Below the pieces are notes generated by a model. The model did not search any database. It was not told the DNA's origin and worked only from the letters and a program-made list of their open reading frames with translations. From an uncultured Phycisphaerales bacterium (GTDB lineage Bacteria; Planctomycetota; Phycisphaerae; Tepidisphaerales; Tepidisphaeraceae), in NCBI GenBank assembly GCA_963844715.1, contig CAWJPJ010000007.1:896001-960000 (forward strand): a stretch of 64,000 bases of DNA, written 5' to 3'. Every line of letters starts with the position of its first letter. The first letter of the stretch is position 1. Of the stretch, positions 1-64,000 are shown one piece after another. The translations under genes and the position numbers were made by a program.

Positions 1-20
1 CCCAGAACACGAGGTGAATC

Positions 21-370
21 ATGGAAACCTGCATTATTCCTGAGGATCAGTGGACGGAATTCTTCGACCGCTTAAATCACGACCAGGCTGGCTGGATCGC
101 AACGATCCGCGTGCTGCATGGCCAATACGGGCCACAAACCATCGTGTGACGAATTTACCTTTTCAGGGGATCAGCTTCGACACCAAGGGGACCCGACCCA
201 GTAGCGTACAGGTCAGCGCTGGCAACCCATTCCGGCACCATGTCAATCACGTCGTAGACCTGCCACTTCACATTCGCCAAACCGAAGAGCCGAATGGAAG
301 TATCGATGTGCAAATTGAGCCGGCAAATGGGCCCGTAACCCTGATTCATCTTCATGGCCCGGTCCATTGA
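21..370 (+). CDS. Small hypothetical protein, DUF5335-like (one frameshift near 145)
   Basis: GAGG RBS then ATG at 21 gives METCIIPEDQWTEFFDRLNHDQAGWIATIRVL. It continues in the 50..370 frame as NLPFQGISFDTKG...HVVDLP, a pattern recalled for DUF5335. Confidence 0.55.
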
Positions 371-829
371 CGATGGCGTTTGCCCGGAATTGTTTACCCC
401 CGCGCGAAGTGCGCATTAGGGCCGCGCCAGCGCCATTGGGCAAAACCAATATCCTCGCGCATTAGAAATTATTTGAAAAACGGCTGAACCGTTGAAAATG
501 CGCAGAACATCGCGGCGCACGAATCGCCGCGAAAAAAGTAGTAGGTCCGACGGGGTAACGAAATCACGCTGGATGCTTTACGCGGACGCGATGAGCATCA
601 ATCCAGGAATAAGGGGGGGCAAAATAGATTGCGCTCGGGCGAAAATGCTCCCTGTTCTTTCGGTTCGTATTGACTGCCGAACCGGTGGGCCGACTGCCTC
701 GGCTGCAATTTAAGGGAGACGTATCGCTCTCAAAGGGCACATGCTGTTCGGGAGTCCATCGCAGAGATACACTTGTCACCGACGACGCCGGTCCATCGAA
801 GTCGTCGATGCGGATGGAGCGCCCAGTCG

Positions 830-2870
830 ATGACGCGAAACGCGACCACATTCGTCGCTCTCATTGTATTCACGGCACTGTATGTCGTTGCGGGCAAGCT
901 CGGACTTTCGATGGCGTTTCTCAACGCCAGCGCTTCGCCCATTTGGCCACCGACCGGATTAGCGCTGGCCGCAATGCTCTTATTTGGTTATCGCCTGTGG
1001 CCGGCAGTGCTGGTTGGGGCTTTTGTCGTAAACCTGACGACCGCAGGCACAATTTCCACTTCGGCGGTGATTGCGGCGGGTAACACCTTGGAAGCGGTCG
1101 TGGGCGCGATGCTCGTACGGCGCTTCGCTTCCGGCACGGCTGCTTTTGAGCTGGTGCCGAATATCTTTCGATTCACCGTGTTCGCCGCGATTCCGAGCAC
1201 GATGATTAGCGCGTACAGTGGGAGTCACGTGCCTAGCCATAGCCCACTTCGTACCGTGGGATTTGTATGGACAGGTATGGATGACGTGGTGGACTGGAGA
1301 TTTCGCCGGCGATCTGCTAGTCGCACCGCTTTTGATCATCTGGGCCACCGCGTCCCGGCCCGCCCTGAGGCTCCCACACATGTTGGAGGCGCTGGCCCTG
1401 GCGGCCGTTCTAATCGTGTTGGGTGACCTGATTTTCATCCGCTGGCATTCCCATTACGGTCAGGCGGAAGCGCTCGCTTATTTGGCGGTTCCATTGTTGA
1501 TCTGGGCGGCGTTCCGTTTTCAGCAACGGGGCGCTGTCGCCGCGGCGTTTTTGCTGTCGGCGATCGCAGTTCGAGGAACGCTCCGCGGCGCCGGGCCCTT
1601 TGCCACCGGCAATGCCAATGAATCTCTGGTGCTTCTGCAAACGTTCATGGGCGTCAACACGCTCATGGCTTTGATCCTCGCGGCTGTCGTTGCCGAGCGA
1701 ATGCGCGCCCACGGTGAGAGGGAACAGATTCTCCAGCGCGAGCGAAACGCGCGGGCTGAGGCGGAGCAAGCCAATCGCGCCAAGGACCAGTTCCTCGCTA
1801 TGCTCAGCCACGAACTGCGGACGCCGCTGAGCCCCGTCTTGCTCGCGACAACGTTGCTGGAAGGCAGTCCCGACCTGCCGCGTCATCTCTCCGAGCATAT
1901 TCAAATGATCCGGCGCAACGTCGAATTGGAGCGGCGGCTGATTGATGACCTTCTCGATTTGACGCGAATCACCCGTGGTAAGTTCCAACTGAATCTTACG
2001 ACAGCGGATGTCCATGAGGTGCTCCGCCTCGCCGTGGAGATTTGCTGTGCCGGACGAGTCGATGACCTCGTATTGAATTTGTCGGCGCCTCAGCATCATG
2101 TCAACGGCGACCCGGCACGGTTGCAACAGGTGTTTTGGAACCTAGTCAATAACGCCGCCAAATTCACGCCGGTAGGCCGGTCCATCACGATACGATCGAA
2201 GAACGTCGACGAGCAAAGTGCGATTGAGATTGAGGTCTCGGACACCGGCGCGGGAATTGAACCACAGTTTCTCCCGCGATTATTCAATGCGTTCGAGCAG
2301 GGTGATGCAACGTGCGCCGGACGTTCGGTGGGCTTGGTTTGGGGTTGGCAATCACCAAGGCGCTCGCCGAAGCGCACTGCGGCACGGTGACGGCCCACAG
2401 CGCAGGCCGCGATGCGGGCGCCACCTTTACGGTACGCCTGCCTGTCATAGCCGAGGTTTCACAACAAGAGTTTGAGCCGGCACCTAAGACCGAGCCAGTG
2501 CGAGTGCAAGGCGCAGGTATTGCTGGTGGAGGATCACGAGGAGACATTGCAAGTCATGGCTGAGTTGCTGAGGCGCCTCGGTCATGAGGTTACGACGGCC
2601 TCCACAATCAGGGAAGCGTTAACCGCCGCCCACGACAAACACTTCGACTTGGTCATTAGTGATTTGGGCCTTCCGGACGGCTTAGGCTATGACTTGATGC
2701 GTGCTCTTCGTGCGGGAAACCATTTGCGCGGCATCGCACTGAGCGGCTACGGAATGTCCGAGGACATCCAGTTAAGCCAAGAGGCAGGGTTTGCCGAACA
2801 CCTGGTTAAGCCGGTGGACCTAAATAAGCTGGAGGAGGCGATGATACGCGTCCTGGCAGGACACAAATAG
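830..2870 (+). CDS. MASE1-domain hybrid sensor histidine kinase/response regulator, split by about 3 frameshifts
   Basis: MASE1 motif SPIWPPTGLALA; H-box FLAMLSHELRTPL; N-box QQVFWNLVNNAAKFT; G-boxes DTGAGI and GGLGLGL; receiver LLVEDH...DLVISDLGLPD...KPVD. Spread over ORFs 773, 1218, 2312 and 2472. Confidence 0.9.
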
Positions 2871-3159
2871 TCAGCCGCGGGCCTTGAGGCCGCCACCGAA
2901 CTTACAACTATGGGCGGGACAAATTCGAAACATCCGCGGCCGCCAGGATAGGATGCGGTTCACGGAGCGGACACCCAAATCAGAATCGCTCGCCGGTCAC
3001 TTAACTGTGTCGGAGAGTAGGTCGAAACGAATCGAGTTATGATTTGCACGGACGGCTAGAAACCTTTGAATGAGCGCCGGCGATACAAATGCCGATCTTG
3101 CCTTTGCGGTCCTCTCTACCTTCTACACCTCGCCTGCTCTATTGCCGTAATACCAGCAA

Positions 3160-3198
3160 CCGGGGTGAAAGGATTTGTACCTTCGGCCTCTGCCCCCA
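3160..3198 (-). tRNA. Degenerate 3' half of a tRNA-Pro-like gene (possible att remnant)
   Basis: Minus strand reads TTGGGGGCAGAGGCCGAAGGTACAAATCCTTTCACCCCG: T-stem GAAGG/CCTTT, T-loop TACAAAT (one change from TTCAAAT), acceptor 3' strand CACCCCG typical of tRNA-Pro. No 5' half or CCA. Confidence 0.55.
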
Positions 3199-3313
3199 AT
3201 AGGACGGCTAAAAGTGTCCAAGTTTAATCTAGATGAGATTTCTCGTTACCGATCGATTTTGTATTTCGACCGGGACTCATACTTTCACACACTTTCCACT
3301 TTGCGAGGAAATC

Positions 3314-3673
3314 TCAACGCTGCGCACGCTTAAATTCGATCGAGGTGATCGTCCCGCATTCGGGGCAGCGATCGGGGGTCGCGCGAAGGTCGTACCCGCA
3401 TCTAGGACATATTCGGCGCTTATGATAAAGACGCTGCAGGTGGAGATATCTTAAATAGCGGTAAATTTGATAGCAGGTTAGAAACGTCAAAATCGCCGAC
3501 GCGCCAAACTATCAAAAAAAATAAATAAAATAATCACGCCGCGATTCCGTTGCGGCTCATTAGTGCCAGACTACCAACTATAAAAAACTGAAGTGCAAAA
3601 TCCCAACCAAAAGCTGATGCCAAGACAAGAACAGCGATCATGGCAAATAATCTGGCGCGCGCGGTACCTTCAT
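3314..3673 (-). CDS. Small membrane protein with C-terminal [19 protein letters not shown] zinc ribbon (frameshifted, not in the ORF track)
   Basis: Manual minus-strand translation gives hydrophobic segments then ...[36 protein letters not shown]. This tail is common in Phycisphaerae. The start is approximate. Confidence 0.7.
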
Positions 3674-3817
3674 GTTAGCCACATCCACAGTTATACCTGT
3701 GAAAACGCTCTCGCGGGCAACCGGCCCTAGCTGATGGGATTGCCATAGCCGACAGAATACATTCATCTTAGGAATCCTCTTAGCAAAATCGATCTTCAGA
3801 TGTTCTAATCAATCCTG

Positions 3818-5422
3818 ATGACTTCGCGTACATTCAACCTTCCGGCTCGCCTGCAATCCAGGGGACAGCGGATCATGAATGGGAGAAATGTTGGTCTACT
3901 CTTGAACTTTCTGCCTCCGATCGCAATCGCGCTCGTCTTCTTTGTAATGGTCTATTCTCAGGCTCGGTATGCCCAATCATTGGCGATAAATCCGGATGAA
4001 GGGGTTAATTTGATAAAAAGTGCGATGGTCGCGAAGGGATACCATCTCTATAGCCAGATATGGAATGATCAGCCTCCCGTATTTACCCTGATGCTGAGCG
4101 AAGTATTTCGTGCGGTCGGATTCTCAATTGAAGCCGCTCGCATTTTTGTTTTGGTACTCTCAAGCATCCTGGTCGCCTGTCTTTACCAAACCATCCGGTG
4201 GCTTCATGATCACGGAACGGCGATCGTCACCGTTCTGTTTTTAGCGAGTTCTGCTTGGTTCATTCCGCTCAGCGTCGCCGTAATGATCGGCATGCCTGCA
4301 ATTGCGATGGCAGCAGGATCGCTTTTCTTGGCTAACGGTGCGATTCGATCGTCCAACCGCGCACTTTCCATGAGCCTGCTCTTTGCGTCTGGTCTTTTAT
4401 TTGGTCTGTCAATTCAAACGAAGATTTTTACGCTAATCGTCTTGCCGGCCGTGCTAATAAGTCTTCAGGGTCGGCCTGCCACCGTCTCGCGCAGGCAAGC
4501 TTATTGGGTTTGGTTTTTGAGCGTGTTGAATATTTTCATCCTTGTCATGGTGTTTACTGGAGAGAATTGGGACGAAATGCTGATTCCGCCGCTGCGACTT
4601 CGCGCAATGGTAGCTGTTAATCAAGTTTTTTCATTGCATGATATGTTTTCTCAAATCACCGAGCACTTCTTCTTTTTATTGCCGTTTTCACTCGTCGGTG
4701 TAATTGTGGGACTGCTGCGATCGCCAAGGGAGTCCTTTATCCCCATCTCGTGGTTGGCTACAGGCGTTCTCGTCTTCCATTTTCACCGTCCGTTGCGATA
4801 CCACTACTCACCGATGCTGGAGATTCCGCTGTGTTGGCTGGCGGCGATCGGACTATGCGCCACATTCATGCTAGGTCTTCGAGTATTTCTATGGGTCTGC
4901 TATCGTGCTTTGTCGAACGAAGAGACGAGGCCAAGCGCGTATGCATTTGCAGGGCATGCGACGGTTGCAACGTTGGTTGCGATGCTTGCAATAGGAGTGG
5001 CAACATACCTCACGATCGCTTTAACGTTTCGGGCTCACTATTGGCGTGAGCAGCTAAACCCAACCGTTTCATCTTTTTCTCATACTTCAAGTGCGCTTGT
5101 TGCCGAAATCCAGCAATTCAAAAGACATACTCATTGGATGTATACCGATCTTCCAGTCTATGCGTTCCGCGGCGGTGTGAATGTCCCACCTGAACTAGCT
5201 GTCATAACACAGAAACGCCGACAGACTGGCTTTCTTTCTGATGACCAAATTCTCGGGCTTATACACAAGTACACACCAGAACAAATTCTCATCGCCCGAT
5301 TTTCTTATGGGACAGATTTTCAGGCGATCCTGAGCCAGGATTACGTTCAGATTGGCGCCGAAGCCAGTAGATATAATCACGTTACCAGGCTGTATGTCAT
5401 CAAATCGTTGGCCGAGCGTTAG
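3818..5422 (+). CDS. Multi-pass GT-C glycosyltransferase (ArnT/PMT family-like)
   Basis: N-terminal 'PDEG' motif, 'LYSQIWNDQPP', 'SIQTK' and many TM helices. The true start may be the ATG near 3875. Confidence 0.75.
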   Translation: MTSRTFNLPARLQSRGQRIMNGRNVGLLLNFLPPIAIALVFFVMVYSQARYAQSLAINPDEGVNLIKSAMVAKGYHLYSQIWNDQPPVFTLMLSEVFRAVGFSIEAARIFVLVLSSILVACLYQTIRWLHDHGTAIVTVLFLASSAWFIPLSVAVMIGMPAIAMAAGSLFLANGAIRSSNRALSMSLLFASGLLFGLSIQTKIFTLIVLPAVLISLQGRPATVSRRQAYWVWFLSVLNIFILVMVFTGENWDEMLIPPLRLRAMVAVNQVFSLHDMFSQITEHFFFLLPFSLVGVIVGLLRSPRESFIPISWLATGVLVFHFHRPLRYHYSPMLEIPLCWLAAIGLCATFMLGLRVFLWVCYRALSNEETRPSAYAFAGHATVATLVAMLAIGVATYLTIALTFRAHYWREQLNPTVSSFSHTSSALVAEIQQFKRHTHWMYTDLPVYAFRGGVNVPPELAVITQKRRQTGFLSDDQILGLIHKYTPEQILIARFSYGTDFQAILSQDYVQIGAEASRYNHVTRLYVIKSLAER

Positions 5423-5735
5423 GACATCGTTCGTAATCTTTCCAATCTTACTAACGCTGGCACAATGCGTTATGAAGAGATTTGTGCAATTTTGCCGACG
5501 GGCACGTAGCCATTGGAGATTTACGTTGACATATTGTGTCTAGGAGGTATGTTACATGGCGAATTCATCTTTAAGCGGGAACGGTGGGGCATACGTTTGG
5601 CACAACACCACCCCAGTAGTGACTACAATGGCGTCAAGAGTCTGCATCGCATAGGAGTCATTTTGGGCCTCGGAAAGATTTGGCTATTGATTGGCCGATG
5701 TAAAAGGTGCGAATATTCGGAAGGGAGGATGCAAA

Positions 5736-6203
5736 ATGATACGAGTTTTGCGTGTCATGTCCGTGTTGTTCGCAGTCGCGGTACTTACCGTTCTATGGGG
5801 ATCTACGAAAAATTTGGTTCCACCTATTGGGAGCGGCTATGTGCTTGGTTTGACGGATATGCGCCAAATTCACGGCATGACTGGCTGTCCGAGCGTGGCC
5901 CTGGGTCCAAATACACAATCTTGCCAAACGAATGGAATTGACTGTAACGGAACATACCCCAATTGTGGAACGTGCATCGGTCCTTGTGCAGAGAATGACT
6001 CCTTAACGAGCGGGATGGGCAATCCCGATGCCACAGGCTATTTTGCATCAAAACCCTGTCCAGGAAAATACTACGTGAATTCATGCGCTCCGTGGCAGAT
6101 CTTAGATCCGGACAATCCTTCTTGGGGATGTTCCTGCGACGATGGCACGCCGCTAACACCTCAGCCATGCGGCGGTAGCTACACCGGGTTGAATGGCTGC
6201 TGA
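5736..6203 (+). CDS. Secreted cysteine-rich precursor peptide A (12-Cys core)
   Basis: GGAGG RBS; hydrophobic signal; LTDMRQIHG|MTGCP; 12 Cys; ends in GC; paralogous to the next gene. Confidence 0.8.
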   Translation: MIRVLRVMSVLFAVAVLTVLWGSTKNLVPPIGSGYVLGLTDMRQIHGMTGCPSVALGPNTQSCQTNGIDCNGTYPNCGTCIGPCAENDSLTSGMGNPDATGYFASKPCPGKYYVNSCAPWQILDPDNPSWGCSCDDGTPLTPQPCGGSYTGLNGC

Positions 6204-6245
6204 TACGGGACAACGATGAACGACGTGCTAATCTGGATTTAGGAG

Positions 6246-6752
6246 ATGATTATGAGACAGCGATTTGTCTATGTGATCGCACTTTTAGCCGCATCGGTAG
6301 TTTGGACATTTAGTTTCGGTGATGCTCGCGCTATGGGATCCAAGAATGGGCCTAGTGTAGCGATCATACTTGACAATTCGGCGATGAGTCAGATCCACGG
6401 TATGACCGGTTGTCCGGCGCTTTCGCTGAGTTCCTCAACAGCATGCGCTAACAACGGTAGCACCAACTGCAACGGAGGAATAACGACTAATGGTTGTCCT
6501 GGGACCTGCATGACTCCTTGCGGTGCAGATAACTCGGCGGGCAACAGCGGCAATGGCAACAACGCAAACGGTTATCTGTCTAGTGCTCCATGCACGACCA
6601 CGTACGCTGTAAACACCTGCATTCCCGGTACGATTACAGGTCCTGATGGTCAAGGTGGCTATGCGGACTACCCCACATGCAACTGCAACGGGTCGTCAAT
6701 CGGAAATGCATTACCTTGCGCTGGCACGTACACTTTCGAAAAAGGCTGTTAG
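6246..6752 (+). CDS. Secreted cysteine-rich precursor peptide B (12-Cys core)
   Basis: AGGAG RBS; signal peptide; NSAMSQIHG|MTGCP; 12 Cys collinear with peptide A; ends in GC. Confidence 0.8.
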   Translation: MIMRQRFVYVIALLAASVVWTFSFGDARAMGSKNGPSVAIILDNSAMSQIHGMTGCPALSLSSSTACANNGSTNCNGGITTNGCPGTCMTPCGADNSAGNSGNGNNANGYLSSAPCTTTYAVNTCIPGTITGPDGQGGYADYPTCNCNGSSIGNALPCAGTYTFEKGC

Positions 6753-6885
6753 TAATAGTCGTTTTTCAAACAGTCCGTTGCCCCCAAGAAACGATTCTAG
6801 TAGCGTCTGCCGGATTCGCTTGATAGTTCCAGACATGTTGGGGCGGTGAGAGGGCGTATCTCTAGCTCATCGTGAGGTCACATCC

Positions 6886-8121
6886 ATGCGCTTCTTGCGA
6901 CCTTACCTCGTTGCGGTGTTCGTGAGTCTTTTCTACGCTGGCCAATTTGGGACATTGGAACCAAGCGGCGGGCGCGCGATAGCCGCGACAACGGCACCGT
7001 CCGCCGGCGAACAATCCGATCATACTTCTTCGTTGTCACCTCAGTTTACTCGGCAGGACATCCTTGCCTACGTTGAAGCAGGTCGATCGAAGATATCTGA
7101 TTTAACTGTGTCGTTCTCTTTCAACGCGACGCATTCTGGACCTGACGATGCGGCGATTCGCGATCACACAAAAATTATCCTCAAGGGCTCAATGATCTAT
7201 AGCGATGAGGTCTACGGAGGCGATGCTTCCAAATCACCGCGCCTTTACGACCGCGAATTGGCTTTCAACGGCCACATTGGCACGATCCACCAAAAAAGCG
7301 AAGGCATTGCATCCTTTGGGCCGGAGAAGCCAATCGATTGTCGTGTGAGGGGGACAGGATTTTTCGATCTAGGTTGGCTCAATCCCCCTATCGAGGGCGG
7401 CACCGGCTGGAATGATCAGAGTCTGATCTCCCTGGTAAAGTCGTCTACGTCCAAGATGCGTCCCCAGCTGGAAATCGTGGCCGGTCACCCGTGTTACGTA
7501 TTCGACGCCTTTGGACCCGAATCAGACGCAACTGATCCAATGATTACCGCATGGCTTGATCCACAACAAGGATTTTTACCGATCAAAGTCGTCTATTTCT
7601 TGCGATCAACTCCCTTGATGGAGTCAGACATTTATACATCCAAGGAGGTTCTTCCAGGTTTGTGGATGCCCCTGCGTGGCCGCAAATACGTGTATTTTCG
7701 CAAAGATAGTCCTTATATCCGCGAAAATCAGGAACATATCATGATCGTGGATAGCGCGGACTCGGAAACGCCAGCGATCGCAGTGAATACGGGAGTCAAA
7801 GACGATTTTTTTGATCTGTGGAAGCATTTGCCTCCGGGTACGCTTTTAATCGACAAGCAAACTCGGAAAATGATAACTGTCGGTGGAAAGGATTGGCGTG
7901 CGACCGCGGATGAAGCCGTAGCCTCTGCCGCTGGTCAAGATTTGTCCGTGACAGACGCTGCTTCGGTTGGATCGCCGGTTACGCCGGCATCAGCAACCGT
8001 TGGACCAACCCCTGTATCATGGTGGAGCAATTCCGTGTTGCTCGAAGTTGGATCGGGTGTTGTTGTCCTAGTGTTGTTGATCCTAAGCGCAGTGATATTC
8101 CGGTTTCACAAAATGGCGTGA
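6886..8121 (+). CDS. Exported protein with C-terminal TM anchor; possible LolA-like beta fold
   Basis: Signal peptide; 'EIVAGHPCYV', 'AWLDPQQGFLP', 'GLWMP' patterns like LolA-like/sigma-E regulatory folds; terminal hydrophobic helix plus basic tail. Confidence 0.5.
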   Translation: MRFLRPYLVAVFVSLFYAGQFGTLEPSGGRAIAATTAPSAGEQSDHTSSLSPQFTRQDILAYVEAGRSKISDLTVSFSFNATHSGPDDAAIRDHTKIILKGSMIYSDEVYGGDASKSPRLYDRELAFNGHIGTIHQKSEGIASFGPEKPIDCRVRGTGFFDLGWLNPPIEGGTGWNDQSLISLVKSSTSKMRPQLEIVAGHPCYVFDAFGPESDATDPMITAWLDPQQGFLPIKVVYFLRSTPLMESDIYTSKEVLPGLWMPLRGRKYVYFRKDSPYIRENQEHIMIVDSADSETPAIAVNTGVKDDFFDLWKHLPPGTLLIDKQTRKMITVGGKDWRATADEAVASAAGQDLSVTDAASVGSPVTPASATVGPTPVSWWSNSVLLEVGSGVVVLVLLILSAVIFRFHKMA

Positions 8122-8168
8122 TGGGTAATTGGGTTGCGGGATAATTGAGAATGTGGGGAACTTCGCCC

Positions 8169-9974
8169 ATGACCGAGAGAGAACGCCCTATATTTTTTTT
8201 GTTAGTTTCGGTCTCGGCATTTCTGCTGCAAAGCGCAGTTGGCGCCGCCAGCATCGCCACGGATAGCGCCACCCCGGCAGACGGACGTTGTTCATTATCG
8301 CTTGAGGATGCAAACCTCTCCGCGTCCCCGCCTGCCTGCGGCCCGGCAAGCATGGCAATCGCCCTTAAATTGCTCAACTGCAGCTTTACGAATGACGAAC
8401 TGACGAGGCTTGCCGACAGCCAAGGGGATTCAACATTCGCAGAGTTGGCCGAGTTCGCACAGCACAAAGGCCTTTACGCGGTCGCGGTGCGTTTGGGGCC
8501 AGGTCAGTTACTAAAGCTTCATCGAATCGCTATCTTGCAAATACTCTCGCCGCTGATCATAAATGGCGTTCACGCGCCCCATTTCATCGTGTTTGCCGGA
8601 CCCGTGCCAGGCACCGACCATGGCCCATGGTGGAACAAGGACTCGGTATTTTTGTTCGACTCAGTAGCCGGGGATGGCCTGCGCGGCCCATTGCCCATCG
8701 AAGCGCTATCAGAGATGTACACTGGGAACGCCCTAGTGCTATCAAAGTATCCTGTCGATCCGAATGAATTCGCTGTTGCTCATGCGGAGTCCCCGCACGA
8801 TTCGTCGCGCACGATCCGCGACGGCTCCATGGCAGGGTTGGGCGCCGCAGCAATTTTGCTATTTTGTGCCACCCTTCGCAGAAAAACGGGTTCGACAACG
8901 ATGCCGACTGTCGCGCCAACGATTGCGATGGTCATTTATATGACCCTATTTTCCGCCTCATTCAATTCTGCGGCCGCCGATTCGAGCAACCCAACTACGC
9001 GACCGGCAGGTGACTCGGCTGCTACTATTAACTCGAATGCCAACCAGCTCTGTGATGTCGGGAATGTTTCAAAAGGAGAACAAGTCCAACATTCGTTCGA
9101 ATTCACGAATTCTAAACCGATCGACATTGACTTACAGATCGCAGGAACTAGTTGTACATGTTTAAGCGCGCGGTTCGATGGACCGTCTCATCTTCGGCCG
9201 GGTCAAAAAACTAACGTTGTGCTGTCTGCCATCGCACGTAATGGCGGTCCCGTGCAAACCTCCGCTCTGATCAAGACTTCGGCGCAAGAAATGTTTCTCC
9301 TGACTATTCAGATGGCGGTGATAAACGACACGGATTATAGTCCGCGCACTGTTGATTTTGGAGATGTTTGGGCAGACCAAGGAAAGCAAAGCCGCCCTCT
9401 ACATTTTACGCATTACACGTCGAATGCGGGCGCATTCAAAGACTTTCTTGTCCGCTCTTTCTCACCATGCGTAAGCGTTTCGCTGGACAAACCAACATGG
9501 ACCAGTGGAAGCGACGGCGCGAAAACCGTCGATGAGAACGTAACGATTACTCTTGACCCGGCGTTGGCCTCGCTGGGTCCATTAGGTAAAGGTATTTTGG
9601 CAACGGCGAGCGACGGTAATAAGAAACTTTCATTCACGATTGATTGTATCGGCCAAGTTGTGCCTATCGTTGGGGCAATCCCTGATCAGATCGCGGTATT
9701 CGGCGCAAACCTCCCAAATGAAATCCCGGCATCGGTGACGCTAAAGGCAGTTGATGGACGCCTTGTGAACGTCGAAACGATTGAAGCATCGAATTTGACG
9801 ATCGCCAAATGGACGGCAACACCATCGGGGGACGGAACAATAAATCTGGAGATTATAATTCAACCAAACATGCTGCAGGGTCGGGCTCAAGGATCGCTGC
9901 ATGTCAAATTCATCGCGCTTAAGCACTATATGCTTGATATTCCCGTTCGCGTGGTGGATACGACGTCCCGATAA
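8169..9974 (+). CDS. Exported C39-family cysteine peptidase fused to TM segments and DUF1573 Ig-like domains
   Basis: C39 triad motifs ACGPASM / HFIVF / FLFDS and closing 'YTGNALVLS'. DUF1573-like 'HSFEFTN...TSCTC...LRPGQ'. No ABC ATPase domain. Confidence 0.8.
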   Translation: MTERERPIFFLLVSVSAFLLQSAVGAASIATDSATPADGRCSLSLEDANLSASPPACGPASMAIALKLLNCSFTNDELTRLADSQGDSTFAELAEFAQHKGLYAVAVRLGPGQLLKLHRIAILQILSPLIINGVHAPHFIVFAGPVPGTDHGPWWNKDSVFLFDSVAGDGLRGPLPIEALSEMYTGNALVLSKYPVDPNEFAVAHAESPHDSSRTIRDGSMAGLGAAAILLFCATLRRKTGSTTMPTVAPTIAMVIYMTLFSASFNSAAADSSNPTTRPAGDSAATINSNANQLCDVGNVSKGEQVQHSFEFTNSKPIDIDLQIAGTSCTCLSARFDGPSHLRPGQKTNVVLSAIARNGGPVQTSALIKTSAQEMFLLTIQMAVINDTDYSPRTVDFGDVWADQGKQSRPLHFTHYTSNAGAFKDFLVRSFSPCVSVSLDKPTWTSGSDGAKTVDENVTITLDPALASLGPLGKGILATASDGNKKLSFTIDCIGQVVPIVGAIPDQIAVFGANLPNEIPASVTLKAVDGRLVNVETIEASNLTIAKWTATPSGDGTINLEIIIQPNMLQGRAQGSLHVKFIALKHYMLDIPVRVVDTTSR

Positions 9975-9997
9975 GCCGGCGCTGACGGGCGACAATC

Positions 9998-11149
9998 ATG
10001 CCAAAATCAAATTATCTGCATCGACTGAGCCTGTGGATGGTCGTCGTAATAGTTCTTTGTTGTGCAATCGCACTGGCAAGCCTGAAATCGTTCAACAATC
10101 GAGCCAGATCCACCGCAAATCCCGTCACCATGTCGCCCGATATCCGAGAAGCGGCGACACAGAACGTTGTGAGAGCGCACGAGGCACTCGCGAGATACGA
10201 CGCGGCACCCACAGATACAAGCCAAACGCCTTGGGCGTTATTCCACGGGCTACTAGGGCATCACGGTGATTTCCCGCTGCGAGATTCTATTTCCGGGGAG
10301 AGCGTAAATTGTGAGGACTGGCTGTTGCAGCAGGCAGCTGCGAAACCGATTTATTGGCAAACGCCGTTAGTCACGCAACGGGACTGGGGCGTTTGCTTTA
10401 CACACGGCAACCTCACCATCACAGAGCGTTTTGAGGATCACTTTTGCCAGTTCTTGTTTATTCTTATGAATCTCGGCCTCGATCCTGATAGGACGACGGT
10501 AAGAGTGCCACCGGACGGCCACGCATGCACGTTGAGGCAGATGGTCTACAACGAACAAACGTTTTGCAACGGGGCGCTGGACGTGAGTTGGGCGTTACCT
10601 CTCTTTGCCAGGTGGGGAAATCCGACTTGGACGAATAAATTCAACGAGCAATACGACCTTGGGTCTTTGATGACCCAACATCTTGATCTCGAAAAGCATT
10701 GTGACGCTTGTTTTGGAACCCACTGGCGGATGGGTCTGGCACTAACTTTATCATTCGCGGCCGAGCGGCTTCCAGAGGATGTGCGGGAACGGGCGAATAG
10801 TCGTCTTCAGCAGTTGATCGAAGAAGCTCATACCGGCCAAGATCCGGATTCAGGCCGTTTCCGTCTTGAGTCCGCGGCGGCAGCGATCGGTATCCACGAT
10901 CTCAGCCAACTTCCAAGTGATCGATCCGCCATTCTTTCGCATCAGGGCCATACATTGGCGTGGCTTATGGTTGCTTTGTCCGACGATCAATTGGCCACCG
11001 AAATGTGGCCACATAAGGGGGTAGAATTTCTAATAGATCAGTTGCAAGGTCCAACGGATTCCCTCAACTACGGCGCCTATTCGCACTGCGCGGATGCACT
11101 TCGTCTTTACCAAGCACGAATGCAATCGATCCTAAACTCGTCGAGATGA
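9998..11149 (+). CDS. Uncharacterised membrane-anchored/exported helical protein with His/Cys motifs
   Basis: N-terminal TM; motifs PWALFHGLL, EDHFCQFL, ACFGTH, HQGHTLAW, YSHCADAL; 383-aa ORF inside the operon. Confidence 0.6.
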   Translation: MPKSNYLHRLSLWMVVVIVLCCAIALASLKSFNNRARSTANPVTMSPDIREAATQNVVRAHEALARYDAAPTDTSQTPWALFHGLLGHHGDFPLRDSISGESVNCEDWLLQQAAAKPIYWQTPLVTQRDWGVCFTHGNLTITERFEDHFCQFLFILMNLGLDPDRTTVRVPPDGHACTLRQMVYNEQTFCNGALDVSWALPLFARWGNPTWTNKFNEQYDLGSLMTQHLDLEKHCDACFGTHWRMGLALTLSFAAERLPEDVRERANSRLQQLIEEAHTGQDPDSGRFRLESAAAAIGIHDLSQLPSDRSAILSHQGHTLAWLMVALSDDQLATEMWPHKGVEFLIDQLQGPTDSLNYGAYSHCADALRLYQARMQSILNSSR

Positions 11150-11159
11150 CTGGTCGCGT

Positions 11160-12152
11160 ATGGAATTGCAAATCAATTCACACCAAGCGATTGACGCAGC
11201 GCCACATTGCGCTCAACTCGCCTCTCGCGAACGATTGCATAGAATTACTGAAGTTTTAATTGCTATTGTCTTTTTCACCGCCGCAGCTTTTAAGGCATTT
11301 GCACTTTTTGAGCACTCCCAGCCGACTTTTTTATCGCCGTTATTTCAAACACGAATTTCACGCGGACTTCTCGCACAGATCGAATTGGCGATCGCTACGT
11401 GGCTTGCGATTGGCGGCTGGTCTCATGCCCGACTAATAAGCGCTTTGATCTTCCTGGCGGCACTATCAGCCGTGGCGACATATGACGCGGCCCATTCATA
11501 TCCGAGTTGCGGATGTTTCGGATCACTCAAGATTTCCCCCTTGATCACGCTAACGTTCGACGTATTGGCAATCCTAGCTCTTGTGGCCACCCGGCCGCGA
11601 TCACATCGACTTGCATTCACTCCGCCATCTCGTCGTCGGCGGGCAATTGCGGGTGGTTTTTTCCTGGTTTCATCTATGTTCATCTGGGTGGCATGTGCTT
11701 ATAGCCCACATACCCAATCGCAAGCCGGTTCTTTGCCATCAAATGCATCGGACGATGTAATCGTTCTGACGCCACAACTATGGATTAACCAGTCGTGGCC
11801 TTTATTTGCTGACGTTGATCAATCGACTGCGCTCCGCCGCGGCCGATGGCTCATTCTTATGTACCATTACGATTGTGACTCCTGTATTCGAGCGATTGCC
11901 AACTATCGAGCCATAGGCAGATTTAGCATTTCTAATCGGCCAAACATTGCATTCATCGCGATACCGCCCGACGCACCTGTAGACGAAGACCCTGTCCCCG
12001 CCTCGTCGAACTACCTTCGATTAAAACTCACATCTGAGCACGAATGGTTCGCGACAACCCCACTCGCACTGTACTTGGAGAATGGCTTAGTTCGACATGT
12101 CGCCGAAGGAGACGCCGCCGAGAGACCCGATCCCACCTGGTGGCAACCCTAG
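11160..12152 (+). CDS. MauE/DoxX-family membrane protein fused to a thioredoxin-like CxxC domain
   Basis: TM helices with the MauE signature SCGCFG, then a soluble domain with YHYDCDSC and 'ATTP' (cis-Pro-like). Confidence 0.8.
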   Translation: MELQINSHQAIDAAPHCAQLASRERLHRITEVLIAIVFFTAAAFKAFALFEHSQPTFLSPLFQTRISRGLLAQIELAIATWLAIGGWSHARLISALIFLAALSAVATYDAAHSYPSCGCFGSLKISPLITLTFDVLAILALVATRPRSHRLAFTPPSRRRRAIAGGFFLVSSMFIWVACAYSPHTQSQAGSLPSNASDDVIVLTPQLWINQSWPLFADVDQSTALRRGRWLILMYHYDCDSCIRAIANYRAIGRFSISNRPNIAFIAIPPDAPVDEDPVPASSNYLRLKLTSEHEWFATTPLALYLENGLVRHVAEGDAAERPDPTWWQP

Positions 12153-12207
12153 CGCCGCGAATACTTGGCTAAAAGTCTCTCTCCTGACTGCAATCGAAAA
12201 ATCCGAT

Positions 12208-13236
12208 TCAATTTCGTTTCATACCTGCAGCAATCTGATCCTCCTGAAAAGTCGCCTGATCTATTTCGGATTTATATTGCAACTGCATCGGCAGATTTGG
12301 CCGGTAACGGCGAACAAAGGCATCATAATAACCTTCAGCTTCGTGGCCCCGGCCCAAATTACAAAGGCTGTCGATCAATGGAGGAAGTGCGTTGGCTGAG
12401 TATTTGTAATCTGGCTGATCTATTACACTCTTAAAGTGAACAATTGCTTCCGCATATCTACCTGAGCGGTAAAGGGCTAATCCAAAGCCCCAATCAAAAG
12501 CATTTCGTTCCCCTTGCTTCATTCCCGCAGGCGAAAGTTTTTCCAGAATTCCCACTGCATCTGATGTCTGTCCTTTCAACATGAAACACTCTGATAGCCC
12601 GATTTTTACATGAGTCATGGACCTCGTGACCGTTGCATCGCCTGGAACATAATGTCGAACCATGTCGGAATAAATACAGAACAAGGTGTTCAACGCTTCG
12701 GTGTGTTGGTCATCTCCGCTTTCGATCAAAGGCCAAAGCACATTTTTATAGTCCTGCATGTGCGCCTGCATGGCTTGAAGAATCGGAAGTGTCCTGGTGG
12801 AAGATCCGTTTGCTGCGAGCAATTCGCTTTCGGCGTGGCTTGCCGCCGTCCGGTAGATGACTTCGCTTGCGCGAGGGTCTTTCGAGACGGTATGGAACGC
12901 CTCCGCAATCGCAAATAAATCAGTAGCCCGCAGAGACGTACTCGACAAGGTCGCTCTCAAATTGGCAAGCATGTCCGCGGAAGAGACAGTGCTCGCGGGC
13001 GATTTCTGAAGCCTGACGACCATCCATTCCCGAAGTCGAGGATCGCCGGAACTCATCGAAACCAACGTATCGCTGTTTGTCGCTTGCGAAGTTCGACCGC
13101 CTGTCGGCAATTCGTCCGATAGTTCTGTAGTCCGTGATTGAAGCAAGAACAGCAGTAGAGCCAAAAAAATAGCCAAGGAGGATAGGATTACGGCTGTTAA
13201 GAGCACACGCCGACGAGCAGCATCAATTCCCATCAA
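12208..13236 (-). CDS. Membrane-anchored TPR-like protein
   Basis: N-terminal TM; TPR-like GLALYRSGRYAEAIVHFKSV and LCNLGRGHEAEGYY. Confidence 0.65.
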   Translation of the reverse strand: MMGIDAARRRVLLTAVILSSLAIFLALLLFLLQSRTTELSDELPTGGRTSQATNSDTLVSMSSGDPRLREWMVVRLQKSPASTVSSADMLANLRATLSSTSLRATDLFAIAEAFHTVSKDPRASEVIYRTAASHAESELLAANGSSTRTLPILQAMQAHMQDYKNVLWPLIESGDDQHTEALNTLFCIYSDMVRHYVPGDATVTRSMTHVKIGLSECFMLKGQTSDAVGILEKLSPAGMKQGERNAFDWGFGLALYRSGRYAEAIVHFKSVIDQPDYKYSANALPPLIDSLCNLGRGHEAEGYYDAFVRRYRPNLPMQLQYKSEIDQATFQEDQIAAGMKRN

Positions 13237-13626
13237 ACACCCCGCAATGACTTATAAATGTCCCTACAGAATATCATTTTACGGCGAAATTTACAGAATA
13301 ATCGTCTTTCGAAGTTCCCAACCGACTTGACTGCAATCGGCGTCGTTCTATGCCCTATGGGGTGCAGTCGGGCTGGGGGCCGGCATCGTATGTGTTGCAA
13401 GCGAGTGACAGACATCCGTCTTTTCGCTAGCAACATGTTGGTTTCTGGCGGTATACTATGGGGATAGCTTTTGGAACATTGATTATCGGGAGGGAATGAT
13501 CGCGCATCTAGGGCAATCGTCGGCACGGGACCGCCGTTTGTTCGACAGACCGCGAAACTAGATCCGAACTTCCGCGGTCTCGAAATTCTGAAATAGACGC
13601 AAGTGTGCTGGGAGGAATCCAAAGCC

Positions 13627-15329
13627 ATGGCTTGGCTTTTGCGATGGAAATTTTGGCATTGGACACTCGCGTCAATGGCGCTCGGATGGGTTTTGTCCTA
13701 CTGGTATGGTGGGCGCGTTTTTATTCCTGACGATCCAACGGCGCGAGTCAGTGAAAGCTATTTCTGGCATCAGGTAGACATCTCATCGAACCTTCAGGCC
13801 GCCACAGTCGATCGGATTATCCTTTATCCAATTCACCGCAAGGTCCAACTAATCACATTTGAATTGGTGACACACGACCTCACGCAGAGGTCTGGCGTTG
13901 CATTTCATTTTTTTTACGCAACACATGGCGATATCGAGCCCCGATTGACCGCAGCGCAAATCACTTTTGCTCGCGCTTGGTGGACCTCGCCGGTTTTTGG
14001 CGACCTCTTTTGGGGTGGGGGCACAGTGCTGGTTTTCGGTCTCGCTTGGCCGTTACTCTTATTTGATCTTCGGCGCCGTGGTTTCGGGCCGCCGATAATC
14101 GAGTCGCCAGTAGAGCTGCCCAAATCTCCCCTCAAGCAACAACAGGCCGACCAAATCCCCGCGAAGGCAACTACTGCCACGTACTCAAAACTTACCGTAT
14201 TGGACGCGATGATGGAAAGGAGCCTCTTATTACCCGAGCGACAACACTCACCCTCTCCACAACCACCGGCGGGCAACGTGAGATCGCTTAATACCACTCC
14301 GCTCGATCCACAAATCAGCGAAAAACCCCAGGAAGGGAAGGAATATGAAGGCATCTACTACCCCGTCGAGCATCCTAAATCAAAAAAGCCCGAGGGTTTT
14401 ACTCTAGTCGAACTCCTAGTGGTAATTGGGATTATGGCGATTCTGCTTGGATTGCTACTTCCGGCAATTACAGGTGCAAGATTAGCGGCGATGCAGCTAA
14501 TTTGCACCTCCAACTTACGCGCCATCGGTCAAGGCTTTTCAGTTTATCTAGCGCAGAATGGAGGCACCTATCCGCCCGCCTACACTTACGTGGGCGAGAC
14601 AATTCAAAACGGTATTGAACAGCCCACAGAGCCGAATCAAGGACATCTTCACTGGAGTTGGTACTTGTTCAAAACGGGCGGCGTTCCGGCAGAGTCGTTT
14701 CAATGCCCATCGCTCGATCAAGGGGGCCTCCCACCTGAACAGACCACGCCCGACAACTTGGAGCCCGGGCAGGCGAATTTGGCACCGCCGGATCAACAAG
14801 CTTTCCGCCTAGCCTATACCGTTAATGAAGCAATTGTTCCGCGAAATAAATTCGTTCTTGGCTTTCAAGGCGCGGTTCGTTATTACCAATACGTCAAAGC
14901 GAATCAGGTCACACATCCGAGCCAGACGATTTTAGCAACTGAGTGGGGCCCTGCCGGTGCGCGCGTTCCCCGCGACCGGAACCTCGGGCTACTTTCGCGT
15001 CCAAAGTCATCGTCCTGTTGCAGGATATGTTACGGGCTCAGGAATACTTGATTTCTATAATCTCCCGCCCGGAGCCGCGGTTTCGGCCGGCTACAGCGTC
15101 AGACCTCGATCCCGACCCCGACAGCACTACGGGCTTCACACATGTGGAGCTTGATTGGGTGGGACGTAACCATGGTCTCCGCGCGGGTTACCCAGATGAT
15201 CGCCGTACGAATTTTCTCTACGTTGATGGACACGTCGAGTTGAAAAGTATCTATGAAACTCTCGCACCATTCCAATGGGGTGAACAGTTTTGGAGCCTTA
15301 ATCCGCGAAATGATCAAGAAACTCCGTAA
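13627..15329 (+). CDS. Membrane domain fused to a prepilin-type (DUF1559/H-X9-DG) protein, frameshifted near 14960-15070
   Basis: Internal G|FTLVELLVVIGIMAILLGLLLPA...C-SNLR-IG at ~14395; C-terminal RNHG...TNFLYVDGHVE in ORF 14943..15329. Confidence 0.8.
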
Positions 15330-15650
15330 CAGCCCGCAGACCATTCCCCGCAACGATTATCCACATCCAACGGCTGTTACGCCATGTCTACGATGCACAA
15401 GTATACTGTCGCCGCCCCAATCGATTCCAGCGACGGGTACCGCGGATGTTGAGGCGATCGTGCGGCCAGTGAATCGGTTTGCTTCGACCGTCAAGCCTTC
15501 TTAACGACCGACGACCCTCAAATGCCACCGCTGTCGCTCAACGTTATGGCGCAAATTCAAAGAACAATCCAAACCTATCGAGTTTTCGAATGTATTGGAT
15601 GAAATGCTTCACTTCGCTACCATGGTGTCCCTAAACAATGGAGGAATTGG

Positions 15651-15878
15651 ATGGCGCTTCGCGTGATTGTGCGGATCGATCTTCCGCCGGCCGCTCGCCA
15701 GCGGTTTACGAAAGTGCCGGATCAATTCGGCATGACTCAAGTGGCGGTGAATAGCCGACTGCTGGAGTGGATGACCAGGCAACCGGAGGAGATTCAAGCG
15801 TCGGTTTTGGGCCTCATGCCCCGCCAAGCAGAGAAAGAAGTTGCGCACGAATTTTTGAAGCAGATGGCACAACAGTAA
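15651..15878 (+). CDS. Small putative ribbon-helix-helix-like DNA-binding protein
   Basis: GGAGG RBS; 75 aa; beta-strand then 'GMTQVAVNSRLLEW' helix pair. Confidence 0.5.
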   Translation: MALRVIVRIDLPPAARQRFTKVPDQFGMTQVAVNSRLLEWMTRQPEEIQASVLGLMPRQAEKEVAHEFLKQMAQQ

Positions 15879-16244
15879 CAAACCGGTTGTTGTTATATTA
15901 ATCAAATCATCAATTACTCACAGCGGTGCGGGTCACTTGCGCTCTGATTCCACGCGCTGGCGGCCCATAAAGCTGTGAGAGTCATTGATCACATTGGCTA
16001 AGATAAGCAATTCGTCCGAATCGGATGCTACTGCCGATCGTTCATTCGATGCGTCTAAGCATCCCTTGGGATACATTCTTCACTTGGCAAGCCAAAGACC
16101 CGCTTGGGGAACTCCAGCACAACCACTCGCATCGCGAGGAGAAAAGCCATGACCAACTGAATCATCGCGCCCTCCTGCACGAAAACAAAAAACTATAGCA
16201 CCGCCGGACGCGGCAGCGCTAATCAAGGTTTCATTGGTGCTTAT

Positions 16245-17199
16245 TCAACTGTCAATGGCTTCGATGCGGTATTCGCTTCCATCGAATCCTGTGACTTTGC
16301 TGATGGACTCGATGCGCCGGCCCTCGTGCGTGCGGCGGATGAATACGATTATTCCGATCGTGCGAGCGATGGCCCGGCGCGGAACGTGACGCGAGACCTC
16401 TCCGATCAAATCTTCCAGCCGAGACAGTGCATCTTCGGCGCTGTTGGCGTGAAGGGTTGCCAGTCCACCCGGATGTCCCGTGTTCCATGCCTTCAGCAGC
16501 GCGCACGCTTCGCCACCGCGCACTTCGCCCACGATAATCCGATCTGGCGCAGCGCAAAGCGCAGCGCACCAGTTCCTCCATCGTCACCGGCGGATCGGTC
16601 GGCTTGGTGAGCAGTTCCACGCGATCGGGAGAACTGCATTGCAATTCGCGGGTATCCTCGATGAGCACCAGCCGATCCCCGGCGAATGCCGCCTCGGCTA
16701 ATACGGCATTGGCTAAAGTGGTTTTGCCTGACCCGGTGCCCCCGGCGATGAGGAGGTTGTCCCGCCGGTCGGCAGCGTCGCGGATCGTGCGGGCTTGAGT
16801 TGCGGTCATAATTCCCTGCCGCACATAATCATCCAAGGTGAAGATCAGTTCCGCCCGTTTGCGGATGCAAAACACGGGACGCTCCGTCACCGGCGGAAGT
16901 TGCCCCTGGAAGCGCTGGCCGGTATGAGGCAGCGTCCCACTGAGCAGTGGGCGATGCCGGCCCACGGCTTCGCCGACGTGATCGGCCACCAGACGGATGA
17001 CCGATTCGGCGCGAGATGCTTCGATACTGCCAATGCGCGAGCGACCCTCACCGGCTCGGTCAATCCACACCTGCCCATCGGCATTGGCCATCACTTCGAC
17101 CACGCGCGGGTCATCCAACACTTGCAGGATGGCTGATCCCAGGGCGGCGCGGAGCATGTCATCGAATCGATCCGTTGATGGATTATTTGCCGTTGCCAT
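16245..17199 (-). CDS. trbB: P-type conjugative transfer ATPase TrbB/VirB11 (frameshift near 16550)
   Basis: EVMANADG; Walker A GGTGSGKTT; IEDTREL; GEVRGGEA; WNTGHPGG; TLHANSA. Confidence 0.92.
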
Positions 17200-17710
17200 C
17201 GGATTCCTCTTTCATCTCGCCTGTTTGAAGTTCGCCGAACTCCGATAGACGCTCATCCGCGTCGGTCGTATCCTCTGGCGCCGCGACGGCCGGCTCCGGC
17301 ATCAGTTCCAGCGCCGAAGGTCCTGATCCGGCATGCTCCGCCAAAATCTCCAGAAAGCGGGCAAAGCGCAGCTGGCCATCCGCCGCGGCGGCTTCACGAT
17401 GCTCTTCCGGCATGCCGGGCGTGTGGTTGTAAAACGTGCGGACAAACAGCGCCAGCATCTCTCGAATCACGCGCAGCTCCTGGCTCGTGCGCTTGGAGTG
17501 GTTGTGAACGTGCCAGTGCAGGCGGTCCAGGTTCTGTGCCACCACTTGCTGGCGCTGGTCCTGCTGCTCGGGGCTGAAGAACTGACTGAGCGCCAGACTC
17601 ATCACCTGCGAGCGGGATCGGTTCGGATGCGCCTGGCAGTAGCGGGTTAAGGACTCAAAAACCTCCGGGTCAATCGTGCCGGATACCAGAACCTTGTTCT
17701 TTGTTTTCAT
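17183..17710 (-). CDS. CopG/RHH-family protein of Tn4371-like ICEs
   Basis: Lies between traG and trbB; SRSQVMSLAL, EMLALFVR and GQLRFARFLE resemble this family. Confidence 0.7.
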   Translation of the reverse strand: MKTKNKVLVSGTIDPEVFESLTRYCQAHPNRSRSQVMSLALSQFFSPEQQDQRQQVVAQNLDRLHWHVHNHSKRTSQELRVIREMLALFVRTFYNHTPGMPEEHREAAAADGQLRFARFLEILAEHAGSGPSALELMPEPAVAAPEDTTDADERLSEFGELQTGEMKEESDGNGK

Positions 17711-19584
17711 CAGTAAAACCCTCCGACTCTCCTGCCCTGATCCTCTGGTGGATTGTCAATGGAAGCTGGCCGAGGTGCCATCGCCGGCGCCTCATCCTCC
17801 CCTCCGCCAATCCGCAGGTCCGGCGGCAGAGGCAAGGGCGGACCTTTGGGCCGCTCCTCGCGCCAGTCGTTATTGCCGGCGGCGGCGCTCTTAAGTTGCG
17901 GTGAGGTGTTTGAGGAATCCGGCGACGCGATGACGCGCTGGGCCAGGGCTGTGTGCTCGTAATACCGCAACTTGTCGGTGCGGAAGGGCTTGAACCCGGT
18001 TACGAATATCAACTGCTGGTCATTGGGCAGCGTGCGGATTTCCCCAGGATGCAGTAGGGGCCTGACCTGCTCGCTGTGGCTGATGTTGCGCCGGCCCACG
18101 CCGACTACCATCTGCGGGCGGCTGTAGCTGGCGCGGTATTCAACCTTCTCCCCGGTCATCTGACTTGTCCGCTGCTGTGTCACCGTGTCGGCCGAGGCAA
18201 AGCAACACAGGAGATGGCAATTGTCGATAATCGTGTTGTGCGGGCCGTAGTGCTCGACAATATCGTTGAAGCTTTGGACAACCAATTGGCTCTTAATTCC
18301 ATACCCGGCCATCTGTCGCAGATTCATGGAGAAGAACTCCAGCCGCCCCAGTGTCGGGAACTCATCGAGCAGCATCAGCAGTCGGTGCTTCTTCTTTCGT
18401 CCACGCGAGTCGGTGTCTCGATGCTCCATCAGCGCTCGCGCTGCCTGGTTAAGCATTAGGCGGACCAGCGGCCGCATACGGTCGGCATCCGAAGGGGGAG
18501 GCTGCAAATAGAGCGTGAACGGTCTGTCCAGGCACATGAGATCGCCAATGGCGAAGTCACTGCGGCTGGTTACCTGACAGATTACCTCATCCGCCCACAG
18601 GGTCATGTGCCCTTCGGCGGTTCCGCGGACACTGGAGCGGAAGCGCTCGGCCTGACTGAGCAGCGATTTGGCTACGCGGCCGATCTCCGGATAGACCTGG
18701 GGCTGGCCCGTATGAGGGTCCAGACGATGCGGCGTGGTCATCATCGCCACACACGTATTGTCAAAATCGAGCAATAGCTGCCGCACGCGGCCCAGGTTTT
18801 TTTGCTCTGGGGGCTCGCTGTAGAGCACGTGTAATACAAGAGCGACAAGGAATTGGCTGGCGTTCTGGTCCCACACGTCCAGCGTGCGCTTGGAGCCGTC
18901 GGGGTTCACCAGCATTTCCACTAGGTTCTGCACATCGCGAATCTCGTGAGGGCCTTTGCGGACCTCCAACAATGGATTAAAGCGGGCGCTATCCAGCCGT
19001 GTTGGGTTGAAGAGCACGCAGTGCTGATAGCGGGAGCGATAGCCCGCAGTGGCCTGCCATAGTTCTCCCTTCACGTCATAGGCGATTGCACTGTCCGGCC
19101 AGCACAGAAGCGTGGGGACGACATGACCGACGCCTTTGCCGCTGCGGGACGCACCGCTGACGATCTGGTGCTCCGGCCCATCGTAGGTCAGCAGCTTGCC
19201 TCGATGGATTCCAACGACCGTACCGCGGCACTTGAGCAGACCGGCGCGTTTCATGTTGCGCCTGGTTCCCCACCCTTCGATCCCGAATGTTTTGACCTGA
19301 AAGCGCCCGCCGCCCCCGATTATCGCGGCCAACGCCGATACAACGCTCGCGTAAAGCAGGAAAGCGGCGATTGCTATATCCGTCGCCGGCGAGCGCATCG
19401 GTGAACTGGCCATCGTCCAACTGAGCAGCGCCCATGGCACGTACAACGTCCAGCCGTTGCCACGATACAAGCCGCCGCTGAGCATCGCCGCATCGTTCAT
19501 CTGTCTTGCCGCGCATTGGGTGGCGACCCACAGGCCGGTTACCAGCAAGCTCAACAGAAGTGAGAATTTGAACAGACGCATCAT
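17710..19584 (-). CDS. traG: Type IV coupling protein TraG/VirD4
   Basis: SRSGKGVGHVVPTLL; DVKGE; FNPLLEVR; LLMLLDEFPTLG; YGIK...QS. Confidence 0.95.
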   Translation of the reverse strand: MMRLFKFSLLLSLLVTGLWVATQCAARQMNDAAMLSGGLYRGNGWTLYVPWALLSWTMASSPMRSPATDIAIAAFLLYASVVSALAAIIGGGGRFQVKTFGIEGWGTRRNMKRAGLLKCRGTVVGIHRGKLLTYDGPEHQIVSGASRSGKGVGHVVPTLLCWPDSAIAYDVKGELWQATAGYRSRYQHCVLFNPTRLDSARFNPLLEVRKGPHEIRDVQNLVEMLVNPDGSKRTLDVWDQNASQFLVALVLHVLYSEPPEQKNLGRVRQLLLDFDNTCVAMMTTPHRLDPHTGQPQVYPEIGRVAKSLLSQAERFRSSVRGTAEGHMTLWADEVICQVTSRSDFAIGDLMCLDRPFTLYLQPPPSDADRMRPLVRLMLNQAARALMEHRDTDSRGRKKKHRLLMLLDEFPTLGRLEFFSMNLRQMAGYGIKSQLVVQSFNDIVEHYGPHNTIIDNCHLLCCFASADTVTQQRTSQMTGEKVEYRASYSRPQMVVGVGRRNISHSEQVRPLLHPGEIRTLPNDQQLIFVTGFKPFRTDKLRYYEHTALAQRVIASPDSSNTSPQLKSAAAGNNDWREERPKGPPLPLPPDLRIGGGEDEAPAMAPRPASIDNPPEDQGRRVGGFY

Positions 19585-21333
19585 TTACTCCCGCTCCGCT
19601 TCCCGGGATTTCTTCTGTTGCAGCGTGCTGACAATCTTTCCGCGCCCGTTGGCATCCACCGACGCGCTCACGGCCGCTCCGGGATTGGCCCGCGGCACTT
19701 GGCGGATAGGCACGAAGTGAGTCTGGCCACGGCCGGTGACGGCAGCGAAGAGGCCCGCGTGCAGGGACACAGTGCCGCCGTAGATGCCGGTGAGCTGACC
19801 TCCTGGCGGAAAAGAATGGATCTGATTGCCAAAGCGCCGAAGCGAGGCGGGTGCGACCGCCTGCAATTCGCGCGCCTGGAGCGATTGCTGTGCGTTAGGA
19901 CGCAACTGATATCGTCCCTCCTGCAATTGCGCATAGCCGTGTTCCGCCATCCAGCGCCGGCGCGACTGGGCCGCCCGCTGCAGCGCTGGATCAGATGTCA
20001 CGATCGTTTCTTTCCCCAAAGATCGCAGATGCAGTTGTCGATCCAGCCAGGTCCAGGCCTCGGCTTCGACCTGGCTCTGGATGGAGCGAGCGGAAAGGAT
20101 TTCCACGATCCCGTATCCTCGCCCCGCGGGCCGTCGTTGTTTTTCCGATTGACGCTGACTCTGTGCGGGACGAAGTCGGACAAGACTTCCCTCTTCCAGG
20201 ACCCGTAGGGCGTGAGGATTGACCGGGCGGACGTAGAGTACTCGTCCGTGCGCGTCCTCTATGGCCAAAAATCGCCGGTCGCGCACCTCGTCATGAGAAC
20301 CCATGCTCACCACGCGGCCGGTGAGTTCTTTGCCGTCATAGAAGGCCACGGCGCCGCTGCGCGGACCGAGCCTGGCATAGAGGCTCTTGATGATGTCATT
20401 ACGCTTGGCCAGGTCGCGCAGCTTGGGCTTCAGCTCCGCGTCCACGGTCCAGCGTCCCAGGCGATCCCTGCTGGCCAGCCCCAGGCGCTCCAAGTGCTGT
20501 AACCGCGCCGCCACGCGGCGGCGCAGCCGGTCCTTTGCCAACTCTCCTTTACCGCTCAAGCGCAGGCGACGTTCCCCGTCCACGTGCCGCTCGATTACGG
20601 CATCCAGAGATGTATACCGCTGCGCGGAAAGCTCCTTTTGTATCGACTCCCGGACCTGCTCGGCGGTGCGCGGGCCAATCCAGCGCGTGGCGATCTCCTG
20701 GGCCGCCTGGCGCATGCCATGTTTGATGTACGGGCTGGGGATCACCAAATCTGTTCCATCCCGCCGTTTGCCCCGAACCAGCACATGGGCGTGCAGGTCA
20801 TCCGTGTTGTGATGGTTGATCGCTAGCCAATCCAGCTTCGTTCCTAAGTCCCGCTCGGCCTGGGCCAGTAGCTCTCGCATATAGCCTCGCAGGCCGTCGG
20901 ATTGCCGCTCGATCTGGTCCGCTCGCTCCGGCGAGATAATGAAGTGAAAATGATGGCGATCCTCCTCCCACTGGCGCACCCGAGTCCTGGCATCTACGTC
21001 CTCTTCCGTCGCGTCATAAAAGCGGCCGGTCTTGCCGTCCAGTGATGCCGAGTCGCGGGCCAGATAAGTTTGGTGCGCCCGCAGCACGCCTCGCGCCTCG
21101 CCGGACCTCGGAACGGTGTAAGAGGCCTTAATCACCACACGCTGCTGTTGCGGCCCGGCGGCGCCGGCCCGGCGGCTGACGGAACGTCTGCCGACGCGGT
21201 ACATCCACTGCGTGACGCTGCCGATCCGGCCTTTGAACTCCCAGTGGGCGCCGGCCGATTGGCGTCGCCGCCGGCCGGTGCGGATTTTCAGTTCGTCTTC
21301 GACCTCTCGCATCGTGGTTATGCGGCTCGTCAT
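19585..21333 (-). CDS. MOBP/VirD2-like relaxase with DUF3363 region
   Basis: QRVVIKA; catalytic Tyr region HQTYLARD; HFHFIISPE; DLGTKLDW; HUH motif HHNTDDLHAH; WTWLDRQL. Confidence 0.92.
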   Translation of the reverse strand: MTSRITTMREVEDELKIRTGRRRRQSAGAHWEFKGRIGSVTQWMYRVGRRSVSRRAGAAGPQQQRVVIKASYTVPRSGEARGVLRAHQTYLARDSASLDGKTGRFYDATEEDVDARTRVRQWEEDRHHFHFIISPERADQIERQSDGLRGYMRELLAQAERDLGTKLDWLAINHHNTDDLHAHVLVRGKRRDGTDLVIPSPYIKHGMRQAAQEIATRWIGPRTAEQVRESIQKELSAQRYTSLDAVIERHVDGERRLRLSGKGELAKDRLRRRVAARLQHLERLGLASRDRLGRWTVDAELKPKLRDLAKRNDIIKSLYARLGPRSGAVAFYDGKELTGRVVSMGSHDEVRDRRFLAIEDAHGRVLYVRPVNPHALRVLEEGSLVRLRPAQSQRQSEKQRRPAGRGYGIVEILSARSIQSQVEAEAWTWLDRQLHLRSLGKETIVTSDPALQRAAQSRRRWMAEHGYAQLQEGRYQLRPNAQQSLQARELQAVAPASLRRFGNQIHSFPPGGQLTGIYGGTVSLHAGLFAAVTGRGQTHFVPIRQVPRANPGAAVSASVDANGRGKIVSTLQQKKSREAERE

Positions 21334-22080
21334 GGTTTGTCTCCTAAAATGCCACGCTGATAGCGATAATTGCTTATCTGCCTGACACTTATGTCATTGA
21401 TATATAAGCGTCTTGCCAGGCTATTAGCTGTAAGTCCTTGTGGCTCAATCGCTTCAATGTCCGGCTGATAGCCGGCTTTTATCTTGCCCTGCGTTGAGAA
21501 CAGAATTTCCCCGATTGTCACCGATTCTTTTTTACCCATGTCGATGTGCGACGAAGGGTCTGATTCATCCGCGAATGAAAAACTGATGCCGACTTTGCGG
21601 TACACGCCTAGGACTTGATCGGTATGGATTGGGCCGAAGTAGCGGCTATCGAAGCTGCGTACGGCGGCGGAGCCGACGAGCAGTTCATCGGCGGCGAGTC
21701 TGCGCGGCTGACCAGTGCGGCAGCGGCCGACCAGCGGAATCGAAAGCGGCAATGGGACCTACACGAAAGCCGTTGACGCGCAGCTCGCCGTCCAGCGTCG
21801 AGACAAAGTCGCCGCCGGCGGCCAGCACGTGCTTAAGCAGGATCAGATTCGTCGGCTCACCCCGCAGACGCGTATAGGAATAGGCGCTGGCGGGCAGCGC
21901 AAACGCGACAATACTGCCGCGCTGAATACGACCGCCATGGTAAAGATAGAAGCCAATTGGAACACTCGGCGTGCGGTTGTAAATCACCAGCGGCGGATGC
22001 GGCAGCGACGCGCTGGCAATCAGCGCAGCGATAACGCCTGCGATGACCCGCATACGGCGGAGGCCTCGATCAATTCTCAT
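21330..22080 (-). CDS. traF: S26-family conjugal transfer peptidase TraF (frameshift near 21700)
   Basis: YNRTPSVPIGFY; LLKHVLAAGGD; DSAGRPLP; SFDSRYFGPI in the second frame. Confidence 0.85.
21461..21490 (+). promoter_or_regulatory. Putative oriT with MOBP nic site (TATCTTG^C, cut between 21486 and 21487)
   Basis: Hairpin CCGGCT-GAT-AGCCGG (21461-21475) directly followed by CTTTTATCTTG^CCC. Matches the RP4/T-DNA border consensus YATCCTG^Y with one change. Lies immediately upstream of the relaxase. Confidence 0.75.
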
Positions 22081-22556
22081 GGGTTTGCTCCTGCAAGAAT
22101 CGCAACAGGGAATCCCGATTCAGCCGCCTGGGCTCTTGGCCGGCGCAACGACTGGGCCGCAAGACGGTAATAAATCAGCGGAACGCGGCATGGATCGATC
22201 CGCGACTGCTGAATCTCGCCAATCAGTTGGTCGGCTCGGTCGACAACGCCGCGGTCTTTGCCGATGCAGCGGCAATTCAGGAACGCGTGCACGTTCACGG
22301 CTGGGTCGATGCACGGCAGCCGAAAGCCGCTCTGCCCTCTCTCCCGGGCCTGGGCGACAGCAAAGGCGGCGAACTGCCGCCGCGGCGAGACCCGCGCCCA
22401 CCACAACACAGCAAACGCCTCGTCGGCGCGGAACCAATAATGCGTCAAACCATCATCAATGCGCCGCACCTGAACCGGGCTTCCGAAGCGCAGGCGAACG
22501 CTGAAGCGGTCCTTAACCTGACAAGCGGTCAGCCGTGTCCAATCTGAGTGGGTCAT
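22077..22556 (-). CDS. DUF2840-like protein
   Basis: RLRFGSP, LPCIDPAV and IDPCRVP..YYR motifs; position just upstream of traF as in Tn4371-like elements. Confidence 0.7.
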   Translation of the reverse strand: MTHSDWTRLTACQVKDRFSVRLRFGSPVQVRRIDDGLTHYWFRADEAFAVLWWARVSPRRQFAAFAVAQARERGQSGFRLPCIDPAVNVHAFLNCRCIGKDRGVVDRADQLIGEIQQSRIDPCRVPLIYYRLAAQSLRRPRAQAAESGFPVAILAGANP

Positions 22557-23331
22557 GACGGGTTTCGCACGGATGGGTTGAGACTGGCGTGAGCGGGCTG
22601 GGTTGGATGCAGGTATGGCAGCAAAGCAGCGGCCTGCATGGGCAATCGCGGCGGAAGACGCAGGTGGTTCTTGGCCGCGTGCGCCCGAGCCGGCCCCGTG
22701 TAAATCACCCGATGATCGTGCGAAGCATCTGCGTGCGTTGCCGCCGAAGACCTCTCCTCATGCCGGCGATTGGCATGGGTGGCGAAAAGCACCTCGTCAC
22801 ACCAGGCTTGAATGTGCGCCGAGGTTTGGTCATTCAGCGCGGGCTCATACCTCTGGGTAAGCGATCCGCCATGCAGTGGGCTGGCGGGCCCACGGAGCTG
22901 CGCATGGCCCACCAAAACGATGTGCAAGCCGACACCACCGCGCAGTAGATCCAGCCGACGGAGCAACTTTTGCCAATGCGCCAGCGCCAAGGCCTGTCCG
23001 TCGGGAATCGCCGCAAGGTGCTCGGCATTGCCGCCCGGCACAATTCGTCCCCAATCGATAGCTCCACGCTCTCCAGGGAGTCGAGGATGACCGTGGCATA
23101 CTCGTGCAGCCCAACGTACAGGTCTTGCAGCGCCTGCATAACTTGATCGAAGCGGCGGCATACCGGAAATCGAGTGCAAGCAATATGGTTGGTGCTCTCG
23201 TCAGTGGGAATGAGCACCGGCGCCCGCAGGCCCGCCGCCAAAGTCGAGGTGCCGATTCCGCGAATGCCATAGAACAGAATCCGCCGCGGCCGCTTGACTG
23301 AACGAGTGTGGATTTGATCGAACAATTTCAT
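22553..23331 (-). CDS. AAA_24 (Sak4-like) ATP-binding protein; frameshifted here, intact in copy 2
   Basis: RILFYGIRGIGTST; TVILDSL; WCDEVLFA; AKNHLRLP. Confidence 0.8.
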
Positions 23332-23639
23332 GTAGACCTCCTACCTGCATTGGTGAACGCCTCTTGTCCGTTACGACCGGACCAAAACCGCAGAGCATGG
23401 GCGAGGGCTGTGCGCGCTCGGTGGTGATGGAAGTGCGATTTGCGCGGACTGAAGGGATGAGGAGCAGGTTCTGTCTGAAGCGAGAATCCGCTCAGAATGT
23501 GCTTGACAATTTAGCCACGAGTTAGGTAAATGTACGGTATCGCGTTCCTGCCCAGGACGGAGCTTGGGTTCATCGATACCGCCGTTTGCCGACCGAGCGC
23601 TGGCGCGGCGCGATTGTTTGCACTACGGGAGGAATTGCC

Positions 23640-24717
23640 ATGTTGGGCGCTGCTCTTTCTGAAGAATTGCCTGCGGCCTCACTGTTTGGGCCTGCCCAAA
23701 TGGCGTTGGAACGGGCGAAACGATTGTTTCGCCGCGCCCAACGCAGCGTGACCCATACCCTTCGCATTGCCTCCCGTGGTGATTTGATGGGTCCAACTCC
23801 GCAAGCCAGGCAAATACGGTTTGTGCCGTGCACGTGGGGCATGCGACGAGACGACTACCGCTGGCGCGGCGATGCCAATCGCGATTTTGCCGCGCTGCGG
23901 AGCGGCGCTTCAACGATGGGCTGGGCGCTGGTTCATGCGCCGCTGCGCAACTGGAGCGAACTGTTGCCAGGGACGATGCCGGATGTCATGGGCACGCGAT
24001 CGGACCTCTACCTGGCGGACTACTGGCTGCTGACGGTGCATTACTTGGTCTGGTCCAAGCGTCTGCCCTATCCAATCAAGGCCAATTGGCTGCACGGCGC
24101 GAGCATTCACGATCGGCCATTCAGCTTTACCAGCGAACTGCCAACCGATTTGACGGAAGCATCGCTGGATGCGCTGATTTTGTTTCGTGAGGCGGCAGTG
24201 ACTCTGCCCCGAAACGGCGGGGATATCCCGATCGCGCCCGCTGAGCCGCCCGTGCTTCACGATGGCCACTGGCATTTGATGACCCGCGAGGTTCCAACCA
24301 GCGCGGCGAATCAAACTCTACCCACTGCCGAATCCCTGGAGCCGCCGCCTCAAGCCGCCGTTTTGAAAGAGGCAATGGACGGAAGTGACGTTCTTCCCGA
24401 ATTGAATGACCAGACCTTTACGGTCTGCTGTGGTGGCAAAAAGTATCGCTTTACCGCTCGGAACAAACAGTTGTTCGCCCTCCTGGATCGAGTCCGCCGT
24501 CGCCCTGGTCATCGGGTCTCCTTCGACGATCTGCGCACCACCGGTGACGTTTGGGATGGCTCGCGGGTGGAAGACAGTTCCATCCGCGGTGCAGTCGCGC
24601 GGCTTCGCAAGCTGCTCAAGAACCATGGCATGAGCGCCTCTGGCCGAGCGGGTCACGACCGGTACGTATCAAGGCCGCGGCTATGTCGTTTTGCAGACGG
24701 CAGAAGGACACGACTGA
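23640..24717 (+). CDS. Protein with a C-terminal winged helix-turn-helix domain
   Basis: GGAGG RBS before ATG 23640; C-terminal LFALL...DVWDG...IRGAVARLRKLL...RGY (OmpR-like wHTH); intact in copy 2. Confidence 0.7.
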
Positions 24718-24736
24718 TCAAGCTAAAGGAGAAGCC

Positions 24737-25458
24737 ATGTCAATATTCACGGATAAACGAGGGACCGCAGCGCCACGAACCGTCAAGATTCGCGGCGAGC
24801 AGTTTACGCGGCTTTGGCTTACGACCTCCATGTCCCAGGAGACCTTCGCGGCCCGCATCGGAATGAAGCGCTCCGGGGTATTCCGCCTGCTGCGGCCGGG
24901 CGTGCACGCCATGTTCAGCGATAACTTCGCCCGCGTCGCCCAAGCCCTGAACATGACGCCGCGGGAATTGAAGGAGCGCATCGGGGTTGGAGAAGTCGTG
25001 GTGCGATCGTCCGATGCGGCGTGGCCCAATCTACCAATCGGGCATCAAGGGCCCGGCGCAGCCGCTGGTCGAGGTCACAAGGTTTCACGGGATCAGCGCG
25101 GGTAGCCTGCGCCGAGCGCCTGGATGTGGAGCACGGGACGGTGAAGGTGCCCGAAGGGTGGGGGGATTTCTTCGTGCGCGTGGATGGGATTTCCATGCTT
25201 CCGGACTATCCGGATCAATCCGTCGCCGCCTTCGAAACGGTCGAGGGACAACAGTTTATTTATGGCAAGGACTATCTGATCTGGTTCACGGATGGGGAGT
25301 GCTATTTCAGCAGAGTGCATGAGAGTGACGAGGACCGCGATGTGCTGGTGCTTCGTAAAGTGAACCCGGATCGCCGGCAGTTCCCGGATCGGTATGTCCA
25401 TCGACGGGAGATTGAGCGCATCGCTCGCTGCGTTGGTGTAGCGATCGACAGGAGTTAG
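24737..25458 (+). CDS. XRE HTH plus S24 peptidase (LexA/cI-like) repressor, frameshifted
   Basis: MSQETFAARIGMKRSGVFRL HTH; later 'ISAG', 'VRVDGISMLPDY', 'VNPD' and 'ARCVGV' in the following frames. Confidence 0.7.
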
Positions 25459-25496
25459 ATCATCGAGTAGCAGAAATTCATGATGGGAGAAAGACG

Positions 25497-26192
25497 ATGT
25501 CGAGGCTCGTACGGTGGCTCGACCATCGCATGGAGGTGGTGGGAATCGAAAAACGGAAGGATCTGGCGGAATTGACCGGCATCCCGCTCGACGTTTTCCG
25601 CGAAATCCGGGACGTCGGCTCGCTGGAAATCCTCAGCAGAACCCAAAGGCGCCTGCTCGCCGCCGCCTTGCGCGTATCGCTTCGCAATCTGGAACAGCTC
25701 AGCGACCACCTGGTCGATTGGATTGAAGACGATCACGTGTGCGACGCTGAAGGTTGCGGCCGACCGCTTCCTGGCCGGAAGGGTGATCCGGCGTACCGGG
25801 TGCCGCGGGAATTACCGCCCGAAGACCGGGGCACGCCTCTGATCGGGAGAATTCGGCTCGGCGGCCAAGCCGAGTTAGACGAGGATTGGCATCAGGAATG
25901 GGGAAAACACATTCCCCACCGATTCGGCAATGGGCACAACGTCTTCGCCCTGGAAATAGAGTCCACGTGTACCTCGGTCGTGCTGCGAGTGATAGCGCCC
26001 TGGGAGTTTCGCGAAGGAAGAGCGGCGGTCTACTGCTGGAATGGGTGGGAGGCTCAGGCGTGGTTCGGTCGTGTGTGCCTACAACCCAAGGCATATGTCG
26101 TAACGGCGGACGGGCAGCGACATAACCTGGAACTACCGAATGTCATGCGCATTGGCAAAGTGGTGGGCCAGTGGCCCACCGGACCTGCCTGA
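25497..26192 (+). CDS. HTH protein with a degenerate S24-like C-terminal domain
   Basis: RKDLAELTGIP HTH; 'TPLIGRI', 'VFALEI', 'RIGKVVG'; catalytic GxSM motif absent. Confidence 0.55.
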   Translation: MSRLVRWLDHRMEVVGIEKRKDLAELTGIPLDVFREIRDVGSLEILSRTQRRLLAAALRVSLRNLEQLSDHLVDWIEDDHVCDAEGCGRPLPGRKGDPAYRVPRELPPEDRGTPLIGRIRLGGQAELDEDWHQEWGKHIPHRFGNGHNVFALEIESTCTSVVLRVIAPWEFREGRAAVYCWNGWEAQAWFGRVCLQPKAYVVTADGQRHNLELPNVMRIGKVVGQWPTGPA

Positions 26193-26267
26193 CGCCCCGC
26201 CCGACTCCGGGCGCAAAAACAAACCCGACGGGGGAACGGACGGTCCCCAGCCGGGTTGTGCGAGCCG

Positions 26268-26513
26268 CTACTTGGACTCGCTCTTTTGTTGCAGTTCGTG
26301 GATCGCCTCGAACGTCTTATCCGCGACCTTTGCCAGCACCAGCAGATCGTCGCGGCCGAAACTGTCGGTGCTTTGCCACGTGCCTTCATCGCCGCGGTAC
26401 AGCCGCTGAAACGTCACGTTGTACCGAGCGCCGCTCTCCGTTTCGTTCTGCCAAATGGCGGCTTTAACCGTGCCGATCCGGACTTCGCTAATGGGTTTCT
26501 GCTTCGTAGCCAT
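26268..26513 (-). CDS. Small putative ssDNA-binding protein of mobile elements
   Basis: KPISEVRIGTVKAAIWQNE...YNVTFQRLY...WQSTDSFGRDDLL; GGAG RBS upstream. Confidence 0.6.
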   Translation of the reverse strand: MATKQKPISEVRIGTVKAAIWQNETESGARYNVTFQRLYRGDEGTWQSTDSFGRDDLLVLAKVADKTFEAIHELQQKSESK

Positions 26514-26803
26514 GTGAGACTCCTCTCTAAAAGGGTTTGATTGGTCCGTTCACCTCGGCGTGACGGACAACAAACCCTTATGAGGAGTCGGAAGCCAGTC
26601 CGCAGCGGCAAGCGCCGGGAGCGAAAAACAGCGAGGAGAATGACAGGCGCGGCGGAGGCCCTTTTCCGCAATCGATACCGCTCTCTGGCCAGGAAACAGT
26701 TCCGCCATAAGGCGGGTCGAAACGTGGCCAGGAGCCGACTCGAGAAAGACCCTCGCTCCCCGTTCGCGCACAACCTCCAACTCGGTGTAAGATTATTACT
26801 CCG

Positions 26804-29095
26804 ATGGTCCCCGTGACGATTCAACACAAGTTCGAATTGGTGCTGCAACATCACCGAGCCGGGCGCTTTAGTGAGGCCGAAGGACTTTACCGCGAGATCC
26901 TTGCGCAAGAACCCAATCACTTTCGCGCGATTCATTATCTTGGATTAATCGCTAATCAGGTCGGTCAACGAGACATTGCGGTTGACTTGATTCGTCGCGC
27001 CATTTCACTCAAACCGGATTACGTCGAGGCCCACGGCAATCTTGGCAGTGTCCTGAACGACTTGGGGCGAATCGACGAAGCCATCGCGGTCTTTCGCCAA
27101 GCGATTATGCTTAGATTCAACTTTCCTGAAGCACACACTAATCTTGGCAACGCCCTGAAAGCCAAAGGACGGGTGAAAGAGTCCATCGCCGCTCACGAAC
27201 AGGCTATTTCCCTTGAACCAAACTACGCGGAGGCCTACAACAATCTCGGCAGCGTTCTGCAAGATGATGGGCAAATCGAGAAGGCTGTCGCCGCGTTTCG
27301 CCAAGCCATCGCACTCAAAGTCGACTTCCCAGAAGCGCACAGCAATCTCGGTAACGCACTAAAAGAACAGGGCCGGATCGATGAGGCCATCGCCTCCCAT
27401 CACAAAGCCATTTCGCTTAACCCCGATTTGCCGGAAGCTTACAACAATCTGGCCAGCGCCCTTATCGCCAAGGGACGACCGGATGAGTCTATTGCCGCCA
27501 GTCGGCAAGCTATTCGTCTCAGATCCAGCTACGGTGAAGCCCACAGCAACCTGGGCAACGCCCTTAAAGCCAAAGGACATCTCAATGAGGCGATTTCCGC
27601 GTATCGCCAGGCCATTGCTCTCAAACCCGATTGCGCCGAAGCCCACTACAATCTCGGTATTGCCTTGAAGGATAGCTCACAACTTGATGAAGCGGTCGCC
27701 GTCTATCGTCAAGCAATTTCATTGAACCCGAACTTGCCGGAGGCTCACAACAATCTCGGCGAGGCTTTGAAAGAGATGGGACGCCTCGATGAGGCCATCG
27801 CTGCGTATCGCCAAGCCGTCGCGGTCGGACCCAACCTTCCGAATGTGCACAGCAATCTGGTACTGGCCCTGCATTACCATCCGAACTGCGATGACCGAGC
27901 GATCAGTGAAGAACTTCGCCGTTGGAACCGCCAGCACGCTGAGCCGCTGCGCGAGCATATCCACCCGCATTCGAACGATCGCGACCCGAACCGTCGCCTG
28001 CGGATCGGGTACCTCTCACCGGATTTCCGAAATCATGTGGTCGGCCAAAATCTACTGCCCGTAATCCAACATCACGATCGCGCGGAGTTCGAGATCATTT
28101 GCTACGCCAATGTGCCAACGCCGGATGAAATGACCCGGCAATTTCAGCAAAGTGCCGACGATTGGCGTGACATTGCCGGCGTTTCCGACGAGGACGTGGC
28201 CGAGCAAATCCGGCGCGACCAAATCGACATACTCGTGGACCTGGCACTTCATACGGACGGCAACCGGCTGCTGGTTTTCGCCCGCAAACCGGCTCCGGTG
28301 CAGGTAAGTTACCTGGGTTATTGCGGAAGTACCGGACTGAATGCGATGGACTATCGTCTTTCCGACCCCTTTCTGGACCCCGCCTCGACAGAAGTTGATT
28401 CTTATAGCGAAATTACGGTACGTCTGCCGCGAACATATTGGTGCTATCAACCCGGCTCGACTCCCATTCCCGAGGTACGCTCGTCGCCAGCGAAAGGGAA
28501 CGGCTGGGTCACGTTTGGCTGCCAGAACAACTACTGCAAAATATCCTCGGCCGCATGGAACGTCTGGACAACAATTCTGCAGGCTCAGCCAAAATCGAGG
28601 CTGCTCATCTACTGCCCGCGCGGCAGCCATCGCAACCTTGCACATAAAACGCTCGTGGACCGCGGGATCGATCCCGACCGTCTAATCTTCTCAGAATCGC
28701 GGGGCGCCGAATATTTTCAGCGATATTGCGAGATCGACATCGCCCTCGATCCGTTCCCGTTTGGGGGCGGGACCACCACCTGTGATGCGCTCTTCATGGG
28801 CGTGCCCGTGGTCACTCTCTCAGGGATTACCGCGGTTGGTCGCGGCGGACGAAGCATCCTCAGCAACGTCGGCCTACCGGAGCTGGTCGCGCATACCCAG
28901 GATCAATACGTTCGCATCGCCCTGGAATTGGCCAACAATTTGGACCGTCTGGAGACTCTCCGTCGGGGAATGCGAGATCGCATGTTGTCTTCGCCATTGA
29001 TGGATGAAGCCGGGTTTGCCCGCGAACTGGATATGGCATACCGAGGCATGTGGCGGAAATGGTGCGAAGCGGTTTCGGCTGACCGGAAGATTTGA
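26804..29095 (+). CDS. TPR-repeat GT41 glycosyltransferase (O-GlcNAc transferase/SPINDLY-like)
   Basis: About 10 TPRs; LRIGYLSPDFRNHVV; DILVDLALHT; KPAPVQ; DIALDPFPFGGGTTTCDALFMGVPVVTL. Confidence 0.93.
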   Translation: MVPVTIQHKFELVLQHHRAGRFSEAEGLYREILAQEPNHFRAIHYLGLIANQVGQRDIAVDLIRRAISLKPDYVEAHGNLGSVLNDLGRIDEAIAVFRQAIMLRFNFPEAHTNLGNALKAKGRVKESIAAHEQAISLEPNYAEAYNNLGSVLQDDGQIEKAVAAFRQAIALKVDFPEAHSNLGNALKEQGRIDEAIASHHKAISLNPDLPEAYNNLASALIAKGRPDESIAASRQAIRLRSSYGEAHSNLGNALKAKGHLNEAISAYRQAIALKPDCAEAHYNLGIALKDSSQLDEAVAVYRQAISLNPNLPEAHNNLGEALKEMGRLDEAIAAYRQAVAVGPNLPNVHSNLVLALHYHPNCDDRAISEELRRWNRQHAEPLREHIHPHSNDRDPNRRLRIGYLSPDFRNHVVGQNLLPVIQHHDRAEFEIICYANVPTPDEMTRQFQQSADDWRDIAGVSDEDVAEQIRRDQIDILVDLALHTDGNRLLVFARKPAPVQVSYLGYCGSTGLNAMDYRLSDPFLDPASTEVDSYSEITVRLPRTYWCYQPGSTPIPEVRSSPAKGNGWVTFGCQNNYCKISSAAWNVWTTILQAQPKSRLLIYCPRGSHRNLAHKTLVDRGIDPDRLIFSESRGAEYFQRYCEIDIALDPFPFGGGTTTCDALFMGVPVVTLSGITAVGRGGRSILSNVGLPELVAHTQDQYVRIALELANNLDRLETLRRGMRDRMLSSPLMDEAGFARELDMAYRGMWRKWCEAVSADRKI

Positions 29096-29409
29096 ACCAA
29101 AATCTCAGGCAAATTGTCGACACTTGCGAACTTCCCGATGACGCATTGAAGCAAGTTCCGTCATCGCCTCGCACATCCGCGCGATAAATTCGGCCGGCAC
29201 GTGACAATGAGTTGCGCGTAAGCTGTTATCTAATCACAAAACGCTTTACTTGTTTGCCCAACGTCTGTAAATTAATTCGCGCAAGCGATAGTATCAGTCC
29301 ACGGTTGGGCATTTTTGGGGCTGCAGGGACGGGGTTGTTAACACGTCTGGCGTATTGGTTGCTGCTACCCTCGAATACTTAGGCTTAATTCCTCCTGGAA
29401 GGAGGGGTC

Positions 29410-32400
29410 ATGTCCATTGTTCGCGGTCTGGGTCTAGGCAAACGCGGTCGTCGTTTTCAGCATCATATTTCTAAAGCCGTTGTTGAGGCGCTGGAATCGA
29501 GGATTCTCCTCTCCTTCGTGGTCACCAATGCGAATGGGGACGACAGCGCGGGCTCCTTAAGATATGAGCTTGGTTTGGCTGTCGGCGCGGCTAATGCGAA
29601 TCATGCCGCCGAGATGGTGACTTTTCAAAGCAGCGTGACCGGCACGATCGACTTGGCGACAAATGGTGCGCTGTCCATTAACAACACCTCCGGCTCGGTG
29701 ACGGTTCAGGGGCCCGGTGACACGATTCTGTCAGTTTCTGCCGACGGGCACAGCAGTGTCTTCTCCGTCACGTCGTCGGCTACCGCCACGATTGAGTACC
29801 TTGGGATTACAGGAGGGGCGACAACCGAAGGGGCGGGAATTTTTAATAAGGGTCATCTGACGATCACGGATTGCGTAATTACCGGCAACAGTGCCAGTGA
29901 CGACGGCGGCGGTATATTTAACTACGGGACCCTCGCGCTCACGCACTACACGTTCATAAGCGAAAACGATGCCACGGACTATGGAGGCGCTATATGCAAC
30001 AAAGGTTCCGGGAACGTGACAATTGCCAGTTCGACTATATCTGGAAATAGTGGCGGAGCCGGAGGAGGAATATACACCGGCGCAGTCTTGAGCGTCACCA
30101 ATTCAACCATCAGCGACAATTCTGCCTCCAGCGGTGGGGGTGGGGTATACATTTATGGTACCGGCACCGCGAATATCTCCTCTGACAGCATCATCAGTGG
30201 AAATTCCACCACCAATGGCTCCGGGGGAGGCATCCGTAACCACGGCGGTGAGTTGACCATTACGGCGTCCACAATCACCGGCAATTCCGCCACCGAAAGC
30301 AGCGGCGGCGGCATCGAAAATGAGGGAATTCTGGCGGCAACCACCTGCTATTTCCACGACAATTCGGCCACATTCGATGGAGGCGGGATTGCAAACCAAG
30401 GGTCGTACGCCGATACCATCTCGGGGTGCACCATAAGCGGCAACTCAAGCCAAGGACGCGGCGGCGGAATTTATAACAATGACAGTGTAGTAGCCCTACA
30501 CGTCACCAACACGGTCCTGAGCGGGAATAGCGCGCAAACCGGCGGAGCCATCTACAACGAGGGCAGTTTTACAGTTCAGAACTCAACTATCAGCAACAAC
30601 ATCGCGCACGGTAACGGGGGCGGTTTGGCAAATGGCGTGTATGACAGTACGGCTGATTTGAACATCGATGAGTGTACCATCAGTGGCAACAGCAGTTCGG
30701 GGACCGGCGGCGGCGGCGGAATCATAAGCGGCGGCGAAGACTCCTCGCCGGATCTGGTCGTCGCCAACAGCACGATCACGGGTAACCGCTGCACCGGTGG
30801 CGGTGACAAAGGGGGTGGCATCGATGTTTACAACGGTTCCGCCAATATCACGTACTCGACAATCACCAGCAACGTTTGCGTCGTGGGTGACGGCGACGGA
30901 GGCGGAATAGCGAACTGGTACGGGAATGTGACCGTCGGCGAATGCACGATCAGCGGCAATCAGGGCGGCTTCGGCGGTGGGATAGCGGGTTATGGGGGGA
31001 CGCTTACCGTGACGGCTTCAACCTTGGCCGCCAATGATGCCCAGAAGGGCGGCGGCGCGGCCTTTAGCGGTGGGGGGAGCAACGTCATCACCAACAGTAC
31101 GCTCAGCGGCAATACCGCCAGTGGTCGCGGGGGCGGAATCTATAATTACTGCAACCTTAACCTTGTCGATTGCACGGTCAGCGGGAACTCCGCCGTTCAT
31201 GGGGGCGGCATCGAAGACCACTACGGGTCCACCGCTCTCTACGGAACGATCGTCGCCGAGAATACGTCCGATGATCTGGAGGGCGGGAATTTCAGCGGGT
31301 TGTACAGCCTCATCGGCGATGGCAGCGGCGCAATTTCCGGTTCGCACAACCTGACTGGCGAACCGAGCCTATCGGCTTTGGGGTATTACGGAGGTCCAAC
31401 CGAAACCATCGTGCCATTACCCATGACCGGCGGTAATCCGGCGATCGGCAACGGCGACCCCAGCGCCGGCCTATCAACGGACCAACGCGGATTTGCGCGG
31501 GACGCAACGACAGGATATGACATCGGCGCGTTTCAATCGCAGCCGAGTCCTATCGTAGTCAACACGCTGGGAGATGCGCTACCGGTCGGATTGGACCAAA
31601 TTTCTTTGCGCGATGCGATCAATCTCGCCGACGCGCTCGGAGGAGACCAAACGATTGCCTTCTCGGCGTCTCTCACCGCCGGCGGCCCGGCGTCGATCGA
31701 CCTGAACGGCACTGTGCTTAATCTTGACGACACTACGGGAACATTAACAATTGACGGACCCGGCGCAACTTTGCTGTCCATCAATGGCGTGCATCAAAGC
31801 GGTGACATCGACACCGGCGCACACACATCGGTCACAATCTCCAGTCTGACAATCACTGGCGCTTCCGACGGCGGCATCAACGCCGGCTATGATTCCAGCC
31901 TGACTGTCTCGGACTGCACAATCACCGGGAACTCCGGCGAATTCGGCGGCGGAATCTCAGCCGTTTACGCCTCTGTCTACGTATATGATTGCACCATTTC
32001 TTACAACACGGCCACCGCAAATGGCGGCGGAATCTGGGGCTGCCGACGGGGGCATTACCATCACCGCCTCCACAATCAGCGGAAATTCAGCGATTTCCGG
32101 CGGGGGGATTGGCTGCTACGACGGCGGCGTCACCGCAATCAATTCCACAATCGCCTACAACGTCGCAACCTATGCCGGCGGCGGCGTCTATATCAATACT
32201 GCCCCCTCTTGGGGAATCACCGATTGCACGATTAGCGGTAACACCGCGCCTTCGTCCAAGGGCGGCGGTATCTGTAGTACCGCCAGCCCCGGTTCCTATT
32301 TACTGGGGACGATTGTCGCCGGAAATTCCGGCGGGGACCTGGCAGGTACCTTCTACAACGCATGGTCCAACATCATCGGTGACGGCTCCGGTGGGCTATC

Positions 32401-35400
32401 GTATGGCGAAAACTACCTAGGCGTAAACCCTCTTCTATCACCGCTGGGAAACTTCGGCGGGCCGACTAAGACCATGGCCCTGCTTCCGGGAAGTCCCGCG
32501 TTGGACACGGGGGGATATTTCTACTATGCGGATGGCAATCCGATTGCATCTGATCAGCGCGGCATAGATCGGTGGCAGGATTACGGGCCCGACATCGGAG
32601 CTTACGAAAGCCAGGGCTTCGACATCACCATCACCGGCGGAAACAATCAAACTGCGCCTCTTAACGACCGGTTTTCGCAAAATCTATCCCTCAACGTTAC
32701 GGCAAACGATCCGGATTTAACTCAATCCGACCTCGCCGGCGGAATCGTTACATTTAGCGCCTCCATATTGGGGTCCGTTCGCTACATTCGGCCCGAGCGG
32801 ATCTACCGGTTATGCAACTCTGGATTCGTCCGGGCAGCGCAAGCATCTCTGCCACCGCAAACGGAACTGGGGGCGTCTATTCAGTCACCGCTTCCGTCGC
32901 GCCATACCCGTGGGAGCCCGCCGACTTTACTCTGGCAAATCTACTATCCGCCCCAACTGATCTAGTCGCGAATTCCGAAAATCAACTCGTATCATTGTAT
33001 TGGGATCCGACTCCGGGCGCAGGCTTCCTACAACGTATACCGATCGAATACCAGCGGCAGCGGCTATACACAGATCAACTCTGCGCCCGTGACCGGAACC
33101 AGTTACTACGACCCAAGTTTGACCAATGGGACGACCTATTACTACGTAGTGACGGCGTATAGCCAATCGGTCGAAAGCCCATATTCCTCGCAAGTCAGCG
33201 GCACTCCGGAGGTTCCGCCTGACCTAGTCGTAACTAGCCTCGCGGATGACGGATCCGCGGGTACGCTTCGCTATGAGACCCAACAAGCTGAATATCTTGC
33301 GGGTGATCAGACGATCGTATTCGCGCCGAGCCTGACCCAAGCCGGTCCGGCGACCCTCGTTTTGAACGGAACTACCCTGAGCATTGATGACCCGAGCGGA
33401 ACGCTGACCATCAACGGACCCAGTGCAAACCTGCTGTCGATAACCCAAGATTGGGGTTCTACTCTCGTTAATGACGCTGGCTCTACGGCGGTGATTCTTG
33501 GGCTCAATGTCACCGGCGTTTGTAACGACGGCAGTTTGACGGTCAGCGATTGCACTATGACCGGCAAAAGCACAAACGCGCTTGACAACTACGACGGCGG
33601 CATACTGAACGTCGACGACTGCACGATCAGCGGAAACAGCACTTGGGATGCGGGAGGAGGTATTTACAGCAACGGAACCCTTACGGTGTCAGACTCGACG
33701 ATCACCGGCAATAGCGTTGGGGGGTCCGGCGGCGGCATCTATGCCAAAGGCACGATCTCCATTGTCAACTCGACCATCACCGGCAATACCGCCGGGGAGT
33801 CCGGGGGCGGCATCTATGCCAATGGCACCATCATCGTGGTCAACTCAACCATCGGCGACAATTACGCCGGGATCAGCGGCGGGGGGATCTACTTAGCGAG
33901 CGGGACGACCGCCGATATCACGGATTGTACGATCAGCGGGAATTCCGCGGGCCTGTCCGCCGGTGGCGTCGATGGAGGCGGCCAACTCTACGGCTCGATC
34001 GTCGCCGGCAATACGAAAGGCGATCTTTACGGCACTTTCACCGGAACGAACAACCTGATTGGCGATGGCACCCGGGGCTTATCGTCGGCAACGAATATCC
34101 TGCCCACCGGTGCGACGCCACTCGATCCGCTCCTCGCTCCCTTGGGAGACTACGGCGGTACCACCGAAACAATGCCGCTCATGCCGGGCAGTCCGGCGAT
34201 CGGACACGGTGAATCCATCAGCGGAATTACCACCGATCAGCGTGGCGCGGTTAGGTCGAGTACCGCTCCCGACATCGGCGCTTTCGAAGGATCCGTATGG
34301 GTCGTCAATACTCTCAACGATCAGGTCGATTCCCTGAGTTCCTCGACCGTCTCCTTGCGCGACGCAATAGACCGCGCAAATTCATCCGATGGTCTTTTTG
34401 CGGTGATCATGTTTGCCTCTTCGCTCACAACGGGCGGCCCCGTAACAATCAATCTCACCGGCGGCATATTGCAAGTGGACAGCTCTGAATCGGTCGCCAT
34501 TGATGGATCGGGCGCGAATCTGCTCACAATTAACGCCGACGGCCACAGCGGAGTCTTTTCCGTCGACGCGGGCGTTTCCGCCCAGATTTCCGGCCTCACA
34601 ATTACGGGCGGCAGCGCCGCCACTGGCGCGGGGATTGACAACGCCGGGAATTTGACCATCTCCAGCTGCTCGATTACCGGCGATTCCGCCAGCGGCAACG
34701 GTGGGGGCATTTATAATTCCGCCGATCTGAACGTCTCCTACTGCACGATTAGCGGCGATTCCTCGGGCTCTGGTGACGGAGGCGGGGTGGATAATGTCGG
34801 CGGCGGCGCCGATATCGGCGAATCCGCCGTTTTCGATGATTCCGCCGCGGATGGTGATGGCGGCGGCCTGGCGAACTTCGCCGGCGGGACTCTATTTATC
34901 ACCAACACGACCGTCGCCGATGATTCCGCCGTCTCGGGCGGCGGGATCGAGAATGACCAGGGCGCCGTCAGTCTGATCGACTCGACGGTAAGCGGCGACA
35001 CCGCGACCGCCGGCAGCGGGGGAGGCATTGCCATCAACGACGCCACCGGCGCATCGCGCCTATCTTTGCGACGCAATCGTCGCCGCTAATACCAACGGCG
35101 ACTGTTATGGCACTGATTTCAGCGGAACTTTCAATCTAATCGGCATCGGCGGTTCGGGCGGTCTCGTCAACGGCGTCGGTAACAACATTGTCGGCGTTGC
35201 CACCGCCGATTTGCTTTTGGGGAGTCTTGGCAACTACGGCGGCCCAACTGACACCATTCCCCTCCTTCCCAACAGCCCCGCTTATCACAAGGGTGATCCG
35301 CTGGCTGGTATGACCGTCGATCAACGCGGGGAAGCTCGATCCGATCACCCGACGGACATCGGCGCGTTTGAAGGCATCCTGTATGTTGTCGACACCACCG

Positions 35401-38400
35401 AAGATAACCCCATCAATGATGGAACACTTTCCCTGCGCGACGCGATTAACGCCGCAAATGCAATCGCGGATAATGCCACGATCACATTCGATCCGACGGT
35501 ATTCACGCCGAACGCGACGCATACGATCGATTTGACCGACGGTGAGTTGGGCGTGGACTCCAACGATCTGATCACCATTGACGGACCTGGCGCAAATGTC
35601 CTAACGATCAATGCCCAGGGGCAGAGCCGTATTTTTTATCTTAGTTACGGAGGTTTTGACGTCGAAGGCGTAACCATCACCGGTGGCAACGCGTCGGTCG
35701 GCGGCGGGATATTCAACTCAAACGGCGATTTAACGGTTACCGACTCGACGATAACCGGCAATTCCGCCACGACTATCGGCGGCGGAATCTACAGCGGCAA
35801 AGATCTCGATGTCGTCGACAGTTCCATTAGTGCCAATTCCGCGTCCTACGGGGGCGGGATCGCCACCGCGCCCCATTATTTCGACTTCGACAGATCCGGC
35901 CGTGTCACAATTCAAGGCTCGACACTCACGGGCAACATCGCCTCCGAAAGTGGGGGCGCTCTTTACCTCGCCCAGGTCAGCTCAATTCAGAATTCCACGA
36001 TCTACGATAACGTCGCATCATCTGGCGGCGGTGGCGGCGTGTACGTCTACGGCGGGGTGAATTTCGACAGTACCGATTGCACAATCAGCGGAAATTCGGC
36101 ATCGACTGGCGCCGGTATCGATGGCGGCGGAACCCTCTACGGAACGCTCATCGCCGGAAATCCCGGCGGCGATTTGTCAGGCTCGTTTGCCGGCTTCGAT
36201 AACCTCGTCGGCGATGGCAGCGGAGGCCTGGCAAGCGACGCAAATATCTTGCCGACCGGGTCGATGCCGATCGATCCGCTCCTCGCTCCCATCGGCAACT
36301 ACGGTGGTCCCACCGATACAATGCCTCTTCTCCCTGGTAGCCCCGCCATCGATCAGGGCGTTGCGGCCGCGAACTTAGTCACCGATCAGCGCGGCGAAGA
36401 TCGATCATCCGCCTCCCCTGACATCGGGGCGTTCGCTGGAATTCTGTATCAGGTGAACACCCTCGCCGATCAGACTGATTCATCGGGTTCATCAACTGTC
36501 TCTCTCCGCGACGCCATCAATCGCGCCAATGCATCGGGCGACGATGCCACGATTACCTTTGATCCGACGCTATTCGCTTCCGGCTCATCCGCGACGATGA
36601 CACTCTCCGAGCCGCTGGAACTGAACAACGACTCCGGCACGGAGACCATCGTGGGGCCGGGCGCCGGAACGCTGGAGATCAGCGGCGGAAATACAAACCG
36701 AATCTTCACCATCGACGCCGGCTCGACCGTCGCAATATCCGGTCTCACCCTCGGCGGTGGACTCGCTACCGTCGTCGACGGACTAGCCACCGTGGGCGGT
36801 GCGATCGACAACGGCGGTTCCCTTACGGTGACGGATTCGGTGGTCAGTGGCAACACCGCCAGCGGGAATGGCGGCGGGATTTACAACAGCAGTACCGGCG
36901 CGCTCGATGTCATCGGAACCACGATCAACAATAATATTTCCGGTCAGGACGGGGGCGGGATTTCCAGTCAAGGCGCGGCTGGCATCTACGACTCCACCAT
37001 CGCAGGCAACTCGGCGGAAACCTACGGGGGCGGCGTCTTTGCCGACGGCGCACTTAGGGTTACCAACTCCACCCTTTACGGCAATTCCGCCCAGGAAAAG
37101 GGCGGCGGAATATATACGGGCGACCCCTCACAATTCACGATTACCGACAGCACCCTCAGCGCGAACACGTCCACAACGGGCGGCGGCATATTCGGCGGCG
37201 GAACCATTTCGGGCACGATTGTCGCGAACGACAGCGGCCACGATTTGGCAGGCGCGTTTCAGGGAACCTATGACTTAATCGGCGACGGCTCCGGCGGGTT
37301 ATCAGCGGGCTCCGGCAACATCCTTGGGACTACGGGGACTCCGATCAACCCGCTCTTAGAGCCATTGGCCAACAATGGCGGCCCCACTGAGACGATGGCG
37401 CTTTCGCCCGAAAGCCCGGCAATATCAGCAGGCGCGGTTTTCAATGGGCCTGATGGCGATCCGATCACCGCCGACGAGCGCTCAATTAGCCGGCCGCAAG
37501 TCATGACGCCGGATATTGGGGCTTACGAGACTTTCGACGGTACCGGTTTGGATGGTCAATATTTCACAACCACCAGTCTTATCGGTCTGAGTTTCACGCG
37601 CACGGACCCGACGGTTGATTTTAACTGGAGTAGCGCCTCCCCGGATTCTGCCATTCCGCAAACGTACTATTCGGTGCGGTGGACCGGACAGGTTCAAGCG
37701 CTCTTTACGCAAACCTACACGTTTTATATAAACGCGGATGACGGCGCGCGTCTGTGGGTTGATGGAAAAGAATTGGTCAATGATTGGACTGACGCTGATT
37801 TGACCACGGACACTGGCACGATTTCCCTCGTGGCGGGCCAAAAATATGACATCGAGATGGACTACTACCAACTCGCGGGCAATGCCTTAGCCCAATTGGC
37901 CTGGTCCAGTCCCGGCCAGGTGGAGGAGATAATACCCGAAGCGGCTCTTTATCCGGTTGATTTACCGCCGCCTCCGCCGGTGCCTGTTTCGGCACAGGGA
38001 GTGGGATCAAACGAAGTCGATCTTCAGTGGACCGATTACTCCGCTGGGCAGGCACAATACATCGTCGAGCGGTCGCAAGGCGCTGGCAACACCGATTACC
38101 AGCAAATCGCGCGTCCTTCCCGCGGGAACCACGACCTATTACGACATCGGTCTGACTCCGGGCGACACCTATAACTATGTGGTTTTGGCGAGCGATTCGG
38201 AGGGCAACTCGCTTGCCCCCCCGGTGCAGACCGTTGAATTGCCCGCGTTGCCGTCAGCGGATGTCGCGCCGTTGATTACTCCGGAAACCGACGACTCGAC
38301 TACGACCGGATCAGACTTGTGGGTCGGCATGCAGTTCACTACGGGGAACTATGCGTTAACGGTGACGGCACTGGGCCGCTACGTCATATCCGGGGACACA

Positions 38401-41400
38401 GACGTCGATGAAGTCTATCTGATCGACAATAATCCAGCCCCCGGCGTCACACCTGTATGGGTGGACGTCGACACATCAGAGGGGACGCCCGGGCAATTCG
38501 TCTACACGCAACTGCCTTCACCGGTTACCCTTCTTCCCAATCACGTTTATGACCTCGTTACTTATGATCCCGAGCATCATGACGCATACTATGAAAGCCA
38601 TTCGACCGCTACCGCAGGTGGTGACGTCACGCTCGACGGGGAGCTCTGGGGGTTTGACGAGGAGGGATTTCAGGGCGACGTTTCTACTCTTAACGGAGGA
38701 GAAACGTACGGTTTCGTCAATCTTGAATATTCCACTGCCATACCCGCCGCGCCGAGCGGGCTGACTGCAACTGCCGGTGTGGGCGGCGTTTACTTGACCT
38801 GGAACTCGGATGACACCACCAATGTGGGCGGGTTCGAAATCGAGCGAAAGGATGGGGCCAACGGCACCTACAACGTCATCACCCCGCCGATTTCCGATTC
38901 GAGCGCTACCTCCTATTTCGATGAGAACCTGACTCCCGGAACGGATTATTATTATCAAATTTGCGCAAGTGGACTTACGGCCGATTCCGGTTTTTCAAAT
39001 GTAGCGGACGCCGTCCCAACCGCCGCGCCGCTTCCATACAGCGATGATTTCGATCGCGCCGACAGCACGGGTCTCGGTGATGGGTGGTACCAGTTGCCCG
39101 ATGAGGCTCCCAACGACTGGAATATCTCAAACGATGAAGCGGTTTCGACCGGCGGTCCTGGCAACAACACGTTTTCAATCGTCAATGGACTCAGCGCGAC
39201 CGATGTGGAAGTCACCGCCACGTTGACGCCGGGCGGAGGCATCGCTACCGCCGCCGGGTTGACCGCCGCACATGACGAGTGAGGGAGGATATATCGCGGA
39301 CCTCAGCAATCAGTATGGCGGATACGGCGCTGAAATTTGGAAGATCGTAAATGGGCAAAAGACAACCATCGCTACAGGGGGTTTTTCCTATGTACCGGGG
39401 CCGCTGGCATTGGAGTTCCAAATTGTCGGCGATGAGTTGGGGTTCTATGTCAATGGCAATTTGATTGCTACCGGCGTCGATTCGACATTCACTGGACCGG
39501 GAACCGTCGGACTTTGGGCCAACGGCGGCAGCGAAACGATGCAGGACTTTTCCGCGCAGATATCAGAACCGCCCGCGCCGACATACTCGGGGTTACCTTT
39601 CAACGACGACTTCGGTCGTCCGGACAGTCTGTTCGTAGGAACCAACTGGACGGTCCAGCAGGGCCTGTTCGCCATTATCGACGACCATGCTGAAAACATC
39701 GCTAATTCCTATTCTATCATGATGGCCAACGGCCCTAGCCCCAGCGATGTAATTTTGAGCGGCGACGTCAACGTCAACGGCGGATGGCTATTCGGCGGGG
39801 ACGTTGCCGGGCTCATGGCGCGAATGAACGGCAACACCGGTTACATGGGTGAACTCTCTAACGAAAACGGCACGGTCTATGCCGTAATTCTCCGCGACGA
39901 CGATGGAACCTGGGTGACCCTGGATTCCCGGTCGGTCTCGTCAGGCAACGGTACCCTGCGTTTCGAGGTTCAAGGCTCCAGCCTTGACCTTTATTTGAAC
40001 GGCGCTCCGGTCGCGCAAGCCACCGACGGCACCTACACCGGCACGGGTCGATTGGATTCACGGGCGGGCCTCAACAATATGTTGTCACGCTCACCAACTT
40101 TTCCGCCATCGCTCCCGATCTCCTCACGGCCGCAAACGCTTCCCTCCCGTTCAGCGATAATTTCAACCGACCCGACAACAGCCAAATTTCACAGTATTGG
40201 ACCGTGGTCTCCGGCAACGCCGCGGTCGGCAATGAGTTGTTCGCGGGCAATGGCGAGCTCATGACTCTCGATCAGGGATCGAGCGAGGCCATCGTCAACG
40301 GCCTCTCCGCCTCAGACGTCGAAGTTACGGCCGACATCAATATGAATTTCGGCGGTTCGACGGTCGGGCTCGATGCCCGAGTGAACGGAGATACCGAATA
40401 CCGCGGAGAGATTATCTGGAGTTCTAGTTACGGCTACACCGCCGAAATCCTCAGCGAAATAGACGGAGTTTGGACGACTCTCGACGCGCGACTTTGGAAT
40501 TGGCCGATCGATGCAAATCTTCGTCCGACCGATCTCGGACTGGGAAATTTGAGATTCGAAGTCGACGGCTCGCAACTGGGGCTCTATCTGGGCAATCAAT
40601 TGGTCGCTGCCGCGATTGACGGCAGTATCACGGCGCCTGGAACCGTCGGAGTGTACGGGGATGGAACTGTGGCCGTGGATAATTTCACGGCCAGCGCATA
40701 TGTGCCGCCCACGCCGCTATACGCAATTCTCACCACCTCAAGCCCCTTCAACGACAATTTTGGTCGCGCGGACAACGCCATTTTCCTGGGCGATCCCGAC
40801 GACCAGGACTGGACCCAGCAGACCGGCGGCATGGCGATTCTCGATCAGCAGCTTGCCGCGATGGCAAGCGGTACTTCTATCGCCACGCTCACGGGGATCT
40901 CCGAGTCCGACGTTATCGTCATCGGCCAAGTCACTCTTTCGCCGAACACATACTCGAACCAGTCCATGGGCTTGGTCGCGCGGTACAGCGGCTCCGGCGA
41001 CAACGCGAGCTATTATCAGGGCGAGCTGACTAGTGATACGAGCGGCGATGTAGTCGCGCAAATTTGGGCAATCGTCAACGGTGTGGCTACGACCAGCATG
41101 CCATTGGCCAGTGCCACCGTCGCGGCGTCGTCGGGCGAGTTGCGTTTTGAGGTTATCGGGTCGCAACTGCAACTCTTCTTGAACGATGTGATGGTTGCCA
41201 GTGCGACCGATGCGACCATAACCGCCGCGGGGATGGTTGGGGCGGCCGGCTCGGGCGGAGTCCCGGTGGATTATCTCGGAAATCCATACGCAACCGTCTA
41301 CACACCACCCACATTGGGCGATTTCGAAGCTCAGCTGCCCCAAGCCGTCGCAAATTCCTGGCTTTCGCTGCCTACCCAGACCAGCGGCTTGTCCATAAAC

Positions 41401-44400
41401 TATTGGACCCCGGGGAGCTTTTTGAGCGACGTCCAATCCGGCGATTTCAACGGCGACGGCAAGAGCGACTTCGTGGGTCTCGATCCCGCGACCGGCAATC
41501 TAGTCGTCGGATTATCGAACGGCACGACGGGGTTCACCACCCAGGTTTGGGGAAGTCTGTCGACGTCGACGACCTGGTCGAACGTGGTGACCGGCGATTT
41601 TTCCGGAAATGGACTCACCGATGTCGCGGCCTATGATGCGGCCACCGGTCAATGGACCGTCGCGGCTTCCAGCGGGTCCTCGTTTACCACAAGCGTATGG
41701 GCCACGTGGAACCCCGAAGACAGTTATCAGGACGTACAAGTTGGCGATTTTAACGGCGACGGGCGCGTGGATCTTGCCGCCTGGGATGTCACCACAGGAA
41801 CCTGGCAAGTTGCCATTTCCAACGGAAGCTCTTTCACAACGTCAAGCTGGGGCGAAGGCACCGCCGGCGCAAATTGGCAGTTCGTTGTAGTCGGAGACGT
41901 CAACGGCGACGGCCGCTCCGATTTAGCGGCGCTGGACCCCACGACCGGGCATTGGCACGTCGAGCAGTCTACCGGCACGAGCTTTATCGATTCCGTTTGG
42001 TCTACCGCCAATTCTTCCGACTGGACCTCGGCCCAAGCCGGAGACTTTACCGGGAACGGCCTGACCGACCTCATCGGCACAGTCGCCGGCAATCCTGCCT
42101 GGCAGGTGGCGCTTTCGACGGGCACTGGCTTCACAATCTCAAGCTGGGGCGATCAGGCGGAAAATCTGACCAACGTGGTCGTGGCCGATTTTGACGGCGA
42201 CGGCAAGGCAGATCTCGCCGGCGAAGTCGCCGGCACCAATGACTGGCGCCAGGAAATCTCCACCGGCTCGGGTTTCACCGACGCCGATTGGTTCTATTCC
42301 TCTGCCGCCGTTCAGATTCTGGGCGCCATAGCCGGGAACACGCTCGGACTAACGCTCGCGGCTGCAAAGGATTTCGAAACGGTCTATAACACCATTCAAT
42401 ACCAGCCCTACGCCGGCGAAATGAAAGGGCCGCTGGCAACGGAAGAGAGCGGCGCAGGCAACGATTGGGATCAGGATGCCCTCCTTTCGCAACTGCTCAA
42501 CGAAGACGGCATCCAGACCAGGTACGTGTATGGCGTGGTCGAGGCACCTGCGACCGAAGTCGAAAACTGGCTGGCCGTAAAGGATGATACCGCCGCCGAG
42601 ACGGTTCTAAACGACGCCGGCTTAAACGCGACAATTGTTCTCGCCGATGGCTCCATCCCCGAACAAATCCAATTCGACCACGCCTGGATCGAGGCCTATC
42701 TGCCTGGTCCAAATGGGCTCTATTGGTATGCGATGGATCCCTCCTTCAAGCTCAATACGATTCAGCCGGGCATCGCCGGACTCGCCACCAACGAAGCGTC
42801 GGAATTCAATCAGCTCACGTATCTTTCCGCTGAAACGAGCGAATCGCCGATCGAGTCGTACGAAGACCAGATAGTCCAATACTTACAGGAACACGACGCA
42901 ACGCAGTCGATCGCCGAGGTTCCCTACAGCGGAACGAACATCGCCAAACAATTTGCGACGATTCCTCCCTCCCTGCCCTACACCGTCGTAAGCAGCCAAA
43001 CCCCGACGACTTCAATCCCCTGGTCGATGCAGGAACGAATCGTCATCAACGTTCAGGACGGCACGTGGGTCGGCGGCGGGTCGCTCTTCTTGCCCGACGT
43101 CGAATTTACCTACGAATTCTCTCTCCCGCAGGTATCGCTCGATACGATCATGCTCACCTATACGTCGATCGGCGGGGGGCTCTATTTGCCAGAGCTGCGC
43201 CTCAACGGTGTCACCGTCGCCTCAGGGCTCGAAGCCTGCGGCTTGTGGCCTCCATCATTTAACAACGGCATACAAATCGAGATCGATTCTTTTAATGCCG
43301 GTAACACAACCGATACGCAAGGCAACTACGCACCCGACGGTGCCCCCACGTATATCAACAGCCCGGGCGTTCCCGTCGCCATCGGCATCGATGTCGATCA
43401 GTTCTCCGAGGCTTCCCTCATCGCCTTGCAAGGCAAGGTCAACGCCGACAGCCTCGCCTACGAAACGGGCGAAACCACCGACCCCATGCCCGCCTTTTAC
43501 GACGGCATGTCCCTGGCGATGACGCAGTATCTCTATTCTGTCGATCAATCCGACCAAGTTATCGCCGGCCTGAATGGACTGATCGATATTCACAGCGGCG
43601 TCGGCACCGGCACGCTCGCCTCCGATCCCACCAACGGCCAAATCCAATATAACTGGGGCAACCCGGTCCCCATCGCCTCGGTCAACACCTCCTTCAACGT
43701 CGGCGGCGGCGGCCAGACCTTCGATCTCAATTATACGCCCGCCACCGGAAGCACCGCCCTCCACGACACCCTGCTGGAAACTTACGAACTCATGGCCTTG
43801 AACAACTCCGATTTCGAATCGCGCAGCCTTAGAAACCGTATTCAACGGCGTCGCCGTCTCGGCTGTCAATGGAATCCAATACGCCAACGCCAGCGGCAGC
43901 GACAACACCGTCATCACCATCGCCCCCGATGACGACGCAGCGGTGAATGGCCTGAATATTTCCTCGCAGGACAAGGGCTACATCCAGCAGTTCGTCGATG
44001 GCGGCGACACTGTCATCGTCCCTGAAAACATACTTAACATCGGCGACTTTTCCGGAGTCGTCTTCATTTACGAGAATATCGGCCCGGACACGTTCTCCGA
44101 AGGCGATGGCGTTTTGGGAGGGGATACGCCTACGCATGGGGCTTATCTGGTATCGATCGTGAATGCAATTATTCACGCGGTGGTTCCTGGTCAAACAAAC
44201 TCCGGTGACCCCGTCAATCTTGGGAGCGGCTCGTTCGTCCGAACGGAAACGGATATCTCCGTACCGAATGTCGGGCTGCCGTTGGATTTTGTCCGATACT
44301 ATGTCTCCGGAAGAACAGCAGACGATGGCTTTGGAGCGGGCTGGACTGATACGTACAGCGATACCATGGTCACTCAAATGGGCGGAGATGTCCTCTGGAC

Positions 44401-47400
44401 CGACTCTCAAGGAAACCAGTGGACTTTCACGCCGAATGGCGGCGGATACACGGATCCGGCCGGAATTTTCGGCGCCCTGACCATGGGAACCGACGGATTT
44501 ATCTACACCGATACCGACGGTACCGCGCTATTTCAATTCCAGCGGCCAACTTGAGAAAATCGAGGATCGGAACGGCAATGCGCTCGACATTACGTACGCC
44601 GATGGCTTGATCGCGGAGGTTTACGATAACGCCGATCCCTCCAGAAGCCTCGCCTTCACTGCTACCGACGGCCATATCACGTCGATCACCGACTTCACGG
44701 GCCGTACCTGGAGCTATACGTATGCGACGGCCGCCAATCCAAATACGGATGAGACCACGTATTTCCTGGCTTCTGTAACGACCCCGTCCGATGACAGTAC
44801 CCCCGCGAATACGCTTTCCTATACCTACAGCACGTCCGCGCCCCTGTTCGGTTTGATGACGGCCATCACCGAGTCATCGGACAGCAAGTCAATCCAAGTC
44901 GGCTACTATCCCAACGGGCAGGTCTTCAGCGTTACCGACCCGGAAGGCAACGTACAATATTTCTTCTATGACTCGGCCCACAATTCGGCCACATATGTCA
45001 ACGGAGATGATCAGGCCACCGTCAGCGAATTCGATTCAAACGGCTTCACGATCAAGCAGATCAATCCCGATCTCACCCAAGTTAAATCCACCTATTCCAC
45101 CAGCGATGAACTCCTTTCGCAGACCAATGCGATGGGCCAGACCGAAACCTTTACCTACGATTCCAACGGCAACATCACCGCGTCCACCGCTTTCGACGGC
45201 GTCACCACGGATGCCACTTACAACTCGTTTGCCGAGCCGATCGAGGTGACTCTCCCTGGCAGTCGCATCACCACCTACACTTACGATTCCAACGGCAACA
45301 TGCTCTCCATGACGGACGCCGTGGGAGACGAAACCACATTCACTTATTATTCCGACGGACTGGCGGAGACCGTCACCGCGCCCAACGGAAACGTCTCCGG
45401 CGCGATACCCGCCGATTTTACCACCACGTACACCTACAATGCCGCGGGGCAGGTCCTCACCACCACCACTGGCCTGCCGTCGGCCGCGGTCATCGTTAAC
45501 ACCTACGACGATCAGGGCGACCTGACCAGCACGGCTCACGTCGTCGGTAATACCACGTCGTTTCTCACTTCGTATGCCTACAACCTCTTGGGCCAGCTCC
45601 TCTCCATCACCGGCCCTAATCCAGACGTCAACGGCGTCACCGGCGAATCTCAGGCCGTCTCGTCCGTGACATACGTCCCTTCCGAAGATGAGACGATCAC
45701 GACCGACCCCAATGGCAATTCCACGGAAACGTTCCTCAACGGAAACAATCAAGTTGTCAAGGTTGTGAATCCCGACGGGTCCTTCGTCACCTACGCGTAC
45801 GATGCGGCCGGAAACCTGGTCGCCATGACGGATGCGCGGGAACACGACGAAGTACGTCTACAATTCCATGGGGCAATTGATTCAAACTCTGAACCCCGAC
45901 CCCGCGCACGGGACAGGCGGGAACCTCGACTTCGTCGACGTATAATGCGGACGGCCAGGTCACCAGCACGACCGACGCTGATGGGAACACAACCTCTTAT
46001 ACCTATCAATCCAACGACTGGCTTGCATCGGTCACCGACCCAGATAGCGGCGTCACCACCTACACATATGACTCGCTCGGCGACGTGGCCGGTGTTACCG
46101 ATCCCGATGGGAACGTTACCTCTTACACCTACGACGACGATGGCCGGGTTCTGACCAAAACGGTCGGCTCAAGCATCTGGACCTACTCCTACGACGCGGA
46201 TGGCAATCTGGCCTCGACAACCGACGCCGATGGTCGCACGATCGACTACGTCTACGACTCGCTGGACCGCCTCACGCAGGAAAACTGGATGGGGTCCGGC
46301 GACTCGATCGTCAACAGCATCGACTACACCTACAACGCCGACGGGCAGGTCACCAGCGCTAGCGACGATCAAAGCGCCGAGTCCTACACGTACGACGGGG
46401 ACGGAAACGTCTCGTCGGTCAGCAACTCCGGAACGCCGGATGCGCCCACTGTCGTCGAGAATGAGCTTTATGACCCCGATGGCAATCTGCTTTCGCTTTC
46501 GGCCGCCGTCAGCGGCACGACCGAACTCACCAACGACTACCAGTACAACGCGCTCGATGAAATGACCCAGGTGACTCAGACCGACCTGGGCGCGGATGCC
46601 GAGCAGGCGAACTTCACGTACAACACGGATGGCCAGTTCGAGGGGATCGACCTATACGATGGCGGCGCGGGCGTCGCCTCCGCCCACTATCAGTACAACT
46701 CACTTGGTGAGGTCACCTCCCTCGACTGGGTGAATGCGAGCGACCAAAGCGCCATCAATTCATACGGCTACACATACGATCCCAACGGTCAAATCACGAG
46801 CTTTACCTCTACGGATGGAACGATCAACTACACTTACGACCATGATGGGGAGCTTGTTGGCGCCACCGGTACCGGTCTGCCAAGTTCGGACTCTTACGCC
46901 TACGACGCCAACGGGAATCGGAACAGCACGGGTTACACGACTGGAACCGATAACGAGCTTACTTCCGATGGAACCTATGACTATGCGTACGACGCGGATG
47001 GAAATCTGATCACCCAAACGACCATCGCCACGGGCGCCACCGAAAACTTCACCTGGGATTACCGCAACCGCCTCACCGAGATCACCTACAAGAATTCGAG
47101 TGGTACGACCACGGGGACGGTCCAGTACACGTACAACGTCTTCAATCAACGGATCAGTCAGAAAGTCACGAATGGGTCCGGGACCGTCACGCTGGACGAA
47201 GATTACATTTACGACCTATCCGGCAACCTCATCATGGTCACGACTCCCTCGGGCACTATTACGGACCGCTACCTATTCGGTCCCGGTACAAACCAGGCCC
47301 TGGCCGACACAACCTCTTCGGGCACTACCTCATGGATGCTGGCCGACCAGCAGGGGACGGTTCGCGATGTAATCGATTCCGGAGGCTCGGTGACCGATCA

Positions 47401-48205
47401 CATTGTTTACGATCCGTATGGAAATATCCTCAGCCAGACCAATCCCGCGAACCAGCCGCGTTTCGGGTTCGATGGCATGCAATTGGATCAAGCCACTGGA
47501 TCGTATTACGACAACGCCCGCTACTACGATTCGTCGACCGGAACATTCATCAGCCGGGATCCGCTCGGATTTGGCGGGGGAAGTTCCAATCTGTACGATT
47601 ACGTTAGCAATAAGCCGACGAAGCTTAGTGATCCAACCGGGATGGGCGAAGTCTTAATTGGACTTGGGGGAATATTTGGTTTCGCCGATCCTTTCGGGTG
47701 GGAAGGAAATGGCACCGCTGACTTCGCCATCGGATGGGGGCCGGGCGGCGTCACAGTTGGCGCCTTGGAAAGTATCGCAACCGGTCCAACTGTCGGAGCC
47801 GCGTTACCCTCCGGAGGTGCCGGGGTAGATGTGGGATATTATCCTAGCGTAACGAACGTCACCCAACTTTCCGGATTAGGGTGGGCGGTTGGCGCCGCCG
47901 GGGGACCAGGAGATAGTGATGTTTGGTGGGAACCACCCGCTGGTCAACCTGGTGGTGTTTGGGTTGGTACACCGGTCGGCGTGGGAGCTACTGCTGGAGC
48001 GTACGCCACTGTCGCCGGATCATACACATGGACACAAGACCTGACTCCGGGCGTCAAAGCGTTCTTTCAAAGTCTTTCGAATGTGCTTAATCAGGCTTCA
48101 ACTGTAGCGCAGATTGAGTCACCACTTCCTATCCCCGGCCCAGCCGCTGTCGCTCTTCAATATGCAAGCTCGGCACTCAAACACGTCGCGCGTGTGTTTA
48201 AATAG
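29410..48205 (+). CDS. Giant (~18.8 kb) surface protein/RHS polymorphic toxin, broken into about 10 ORFs by frameshifts
   Basis: Consecutive overlapping + ORFs: EALESRILLS export motif; GGGI beta-helix repeats with DQRG..DIGA.E and SLRDAI modules; FN3; PA14 (YSVRWTGQV...ADDGARLWVDG); FG-GAP (GDFNGDG); transglutaminase-like; GDPVN DUF6531; YD repeats; RHS core ending LSDPTG; Gly-rich C-terminus. Confidence 0.8.
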
Positions 48206-48214
48206 GCTTTATCA

Positions 48215-48535
48215 ATGACATATAGACTTCCAAAATATGCAAAGGTCTTCGTTTGGTGCATCTTTTTGTTCTGGTTGCCAGGTATGGCTCTTTATTGGAA
48301 TTTGTCCTCGCCATCCCACGAGGCGCGGACGAACCCTGACCAAATAGAGTGGCACAACAAGGGTCGGGTCTTTTACGTAAACCGTGTCGAGCTGGTTTCG
48401 TGTGAGGTTTTGTTTTGGGTGTCGTTTTCTTTGACGGTCCTGCTTGTTGTACCTCTGGTAGTCCACCGCCATGTCAAGAAGGGGAAAGATGGGGGAAGTG
48501 CCACGGAGGAAAAGTCCGGATGGGATAAGTCCTAG
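48215..48535 (+). CDS. Candidate immunity protein (two TM helices) for RHS toxin 1
   Basis: Starts 9 bp after the toxin stop; small protein with two hydrophobic segments. Confidence 0.55.
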   Translation: MTYRLPKYAKVFVWCIFLFWLPGMALYWNLSSPSHEARTNPDQIEWHNKGRVFYVNRVELVSCEVLFWVSFSLTVLLVVPLVVHRHVKKGKDGGSATEEKSGWDKS

Positions 48536-48686
48536 GTATTGAAGTGGCTGTAATGGCCCAGGACGTTGTCGGGTGATTTTGTTCGGGAGAATTTCGGGAT
48601 TTTGGATATGTGCATGACATTGATTGAGGATACAATTGATGCGAATGGTCTCAGAACAGCGACTTTGGGGAGTTATTTTCTGATCC

Positions 48687-51600
48687 TTGCGCGAGGAAGA
48701 CGATATTTCCATCCCGAATATTGGCCTGCCCCTCGATTTTAGCCGCTATTACTATTCCGGCTCGACCACCGACGTTGGCTTCGGCGCCGGCTGGACCGAT
48801 AGTTACAGCGACACGATGGTCACGCAGGAAAATGGCGACGTCCTTTGGACCGATTCCCAGGGTGATCAGCACACCTTCACGCCCGCCACCGGCGGTGGTT
48901 TTACCGACCCCGCGACCATCTTTGGAACTCTCTCCCTGGTGGACGGCCAGTACATCTACCGCGACACTGACGGAACCGAGCCGCATCTTCAATGCCTCGA
49001 CGGGCCAGCTTGTCGAAATCGAAGACGCCAACGGCAACGCCCTCGATATCACGTACAACGAAGATGGAACGCTCGCCTCCGTCTACGATGCGGCCGATCC
49101 CTCGCGCAGCCTGACCTTCACCGACACCGGCGGACACATTACCGCCATCACCGACTTCACCGGCAGGATCTGGAAATACTGTTATCAAACGGCCGTTAAT
49201 CCCGTGACTGATCAAACTGTGTATCTGTTGACGTCGGTCCACACTCCGTGCGACTCCAACACGCCGGCGCAAACCACTAACTATGGTTATGACACATCCG
49301 TTTTCGGCTACAGTTCCGCCGCCGGCAGCATCAATGCGTCTTCGCCTCTCTTCGGGCTGCTCAGCTCGGTTACAAATGTCTCCGATGGCGCATCAGTTCA
49401 AATCAGTTACTACCCCGACGGGCGAGCGTTTACCGTTACCCTGCCCGACGGCGGAATCGAATCGGTCTTCTATGACACGTATCACGATACATCCACCTAC
49501 GTCAATGAACTGGGACAGCCGACGCTTGTCGAAATGAATTCCGCTGGCGATGTCGTCAAGCAGATCAACCCCGACCTGACTCAGATCGATTCCACCTACA
49601 ACGCCAACGGCGAGCTTACCTCCGAGACCAACGCGATGGGTCAGACCGAAACGTTTACCTACGACTCCAGCGGCAACGTCACCTCATACACGGCCTTCGA
49701 CGGCGTCACGACGGATGCGACCTACAACTCGTTTGCCGAGCCGACGCAGGTCACCCTCCCCGGCGGACGCGTCACGACTTACACCTACGATTCTCATGGC
49801 AATCTTCTCTCCATGACGGATGCCGCCGGCGACGAAACGACCTACACTTATGTCCCCACCGACGGCACGGATCACACCAACGGCCTGGTTGAAACCGTCA
49901 CAGCGCCCAACGGCAACGTCGAAGGCGCAACCGCCTCCGACTTTACCACCACATTCACCTACAACACCGCCGGGCAGACGGTTACCGCCGCAAACGGCTT
50001 GGACCAAACCGTCACCAACACCTACGACTCCGCCGGCGATCTGACCAGCATGACCGACGCGATGGGCAACACGACTTCATATACCTACAACCTGTTGGGT
50101 CAGCTGCTGTCCACCACTTCCCCCGACCCCGGAGTCACAGGCGAGACCCAGCCGGTCTCCAATATCGCCTACGACCTAGCGGACAATTCAACCACCACCA
50201 CGGACCCCAATGGCAACATCACGCAGACTTTCTTCAATGGCGATAACCAGGTCATCAAGGTCGTCAACCCCGACGGGTCATTCATCAGCTACGCGTACGG
50301 CGCCGCCAGCAATCTCGTCGCGATGACCGATTCGCGCGGGAACGCGACGAAGTATGTTTACAACTCCATGGGCCAACTAGTCGAGACGTTGAATCCCGAC
50401 GGCACCTCCACGACCCAGACGTACAACGCTGCCGGCCAGGTGACCAGTTCCACCGATGCCGACGGGAACACCACCTACTACTCGTATCAATCCAACGGCT
50501 GGCTGGCGTCGGTTACTGATCCGAACGGCAATATCACGACCTACGGCTACGATTCCGTCGGCGACGTCACCAGCGTAACCACTCCCTTAGGTACGACGAC
50601 GTACACGTACGACGACCTCGGCCGCGTCACTCAGTCCGAAGATCCCACCGGTCTTGTAACCGAGACTACTTACGACGCCGACGGCAATGTCACCCAGCAA
50701 ACTCAGTACAACGTCTCCGACCCAAGCGACACGCACGCGACCACCACGGTCTACGATGTGCTGGATCGCCCGATCGAAGTGACCGACCCGGCGGGGAATC
50801 ATACCGACACTTCCTACAACGCCGATGGAGAAGTCATCAGCACCACCGACGCCGCGGGGGCGACGACCAATTACGCCTATGACGATGACGGGCGCTTGAT
50901 CTCCACCACCGGTCCATCCCCCGACGGCGGTACCACGCCGGGCCCGGTTACCAGCTATCTCTACGATGCCGACGGGAACCAAACGGAGGTAACTGACCCC
51001 CTCGGAAACACGACGGCGTATATCTACAACAACATGAACGAACTGATTTCGGAAACCGATCCCGCCCCCAGCACCGGCGCGGCCGCCCCGGTTACGACGT
51101 ATCAGTACAACACGGATGGCGAGCAGACCGCCATCACCGATCCGGACGGGAACACCACCTTCTACCAGTTTAACTTCATGGGCGAGCAGGTCTCGGAACT
51201 GAACGCCGCGGGATCGAAGTGGACCTGGCAGTATGATCCCAACGGCAATCTCATCTCCGCCACGGACGCCGACGGCCGCACCGTCGACTACACCTATAAC
51301 TCCCTCGGCGAGGTGACCAGCGAAAACTGGGTCGGGGGCGACTACACCATCAACTACACATACAACAGCCTCGGCCAGCTCACCCAGGTTACCGATCCGG
51401 ACTCCACGTACAATTACACGTACAACAGCGTCGGCCAGGTAATCCACGCGAACAACTCCGGCACGCCTGGCGTCCCCACAACCACGTTGAATACCAGCTA
51501 CGACGGTTTCAATAACCTCGCCAGCCTGAGCGCCCTGATCGGCTCAACCACCGACTTTACAAATTCATATAGTTACGATTCACTGGCCGATATGACCCAG

Positions 51601-53514
51601 GTCGCCCAATCCGGCTCCGCCGTCACCTCGAAGCAGGCGAACTTCACGTACAACGCTTTGGGCCAAATCACATCCGAGCAATTATCCGCGTCATCCGCGG
51701 TGGCAAACGCTTCTTTCGGTTATAACGACGCAGATCAACTTACTTCACTTACGTACACTCGCGCCAGCGATTCCTCCACGATCAATTCCTACGGCTTGAC
51801 CTACAACTCCGACGGACAGATCACCGCGGAGACCAACTCCGACGGCACGATCGACTATACCTACGACCACGACGGCCAGCTGACGGGCGCCAGCGGCTCG
51901 GGCCTGCCGTCGAGCAACTCCTATTCCTACGACGCGAACGGCGACCGCACGTCCACCGGCTCCGCCGCCGACACCACCGGCACGAATAACGAACTGACCA
52001 GCGACGGGACATACGACTATACCTACGATGCCGATGGCAATCCGATTACGCAGACGACCATCGCCACGGGCGCGACGGAGAACTTCACCTGGGATTACCG
52101 CAACCGCCTGACGGGTATCGTATTTAAAAATTCCTCGGGCGTAGTTACCGAGGAAATCTCGTACACTTACGACGCGTTCAACCAGCGGATCAGCCAGACG
52201 GTGAAAAACGGCTCGGGTACGGTGACGTTCGCCGAGAACTACGTGTATGACTCGGCGGGCGACTTGGTGATGACCCTGGACGCCTCCGGCAGCGTCACGG
52301 ATACCTTCCTCAATGGACCCACGGGGCAAACCCTTGCCGCCGACGCCGGCAGCGGCAATGTGACCTGGCTCCTGGCCGACCAGCAGGGATCGGTCCGGGA
52401 TGTCATCAATGACTCTGGCGCGGTTGTCGACCACATCGTCTACGACTCCTACGGCAACATCGTGAGCCAGAGCAGCTCCGCGAACCAGCCGAGATTCGCG
52501 TACGCGGGAATGCAATTGGATCAAGCCACCGGCTTGTACTACGACCACGCGCGCTATTACGATTCGTCAACCGGAACATTCATCAACCAGGATCCGACCG
52601 GGTTTGGCGGAGGGACGACGGATTTGTATGACTATGTCGGCAACGACCCGGTCAATTTCGACGATCCGACGGGGACGTTTTCATACCGGCTTCAGATGGT
52701 GGAAGAACAGGCCGCGCAGGGAGATCACGATGTGCTCACGCAGCTGCAAAACCTGATGCTTGTTCCACCCACGCAAAGTCCGGCCTGCTTCTCGGGGGAT
52801 GACAACGGCGCGACGACAGGTTCGAACGGAGGCACGGTATTCTCGAACGCGCAACAGGGCGATTCATGGTGGTCGAACTTCTGGAATGCCGGGACTAACC
52901 CCAATTCTTATGGGGAGGCGTCGAACGTAACGCAGCCGAATTCCATTGTGTATACGTCAGCGGCACTTCGCGCGGCGGGAGTGGTTTTGGTAACATACGG
53001 CACGGGGGGCATCGCGGCGGAGGTGTATGATGCGTACGTTAGTGCCGAGGAGGCGGGAATCGCCGCAAGTACAGTGGCAAGCGCTGTGGGAAATGCGGCG
53101 ATACAAGCCACTTCCGGACAGCCCTTCTCTTGGACTTCGTTTGTAGCGAGTACAGTTACGGGCGCTGGTGCTGGAGTGGCTGCAAACGTGGTAGGCAACA
53201 TGCTTGCCGCAGAGAGTGAAGGCGCTGCCGGAAGCACGCCGGTAGGCCGTTCGGGTTCTCCCCTCGGGTCGGTTCAGGGGAATGCTGACGCCACAATCGG
53301 CGGTCGTACCTTTAGCGGCCACGCACTTGACGGAATGCAGGCCGACGGTATTCCCCCGTCCGTTGCCGAGAACACGATCCAAAACGGCTCGTCGATGGTG
53401 GGTAAGAATCCTGGGACGACCGCGTTTTATGATCCGGCTAATAACGTCACCGTCATAACTAACTCAACTACGGGCAAGGTGGTTACTGTCTCCCGTGGTC
53501 TGATCAAGCAGTAG
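48687..53514 (+). CDS. Orphan RHS module with a DUF4258/BECR-like nuclease C-terminus (frameshift near 48980)
   Basis: Starts abruptly inside DUF6531 (DISIPNIGLPLDFSRYY) with no signal peptide; YD repeats; FDDPTG; C-terminus SGHALDGMQADGIPPSVAENTI...VVTV. Confidence 0.85.
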
Positions 53515-53528
53515 AAGGCAGGTCCGTC

Positions 53529-53912
53529 ATGGCTGAGGATTGGAAGAAGGAATACGACCAACGTCAATATCGGTTGATGGCTGACCAATTGCAGCGGTTT
53601 GAAGAAGGTCAACTCGGTCTTGTCTCTCTGATCGGCAGCCTAAAGTCTTTGCTTTCAGTTCTTGAAGCAACAGATGAAGCGTGGAAAGACGACTTCCGAA
53701 GTGAGTGGGGAACTTTGGAGGTGGCATATGCCATGATGCTTGACCAGAAGGGAGACGGCCTCGTGCCAAACGAGCAGGCGGCGCTTAATGATCTCGCCAA
53801 CCGTGCAGATATCCGTCAAGCAGTCCGGAACATGCAGCGGCTTGTGCAGGAGCGCATTGACACGACGGCTGGCGCGGAAACTGACGCCGGGGACGGTGCG
53901 ATTGCCGGCTGA
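53529..53912 (+). CDS. Candidate immunity protein, paralogue 1
   Basis: Directly after the toxin; 127 aa; MAEDWK.EYDQRQYRLM...WGTLE. Confidence 0.7.
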   Translation: MAEDWKKEYDQRQYRLMADQLQRFEEGQLGLVSLIGSLKSLLSVLEATDEAWKDDFRSEWGTLEVAYAMMLDQKGDGLVPNEQAALNDLANRADIRQAVRNMQRLVQERIDTTAGAETDAGDGAIAG

Positions 53913-53934
53913 AAGCGACTAAAGGTGGGTCGTC

Positions 53935-54318
53935 ATGGCTGAGGATTGGAAGGCGGAATACGATCAACGCCAGTATCGGTTGATGGCCGACCAGTTGCAG
54001 GGATATGAAGAAGGCAAGTTAAACCTCGCCTCTTTGGTCAGCAGGTTGGAAGCGTTGCTCTCGGCTCTAGAGGCACCCGATAAAGCGTGGAAAAATGACT
54101 TCTGGAGCAAGTGGGGAACCTTGGAGACGGTGTACGCGGTAGCGCTTGACCGCAACGAACAAGGTCTCGCGCCGGATGCCCAAGCGACGATCAATGATCC
54201 CTCTCACCGGGCGCTCATCAACGAGGCAGTCCAGAATCTCCGGCGGCTCGTACAGGACCGCATCGACACGACGGCCGGCGCGGAAACGGACGCCGAGGAT
54301 GGCGCGACCGCCGGCTGA
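53935..54318 (+). CDS. Candidate immunity protein, paralogue 2
   Basis: Same length and clearly homologous to 53529..53912. Confidence 0.7.
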   Translation: MAEDWKAEYDQRQYRLMADQLQGYEEGKLNLASLVSRLEALLSALEAPDKAWKNDFWSKWGTLETVYAVALDRNEQGLAPDAQATINDPSHRALINEAVQNLRRLVQDRIDTTAGAETDAEDGATAG

Positions 54319-54500
54319 AAGCCACCCATTGCAAACCCGGTAGGTTGACGGATCGCGCTAACTTCCCGCCCTGTCGGGAGTTGCCGGCGTCGTTGCCGCC
54401 GCGCAAGGTGTAAACACCTTGCCTCATCAGGTCACAGGTTGCGCCAGATCATTGTGGGACAGAGACTTACAAAAAGCGCACCTTGGTTCCTTTTACCTTG

Positions 54501-54599
54501 CCGTCTGATGTTTGTATGACCTTCTGCCCCCAGGTCAGCGCTGCAAGTGCCGGAATTCGCTGCAAATACCGACAAAGCTCATACATCCCTTTTATCTTG
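54501..54599 (+). repeat. 99-bp unit, copy 1, bounded by nic-like motifs
   Basis: CCGTCTGATG...CCCTTTTATCTTG, identical to 56077..56175. Preceded by CTTTTACCTTG and ends in CTTTTATCTTG. Confidence 0.85.
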
Positions 54600-54680
54600 T
54601 ATTCCATGAGCAAACTTCTCCTGGGTTAGATTCTCCGGGAGTGTCGAGACCCGTTGGTCCCTTTTTGCGGGAGGTTTGCC

Positions 54681-55828
54681 ATGGTATTCGTTGGATTGGA
54701 TACGCATCATGAAACGTCGACCTGTTGCGTGCTGGATGATCGAGGCCAGCGACTGGAGGGTCGGACGATCAAGGGTTCTTGGACGGAAACGGCACGGTAT
54801 CTTCAGGCGCTGCAACAGCGTGATGGTCGGCCGATGGCAGTCTGCTACGAGGCATCGTGCGGGTACGGAGCGTTGCACGATCACCTGCGGACATTCTGCC
54901 AGCAGGTGGTGGTGGCGCATCCTGGCCGGGTGCGATTGATCAGCCGATCCAAGCGGAAGAATGATCGGGTTGACGCCCAGAAGCTGGCCAAGCTGTTGTA
55001 TCTGGACGAGGTTCCGCAGGTGCATGTTCCATCGGCCGAGGTTCGTTCGTGGCGGGAGCTGATCGAGCTGCGTCGTCGCCAGGTGCAGACGCGCACTCGG
55101 GTGCAGAGCCGGATCCGCGCGTTGCTGCGGACGTACAACGTGTGCATTCCCAAGCAGGGAAAGGAACCCAATCGCCCGTCTCGGAGGTGAAGTCTGCCGT
55201 CGTTGCGAGTGAAGCGTGCGAGCCGTTTAAGATTCTGTGGACGGATCGGGGCCACCGCTGGCTCAAGTTGCTGCAATGGCCAACGCCGGCGGTGGCGTTG
55301 CGGTGCGAATTGTTGGTCGATGAGTTGGAGCAGACGGAACGCGCCATCAAGCGGGTGACGGCGGAGTTGGACAAGATGGCGGCCGGAAACGCCGGCGTGC
55401 AATTGCTGTGCACGATCCCCGGCGTGGGATGCCGGACCGCCGAGGCGGTGGTGGCGTATCTGGACGATCCAGATCGTTTTGCCCGATCCAACCGGGTGGG
55501 ATCGTACGCGGGTCTGGTGCCGTGCCAGGACAGTTCCGGGGGCACCGATCGACTGGGCCATATCACCAAGGAGGGCCCGGCGACGATGCGCTGGCTGCTG
55601 GTGCAATCGGCCTGGCAGGTGGTGCGGCGCGAGCCGTTCATGCGGGCGTACTTTCATCGCGTGGCCGGCGGGCAGAAGGAAAATCACAAGAAGGCGCTGA
55701 TCGCCACGGCGCATAAGCTGCTGCGTTGCATGCATTCGATGCTGCGAACGGGCGAGGTGTGGAATCCGCCGAAGGACGATGCCGCGAACGAGGCGAAGTC
55801 CGCCGCGACGGAAGAGAAGAGCGGCTAA
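54681..55828 (+). CDS. IS110-family DEDD recombinase (frameshift near 55180)
   Basis: FVGLDTH; CYEASCG; KNDRVDA; TIPGVG; YAGLVP..DSSGG; GHITKEG. Confidence 0.93.
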
Positions 55829-56060
55829 AGGAAAAAGATGGACCCTTGTAGGCATCGGTAAGCGCCGATGATCGAGATGGGCACGGGATTGATAACCGGA
55901 CTCCGCGGCAAGGCATGGGACCATACCCAGGATCCCGATACCTTGAATGGAGCCGGTTCGGATCACGAAGAGTGGCACGCCGTCGATAAGTGTTTTGACG
56001 GATGATGCCGGATAGATGCGTGGAACATCCCGAGCCTGAATCTCGTCCCCGTCTTGACAC
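55829..56060 (+). ncRNA. Putative bridge/seek RNA region of the IS1111 element
   Basis: About 230 nt of structured non-coding DNA after the transposase. Contains TACCTTG (55939-45, target-like), GGCA (55974-77, complement of TGCC) and ATAGATG (56012-18, same as the donor end 56070-76). Confidence 0.55.
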
Positions 56061-56076
56061 GGTTTGCTCATAGATG

Positions 56077-56175
56077 CCGTCTGATGTTTGTATGACCTTC
56101 TGCCCCCAGGTCAGCGCTGCAAGTGCCGGAATTCGCTGCAAATACCGACAAAGCTCATACATCCCTTTTATCTTG
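56077..56175 (+). repeat. 99-bp unit, copy 2
   Basis: Identical to 54501..54599. Confidence 0.85.
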
Positions 56176-56577
56176 TATTCCATGAGCAAACTTCTCCTGG
56201 GTTAGATTCTCCGGGAGTGTCGAGACCCGTTGGTCCCTTTTTGCGGGAGGTTTGCCATGGTATTCGTTGGATTGGATACGCATCATGAAACGTCGACCTG
56301 TTGCGTGCTGGATGATCGAGGCCAGCGACTGGAGGGTCGGACGATCAAGGGTTCTTGGACGGAAACGGCACGGTATCTTCAGGCGCTGCAACAGCGTGAT
56401 GGTCGGCCGATGGCAGTCTGCTACGAGGCATCGTGCGGGTACGGAGCGTTGCACGATGTCGCGGGTGCGCCAAAACCGGCCATCAATGGGCGCTCGAAAA
56501 CCGGCCAGTGTTGTGACGCTTCGTATACCTCATCCGTTCAGTTCCATGCAACTTTCTGTTGAGTTATTGGCCCCGCA

Positions 56578-57455
56578 TCAGGACGCCTGATCGGCAGGCA
56601 CCCCAGCACCAGAAGATACTGGCTTTCTGCCACGGTGTCTTCCGGAGGGGAGGCCCTTCATCGTCGGCGGTACTCCGCCGTCCTTTTGAATTTGCCTTTG
56701 TGGAAGGCTTCGCCTCCACGGCCTCCCCGTGCCGCCGTGGCGCAGGCGATAGCTTTTGCCGGTGATGTTGATGATGGTGGCGTGCTGCAGGAAGCGGTCG
56801 AGGATCGCCGTGGCGGCCGGCACGTCGCCGATCAGTTTGGCCCAGTCTTCCAGCGGCCGGTTGCTGGTCATCATCGTCGAGCGGTTCTCATGGCGGCGCA
56901 TGATGATCTCCAGCAGGCATTCGCCGGAGCGACGCGGAAGTTGCTTCATGCCCATGTCGTCGATGATGAGCAGGTCGGGCTTGAGATAACGATTCAGCGT
57001 TTTGTCCTGCTGGCCGAGTTCCTCGTCGCCGAGGAAGTCGCGGGCCAGGTCGAAGATGGAGCGGTACAGCACCAGGAATCCGGCTTTGATCGCCTGATGC
57101 CCGATGGCCTGGACCAGGAACGTTTTGCCGACGCCGGGTGGGCCCAGCAGCAAGCACATCGGCTTTCTCGCGGATGAACTGACAACCGGCCAGGTCGTGG
57201 ATCTGCTTGCGCTTGATCGACGGGTTGAAGGAGAAGTCGAACTCGTCGAGGTTTTTGACTTCGCCGAACAGGCGGCCTTGACGCGGCGGCTACCAATCGG
57301 CTGGACCGCACGTTCAGTTCATCCTGAAGAATCAGTTCCAGAAACTCGGCGTGATCGAGCCGATTGCCGGCTGCCTCGCTCAGGCGGACTTCAAGGCTCT
57401 GGGCCAGGCCCGAAAGCCGAAGCTGTTTGAGCGTCTGCAACAATGAAGGTCTCAT
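56578..57455 (-). CDS. istB: IS21 helper ATPase IstB (frameshifted)
   Basis: GPPGVGKT; DLLIIDDMG; TSNRPLEDW; AILDRFL; ITGKSYR. Confidence 0.9.
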
Positions 57456-58994
57456 GGGATGGACTCCTGTGAAGGTGGTTGTTGGGTAATGGCCTGTCGC
57501 ACGAACTGCCCGTAATCGCCCAGGTCACGGATGATCGGATGTTCCTGGATGAACTCGAAGTTCTGCTGAATGGCGGGCGGATTCTGTTGTTCGATGAGTT
57601 GCCGCAATGAACGCAGGTGATACGCCCCATGGCCCTGGGCGACTTGGCAGGCCTGCTCGATGACGCGGCGGGAATGCTTGTTCGTCAGGGACAACAGCCC
57701 CATGAGCACGCGCACGCCTTCGATGCCGCGATTCTGGAGCATCGACTGCGCCCACTGCGTGGCGTGCGGGCCGATGGATTCGACCCGGCGCAGCAGCCAG
57801 GCCGTTCCGCGTTCGATGCCGCTGATCTTCTCCGGCAGGATGTGGGCATCCAGCGTGGAGAAGGTTCCCGGCGGACGCTGCACATGCACGGCGATCGGCC
57901 GCATCTTCTGATCCAGCAGTCGGACCAGTCCGGCCATCCCAGCGCGCCCAGAGCTGCTGGCCCAAAAACTCCGGCGGCACCGAGTAGTACGCGCCCTTGA
58001 TCTCCACGTGCCCATCCCGATGCACGCTCCGCAGCGCTTCTGGAAACAGATCGAACCGGGCCGCCGGCAACGGCAACAGCGCCGGCTTCTCCGCCTGCTC
58101 GAAGACTTCCTTCACCTGCCGGCGCGTCGTGCCATGGATGCGCGTGTCGGCGACGGTCGCTTCCCAGGTCTGCAGATGCTGGTTCTGCTCGGCCAGGAAG
58201 TGAAGGTCCGTCCCTTGAGGGCGTTGCCCTTCACATAGCCGATGCCCCGTTCGATCTTCCCCTTGTGCCGCGGCGTGTACGGCTTGGTCGGCAGGATGGC
58301 GATGCCGTAATGCTCGGCAAACGAGCGGACCTTGGGACACAGCTCCGGGTCGAACCAGTCCGCCCGCCTCACCGCCGCCCGGAGATTGTCGATCACCAGC
58401 GTCCTCGGCACGCCGCCGAAGTGCGCGAAGGCATTCTCCAGGCAACGCAGAAAGTCATCGGTGGTCTGACGATGCACCGCCTCGGCGTACCCCTTGCGGC
58501 TGTGGGACAGCACGATGCGGAAGACCCAGGTGCTCTTCCGTTTGCCATCCGGCACCGACGATGGGCGCGCCCCGGCCAAAGTCCACCTGCGCCTCGGCCC
58601 CCGGCTCGCATTCCATCCGCCGGAACGGCGCCGGCGCCGCCGCAGGTCAACTTCTTGACCAGCCGGCGCACGCTGTAATAGCTGCCGGCATAACCGTGGT
58701 CGGAGCAGAGGTCCTGATAAATCCGCTGGGCGGTCAGCCCCATGCTCCAGCTTCTGAAGAATCACTTCACGCCAGGGCGCTGGCGGCGCGTGACCAACCC
58801 GGTGGGCGACGCCTCTCCGAGCCGAGGGGGGCGCGCTGGCCGGTTTTGAATCTTCCCTGCGCCGCCAGCCGAAGATGGCGTCCGACCGTCTCCCGGTGAA
58901 CGCCAAGTTGCCGGGCGATGTGCCGGTTGGACCAGCCATTGCGTGCAAGTGCCAGAATTGCTTGTACTTCCGCCATCTTGAGTTGATTCGCCAT
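57452..58994 (-). CDS. istA: IS21 transposase IstA (several frameshifts)
   Basis: N-terminal HTH (SNRHIARQLGVHRETV); LSHSRK; FGGVP..LVIDNL; KGKIERG. Confidence 0.9.
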
Positions 58995-60317
58995 CGTACC
59001 GTCGTCTCCCGGCGAGAGCCGGAAGCCAACGGTAATGAACAAATCTCCTGTGCCTCAAAATGGCCGGTTTTGGCGCGCCCCTCAGCTGGCCGGTTTGTGC
59101 GCGCCCGCTGACAGCACGATCACCTGCGGACATTCTGCCAGCAGGTGGTGGTAGCGCATCCTGGCCGGGTGCGATTGATCAGCCGATCCAAGCGGAAGAA
59201 TGATCGGGTTGACGCCCAGAAGCTGGCCAAGCTGTTGTATCTGGACGAGGTTCCGCAGGTGCATGTTCCATCGGCCGAGGTTCGTTCGTGGCGGGAGCTG
59301 ATCGAGCTGCGTCGTCGCCAGGTGCAGACGCGCACTCGGGTGCAGAGTCGGATCCGCGCGTTGTTGCGGACGTACAACGTGTGCATTCCCAAGCGGGGAA
59401 GAAGATTACCGCTCGACCGTCCGGAGGTGAAGCCTGCCGTCGTGGCGAGTGAAGCGTACGAGCCGTTTAAGATTCTGTGGACGGATCGGGGCCATCGCTG
59501 GCTCAAGTTGCTGCAATGGCCAACGCCGGCGGTGGCGTTGCGGTGCGAATTGCTGGTGGAGGAACTGGAGCAGACGGAACGGGCCATCAAGCGGGTGACG
59601 GCGGAGTTGGACAAGATGGCGGCCGGAAACGCCGGCGTGCAATTGTTGTGCACGATCCCTGGGGTGGGCTGTCGGACCGCCGAGGCGGTGGTGGCATATC
59701 TGGACGATCCAGATCGTTTTGCCCGATCCAACCGGGTGGGATCGTACGCGGGCCTGGTGCCGTGCCAGGACAGTTCCGGGGGCACCGATCGACTGGGCCA
59801 TATCACCAAGGAGGGCCCGGCGACGATGCGCTGGCTGCTGGTGCAATCGGCCTGGCAGGTGGTGCGGCGCGAGCCGTTCATGCGGGCATACTTCAATCGC
59901 GTGGCCGGCGGGCAGAAGGAAAATCATAAGAAAGCTTTGATAGCCACGGCGCATAAGCTGCTGCGTTGCATGCATTCGATGCTGCGAACGGGCGAGGTGT
60001 GGAATCCGCTGAAGGACGATGCCGCGAACGAGGCGAAGTCCGCCGCGACGGAAGAGAAGAGCGGCTAAAGGAAAAAGATGGACCCTTGTAGGCGTCGGTA
60101 AGCGCCGATGATCGAGATGGGCACGGGATTGATAACCGGACTCCGCGGCAAGGCATGGGACCATACCCAGGATCCCGATACCTTGAATGGAGCCGGTTCG
60201 GATCACGAAGAGTGGCACGCCGTCGATGAAGTGTTTTGACGGATGATGCCGGATAGATGCGTGGAACATCCCGAGCCTGAATCTCGTCCCCGTCTTGACA
60301 CGGTTTGCTCATAGATG

Positions 60318-60911
60318 CCCTGCGTTGAGAACAGAATTTCCCCGATTGTCACCGATTCTTTTTTACCCATGTCGATGTGCGACGAAGGGTCTGATTCATC
60401 CGCGAATGAAAAACTGATGCCGACTTTGCGGTACACGCCTAGGACTTGATCGGTATGGATTGGGCCGAAGTAGCGGCTATCGAAGCTGCGTACGGCGGCG
60501 GAGCCGACGAGCAGTTCATCGGCGGCGAGTCTGCGCGGCTGACCAGTGCGGCAGCGGCCGACCAGCGGAATCGAAAGCGGCAATGGGACCTACACGAAAG
60601 CCGTTGACGCGCAGCTCGCCGTCCAGCGTCGAGACAAAGTCGCCGCCGGCGGCCAGCACGTGCTTAAGCAGGATCAGATTCGTCGGCTCACCCCGCAGAC
60701 GCGTATAGGAATAGGCGCTGGCGGGCAGCGCAAACGCGACAATACTGCCGCGCTGAATACGACCGCCATGGTAAAGATAGAAGCCAATTGGAACACTCGG
60801 CGTGCGGTTGTAAATCACCAGCGGCGGATGCGGCAGCGACGCGCTGGCAATCAGCGCAGCGATAACGCCTGCGATGACCCGCATACGGCGGAGGCCTCGA
60901 TCAATTCTCAT
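60318..60911 (-). CDS. traF: TraF, copy 2 (same frameshift; 3' tail cut at the nic/IS junction)
   Basis: Translation identical to 21685..22080. Confidence 0.8.
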
Positions 60912-61387
60912 GGGTTTGCTCCTGCAAGAATCGCAACAGGGAATCCCGATTCAGCCGCCTGGGCTCTTGGCCGGCGCAACGACTGGGCCGCAAGACGGTA
61001 ATAAATCAGCGGAACGCGGCATGGATCGATCCGCGACTGCTGAATCTCGCCAATCAGTTGGTCGGCTCGGTCGACAACGCCGCGGTCTTTGCCGATGCAG
61101 CGGCAATTCAGGAACGCGTGCACGTTCACGGCTGGGTCGATGCACGGCAGCCGAAAGCCGCTCTGCCCTCTCTCCCGGGCCTGGGCGACAGCAAAGGCGG
61201 CGAACTGCCGCCGCGGCGAGACCCGCGCCCACCACAACACAGCAAACGCCTCGTCGGCGCGGAACCAATAATGCGTCAAACCATCATCAATGCGCCGCAC
61301 CTGAACCGGGCTTCCGAAGCGCAGGCGAACGCTGAAGCGGTCCTTAACCTGACAAGCGGTCAGCCGTGTCCAATCTGAGTGGGTCAT
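60908..61387 (-). CDS. DUF2840-like protein, copy 2
   Basis: Translation identical to 22077..22556. Confidence 0.7.
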   Translation of the reverse strand: MTHSDWTRLTACQVKDRFSVRLRFGSPVQVRRIDDGLTHYWFRADEAFAVLWWARVSPRRQFAAFAVAQARERGQSGFRLPCIDPAVNVHAFLNCRCIGKDRGVVDRADQLIGEIQQSRIDPCRVPLIYYRLAAQSLRRPRAQAAESGFPVAILAGANP

Positions 61388-62163
61388 GACGGGTTTCGCA
61401 CGGATGGGTTGAGACTGGCGTGAGCGGGCTGGGTTGGATGCAGGTATGGCAGCAAAGCAGCGGCCTGCATGGGCAATCGCGGCGGAAGACGCAGGTGGTT
61501 CTTGGCCGCGTGCGCCCGAGCCGGCCCCGTGTAAATCACCCGATGATCGTGCGAAGCATCTGCGTGCGTTGCCGCCGAAGACCTCTCCTCATGCCGGCGA
61601 TTGGCATGGGTGGCGAAAAGCACCTCGTCACACCAGGCTTGAATGCGCGCCGAGGTTTGGTCATTCAGCGCGGGCTCATACCTCTGGGTAAGCGATCCGC
61701 CATGCAGTGGGCTGGCGGGCCCACGGAGCTGCGCATGGCCCACCAAAACGATGTGCAAGCCGACACCACCGCGCAGTAGATCCAGCCGACGGAGCAACTT
61801 TTGCCAATGCGCCAGCGCCAAGGCCTGTCCGTCGGGAATCGCCGCAAGGTGCTCGGCATTGCGCCGCCGGCACAATTCGTCCCCAATCGATAGCTCCACG
61901 CTCTCCAGGGAGTCGAGGATGACCGTGGCATACTCGTGCAGCCCAACGTACAGGTCTTGCAGCGCCTGCATAACTTGATCGAAGCGGCGGCATACCGGAA
62001 ATCGAGTGCAAGCAATATGGTTGGTGCTCTCGTCAGTGGGAATGAGCACCGGCGCCCGCAGGCCCGCCGCCAAAGTCGAGGTGCCGATTCCGCGAATGCC
62101 ATAGAACAGAATCCGCCGCGGCCGCTTGACTGAACGAGTGTGGATTTGATCGAACAATTTCAT
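61384..62163 (-). CDS. AAA_24 ATP-binding protein, copy 2 (intact, 259 aa)
   Basis: Single ORF with the motifs listed for copy 1. Confidence 0.85.
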   Translation of the reverse strand: MKLFDQIHTRSVKRPRRILFYGIRGIGTSTLAAGLRAPVLIPTDESTNHIACTRFPVCRRFDQVMQALQDLYVGLHEYATVILDSLESVELSIGDELCRRRNAEHLAAIPDGQALALAHWQKLLRRLDLLRGGVGLHIVLVGHAQLRGPASPLHGGSLTQRYEPALNDQTSARIQAWCDEVLFATHANRRHEERSSAATHADASHDHRVIYTGPARAHAAKNHLRLPPRLPMQAAALLPYLHPTQPAHASLNPSVRNPS

Positions 62164-62472
62164 GTAGACCTCCTACCTGCATTGGTGAACGCCTCTTGTC
62201 CGTTACGACCGGACCAAAACCGCAGAGCATGGGCGAGGGCTGTGCGCGCTCGGTGGTGATGGAAGTGCGATTTGCGCGGACTGAAGGGATGAGGAGCAGG
62301 TTCTGTCTGAAGCGAGAATCCGCTCAGAATGTGCTTGACAATTTAGCCACGAGTTAGGTAAATGTACGGTATCGCGTTCCTGCCCAGGACGGAGCTTGGG
62401 TTCATCGATACCGCCGTTTGCCGACCGAGCGCTGGGCGCGGCGCGATTGTTTGCACTACGGGAGGAATTGCC

Positions 62473-63549
62473 ATGTTGGGCGCTGCTCTTTCTGAAGAAT
62501 TGCCTGCGGCCTCACTGTTTGGGCCTGCCCAAATGGCGTTGGAACGGGCGCAACGATTGTTTCGCCGCGCCCAACGCAGCGTGACCCATACCCTTCGCAT
62601 TGCCTCCCGTGGTGATTTGATGGGTCCAACTCCGCAAGCCAGGCAAATACGGTTTGTGCCGTGCACGTGGGGCATGCGACGAGACGACTACCGCTGGCGC
62701 GGCGATGCCAATCGCGATTTTGCCGCGCTGCGGAGCGGCGCTTCAACGATGGGCTGGGCGCTGGTTCATGCGCCGCTGCGCAACTGGAGCGAACTGTTGC
62801 CAGGGACGATGCCGGATGTCATGGGCACGCGATCGGACCTCTACCTGGCGGACTACTGGCTGCTGACGGTGCATTACTTGGTCTGGTCCAAGCGTCTGCC
62901 CTATCCAATCAAGGCCAATTGGCTGCACGGCGCGAGCATTCACGATCGGCCATTCAGCTTTACCAGCGAACTGCCAACCGATTTGACGGAAGCATCGCTG
63001 GATGCGCTGATTTTGTTTCGTGAGGCGGCAGTGACTCTGCCCCGAAACGGCGGGGATATCCCGATCGCGCCCGCTGAGCCGCCCGTGCTTCACGATGGCC
63101 ACTGGCATTTGATGACCCGCGAGGTTCCAACCAGCGCGGCGAATCAAACTCTACCCACTGCCGAATCCCTGGAGCCGCCGCCTCAAGCCGCCGTTTTGAA
63201 AGAGGCAATGGACGGAAGTGACGTTCTTCCCGAATTGAATGACCAGACCTTTACGGTCTGCTGTGGTGGCAAAAAGTATCGCTTTACCGCTCGGAACAAA
63301 CAGTTGTTCGCCCTCCTGGATCGAGTCCGCCGTCGCCCTGGTCATCGGGTCTCCTTCGACGATCTGCGCACCACCGGTGACGTTTGGGATGGCTCGCGGG
63401 TGGAAGACAGTTCCATCCGCGGTGCAGTCGCGCGGCTTCGCAAGCTGCTCAAGAACCATGGCATGAGCGCTCTGGCCGAGCGGGTCACGACCGGTACGTA
63501 TCAAGGCCGCGGCTATGTCGTTTTGCAGACGGCAGAAGGACACGACTGA
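62473..63549 (+). CDS. wHTH-domain protein, copy 2 (intact)
   Basis: Inside ORF 62362..63549; GGAGG RBS before 62473. Confidence 0.7.
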   Translation: MLGAALSEELPAASLFGPAQMALERAQRLFRRAQRSVTHTLRIASRGDLMGPTPQARQIRFVPCTWGMRRDDYRWRGDANRDFAALRSGASTMGWALVHAPLRNWSELLPGTMPDVMGTRSDLYLADYWLLTVHYLVWSKRLPYPIKANWLHGASIHDRPFSFTSELPTDLTEASLDALILFREAAVTLPRNGGDIPIAPAEPPVLHDGHWHLMTREVPTSAANQTLPTAESLEPPPQAAVLKEAMDGSDVLPELNDQTFTVCCGGKKYRFTARNKQLFALLDRVRRRPGHRVSFDDLRTTGDVWDGSRVEDSSIRGAVARLRKLLKNHGMSALAERVTTGTYQGRGYVVLQTAEGHD

Positions 63550-63568
63550 TCAAGCTAAAGGAGAAGCC

Positions 63569-64000
63569 ATGTCAATATTCACGGATAAACGAGGGACCGC
63601 AGCGCCACGAACCGTCAAGATTCGCGGCGAGCAGTTTACGCGGCTTTGGCTTACGACCTCCATGTCCCAGGAGACCTTCGCGGCCCGCATCGGAATGAAG
63701 CGCTCCGGGGTATTCCGCCTGCTGCGGCCGGGCGTGCACGCCATGTTCAGCGATAACTTCGCCCGCGTCGCCCAAGCCCTGAACATGACGCCGCGGGAAT
63801 TGAAGGAGCGCATCGGGGTTGGAGAAGTCGTGGTGCGATCGTCCGATGCGGCGTGGCCCAATCTACCAATCGGGCATCAAGGGCCCGGCGCAGCCGCTGG
63901 TCGAGGTCACAAGGTTTCACGGGATCAGCGCGGGTAGCCGCGCCGAGCGCCTGGATGTGGAGCACGGGACGGTGAAGGTGCCCGAAGGGTGGGGGGATTT
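63569..64000 (+). CDS. XRE/S24 repressor, copy 2 (partial, window edge)
   Basis: Matches 24737 onward. Confidence 0.65.

Follow-up and report, generated by a model that had tools for sequence, protein, structure and literature searches.

Six genes in the window (the whole 64,000-nucleotide stretch of DNA analysed here) are likely to form a cassette that matures double-glycine-type pro-proteins outside the cytoplasm. In its textbook setting, the pairing of double-glycine leader and C39 peptidase serves cytoplasmic, ABC-coupled peptide export, as in bacteriocins, competence pheromones and many RiPPs. With somewhat less confidence, we favour the wider reading that Planctomycetota have a widespread pathway in which double-glycine leader and C39 peptidase are paired outside the cytoplasm, without ABC exporters. 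An outward-facing C39 peptidase and a LolA-fold partner would there free a disulfide-rich mini-protein, and the window would hold a horizontally acquired Gly-Met version with its own MauE-CxxC disulfide catalyst and a toroid protein bearing a metal-site-like arrangement. The products may be a new class of secreted, disulfide-rich effectors or signals, though to assign them a bacteriocin-like or signalling role would be guesswork.

In the proposed mechanism, N-terminal signal peptides would direct the precursors pre1 and pre2 to Sec for export. The anchored C39 domain of g4, at the outer face of the cytoplasmic membrane, would recognise the short leader behind the signal peptide and cut after Gly-Met, freeing a core of 107-115 residues that starts with TGCP, as homology, recurrence and gene fusions suggest. 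The g3 protein, a regular partner of the peptidase by adjacency and fusion, would probably hold the unfolded or still-anchored precursor, and g6, with its predicted outward CGC motif and CxxC domain, would most likely form or shuffle six disulfides. The DUF1573 domain and g5 would be accessory parts. The product would be a secreted disulfide-rich mini-protein, and no ABC exporter would take part.

The original prediction of six co-oriented genes was borne out: all six open reading frames lie on the + strand between 5736 and 12152 (Table 1), with gaps of 42, 133, 23, 23 and 10 bases in order from pre1 to g6. A signal peptide or anchor fits every one of the six proteins, as judged by hydropathy and charge. 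The only Pfam families in the cluster are Peptidase_C39, DUF1573, an overlapping Ig-like family (PF22544) and MauE, and pre1, pre2, g3 and g5 have no match in Pfam, NCBIfam or PADLOC. The claim that the cluster has no ABC transporter also held, as a Pfam scan found no such gene among the six and an assembly-wide search of the 85%-complete assembly found no PF03412 match beyond g4. A promoter-like site upstream of pre1 is a lead only; sites of this kind show no enrichment in the region (5 found, 7.5 expected).

Table 1. Features of the six-gene cluster and their positions in the window. Assignments within proteins are predictions.
Feature	Position	Strand	Residues	Remarks
Promoter-like site	5526..5553	+		TTGACA-16-TATGTT; 10/12 matches; ~180 bases upstream of pre1
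pre1	5736..6203	+	155 aa	counted from ATG behind RBS; GGAAGGGAGGA
pre1 signal peptide			about 1-22	linker follows; hydropathy, charge, motifs
pre1 leader motif	5844-5879	+	L37-M48	LGLTDMRQIHGM
pre1 core			T49-C155	107 aa; 12 Cys
pre2	6246..6752	+	168 aa	precursor paralogous to pre1
pre2 signal peptide			1-29	ending ARA↓M
pre2 leader motif	6369-6404	+	L42-M53	LDNSAMSQIHGM
pre2 core			T54-C168	115 aa; 12 Cys
g3	6886..8121	+	411 aa	signal peptide, beta-fold domain, low-confidence linker
g3 LolA-superfamily beta-fold domain			about 50-345	
g3 C-terminal membrane helix			388-404	then short basic tail; hydropathy
g4	8145..9974	+	609 aa	
g4 signal peptide or anchor			16-32	hydropathy
g4 C39 domain	8307-8759	+	about 55-205	
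g4 Cys65	8337-8339	+	65	catalytic-triad position
g4 His146	8580-8582	+	146	catalytic-triad position
g4 Asp172	8658-8660	+	172	catalytic-triad position
g4 membrane helix			228-244	then RRK; hydropathy
g4 second hydrophobic segment			256-274	
g4 DUF1573 Ig-like domain	9045-9308	+	301-388	
g4 C-terminal region			beyond DUF1573	further beta-rich
g5	9998..11149	+	383 aa	
g5 N-terminal membrane helix			10-26	followed by (alpha/alpha)6 toroid domain
g6	11160..12152	+	330 aa	
g6 MauE membrane domain	11235-11585	+	26-142	
g6 SCGCFG motif			Cys117-Gly-Cys119	short loop, predicted outward
g6 basic cytoplasmic loop			140-162	7 K/R; then fifth helix
g6 CDSC	11874-11885	+	Cys239-Asp-Ser-Cys242	C-terminal domain, predicted outward

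The peptidase of the cluster is g4, which scores 21.7 bits against Peptidase_C39 (PF03412) in a protein scan, just below the cut-off of 22, and 24.5 bits, above it, in a six-frame search; DUF1573 (PF07610) is matched at 34.5 bits (cut-off 26.1). Cys65, His146 and Asp172 are invariant in all 20 aligned family members, and the region around them aligns with the CG..., H(F/Y)VV and DP motifs of ComA and also with the LahT peptidase domain. The C39 family profile matches the peptidase domains of ComA and LahT at E 2.4e-6 and 4.3e-6. ABC_membrane and ABC_tran have no Pfam match in g4, whereas true PCATs of the same phylum (L044, L047-L049) do show ABC domains. Complex prediction lent weak support.

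C39-like domains of some type 1 secretion ABC transporters are non-catalytic binding modules. The invariant triad, kept also in three fused proteins described below in which only cleavage at the GG motif could free the Cys-rich domain, makes it improbable that the C39 domain of g4 is likewise a binding or chaperone module holding the leader while signal peptidase alone releases the product. Such a reading would draw on the borderline Pfam score, on the Met in place of the second Gly in the window leaders, and on the oxyanion-hole Gln of ComA-type domains, which lies ahead of the catalytic Cys and is not conserved in the g4 family.

The topology of g4 points to a peptidase acting outside the cytoplasm. 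A putative Sec signal peptide precedes the C39 domain in the manner of FapD, and a helix with RRK behind it follows the domain, which is predicted from hydropathy and charge to face outwards. Family members of ~200-250 residues likewise have C39 between an N-terminal hydrophobic signal and a helix with an Arg-rich tail, and in loci that encode C39 and DUF1573 separately, the DUF1573 protein carries a lipoprotein-type signal of its own. As originally claimed, then, g4 is predicted to be an exported C39 peptidase with an intact triad, fused to DUF1573, and a check for a cytoplasmic or inactive C39 domain pointed the same way. It is very unlikely that the N-terminal segments are not Sec signals and that C39 and precursors meet in the cytoplasm, with export through an unlinked transporter. 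Basic residues both precede the first hydrophobic segment and follow the helix behind C39, and the tails of the short family members are also at odds with a cytoplasmic encounter; the cores hold 10-15 Cys; MauE, lipoprotein-type DUF1573 and LolA-fold partners are typical of the periplasm; and the assembly has no other C39 or ABC-fused C39. The cytoplasmic reading can cite the absence of an obvious AxA site from pre1.

The two precursors are paralogues, as had been proposed, with 34% identity over 163 columns (E 6e-22). Each has 12 collinear Cys after an invariant Q-I-H-G-M-T-G-C-P; in a three-sequence alignment 11 Cys columns are invariant and the twelfth is displaced by one column. One relative of pre2, P0002, is 69% identical to it. 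The window leader, L-x4-M-x-Q-I-H-G-M, stands in register with the L-x4-(L/M)-x-x-I-x-G-G of relatives, and compared with their GG leaders (LSQIDGG↓, MSQIQGG↓) MSQIHGM has Gly at -2 and Met at -1. Since MSQIHGM aligns with these canonical leaders, pre1 and pre2 are likely to be cut after Gly-Met (IHGM↓TGCP); the alignment thus moves the predicted site away from IHG↓M, where it was originally placed. Leaders of C39 substrates end in Gly-Gly, Gly-Ala or Gly-Ser. Met at -1 is unusual among them, and relatives have Gly or Ala there, so the window copy may cut elsewhere or poorly.

The label "RiPP-like" fits pre1 and pre2 only loosely, and they are perhaps better described as small secreted proteins with a propeptide. 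In favour of the label, the cluster has a motif resembling a leader and a protease dedicated to it, leader removal being putative. Against it, the six proteins hold no known family of tailoring enzyme for the core (Pfam, NCBIfam). Apart from the protease, they offer a putative thiol oxidoreductase and a toroid protein without assigned function, and core length is about 107-115 residues.

Exported C39 peptidases and Cys-rich precursors recur together. The g4 family is small: an exhaustive search of 1.84 billion representatives gave 59 clusters at E<=1e-3. Among 23 scanned relatives, PF03412 was found in 22 at E<=0.01 (18 of them above the 22-bit cut-off) and DUF1573 in 11. When 401 genomes of the phylum were searched for C39 at E<=1e-8, matches occurred in 18 genomes at 25 places, of which 18 non-window places were examined. 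At 11 of these, in 7 genomes, an exported C39 is paired with a Cys-rich protein that has a signal peptide and, immediately ahead of its first Cys, GG or GA. A uniform control scan for such open reading frames found 10 in the exported-C39 loci (189 kb), each of them next to C39 or g3 genes, none in 89 kb of loci with ABC-fused or other C39, none in 104 kb of g5-only loci and 2 in 79 kb of weak-g3 loci. The recurring association sought in Planctomycetota was thus found.

Gene fusions make the same connection within single polypeptides. In G277, G043 and G369 one protein comprises a signal peptide, a g3-like domain, C39, a leader ending QIQGG, QIFGG or AIIGA, and a domain with 8-10 Cys; hhalign matched the g3-like domain at 94.6% (E 6.5e-8) and C39 at 98.5%. 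Elsewhere, P0024 fuses a g3-like domain to C39, and P0027 fuses C39 to a g5-like domain. Together with the recurrence, the fusions in three genomes strongly support the prediction, drawn from sequence, that Cys-rich precursors leave through Sec and are then cleaved on the extracytoplasmic side by an exported C39, with no ABC transporter involved.

A different role for the Cys-rich proteins, as inhibitors, regulators or cargo receptors, with C39 cutting g3, the DUF1573 protein or itself, appears improbable in view of the candidate substrates. Among 18 collected, G-G (13), G-A (1) or G-M (3) immediately precedes the first core Cys, in a register like that of a leader, and the 3 fused candidates have the motif a short way downstream of C39; g3, g5 and g6 have no such conserved motif in the alignments made. 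A clear GG-type motif is missing in 2 of the 18, and a detectable signal segment (signal peptides being judged by hydropathy, charge and motifs) in 2 of the 15 stand-alone candidates, given the start codons used. What lends the partner role some weight is FapD, the one studied exported C39, which has no established substrate (PMC5557850).

Comparison of loci also suggests which genes belong together. G280:C70 keeps the precursor-g3-g4-g5 order (30%, 37%, 33% and 42% identity), and G354 keeps Trx, precursor, g3, C39, DUF1573 and MauE-Trx. MauE is found near 2 of the 11 other loci (3 of 12 counting the window) and g5 beside 1 of the 11. From these sequences, the core module is a precursor, a LolA-fold protein and C39, usually with DUF1573, and MauE, the Trx-like domain and g5 are accessories; of the six-gene system originally proposed, the core recurs and the remainder seldom does. 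We consider it most improbable that the six genes came together by chance on an acquired island and do not work together. The cluster stretch is low in GC (0.47-0.55 against about 0.59-0.63 in its surroundings), conjugation genes adjoin it, the cluster was not found in 60 relatives, and g5 and MauE are irregular members of the module, all of which would suit chance neighbours. Cooperation is favoured by gaps of merely 10-133 bases, by the precursor-g3-g4-g5 order kept in another family of the phylum, and by fusions that join g3, C39, g5 and substrate in various pairs.

The cassette shares its peptidase and leader type with PCAT/AMS transporters (ComA, LahT, PCAT1, CvaB). PF03412 is common to both, the profile aligns to ComA and LahT150 with the same Cys/His/Asp, and in the leaders, which end where the core begins, positions -4, -7 and -12 are hydrophobic and position -2 is Gly. 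Unlike PCATs, the window cluster has no ABC membrane or ATPase domains; its C39 follows a signal peptide, with a predicted outward orientation; its leader follows a Sec signal peptide instead of being N-terminal and ends in Gly-Met, not Gly-Gly; its cores are Cys-rich proteins on the 100-residue scale; and its regular partners are a LolA-fold protein and DUF1573.

The one published precedent for an exported C39 is FapD, a Sec-exported peptidase of the Pseudomonas Fap amyloid system, which is active in the periplasm without an ABC transporter and requires its active-site Cys for function (PMC5557850). The original statement that no described pathway was known with this layout agrees with literature searches, which found no description of an exported C39 with Cys-rich pro-proteins; for export of the peptidase as such, FapD is the precedent. 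FapD has no established substrate, and Fap proteins are reported to lack canonical GG leaders (PMC5557850). The window peptidase, by contrast, is predicted to be membrane-anchored, and its putative substrates are Cys-rich with near-canonical leaders. No fap amyloid operon context was found in the cluster: among the five proteins besides g4, Pfam and NCBIfam recognise MauE and nothing else.

If the proposed cassette is real, genome mining that insists on C39 fused to an ABC transporter overlooks a whole set of secreted Cys-rich products, and FapD would gain relatives with substrates evident from sequence. The self-contained fused forms would offer a simple test system, and the predicted cores of ~100 residues with six disulfides a new source of stable mini-protein scaffolds. 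One module lies in a genome whose proteins have been publicly deposited under the name of a cultured species, which makes the idea directly testable.

The g3 model has a pLDDT of 73.6 overall and mostly 85-93 in the core, and indicates the open beta-barrel fold of LolA, LolB or RseB. The best Foldseek match is LolA3 (9tp6_A, E 2.7e-9, TMt 0.60); of 67 matches at E<=0.001, nearly all those listed are LolA-type (LolA, LolB, RseB/MucB, LprG/LprF), with superfamily matches from E 2.7e-9 to 1e-5 and TM-scores up to 0.61 (target). Identity to LolA proteins is ~10%, and g3 differs from them in its predicted tether, a C-terminal membrane helix, and in sharing an operon with a peptidase, to which it is sometimes fused. 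It has no evident link to lipoprotein sorting, and a shared fold alone shows no function. Genes like g3 adjoin or fuse with C39 in relatives, and such families are also widespread away from C39 genes.

The original description of g6 as MauE plus a thioredoxin-like CDSC domain stood in its first half: MauE (PF07291) is matched at 39.4 bits (cut-off 27), and both SCGCFG and CDSC are present, the latter invariant in all 3 sequences. A thioredoxin fold for the C-terminal domain is putative. The best PDB matches are thioredoxin-fold proteins at non-significant E values (0.56, 0.71), and one relative has sub-threshold Pfam matches to TraF, AhpC-TSA, Redoxin and Thioredoxin (E 0.006-0.13); these and a strand-CxxC-helix pattern would suit a thioredoxin-like domain. 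DsbB-DsbA and VKOR-thioredoxin fusions serve periplasmic disulfide formation, a membrane redox domain being coupled to an outward CxxC domain. The same coupling is proposed by analogy for g6, whose membrane domain belongs to an unrelated family (MauE/DoxX). In methylamine dehydrogenase (MADH), MauE has been proposed to assist disulfide formation in the Cys-rich small subunit (as cited in PMC7794033), and the same paper lists candidate peptide gene clusters of Streptomyces that contain mauE. Unlike the mau cluster, with which it shares the MauE domain, the window cluster has no mau structural genes or mauD recognised by Pfam or NCBIfam among its proteins, and its MauE is fused to a CxxC domain. 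A g6 relative (31% identity) lies beside the C39 module in G354.

The g5 model (pLDDT 86.9) has an (alpha/alpha)6 toroid, or six-hairpin, fold, a match that implies no function. Foldseek alone gave nothing at E<=0.001; VIA-align matched 3k11_A with Z 16.7 (rmsd 3.8, 274 aligned) and, more broadly, GH105/GH88 proteins, terpene cyclases and epimerases with Z 16.7 to 14 over 240-285 residues. His83, His148, His242, His318 and His363 are invariant in the family alignment, and Cys238 nearly so. Families like g5 are, as with g3, widespread away from C39 genes, so the roles of both proteins in the window cluster could be local. The g5 orthologue of G280 lies beside a C39 gene.

The cluster at 5736-12152 of the window comprises six open reading frames, all on the forward strand and separated by gaps of 42, 133, 23, 23 and 10 bases. 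The co-oriented run, the two paralogous precursors with 12 Cys residues each (pre1 and pre2), the C39-DUF1573 protein (g4), the MauE protein with SCGCFG and CDSC motifs (g6) and the two other proteins (g3 and g5), which the original prediction had described, are all present in the sequence. The precursors are 34% identical over 163 columns (E 6e-22). Both begin with a basic stretch and then a segment of strong hydrophobicity (17-residue Kyte-Doolittle values of 2.5 and 2.1), with a signal-peptidase-like site (ARA↓M) in pre2, and continue with a linker, the shared sequence (D/A)M(R/S)QIHGMTGCP and a core of 107 or 115 residues that holds the 12 Cys. An alignment of pre1, pre2 and their one outside relative keeps eleven of the Cys columns invariant, with the twelfth displaced by one column. 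Neither precursor has a match in Pfam, NCBIfam or PADLOC, none of the six cluster proteins was matched by PADLOC, and the precursor core has no relative among PDB sequences at E≤1. A promoter and terminator scan of the cluster region gave nothing above chance, and a tRNA search of window positions 1-20000 found none.

Features of the window and of loci fetched from other Planctomycetota genomes (L-numbers)
Feature	Stretch	Coordinates	Strand	Remarks
MASE1 histidine kinase and response regulator	window	1218-2870	+	
PMT_2 (GT-C type) glycosyltransferase	window	3818-5422	+	about 10 membrane helices
pre1	window	5736-6203	+	155 aa; ATG start preceded by GGAAGGGAGGA
pre2	window	6246-6752	+	168 aa
g3	window	6886-8121	+	no family match (Pfam, NCBIfam)
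g4	window	8145-9974	+	609 aa; DUF1573 and Peptidase_C39 matches
g5	window	9998-11149	+	no family match (Pfam, NCBIfam)
g6	window	11160-12152	+	330 aa; MauE match
TPR-repeat protein	window	12208-13236	-	
Prepilin-type N-methyl protein	window	13603-15329	+	probably DUF1559 type; overlapping ORFs 13603-15051, 14943-15329
Conjugation genes	window	16252-23179	-	VirB11/T2SSE-type ATPase, TraG/VirD4 coupling protein (PF02534, 276 bits), relaxase with DUF3363, DUF2840, AAA_24 protein
S24 (LexA-like) peptidase	window	25021-25458		
TPR-repeat proteins	L032	8014-11874		
ECF sigma and likely anti-sigma genes	L033	1417-2738		
C39-rhodanese fusion	L035	9645-11267	+	rhodanese 60.9 bits
Second gene set	L037	3464-6084	-	
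TPR-repeat proteins	L040	10215-11366, 12594-14939		
Cys-rich protein	L040	11386-12750	-	72 Cys in 454 aa
Cys-rich protein	L040	14968-15825	-	50 Cys in 285 aa
ECF sigma and likely anti-sigma genes	L041	6807-8737		
ECF sigma and likely anti-sigma genes	L042	11618-13602		
Secreted Cys-rich protein	L085	2520-3029	-	15 Cys
Secreted Cys-rich protein	L106	2603-3040	-	14 Cys

The peptidase of g4 belongs to family C39. In Pfam its DUF1573 match (34.5 bits) and the MauE match of g6 (39.4 bits) lie over the cut-off, while the Peptidase_C39 match is borderline: it falls just short of the cut-off of 22 in the protein scan (21.7 bits) and reaches 24.5 bits in a six-frame search. The g4 family profile aligns with the peptidase domains of ComA (E 2.4e-6) and LahT (6mpz, E 4.3e-6), and the CG, H(F/Y)VV and DP motifs line up. 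Cys65, Gly66, His146 and Asp172 are invariant across a 20-sequence family alignment, which bears out the intact Cys/His/Asp pattern first proposed; judged by these residues, the peptidase is intact. An exhaustive HMMER search of 1.84 billion representatives with residues 1-270 returned a small family, with 59 clusters at E≤1e-3 and 33 at E≤1e-10. Among the 23 clusters scanned with Pfam, C39 was found in 22 and DUF1573 additionally in 11. About a dozen of the scanned relatives share the layout of g4 (575-656 aa); many others are proteins of 200-250 aa with a hydrophobic N-terminus, C39, a single C-terminal helix and an Arg-rich tail.

C39 domains are best known from peptidase-containing ABC transporters (PCATs). 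The g4 protein is not a PCAT, since ABC domains were looked for by Pfam scan and are absent from g4 and the cluster; no second PF03412 match exists besides g4 in the 4.55-Mb, 85%-complete assembly. The C39 domain is bracketed by a hydrophobic segment at 16-32, with three basic residues before it, and a helix at 228-244, with RRK behind it; the DUF1573 part comes after another hydrophobic segment, at 256-274, which is weaker. At another locus, L039, C39 and DUF1573 are separate genes, and the DUF1573 protein has its own lipoprotein-type signal. The simplest topology, and the most likely one, would place both domains of g4 outside the cytoplasmic membrane. FapD is reported to be a Sec-exported C39 peptidase whose active-site Cys is needed and which has no known substrate (PMC5557850); it is the only published exported C39 that we found, and g4 is predicted to be exported too.

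The window's own versions of precursor and peptidase are rare. Word-based protein searches gave one relative of pre2 (P0002, 69% identity) and one of g4 (P0004, 63% identity). No g4 orthologue was found in 60 relatives of the organism (two of the same genus, 34 of the same family and 24 of the same class), where two weak matches covered the DUF1573 region only and were discounted. Metagenome contig scans with a C39 alignment (A2) and a precursor alignment (A1) yielded no confirmed relative. The sole genome-contig match of the latter (L006) was an ORF of 46 aa on the strand opposite a MATE-type transporter gene; it shares only the word QVHGMTGC and was put down to chance.

The C39 family profile, run over 401 genomes of the phylum, found 25 places in 18 genomes at E≤1e-8, and protein-atlas matches and public names for the family likewise point to Planctomycetota. 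Long flanks were examined for 18 of the 24 places outside the window (those left out were G254, G138, G149, G417, G268:C34 and G319). Four are ordinary ABC-fused C39 genes (L044, L047, L048, L049), three are other C39 forms (L038, L045, L046), and 11, in seven genomes, are of the exported type. Eight of these 11 are unfused (five in genome G280, one each in G151, G354 and G129), and there the C39 gene has one or two neighbouring small ORFs, which encode 10-50 Cys. A hydrophobic signal stands at their N-terminus, and 11-28 residues beyond it, directly before the first Cys, comes a leader end such as LSQIDGG↓GCGSC, LQAVTGG↓GDCEGC, LHAITGG↓GDCETC, AKISGG↓ACGSG, LALIEGG↓ACC, AKATGG↓GC, SQSYGG↓SC or MQEVIGG↓YLCDC. 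GG, GA or GM stands at the leader end in 16 of the 18 candidate substrates collected, and a signal segment is detectable in 13 of the 15 that are stand-alone. In public records the four consecutive genes of the G151 module, two of which encode proteins with 10 Cys, are labelled 'hypothetical protein' (three genes) and 'cysteine peptidase family C39 domain-containing protein' (one).

As a control, loci were scanned by uniform rules for ORFs that combine a signal-like segment with a G[GAM] pair no more than six residues ahead of a Cys, and in which Cys number 8 or more and make up 6% or more of the residues. Such ORFs numbered 10 in 189 kb of exported-C39 loci, all of them beside the module and spread over eight of nine loci. 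The 89 kb of ABC-fused or other C39 loci and the 104 kb of loci with only a g5 relative contained no match, and 79 kb of loci with weak g3 relatives contained two. The proposed recurrence of Cys-rich peptides near C39 and MauE genes is upheld for C39 (11 loci, seven genomes), and for MauE reaches two of the 11 other loci.

Several Cys-rich proteins stand out. Those of L085 and L106 carry G-A before the first Cys and are encoded directly upstream of weak g3-like genes, with no C39 within the 1.5-kb flanks; they may be variant modules. At L040 (G129:C29), two extremely Cys-rich proteins with leaders LSPQEMKEIKGG and LPGSEMQEVIGG adjoin a 189-aa lipoprotein-type C39 and TPR proteins. At L037 (G151), a second set in opposite orientation, about 2 kb from the main module, encodes a 146-aa secreted protein that has 11 Cys but no clear GG motif. 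The set also includes a DUF1573 protein and one of 389 aa that carries a C-terminal helix.

Gene fusions link the parts more directly. P0024 (574 aa) joins a g3-like domain, C39 and a membrane helix, and P0027 (656 aa) joins C39, a helix and a g5-like domain. In three genomes of the same class as the window's organism (G277, G043 and G369), one protein of 551-623 aa holds, in order, a signal peptide, a g3-like domain, C39, a leader and a C-terminal domain with 8-10 Cys. The g3-like domain aligns with the g3 family over 241 columns (hhalign 94.6%, E 6.5e-8) and the C39 domain likewise matches (98.5%, E 1.9e-15), with Cys, His and Asp invariant; the leaders end in EMSQIQGG, QKQIFGG or QQAIIGA. 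The G277 protein, whose leader ends in QIQGG, is encoded at L041:9491-11161 on the minus strand. Each of these proteins has a single signal peptide and lacks any further membrane helix, so export must take in the entire chain. By this layout, the Cys-rich domain can only be freed through a cut at the GG motif, and the fusions appear to us the strongest evidence for C39 acting on such leaders outside the cytoplasm.

The window leaders align with the double-glycine consensus without any offset: they share L(-12), M(-7), I(-4) and G(-2) and have Met in place of the second Gly (compare LDNSAMSQIHGM in pre2 with LEANEMSQIQGG in L041 and DQLSQIDGG in L039). Because the invariant Gly at -2 is in register with the relatives, the cut is predicted at IHGM↓TGCP, one residue downstream of the IHG↓M first proposed. 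Met at -1 of this predicted site would be unusual; HGMTGCP is kept in all three known members of the window's precursor family. A complex prediction was also made, pairing the C39 domain (residues 40-215; alignment of 20 rows) with residues 30-80 of pre2. The score was 0.55 (runs 0.55, 0.61 and 0.53) against 0.00 for the best of three controls, with at least 64% contact agreement, partner pLDDT of at least 49 and no interface given. The mark for such scores is reached by 116 of 157 solved complexes and two of 215 mismatched pairs, and scores of 0.60 or less comprise only 18 of the 157 together with both mismatches. As structures of C39-leader complexes have already been solved, the pass may stem from resemblance to them. 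This check of the original prediction, which returned 'weak support', is not counted as evidence.

The remaining cluster proteins differ in how closely they follow the peptidase. The g3 model (mean pLDDT 73.6, core blocks mostly 85-93) matches LolA-superfamily structures (67 matches at E≤0.001; LolA3, 9tp6_A, E 2.7e-9, TM 0.60 on target), and hydropathy indicates a signal peptide and, at the C-terminus, a helix with a basic tail. An HMM places a g3 relative directly upstream of the C39 gene in six of the eight unfused loci; in L036 an HMM-undetected protein of g3-like size occupies this position, in L040 there is none, and in the remaining three of the 11 loci the relative is fused with C39. 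The seven strongest places of a g3 probe (E≤1e-81) all lie within known C39 loci, and among 26 further short loci (about 1.5 kb flank) C39 was present in only one, already known. The LolA-like family of g3 is wider than the module and is also found away from C39 genes. DUF1573 is fused to or adjoins the C39 gene in six of the 11 loci.

The g5 model (pLDDT 86.9) is an (alpha/alpha)6 toroid preceded by an N-terminal membrane helix. Its fold was placed only by a wide VIA search (Z 16.7 to 14 against GH105/GH88, terpene cyclases and epimerases), as Foldseek gave no PDB match at E≤0.001. The invariant residues of the family (His83, His148, His242, His318 and His363, and a CGGTH motif) are suggestive of a metal or active site in an uncharacterised metal-dependent family. 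This family (L052-L078) occurs in 25 of the 401 genomes, including all 20 searched genomes of family f19, and usually at a distance from C39 genes; in G151 the g5-like genes lie at 6.16 and 1.80 Mb and the C39 locus at 2.59 Mb. Only G280:C70 (42% identity) and the fusion P0027 tie g5 to the module.

In g6, the SCGCFG motif supplies Cys117 and Cys119, and the CDSC motif of the C-terminal domain Cys239 and Cys242; hydropathy and a loop with seven basic residues would place both the CGC motif and the CDSC domain outside. The CDSC motif of the original prediction is there, while the label 'thioredoxin-like' for its domain rests on sub-threshold matches to thioredoxin-fold families and a strand-CxxC-helix pattern. 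The two other loci with MauE beside the module are in G354, where MauE is fused to a CxxC domain of which a second copy is free-standing, and L035 (G280:C34), where C39 is fused via membrane helices to rhodanese and a free-standing MauE follows directly. MauE has been linked to the formation of disulfides in the small subunit of MADH, and its gene is also recorded from candidate peptide clusters of Streptomyces (PMC7794033). Taken together, the conserved core of the module is made up of precursor, LolA-fold protein and C39, usually with DUF1573, and MauE, the CxxC domain, rhodanese and g5 are lineage-specific additions.

The module, as established by genome comparison, is real and recurrent. 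We found no description of it in the literature, although most subscription journals were outside the scope of the search and absence from print is not proven. Its parts, their conservation, adjacency and fusions are seen by sequence and comparison, and most likely represent double-glycine/C39 processing outside the cytoplasm and without an ABC exporter; the nearest model is PCAT leader cleavage, shifted to the opposite side of the membrane. The precursors would be exported by Sec, g3 may hold the unfolded or still-anchored precursor, and Cys65 of the outward-facing peptidase would cut after Gly-Met. For a pre1-type signal peptide, which lacks a good signal-peptidase site, the C39 cut may itself release the protein from the membrane. 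We consider this general mechanism probable. That g6 would then act as the disulfide catalyst for six Cys pairs is held less firmly, with the odds about even.

The window's version, rare and with a Gly-Met site and its own MauE-CxxC protein, has probably been transferred. GC content is 0.47-0.55 at about 3-16 kb of the window compared with about 0.59-0.63 in most surrounding 1-kb bins, and the cluster is absent from two same-genus genomes and 34 more of the family. The conjugation genes beside the low-GC cluster, followed by the S24 peptidase gene, look like an integrated conjugative element, and horizontal acquisition of the cluster is likely. DNA runs of one soil study contain the cluster stretch. 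In one root metatranscriptome (X5), two contigs at least 99% identical to positions 6106-6303 and 6701-6916 lie over precursor gene ends; they are at most a hint of expression, because DNA carry-over is possible and contigs show no level, and the stretches that they leave uncovered are uninformative.

Other genes lie near the modules. The histidine kinase and response regulator genes stand at the high-GC left edge of the window, ahead of the low-GC stretch. The PMT_2 glycosyltransferase gene is upstream of the cluster, in the same orientation and within that stretch. BLASTP showed no counterpart of it at the other loci, and it was left out as a system member; that it might glycosylate the Ser/Thr/Asn-rich cores is purely speculative. 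TPR-repeat proteins adjoin the module at three loci (the window, L032 and L040), which may be chance. The prepilin-type gene of the window appears split and may be a frameshift or pseudogene; similar N_methyl/DUF1559 genes directly adjoin the fused C39 genes in L041 and L042. ECF sigma and likely anti-sigma genes adjoin modules in L033, L041 and L042, and in the database protein P0068 (587 aa) a g3-like part is joined to Pfam domains of ECF sigma factors, which hints at a regulatory or signalling link. A putative signalling role of the product would fit these neighbours, and a putative bacteriocin-like role would fit the leader type.

Follow-up and report, generated by a model that had tools for sequence, protein, structure and literature searches.

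An IS1111-family insertion sequence with a predicted seekRNA that probably targets the nick core of conjugative transfer origins

IS110/IS1111 elements are under development as programmable recombinases, and their natural targets reveal what such elements evolve to exploit. A stretch of 64,000 nt from an uncultured Phycisphaerales bacterium (GCA_963844715.1 CAWJPJ010000007.1:896001-960000; hereafter the window, with C6 and C8 as further contigs) contains two copies of an insertion sequence (IS) flanked by a short motif that is also found intact upstream of a relaxase gene. This locus raises two questions: is the motif the nick region of a transfer origin (oriT), and does the IS carry a guide that reads it?

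The insertion sequences and their family

The features of the window are collected in Table 1. The two copies, IS1 and IS2, form an array ([X+IS]x2) that repeats every 1576 bp. CTTTTATCTTG is found to the left and CC to the right of both, and excision of either yields CTTTTATCTTGCC, the 13-mer that is intact at 21476-21488 (^ is placed after the TG core throughout). An earlier note on this DNA had described both copies as flanked by motif-TG and CC, with removal restoring the 21476-21488 motif, and this was reproduced from the sequence. With at most 2 mismatches, the 13-mer is matched 5 times in the window (0.97 expected), a number reached in 0 of 100 shuffles. The two IS copies do not count as two independent hits: the two copies of X are 100% identical and, because both left flanks are this same 99-bp segment, the left flank of the window counts once. 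X is also the sequence downstream of a second intact motif, CTTTTACCTTG^CC. No homologs of X were found elsewhere in the genome or in relaxase loci, and the junction between this first motif and X recurs in peat and permafrost contigs (records 11, 12, 20 and 26).

Table 1. Positions of the features described in the text, counted from the first nucleotide of the window.
Feature	Position	Strand	Remarks
Element A conjugation genes	16252..22080	-	
TrbB, element A	16252-17199	-	
IncP-type TraG coupling protein, element A	17710-19584	-	
RlxS-like relaxase with DUF3363, element A	19585-21333	-	
TraF-like S26 peptidase, element A	21330-21752 and 21685-22080	-	split into two ORFs
Predicted nick region of element A, unoccupied	21461..21488	+	hairpin CCGGCT-gat-AGCCGG (21461-21475), then CTTTTATCTTG^CC (21476-21488)
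Orphan left (relaxase-side) half of a transfer origin	54330..54502	+	ends in intact motif CTTTTACCTTG^CC (54490-54502)
Segment X, copy 1	54501..54599	+	99 bp; directly follows the TG of the first motif; its final bases, CTTTTATCTTG, flank IS1 on the left
IS1, IS1111-family insertion sequence	54600..56076	+	1477 bp; ends set by the C6 copy and L170, both without X
IS1 subterminal inverted repeats	54604-54615 and 56062-56073		
IS1 transposase gene	54681-55828		reading frame broken by a frameshift near 55150-55200
3' non-coding region with predicted seekRNA	55829..56076	+	guides placed by alignment with relatives of known target
Closing stem	55896-55904 / 55949-55956		
T guide AAGGCA	55910-55915		possibly from 55905
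B guide TACCTTG	55939-55945		
ATAGATG	56012-56018		match to the right IS end
Segment X, copy 2	56077..56175	+	flanks IS1 on the right and IS2 on the left
IS2, second IS copy	56176..60317	+	split after IS position 282
7-bp duplication GCACGAT	56451-56457 and 59114-59120		around the IS21-like element
IS21-like element within IS2	56458..59113	-	2656 bp; rve, Mu-transpos_C_2, IstB_IS21
Left-truncated second conjugative element copy (TraF-like peptidase side)	60318..64000	+	begins exactly at the motif; runs on to C7:961485

IS1 and IS2 are mosaic with respect to each other, with 449/450 identical positions in the first 450 nt and 91-96% identity at positions 451-1200; judged from sequence, the pair is not a fresh duplication. 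The three copies of the IS in this genome are all defective; two are disrupted by frameshifts and one by an IS21 insertion. The C-terminal 307 aa of IS2 remain in an open frame with PF01548 and PF02371, and both istA and istB of the IS21-like element have several frameshifts.

An intact protein of 386 aa is encoded by a copy on a metagenome contig (L170). This protein has a DEDD (RuvC-like) N-terminal domain, PF01548 (E-value: 1.1e-19), and the C-terminal domain PF02371 (E-value: 1.4e-23), and it matches NF033542 ('IS110 family RNA-guided transposase') with 235.5 bits against a cut-off of 140. The GL-P----S(T)G motif of the C-terminal domain is present in the transposase translations as GLVPCQDSSG. 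IS1111 elements are described, in the available text of PMC11187229, as having subterminal repeats of 11-13 bp, a left extension of 6-7 bp and a right one of 3 bp, and a downstream non-coding region. Here, the inverted repeats are subterminal and 12 bp long (1 mismatch), the left extension consists of TATT and the shared TG (6-7 bp class) and the right one of ATG (3 bp), the non-coding region 3' of the transposase gene is 248 nt long, and there is no target duplication at the IS ends. By these features, the element is an ordinary IS1111-family member in its mechanism. No excision joints were found in the contigs of four runs, which would not reveal rare circles.

The motif as a predicted nick region

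The motif of element A is located 144 nt upstream of the RlxS-like relaxase gene, directly behind a hairpin with a 6-bp stem, and the paralogous element B (C7:16966) has the same hairpin and 13-mer. The element A relaxase is similar to NF041267 (relax_RlxS; E-value: 3e-92, below the 'exception' cut-off), has the domain DUF3363 (E-value: 7.8e-45) and scores 23.3 bits with PF03432 (cut-off 24.6). Across the family, TTTAYCYTG (also given as TTTAYCTTG) has a single occurrence on the opposite strand, 107-284 nt upstream of the RlxS-like relaxase, in 28 of 30 loci, and it is present in all 5 further relaxase loci of the genome itself. Two variants of the motif occur, CTTTTATCTTGCC and CTTTTACCTTGCC. 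By eye, elements A and B, L141 and C6:17032 have an inverted repeat 5' of the predicted nick, and at C6:17032 the outer pair of the hairpin is G-C instead of C-G; none is evident in the C8-type and D-type origins.

The MOBP nick consensus is given as (C/T)ATCCTG(C/T) with a proximal inverted repeat in the available part of PMC3772185. The core found here, ATCTTG or ACCTTG, agrees with ATCCTG at 5 of 6 positions, short of the exact hexanucleotide, and the flanking Y positions agree as well. Three proteobacterial plasmids with homologous relaxases (30-32% identity) were examined. In two of these, a hairpin in the same position is followed by CTTTATCCTG^CC, which is the canonical MOBP nick sequence. 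PLSDB types two of the three plasmids as MOBP and gives no relaxase typing for the third; one of the two carriers of CTTTATCCTG^CC is typed MOBP, as is the plasmid that does not have it. Because two of the three homologs have the exact consensus at the homologous place, the core found here is likely to be a diverged form of it.

The IS could also target the motif as some other conserved element upstream of the relaxase, such as a promoter or operator. Its distance from the relaxase start is a plausible one for a promoter, and the motif contains an A/T-rich hexamer when read on the relaxase strand. This explanation is unlikely, given the canonical sequence behind the hairpin at the two plasmid loci, the hairpins of elements A and B where the published consensus has its inverted repeat, and the location of oriT in ICEMlSymR7A, between the traF operon and rlxS. 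It is very probable that the motif represents the nick region. The earlier reading of 21476-21488 as a putative nic, which stays a prediction, is in keeping with the hairpin, the distance to the relaxase, the family loci and the plasmid consensus.

Halves of such origins are found apart from relaxase genes. The orphan fragment at 54330-54502 is 84-91% identical to C6:17088-17233 and C6:29250-29395 and 79% identical to the C8 relaxase-upstream region, and it also matches relaxase-upstream regions of other genomes (L146, L147, L167 and L152); no relaxase gene was found to its left. Its motif fits the IS guides described below at 10 of 11 positions and is unoccupied. Two fragments on C6 and element A' likewise end exactly at the motif, and the right flank of IS2, from TG onward, matches window positions 21485-26654 (99.8% identity over 5172 bp). 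A tRNA search at the repeated origin fragments found 0 genes, so they are not likely to be tRNA-derived attachment sites. Rfam searches of the window and two loci at gathering thresholds gave 0 matches.

Guide segments and insertion junctions

The guide model is based on three relatives checked by hand: L052/L121 (target TTGGCTG^GCCT, two sites), L106 (GACCGTG^GCACCC) and L096 (GACCATG^GCACCGG, of which an unoccupied copy lies 1.7 kb upstream). In all three, the 7-mer preceding AATG/ACTG is the left target. TG and the right target together are matched, as an exact reverse complement, by the segment that precedes the inner stem and ends in CA. Placed in this way, the two guide segments of the IS together read TACCTTG^CCTT and overlap on TG, and the T guide is located 5' of the B guide in the predicted seekRNA, the order published for IS1111. 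The closing stem covaries by eye (CUCC/GGAG, CCCC/GGGG and CCTC/GAGG). The 3' regions of the three genomic copies are identical except for 4 positions, all outside the guides, and L170 has the same guides. The RNA region had earlier been placed at 55829-56060; its start stands and its end is moved, as the non-coding region runs to 56076.

Two other placements were considered. GGCAAG, taken from the flanks alone, was dropped as the T guide because the relatives set its position as AAGGCA, and TGGAA, which follows the donor match, was dropped as a reader of the left IS end because it is conserved in relatives with differing left ends. An automated screen covered 53 non-redundant family copies, of which only 7 had the exact T hexamer where it was expected, and several of the 9 'left junctions' that it returned were the guide itself; this screen is too crude. 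A repeat-pattern search for left ends in 84 family copies failed to locate most of them, and only L052/L121 gave a length (1337 bp). In the minimum-energy fold, T is paired with B and no open loop is displayed; this fold was not used as evidence for the loop.

Further copies of the IS were taken from C6 (the third genomic copy), L170 (complete) and contigs of four soil, peat and permafrost runs. Six distinct right junctions are available (IS1, IS2, C6, L170, run X1, and runs X5 and X11 with one common flank), with C as the first base in every case and CC in five. Four of the six can be traced to the right side of an intact motif: IS1 and IS2 by identity, run X1 by a 19-nt block and C6 by 83% identity over about 400 nt, with homology starting at TGCC. 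Among the informative left junctions, three of four end in CTTTTATCTTG (window X, L170 and run X11), and that of the C6 copy lies away from the motif. The 47-nt left flank of L170 is identical at 45 positions to the relaxase-upstream region of L162. The earlier note had proposed that the IS is programmed against oriT and that the flanks of homologous copies would be a check; the guide reading, the independent copies at the same motif, with left junctions at CTTTTATCTTG^C, and the origin-like flank of L170 all bear this out.

The plain 9-mers are frequent in the genome (24 and 35 free sites), and no IS copy is found at a site without motif context. The exact 23-nt guide pattern has 0 loci in genome contigs and 1 locus in metagenome contigs. 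In 141 genomes of the bacterial family, a DNA search with the IS found only distant relatives outside its own genome (at most 79%, in short stretches). There are few close copies, and several of them originate from related habitats. The match between guide and target is not complete. A C in the B guide faces T in all three canonical left flanks, a constant rC-dA mismatch, and position +3 of the right flank is mismatched to the T guide in five of the six junctions. The four perfectly matching sites in the genome (window 54490, two on C6 and one on C8) are all empty.

The association of the IS with origins could instead have been inherited from one old chance insertion, which recombination between related origins, or the joining of nick sites by relaxases, would then have spread. 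The orphan fragments that end exactly at the motif, the mosaic of IS1 and IS2 and the common left flank of the two window copies would fit such a history. It is nevertheless very unlikely, as the guide segments, placed independently of the flanks, spell the motif, and as three unrelated left flanks end in one 11-mer and are accompanied by six differing right flanks. That the mobile unit is a 1576-bp X+IS block with X as its left end, its true site being the motif at 54490 and the array a simple tandem dimer, is scarcely credible: the array period and the perfect-guide site to the left of the first X are as expected, but the C6 copy and L170 have identical IS ends without X, X is joined to the first motif without the IS in other metagenomes, the inverted repeats lie 4 nt from the 54600 end as the IS1111 family requires, and no further IS copies preceded by X at an unrelated site were found in the genome, genome contigs or metagenome contigs.

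Proposed mechanism and related systems

The element is an IS1111 member whose predicted 3' seekRNA is probably programmed for the nick core of RlxS-like (MOBP) conjugative or mobilizable origins. Elements of both kinds are common in the source planctomycete family. The proposed mechanism, which follows that published for the IS1111 family, is as follows. In the excised circular IS, the B guide would pair with the bottom strand of the left target half and the T guide with the top strand of TG+CCTT. Strand exchange would then take place at the common TG, which by homology is the dinucleotide after which MOBP relaxases cut. The inserted IS would thereby separate the relaxase-side recognition arm of oriT from the leading DNA. 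Copies in different origins may then have recombined to form chimeric junctions; in this way, element A' would have lost its relaxase half and the [X+IS]x2 array would have arisen.

The left junction of the inserted IS, TATCTTG^T, fits Y-ATCCTG-Y apart from the C-to-T change that is the family's own. Because a nick-like sequence is kept, the IS may travel as the first DNA transferred and oriT may not be killed. A further step, put forward tentatively and rather doubtful, is that this RNA-guided IS is adapted to ride conjugation. By reading the nick core, the single sequence that no related origin could afford to lose, and preserving the relaxase arm and Y at +1, it would enter every recipient first; the guide mismatch would make TATCTTG insertions hard to reverse, with perfect sites visited only transiently. 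Recombination between copies in different origins would reshuffle conjugative elements precisely at nick sites, which would account for the nick-bounded orphan fragments across the genome.

If the IS is indeed aimed at oriT, nick cores would join REP sequences, attC sites and transposon ends as a fourth class of natural target, and RNA-guided transposition would be linked directly to conjugation. As the nick core is nearly invariant across the relaxase family, one guide could reach many unrelated conjugative elements and, through them, new hosts. Such an IS would also explain, in a simple way, why some conjugative elements are truncated or chimeric at precisely their oriT.

Related systems share parts of this arrangement. 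IS4321 and IS5075 target the terminal repeats of Tn21-family transposons. These are also IS1111 members that live in a functional end sequence of another mobile element, but their host element is a different one and their target is a transposase binding end rather than a DNA-processing transfer site. In IS621 (IS110), the target- and donor-binding parts of a bridge RNA direct recombination at a dinucleotide core, a feature shared with the model proposed here. As an IS110 member, IS621 differs from IS1111 in having its RNA upstream of the gene, a reversed guide order and no subterminal repeats (available text of PMC11187229).

IME_oriT of streptococci and staphylococci integrate in a very short conserved oriT sequence that includes the nicked site and are small elements that use distantly related elements as hosts (Libante et al. 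2020, PMC7563843, as far as its text was available). They differ from the IS in using an integrase, in having their own Rep_trans relaxase and cargo and in using MobT-type Firmicutes origins (same source); the IS has a DEDD recombinase, predicted to be RNA-guided, and no cargo, and its probable targets are MOBP-type origins of Planctomycetota. The earlier note had called the target class one not known to be described. An oriT nick core was indeed not found in print for IS110/IS1111, and 'oriT', 'relaxase' and 'conjugat-' have 0 occurrences in the available text of PMC11187229, but a conceptual precedent exists in the integrase-driven IME_oriT (PMC7563843).

The closest systems are the IS1111 members with a 3' seekRNA (ISEc11, ISKpn4, ISPst6 and ISPa11; Siddiquee et al. 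2024, PMC11187229). In the text available, these resemble the IS in their DEDD transposase, GL-P----SG motif, subterminal repeats, 6-7/3-bp extensions, downstream non-coding region and two short overlapping guides with the top-strand match 5', and they also prefer a short conserved sequence of other mobile DNA (attC, REP or transposon ends). The IS is set apart by its probable target, the nick core of conjugative origins, by its constant guide mismatch to occupied sites and by the length of its transposase (386 aa, compared with the 330-350 aa given for the family in PMC11187229).

Boundaries and layout of the insertion sequence

The two window copies of the insertion sequence (IS1 and IS2) form an array with a period of 1576 bp, each preceded by the flanking segment X. 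A third copy lies on another contig of the same genome (C6:17642-19113, 95% identity), and a complete copy is found on a 1631-nt metagenome contig, L170. Because both share the first and last bases of IS1 and IS2 and lack X, the boundaries drawn in the earlier note hold and X is flank rather than IS. The IS has subterminal inverted repeats of 12 bp, separated from the left end by 4 nt and the shared TG and from the right end by 3 nt. Its 248-nt non-coding region is 3' of the transposase gene, and there is no target duplication; such features define the IS1111 family (PMC11187229). None of the three copies in the genome is intact. The L170 protein (386 aa) is intact; it has both the PF01548 and the PF02371 domain and scores above the cut-off of NCBIfam NF033542 (IS110 family RNA-guided transposase). 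The element is a real IS1111-family member and its mechanism is probably the known one.

Features and right junctions (window coordinates unless a contig is named; ^, predicted cut or IS joint)
Feature	Position	Description
Element A	16236-26656	Conjugative or mobilizable, ~10.4 kb
Element B	C7:11728-22233	Paralogue of A (87-90%); same hairpin and 13-mer
Intact motif	54490-54502	CTTTTACCTTG^CC
Segment X, copy 1	54501-54599	99 bp; 3' end CTTTTATCTTG
IS1	54600-56076	1477 bp
Segment X, copy 2	56077-56175	
IS2	56176-60317	
IS21-like element	56458-59113	2656 bp, within IS2; matches to rve, Mu-transposase C, IstB
Sequence after IS2	60318 to end of window	CCCTGCG...
Right junction, IS1		CCGT... (X, right side of the intact motif at 54490)
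Right junction, IS2		CCCT... (element A')
Right junction, C6 copy		CCTT...; 83% over ~400 nt to right side of intact motif C6:17221, homology from TGCC
Right junction, L170		CTCT...
Right junction, metagenome run X1		CCCTGCATCC...; 19-nt block in common with right side of motif C6:17032
Right junction, metagenome runs X5 and X11 (two studies)		CCGTCTAACGG...

The IS1 transposase is in two frames (break near 55150-55200), and the IS21-like element in IS2 is flanked by a 7-bp duplication. Both istA and istB of the latter are in several frames, and its terminal inverted repeats are undamaged. In run X5, a peat contig has segment X broken at 54593 by a similar IS21-type end.

IS1 and IS2 are identical at 449 of their first 450 nt and merely 91-96% identical over positions 451-1200. 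As the first motif is joined directly to X, without an IS, in peat and permafrost contigs, X is the natural right side of the first-motif site. One history that fits the double array with its mosaic copies has two insertions, at 54500 and 54599, then an unequal crossover and the loss of the first copy by precise excision. Another has an X+IS circle integrating at the first motif.

The motif as a putative nick region

Element A encodes TrbB, an IncP-type TraG, an RlxS-like relaxase with DUF3363, a TraF-like S26 peptidase, a DUF2840 protein and a split AAA_24 protein. Its copy of the 13-mer (21476-21488) lies on the strand opposite the relaxase gene, 144 nt upstream of its start, and is directly preceded by the hairpin CCGGCT-gat-AGCCGG. 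From 60316 on, the sequence matches 21485-26654 at 99.8% identity over 5172 bp. This duplicate of the TraF side of element A (A') has the motif as its exact start and no relaxase side. Both elements, A and B, appear degenerate (21330-23331; C7:15077-16822): the TraF-like peptidase and AAA_24 protein of A are two ORFs each, and the B relaxase has an in-frame TAA. No trbC-trbI genes adjoin trbB. All three copies of the repeated element end on the right near 26654, and the TPR/GT41 glycosyltransferase region that follows element A on the right (26647-30000) has a 99.4% identical copy on contig C3.

For the relaxase loci of the bacterial family (30 loci from 141 genomes), the survey covered the strand opposite the gene, from the estimated start to 700 nt upstream. 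TTTAYCYTG is present exactly once in 28 of these (27 of 29 without L149, from genome G062, which is flagged unpublished), 107-284 nt upstream of the estimated start; about 0.01 would be expected per locus by chance. The once-only pattern is absent from the 700 nt at L142 and L153. All five further relaxase matches of the genome itself have the motif. Since the motif flanks are of at least four unrelated sequence types, the 9-mer is conserved and its surroundings are not.

A homologous relaxase is found in 301 plasmid records, three of which were inspected. In the Mesorhizobium and Sphingobium plasmids a hairpin is followed at once by CTTTATCCTG^CC, ~150 nt upstream of the relaxase gene, and the Rhodopseudomonas plasmid has TTTTATCTCG^CC. 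In PLSDB, the Sphingobium and Rhodopseudomonas plasmids are classed as MOBP, and no relaxase type is given for the Mesorhizobium one. Published MOBP nick sites have the consensus (C/T)ATCCTG(C/T) and an inverted repeat close by, and the RP4 nick oligonucleotide reads ...CCTATCCTGCCC... (PMC3772185). In ICEMlSymR7A, oriT sits between the traF operon and rlxS (PMC11963761), the same layout as in the planctomycete elements. From these likenesses, the planctomycete motif is thus very probably a homologue of the canonical nick core, diverged by one base. By homology, the predicted cut would follow the TG that forms the IS joint.

Another origin type, CCTTTATCTTG^CA, with an identical 25-nt left context, is found at C1:41936, C3:98873, C5:374322 and C6:168499 of the genome (G000). 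Each lies ~140-160 nt upstream of a relaxase homologue, so that the genome holds at least seven RlxS-like relaxase loci. Tandem nick-like motifs ~190 nt apart (a hairpin with CCTTTATCTTG^CT, and CTTTTACCTTG^CC) occur twice, 12 kb apart, just downstream of large tyrosine-integrase genes and upstream of RHS genes (L008, which is G000:C6:8000-27999, ~9010-9235; L006, 1395-1602).

Junctions and predicted guide RNA

The six right junctions are distinct, and four left junctions are informative. Three of the four left junctions agree with the placement at nic motifs in the earlier note. The left flanks of X, L170 and run X11 differ upstream and all end in CTTTTATCTTG, and that of L170 (47 nt) is identical at 45 of 47 positions to the relaxase-upstream region of L162, as far as the motif. 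The left flank of the C6 copy, in contrast, ends off the motif (...AACTAG), which is read as a later adjacent rearrangement. Free genome sites of the bare 9-mers are near the number expected from base composition (TACCTTGCC, 24 vs 36; TATCTTGCC, 35 vs 24), so the 9-mer alone does not explain the restriction to origin contexts.

The guides of the IS were placed independently of its own flanks, using relatives with recoverable targets. The conserved right IS end is found at 98 loci in a scan of genome contigs, nearly all Planctomycetota MAGs, with differing right flanks. Targets could be recovered for three relatives: L052/L121 (two sites), L106 and L096 (empty duplicate target). In all three, a conserved AATG/ACTG follows on a 7-nt copy of the left target, TG included. 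Ahead of the inner stem lies a segment with terminal CA, and its reverse complement is identical to TG plus 4-7 nt of right target. This is the published order of IS1111 seekRNAs, in which the top-strand match is 5' of the bottom-strand match and the two overlap in the target. The closing stem covaries across four RNAs, as judged by eye.

At the equivalent positions the IS has AAGGCA (55910-55915) and TACCTTG (55939-55945), giving a cognate site of TACCTTG^CCTT. This is exactly the putative nick region of the commonest origin type in the family, TTTACCTTGccttcc, found in 9 of 35 relaxase loci (one from G062). The IS is very probably programmed to target the nick core of MOBP-type origins of transfer. 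At -5, the canonical left flanks all carry T against C in the guide, and the four perfectly matching sites of the genome are all empty. One possibility is that perfect sites would permit re-excision, so that fossil copies pile up at mismatched ones.

Among relatives L042-L121, which have the same right IS end, common in Planctomycetota MAGs, the right flanks fall into few recurring classes (e.g. TCCCCGGAATTC-like and GCACCC-like), which suggests that these relatives target repeated sequences of their hosts.

The earlier note knew of no description of such a target class, and full-text searches for IS110/IS1111 with oriT, nic site or origin-of-transfer targets agree: no published account of the nick core of MOBP-type origins as a target class of the IS1111 family was found. 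The sole candidate passage, in PMC3832669, is unrelated in content. The main text of the seekRNA paper (PMC11187229) makes no mention of oriT, relaxase or conjugation; a target logo in its supplements could still show such a site. Integration at oriT is already known from IME_oriT elements (PMC7563843), which are driven by an integrase, whereas the element here is of the RNA-guided IS1111 type.

Other repeats in the window

Two RHS/YD-repeat genes (45052-54318) have diverged repeat modules that are 71-79% identical. They are followed by two paralogous 127-aa ORFs (71% identical, without Pfam matches), probably immunity genes, immediately after which the orphan origin fragment begins. Eleven diverged copies of a 63-nt unit across 7 kb (29850-37108) suggest a very large gene for a repeat-rich surface protein.
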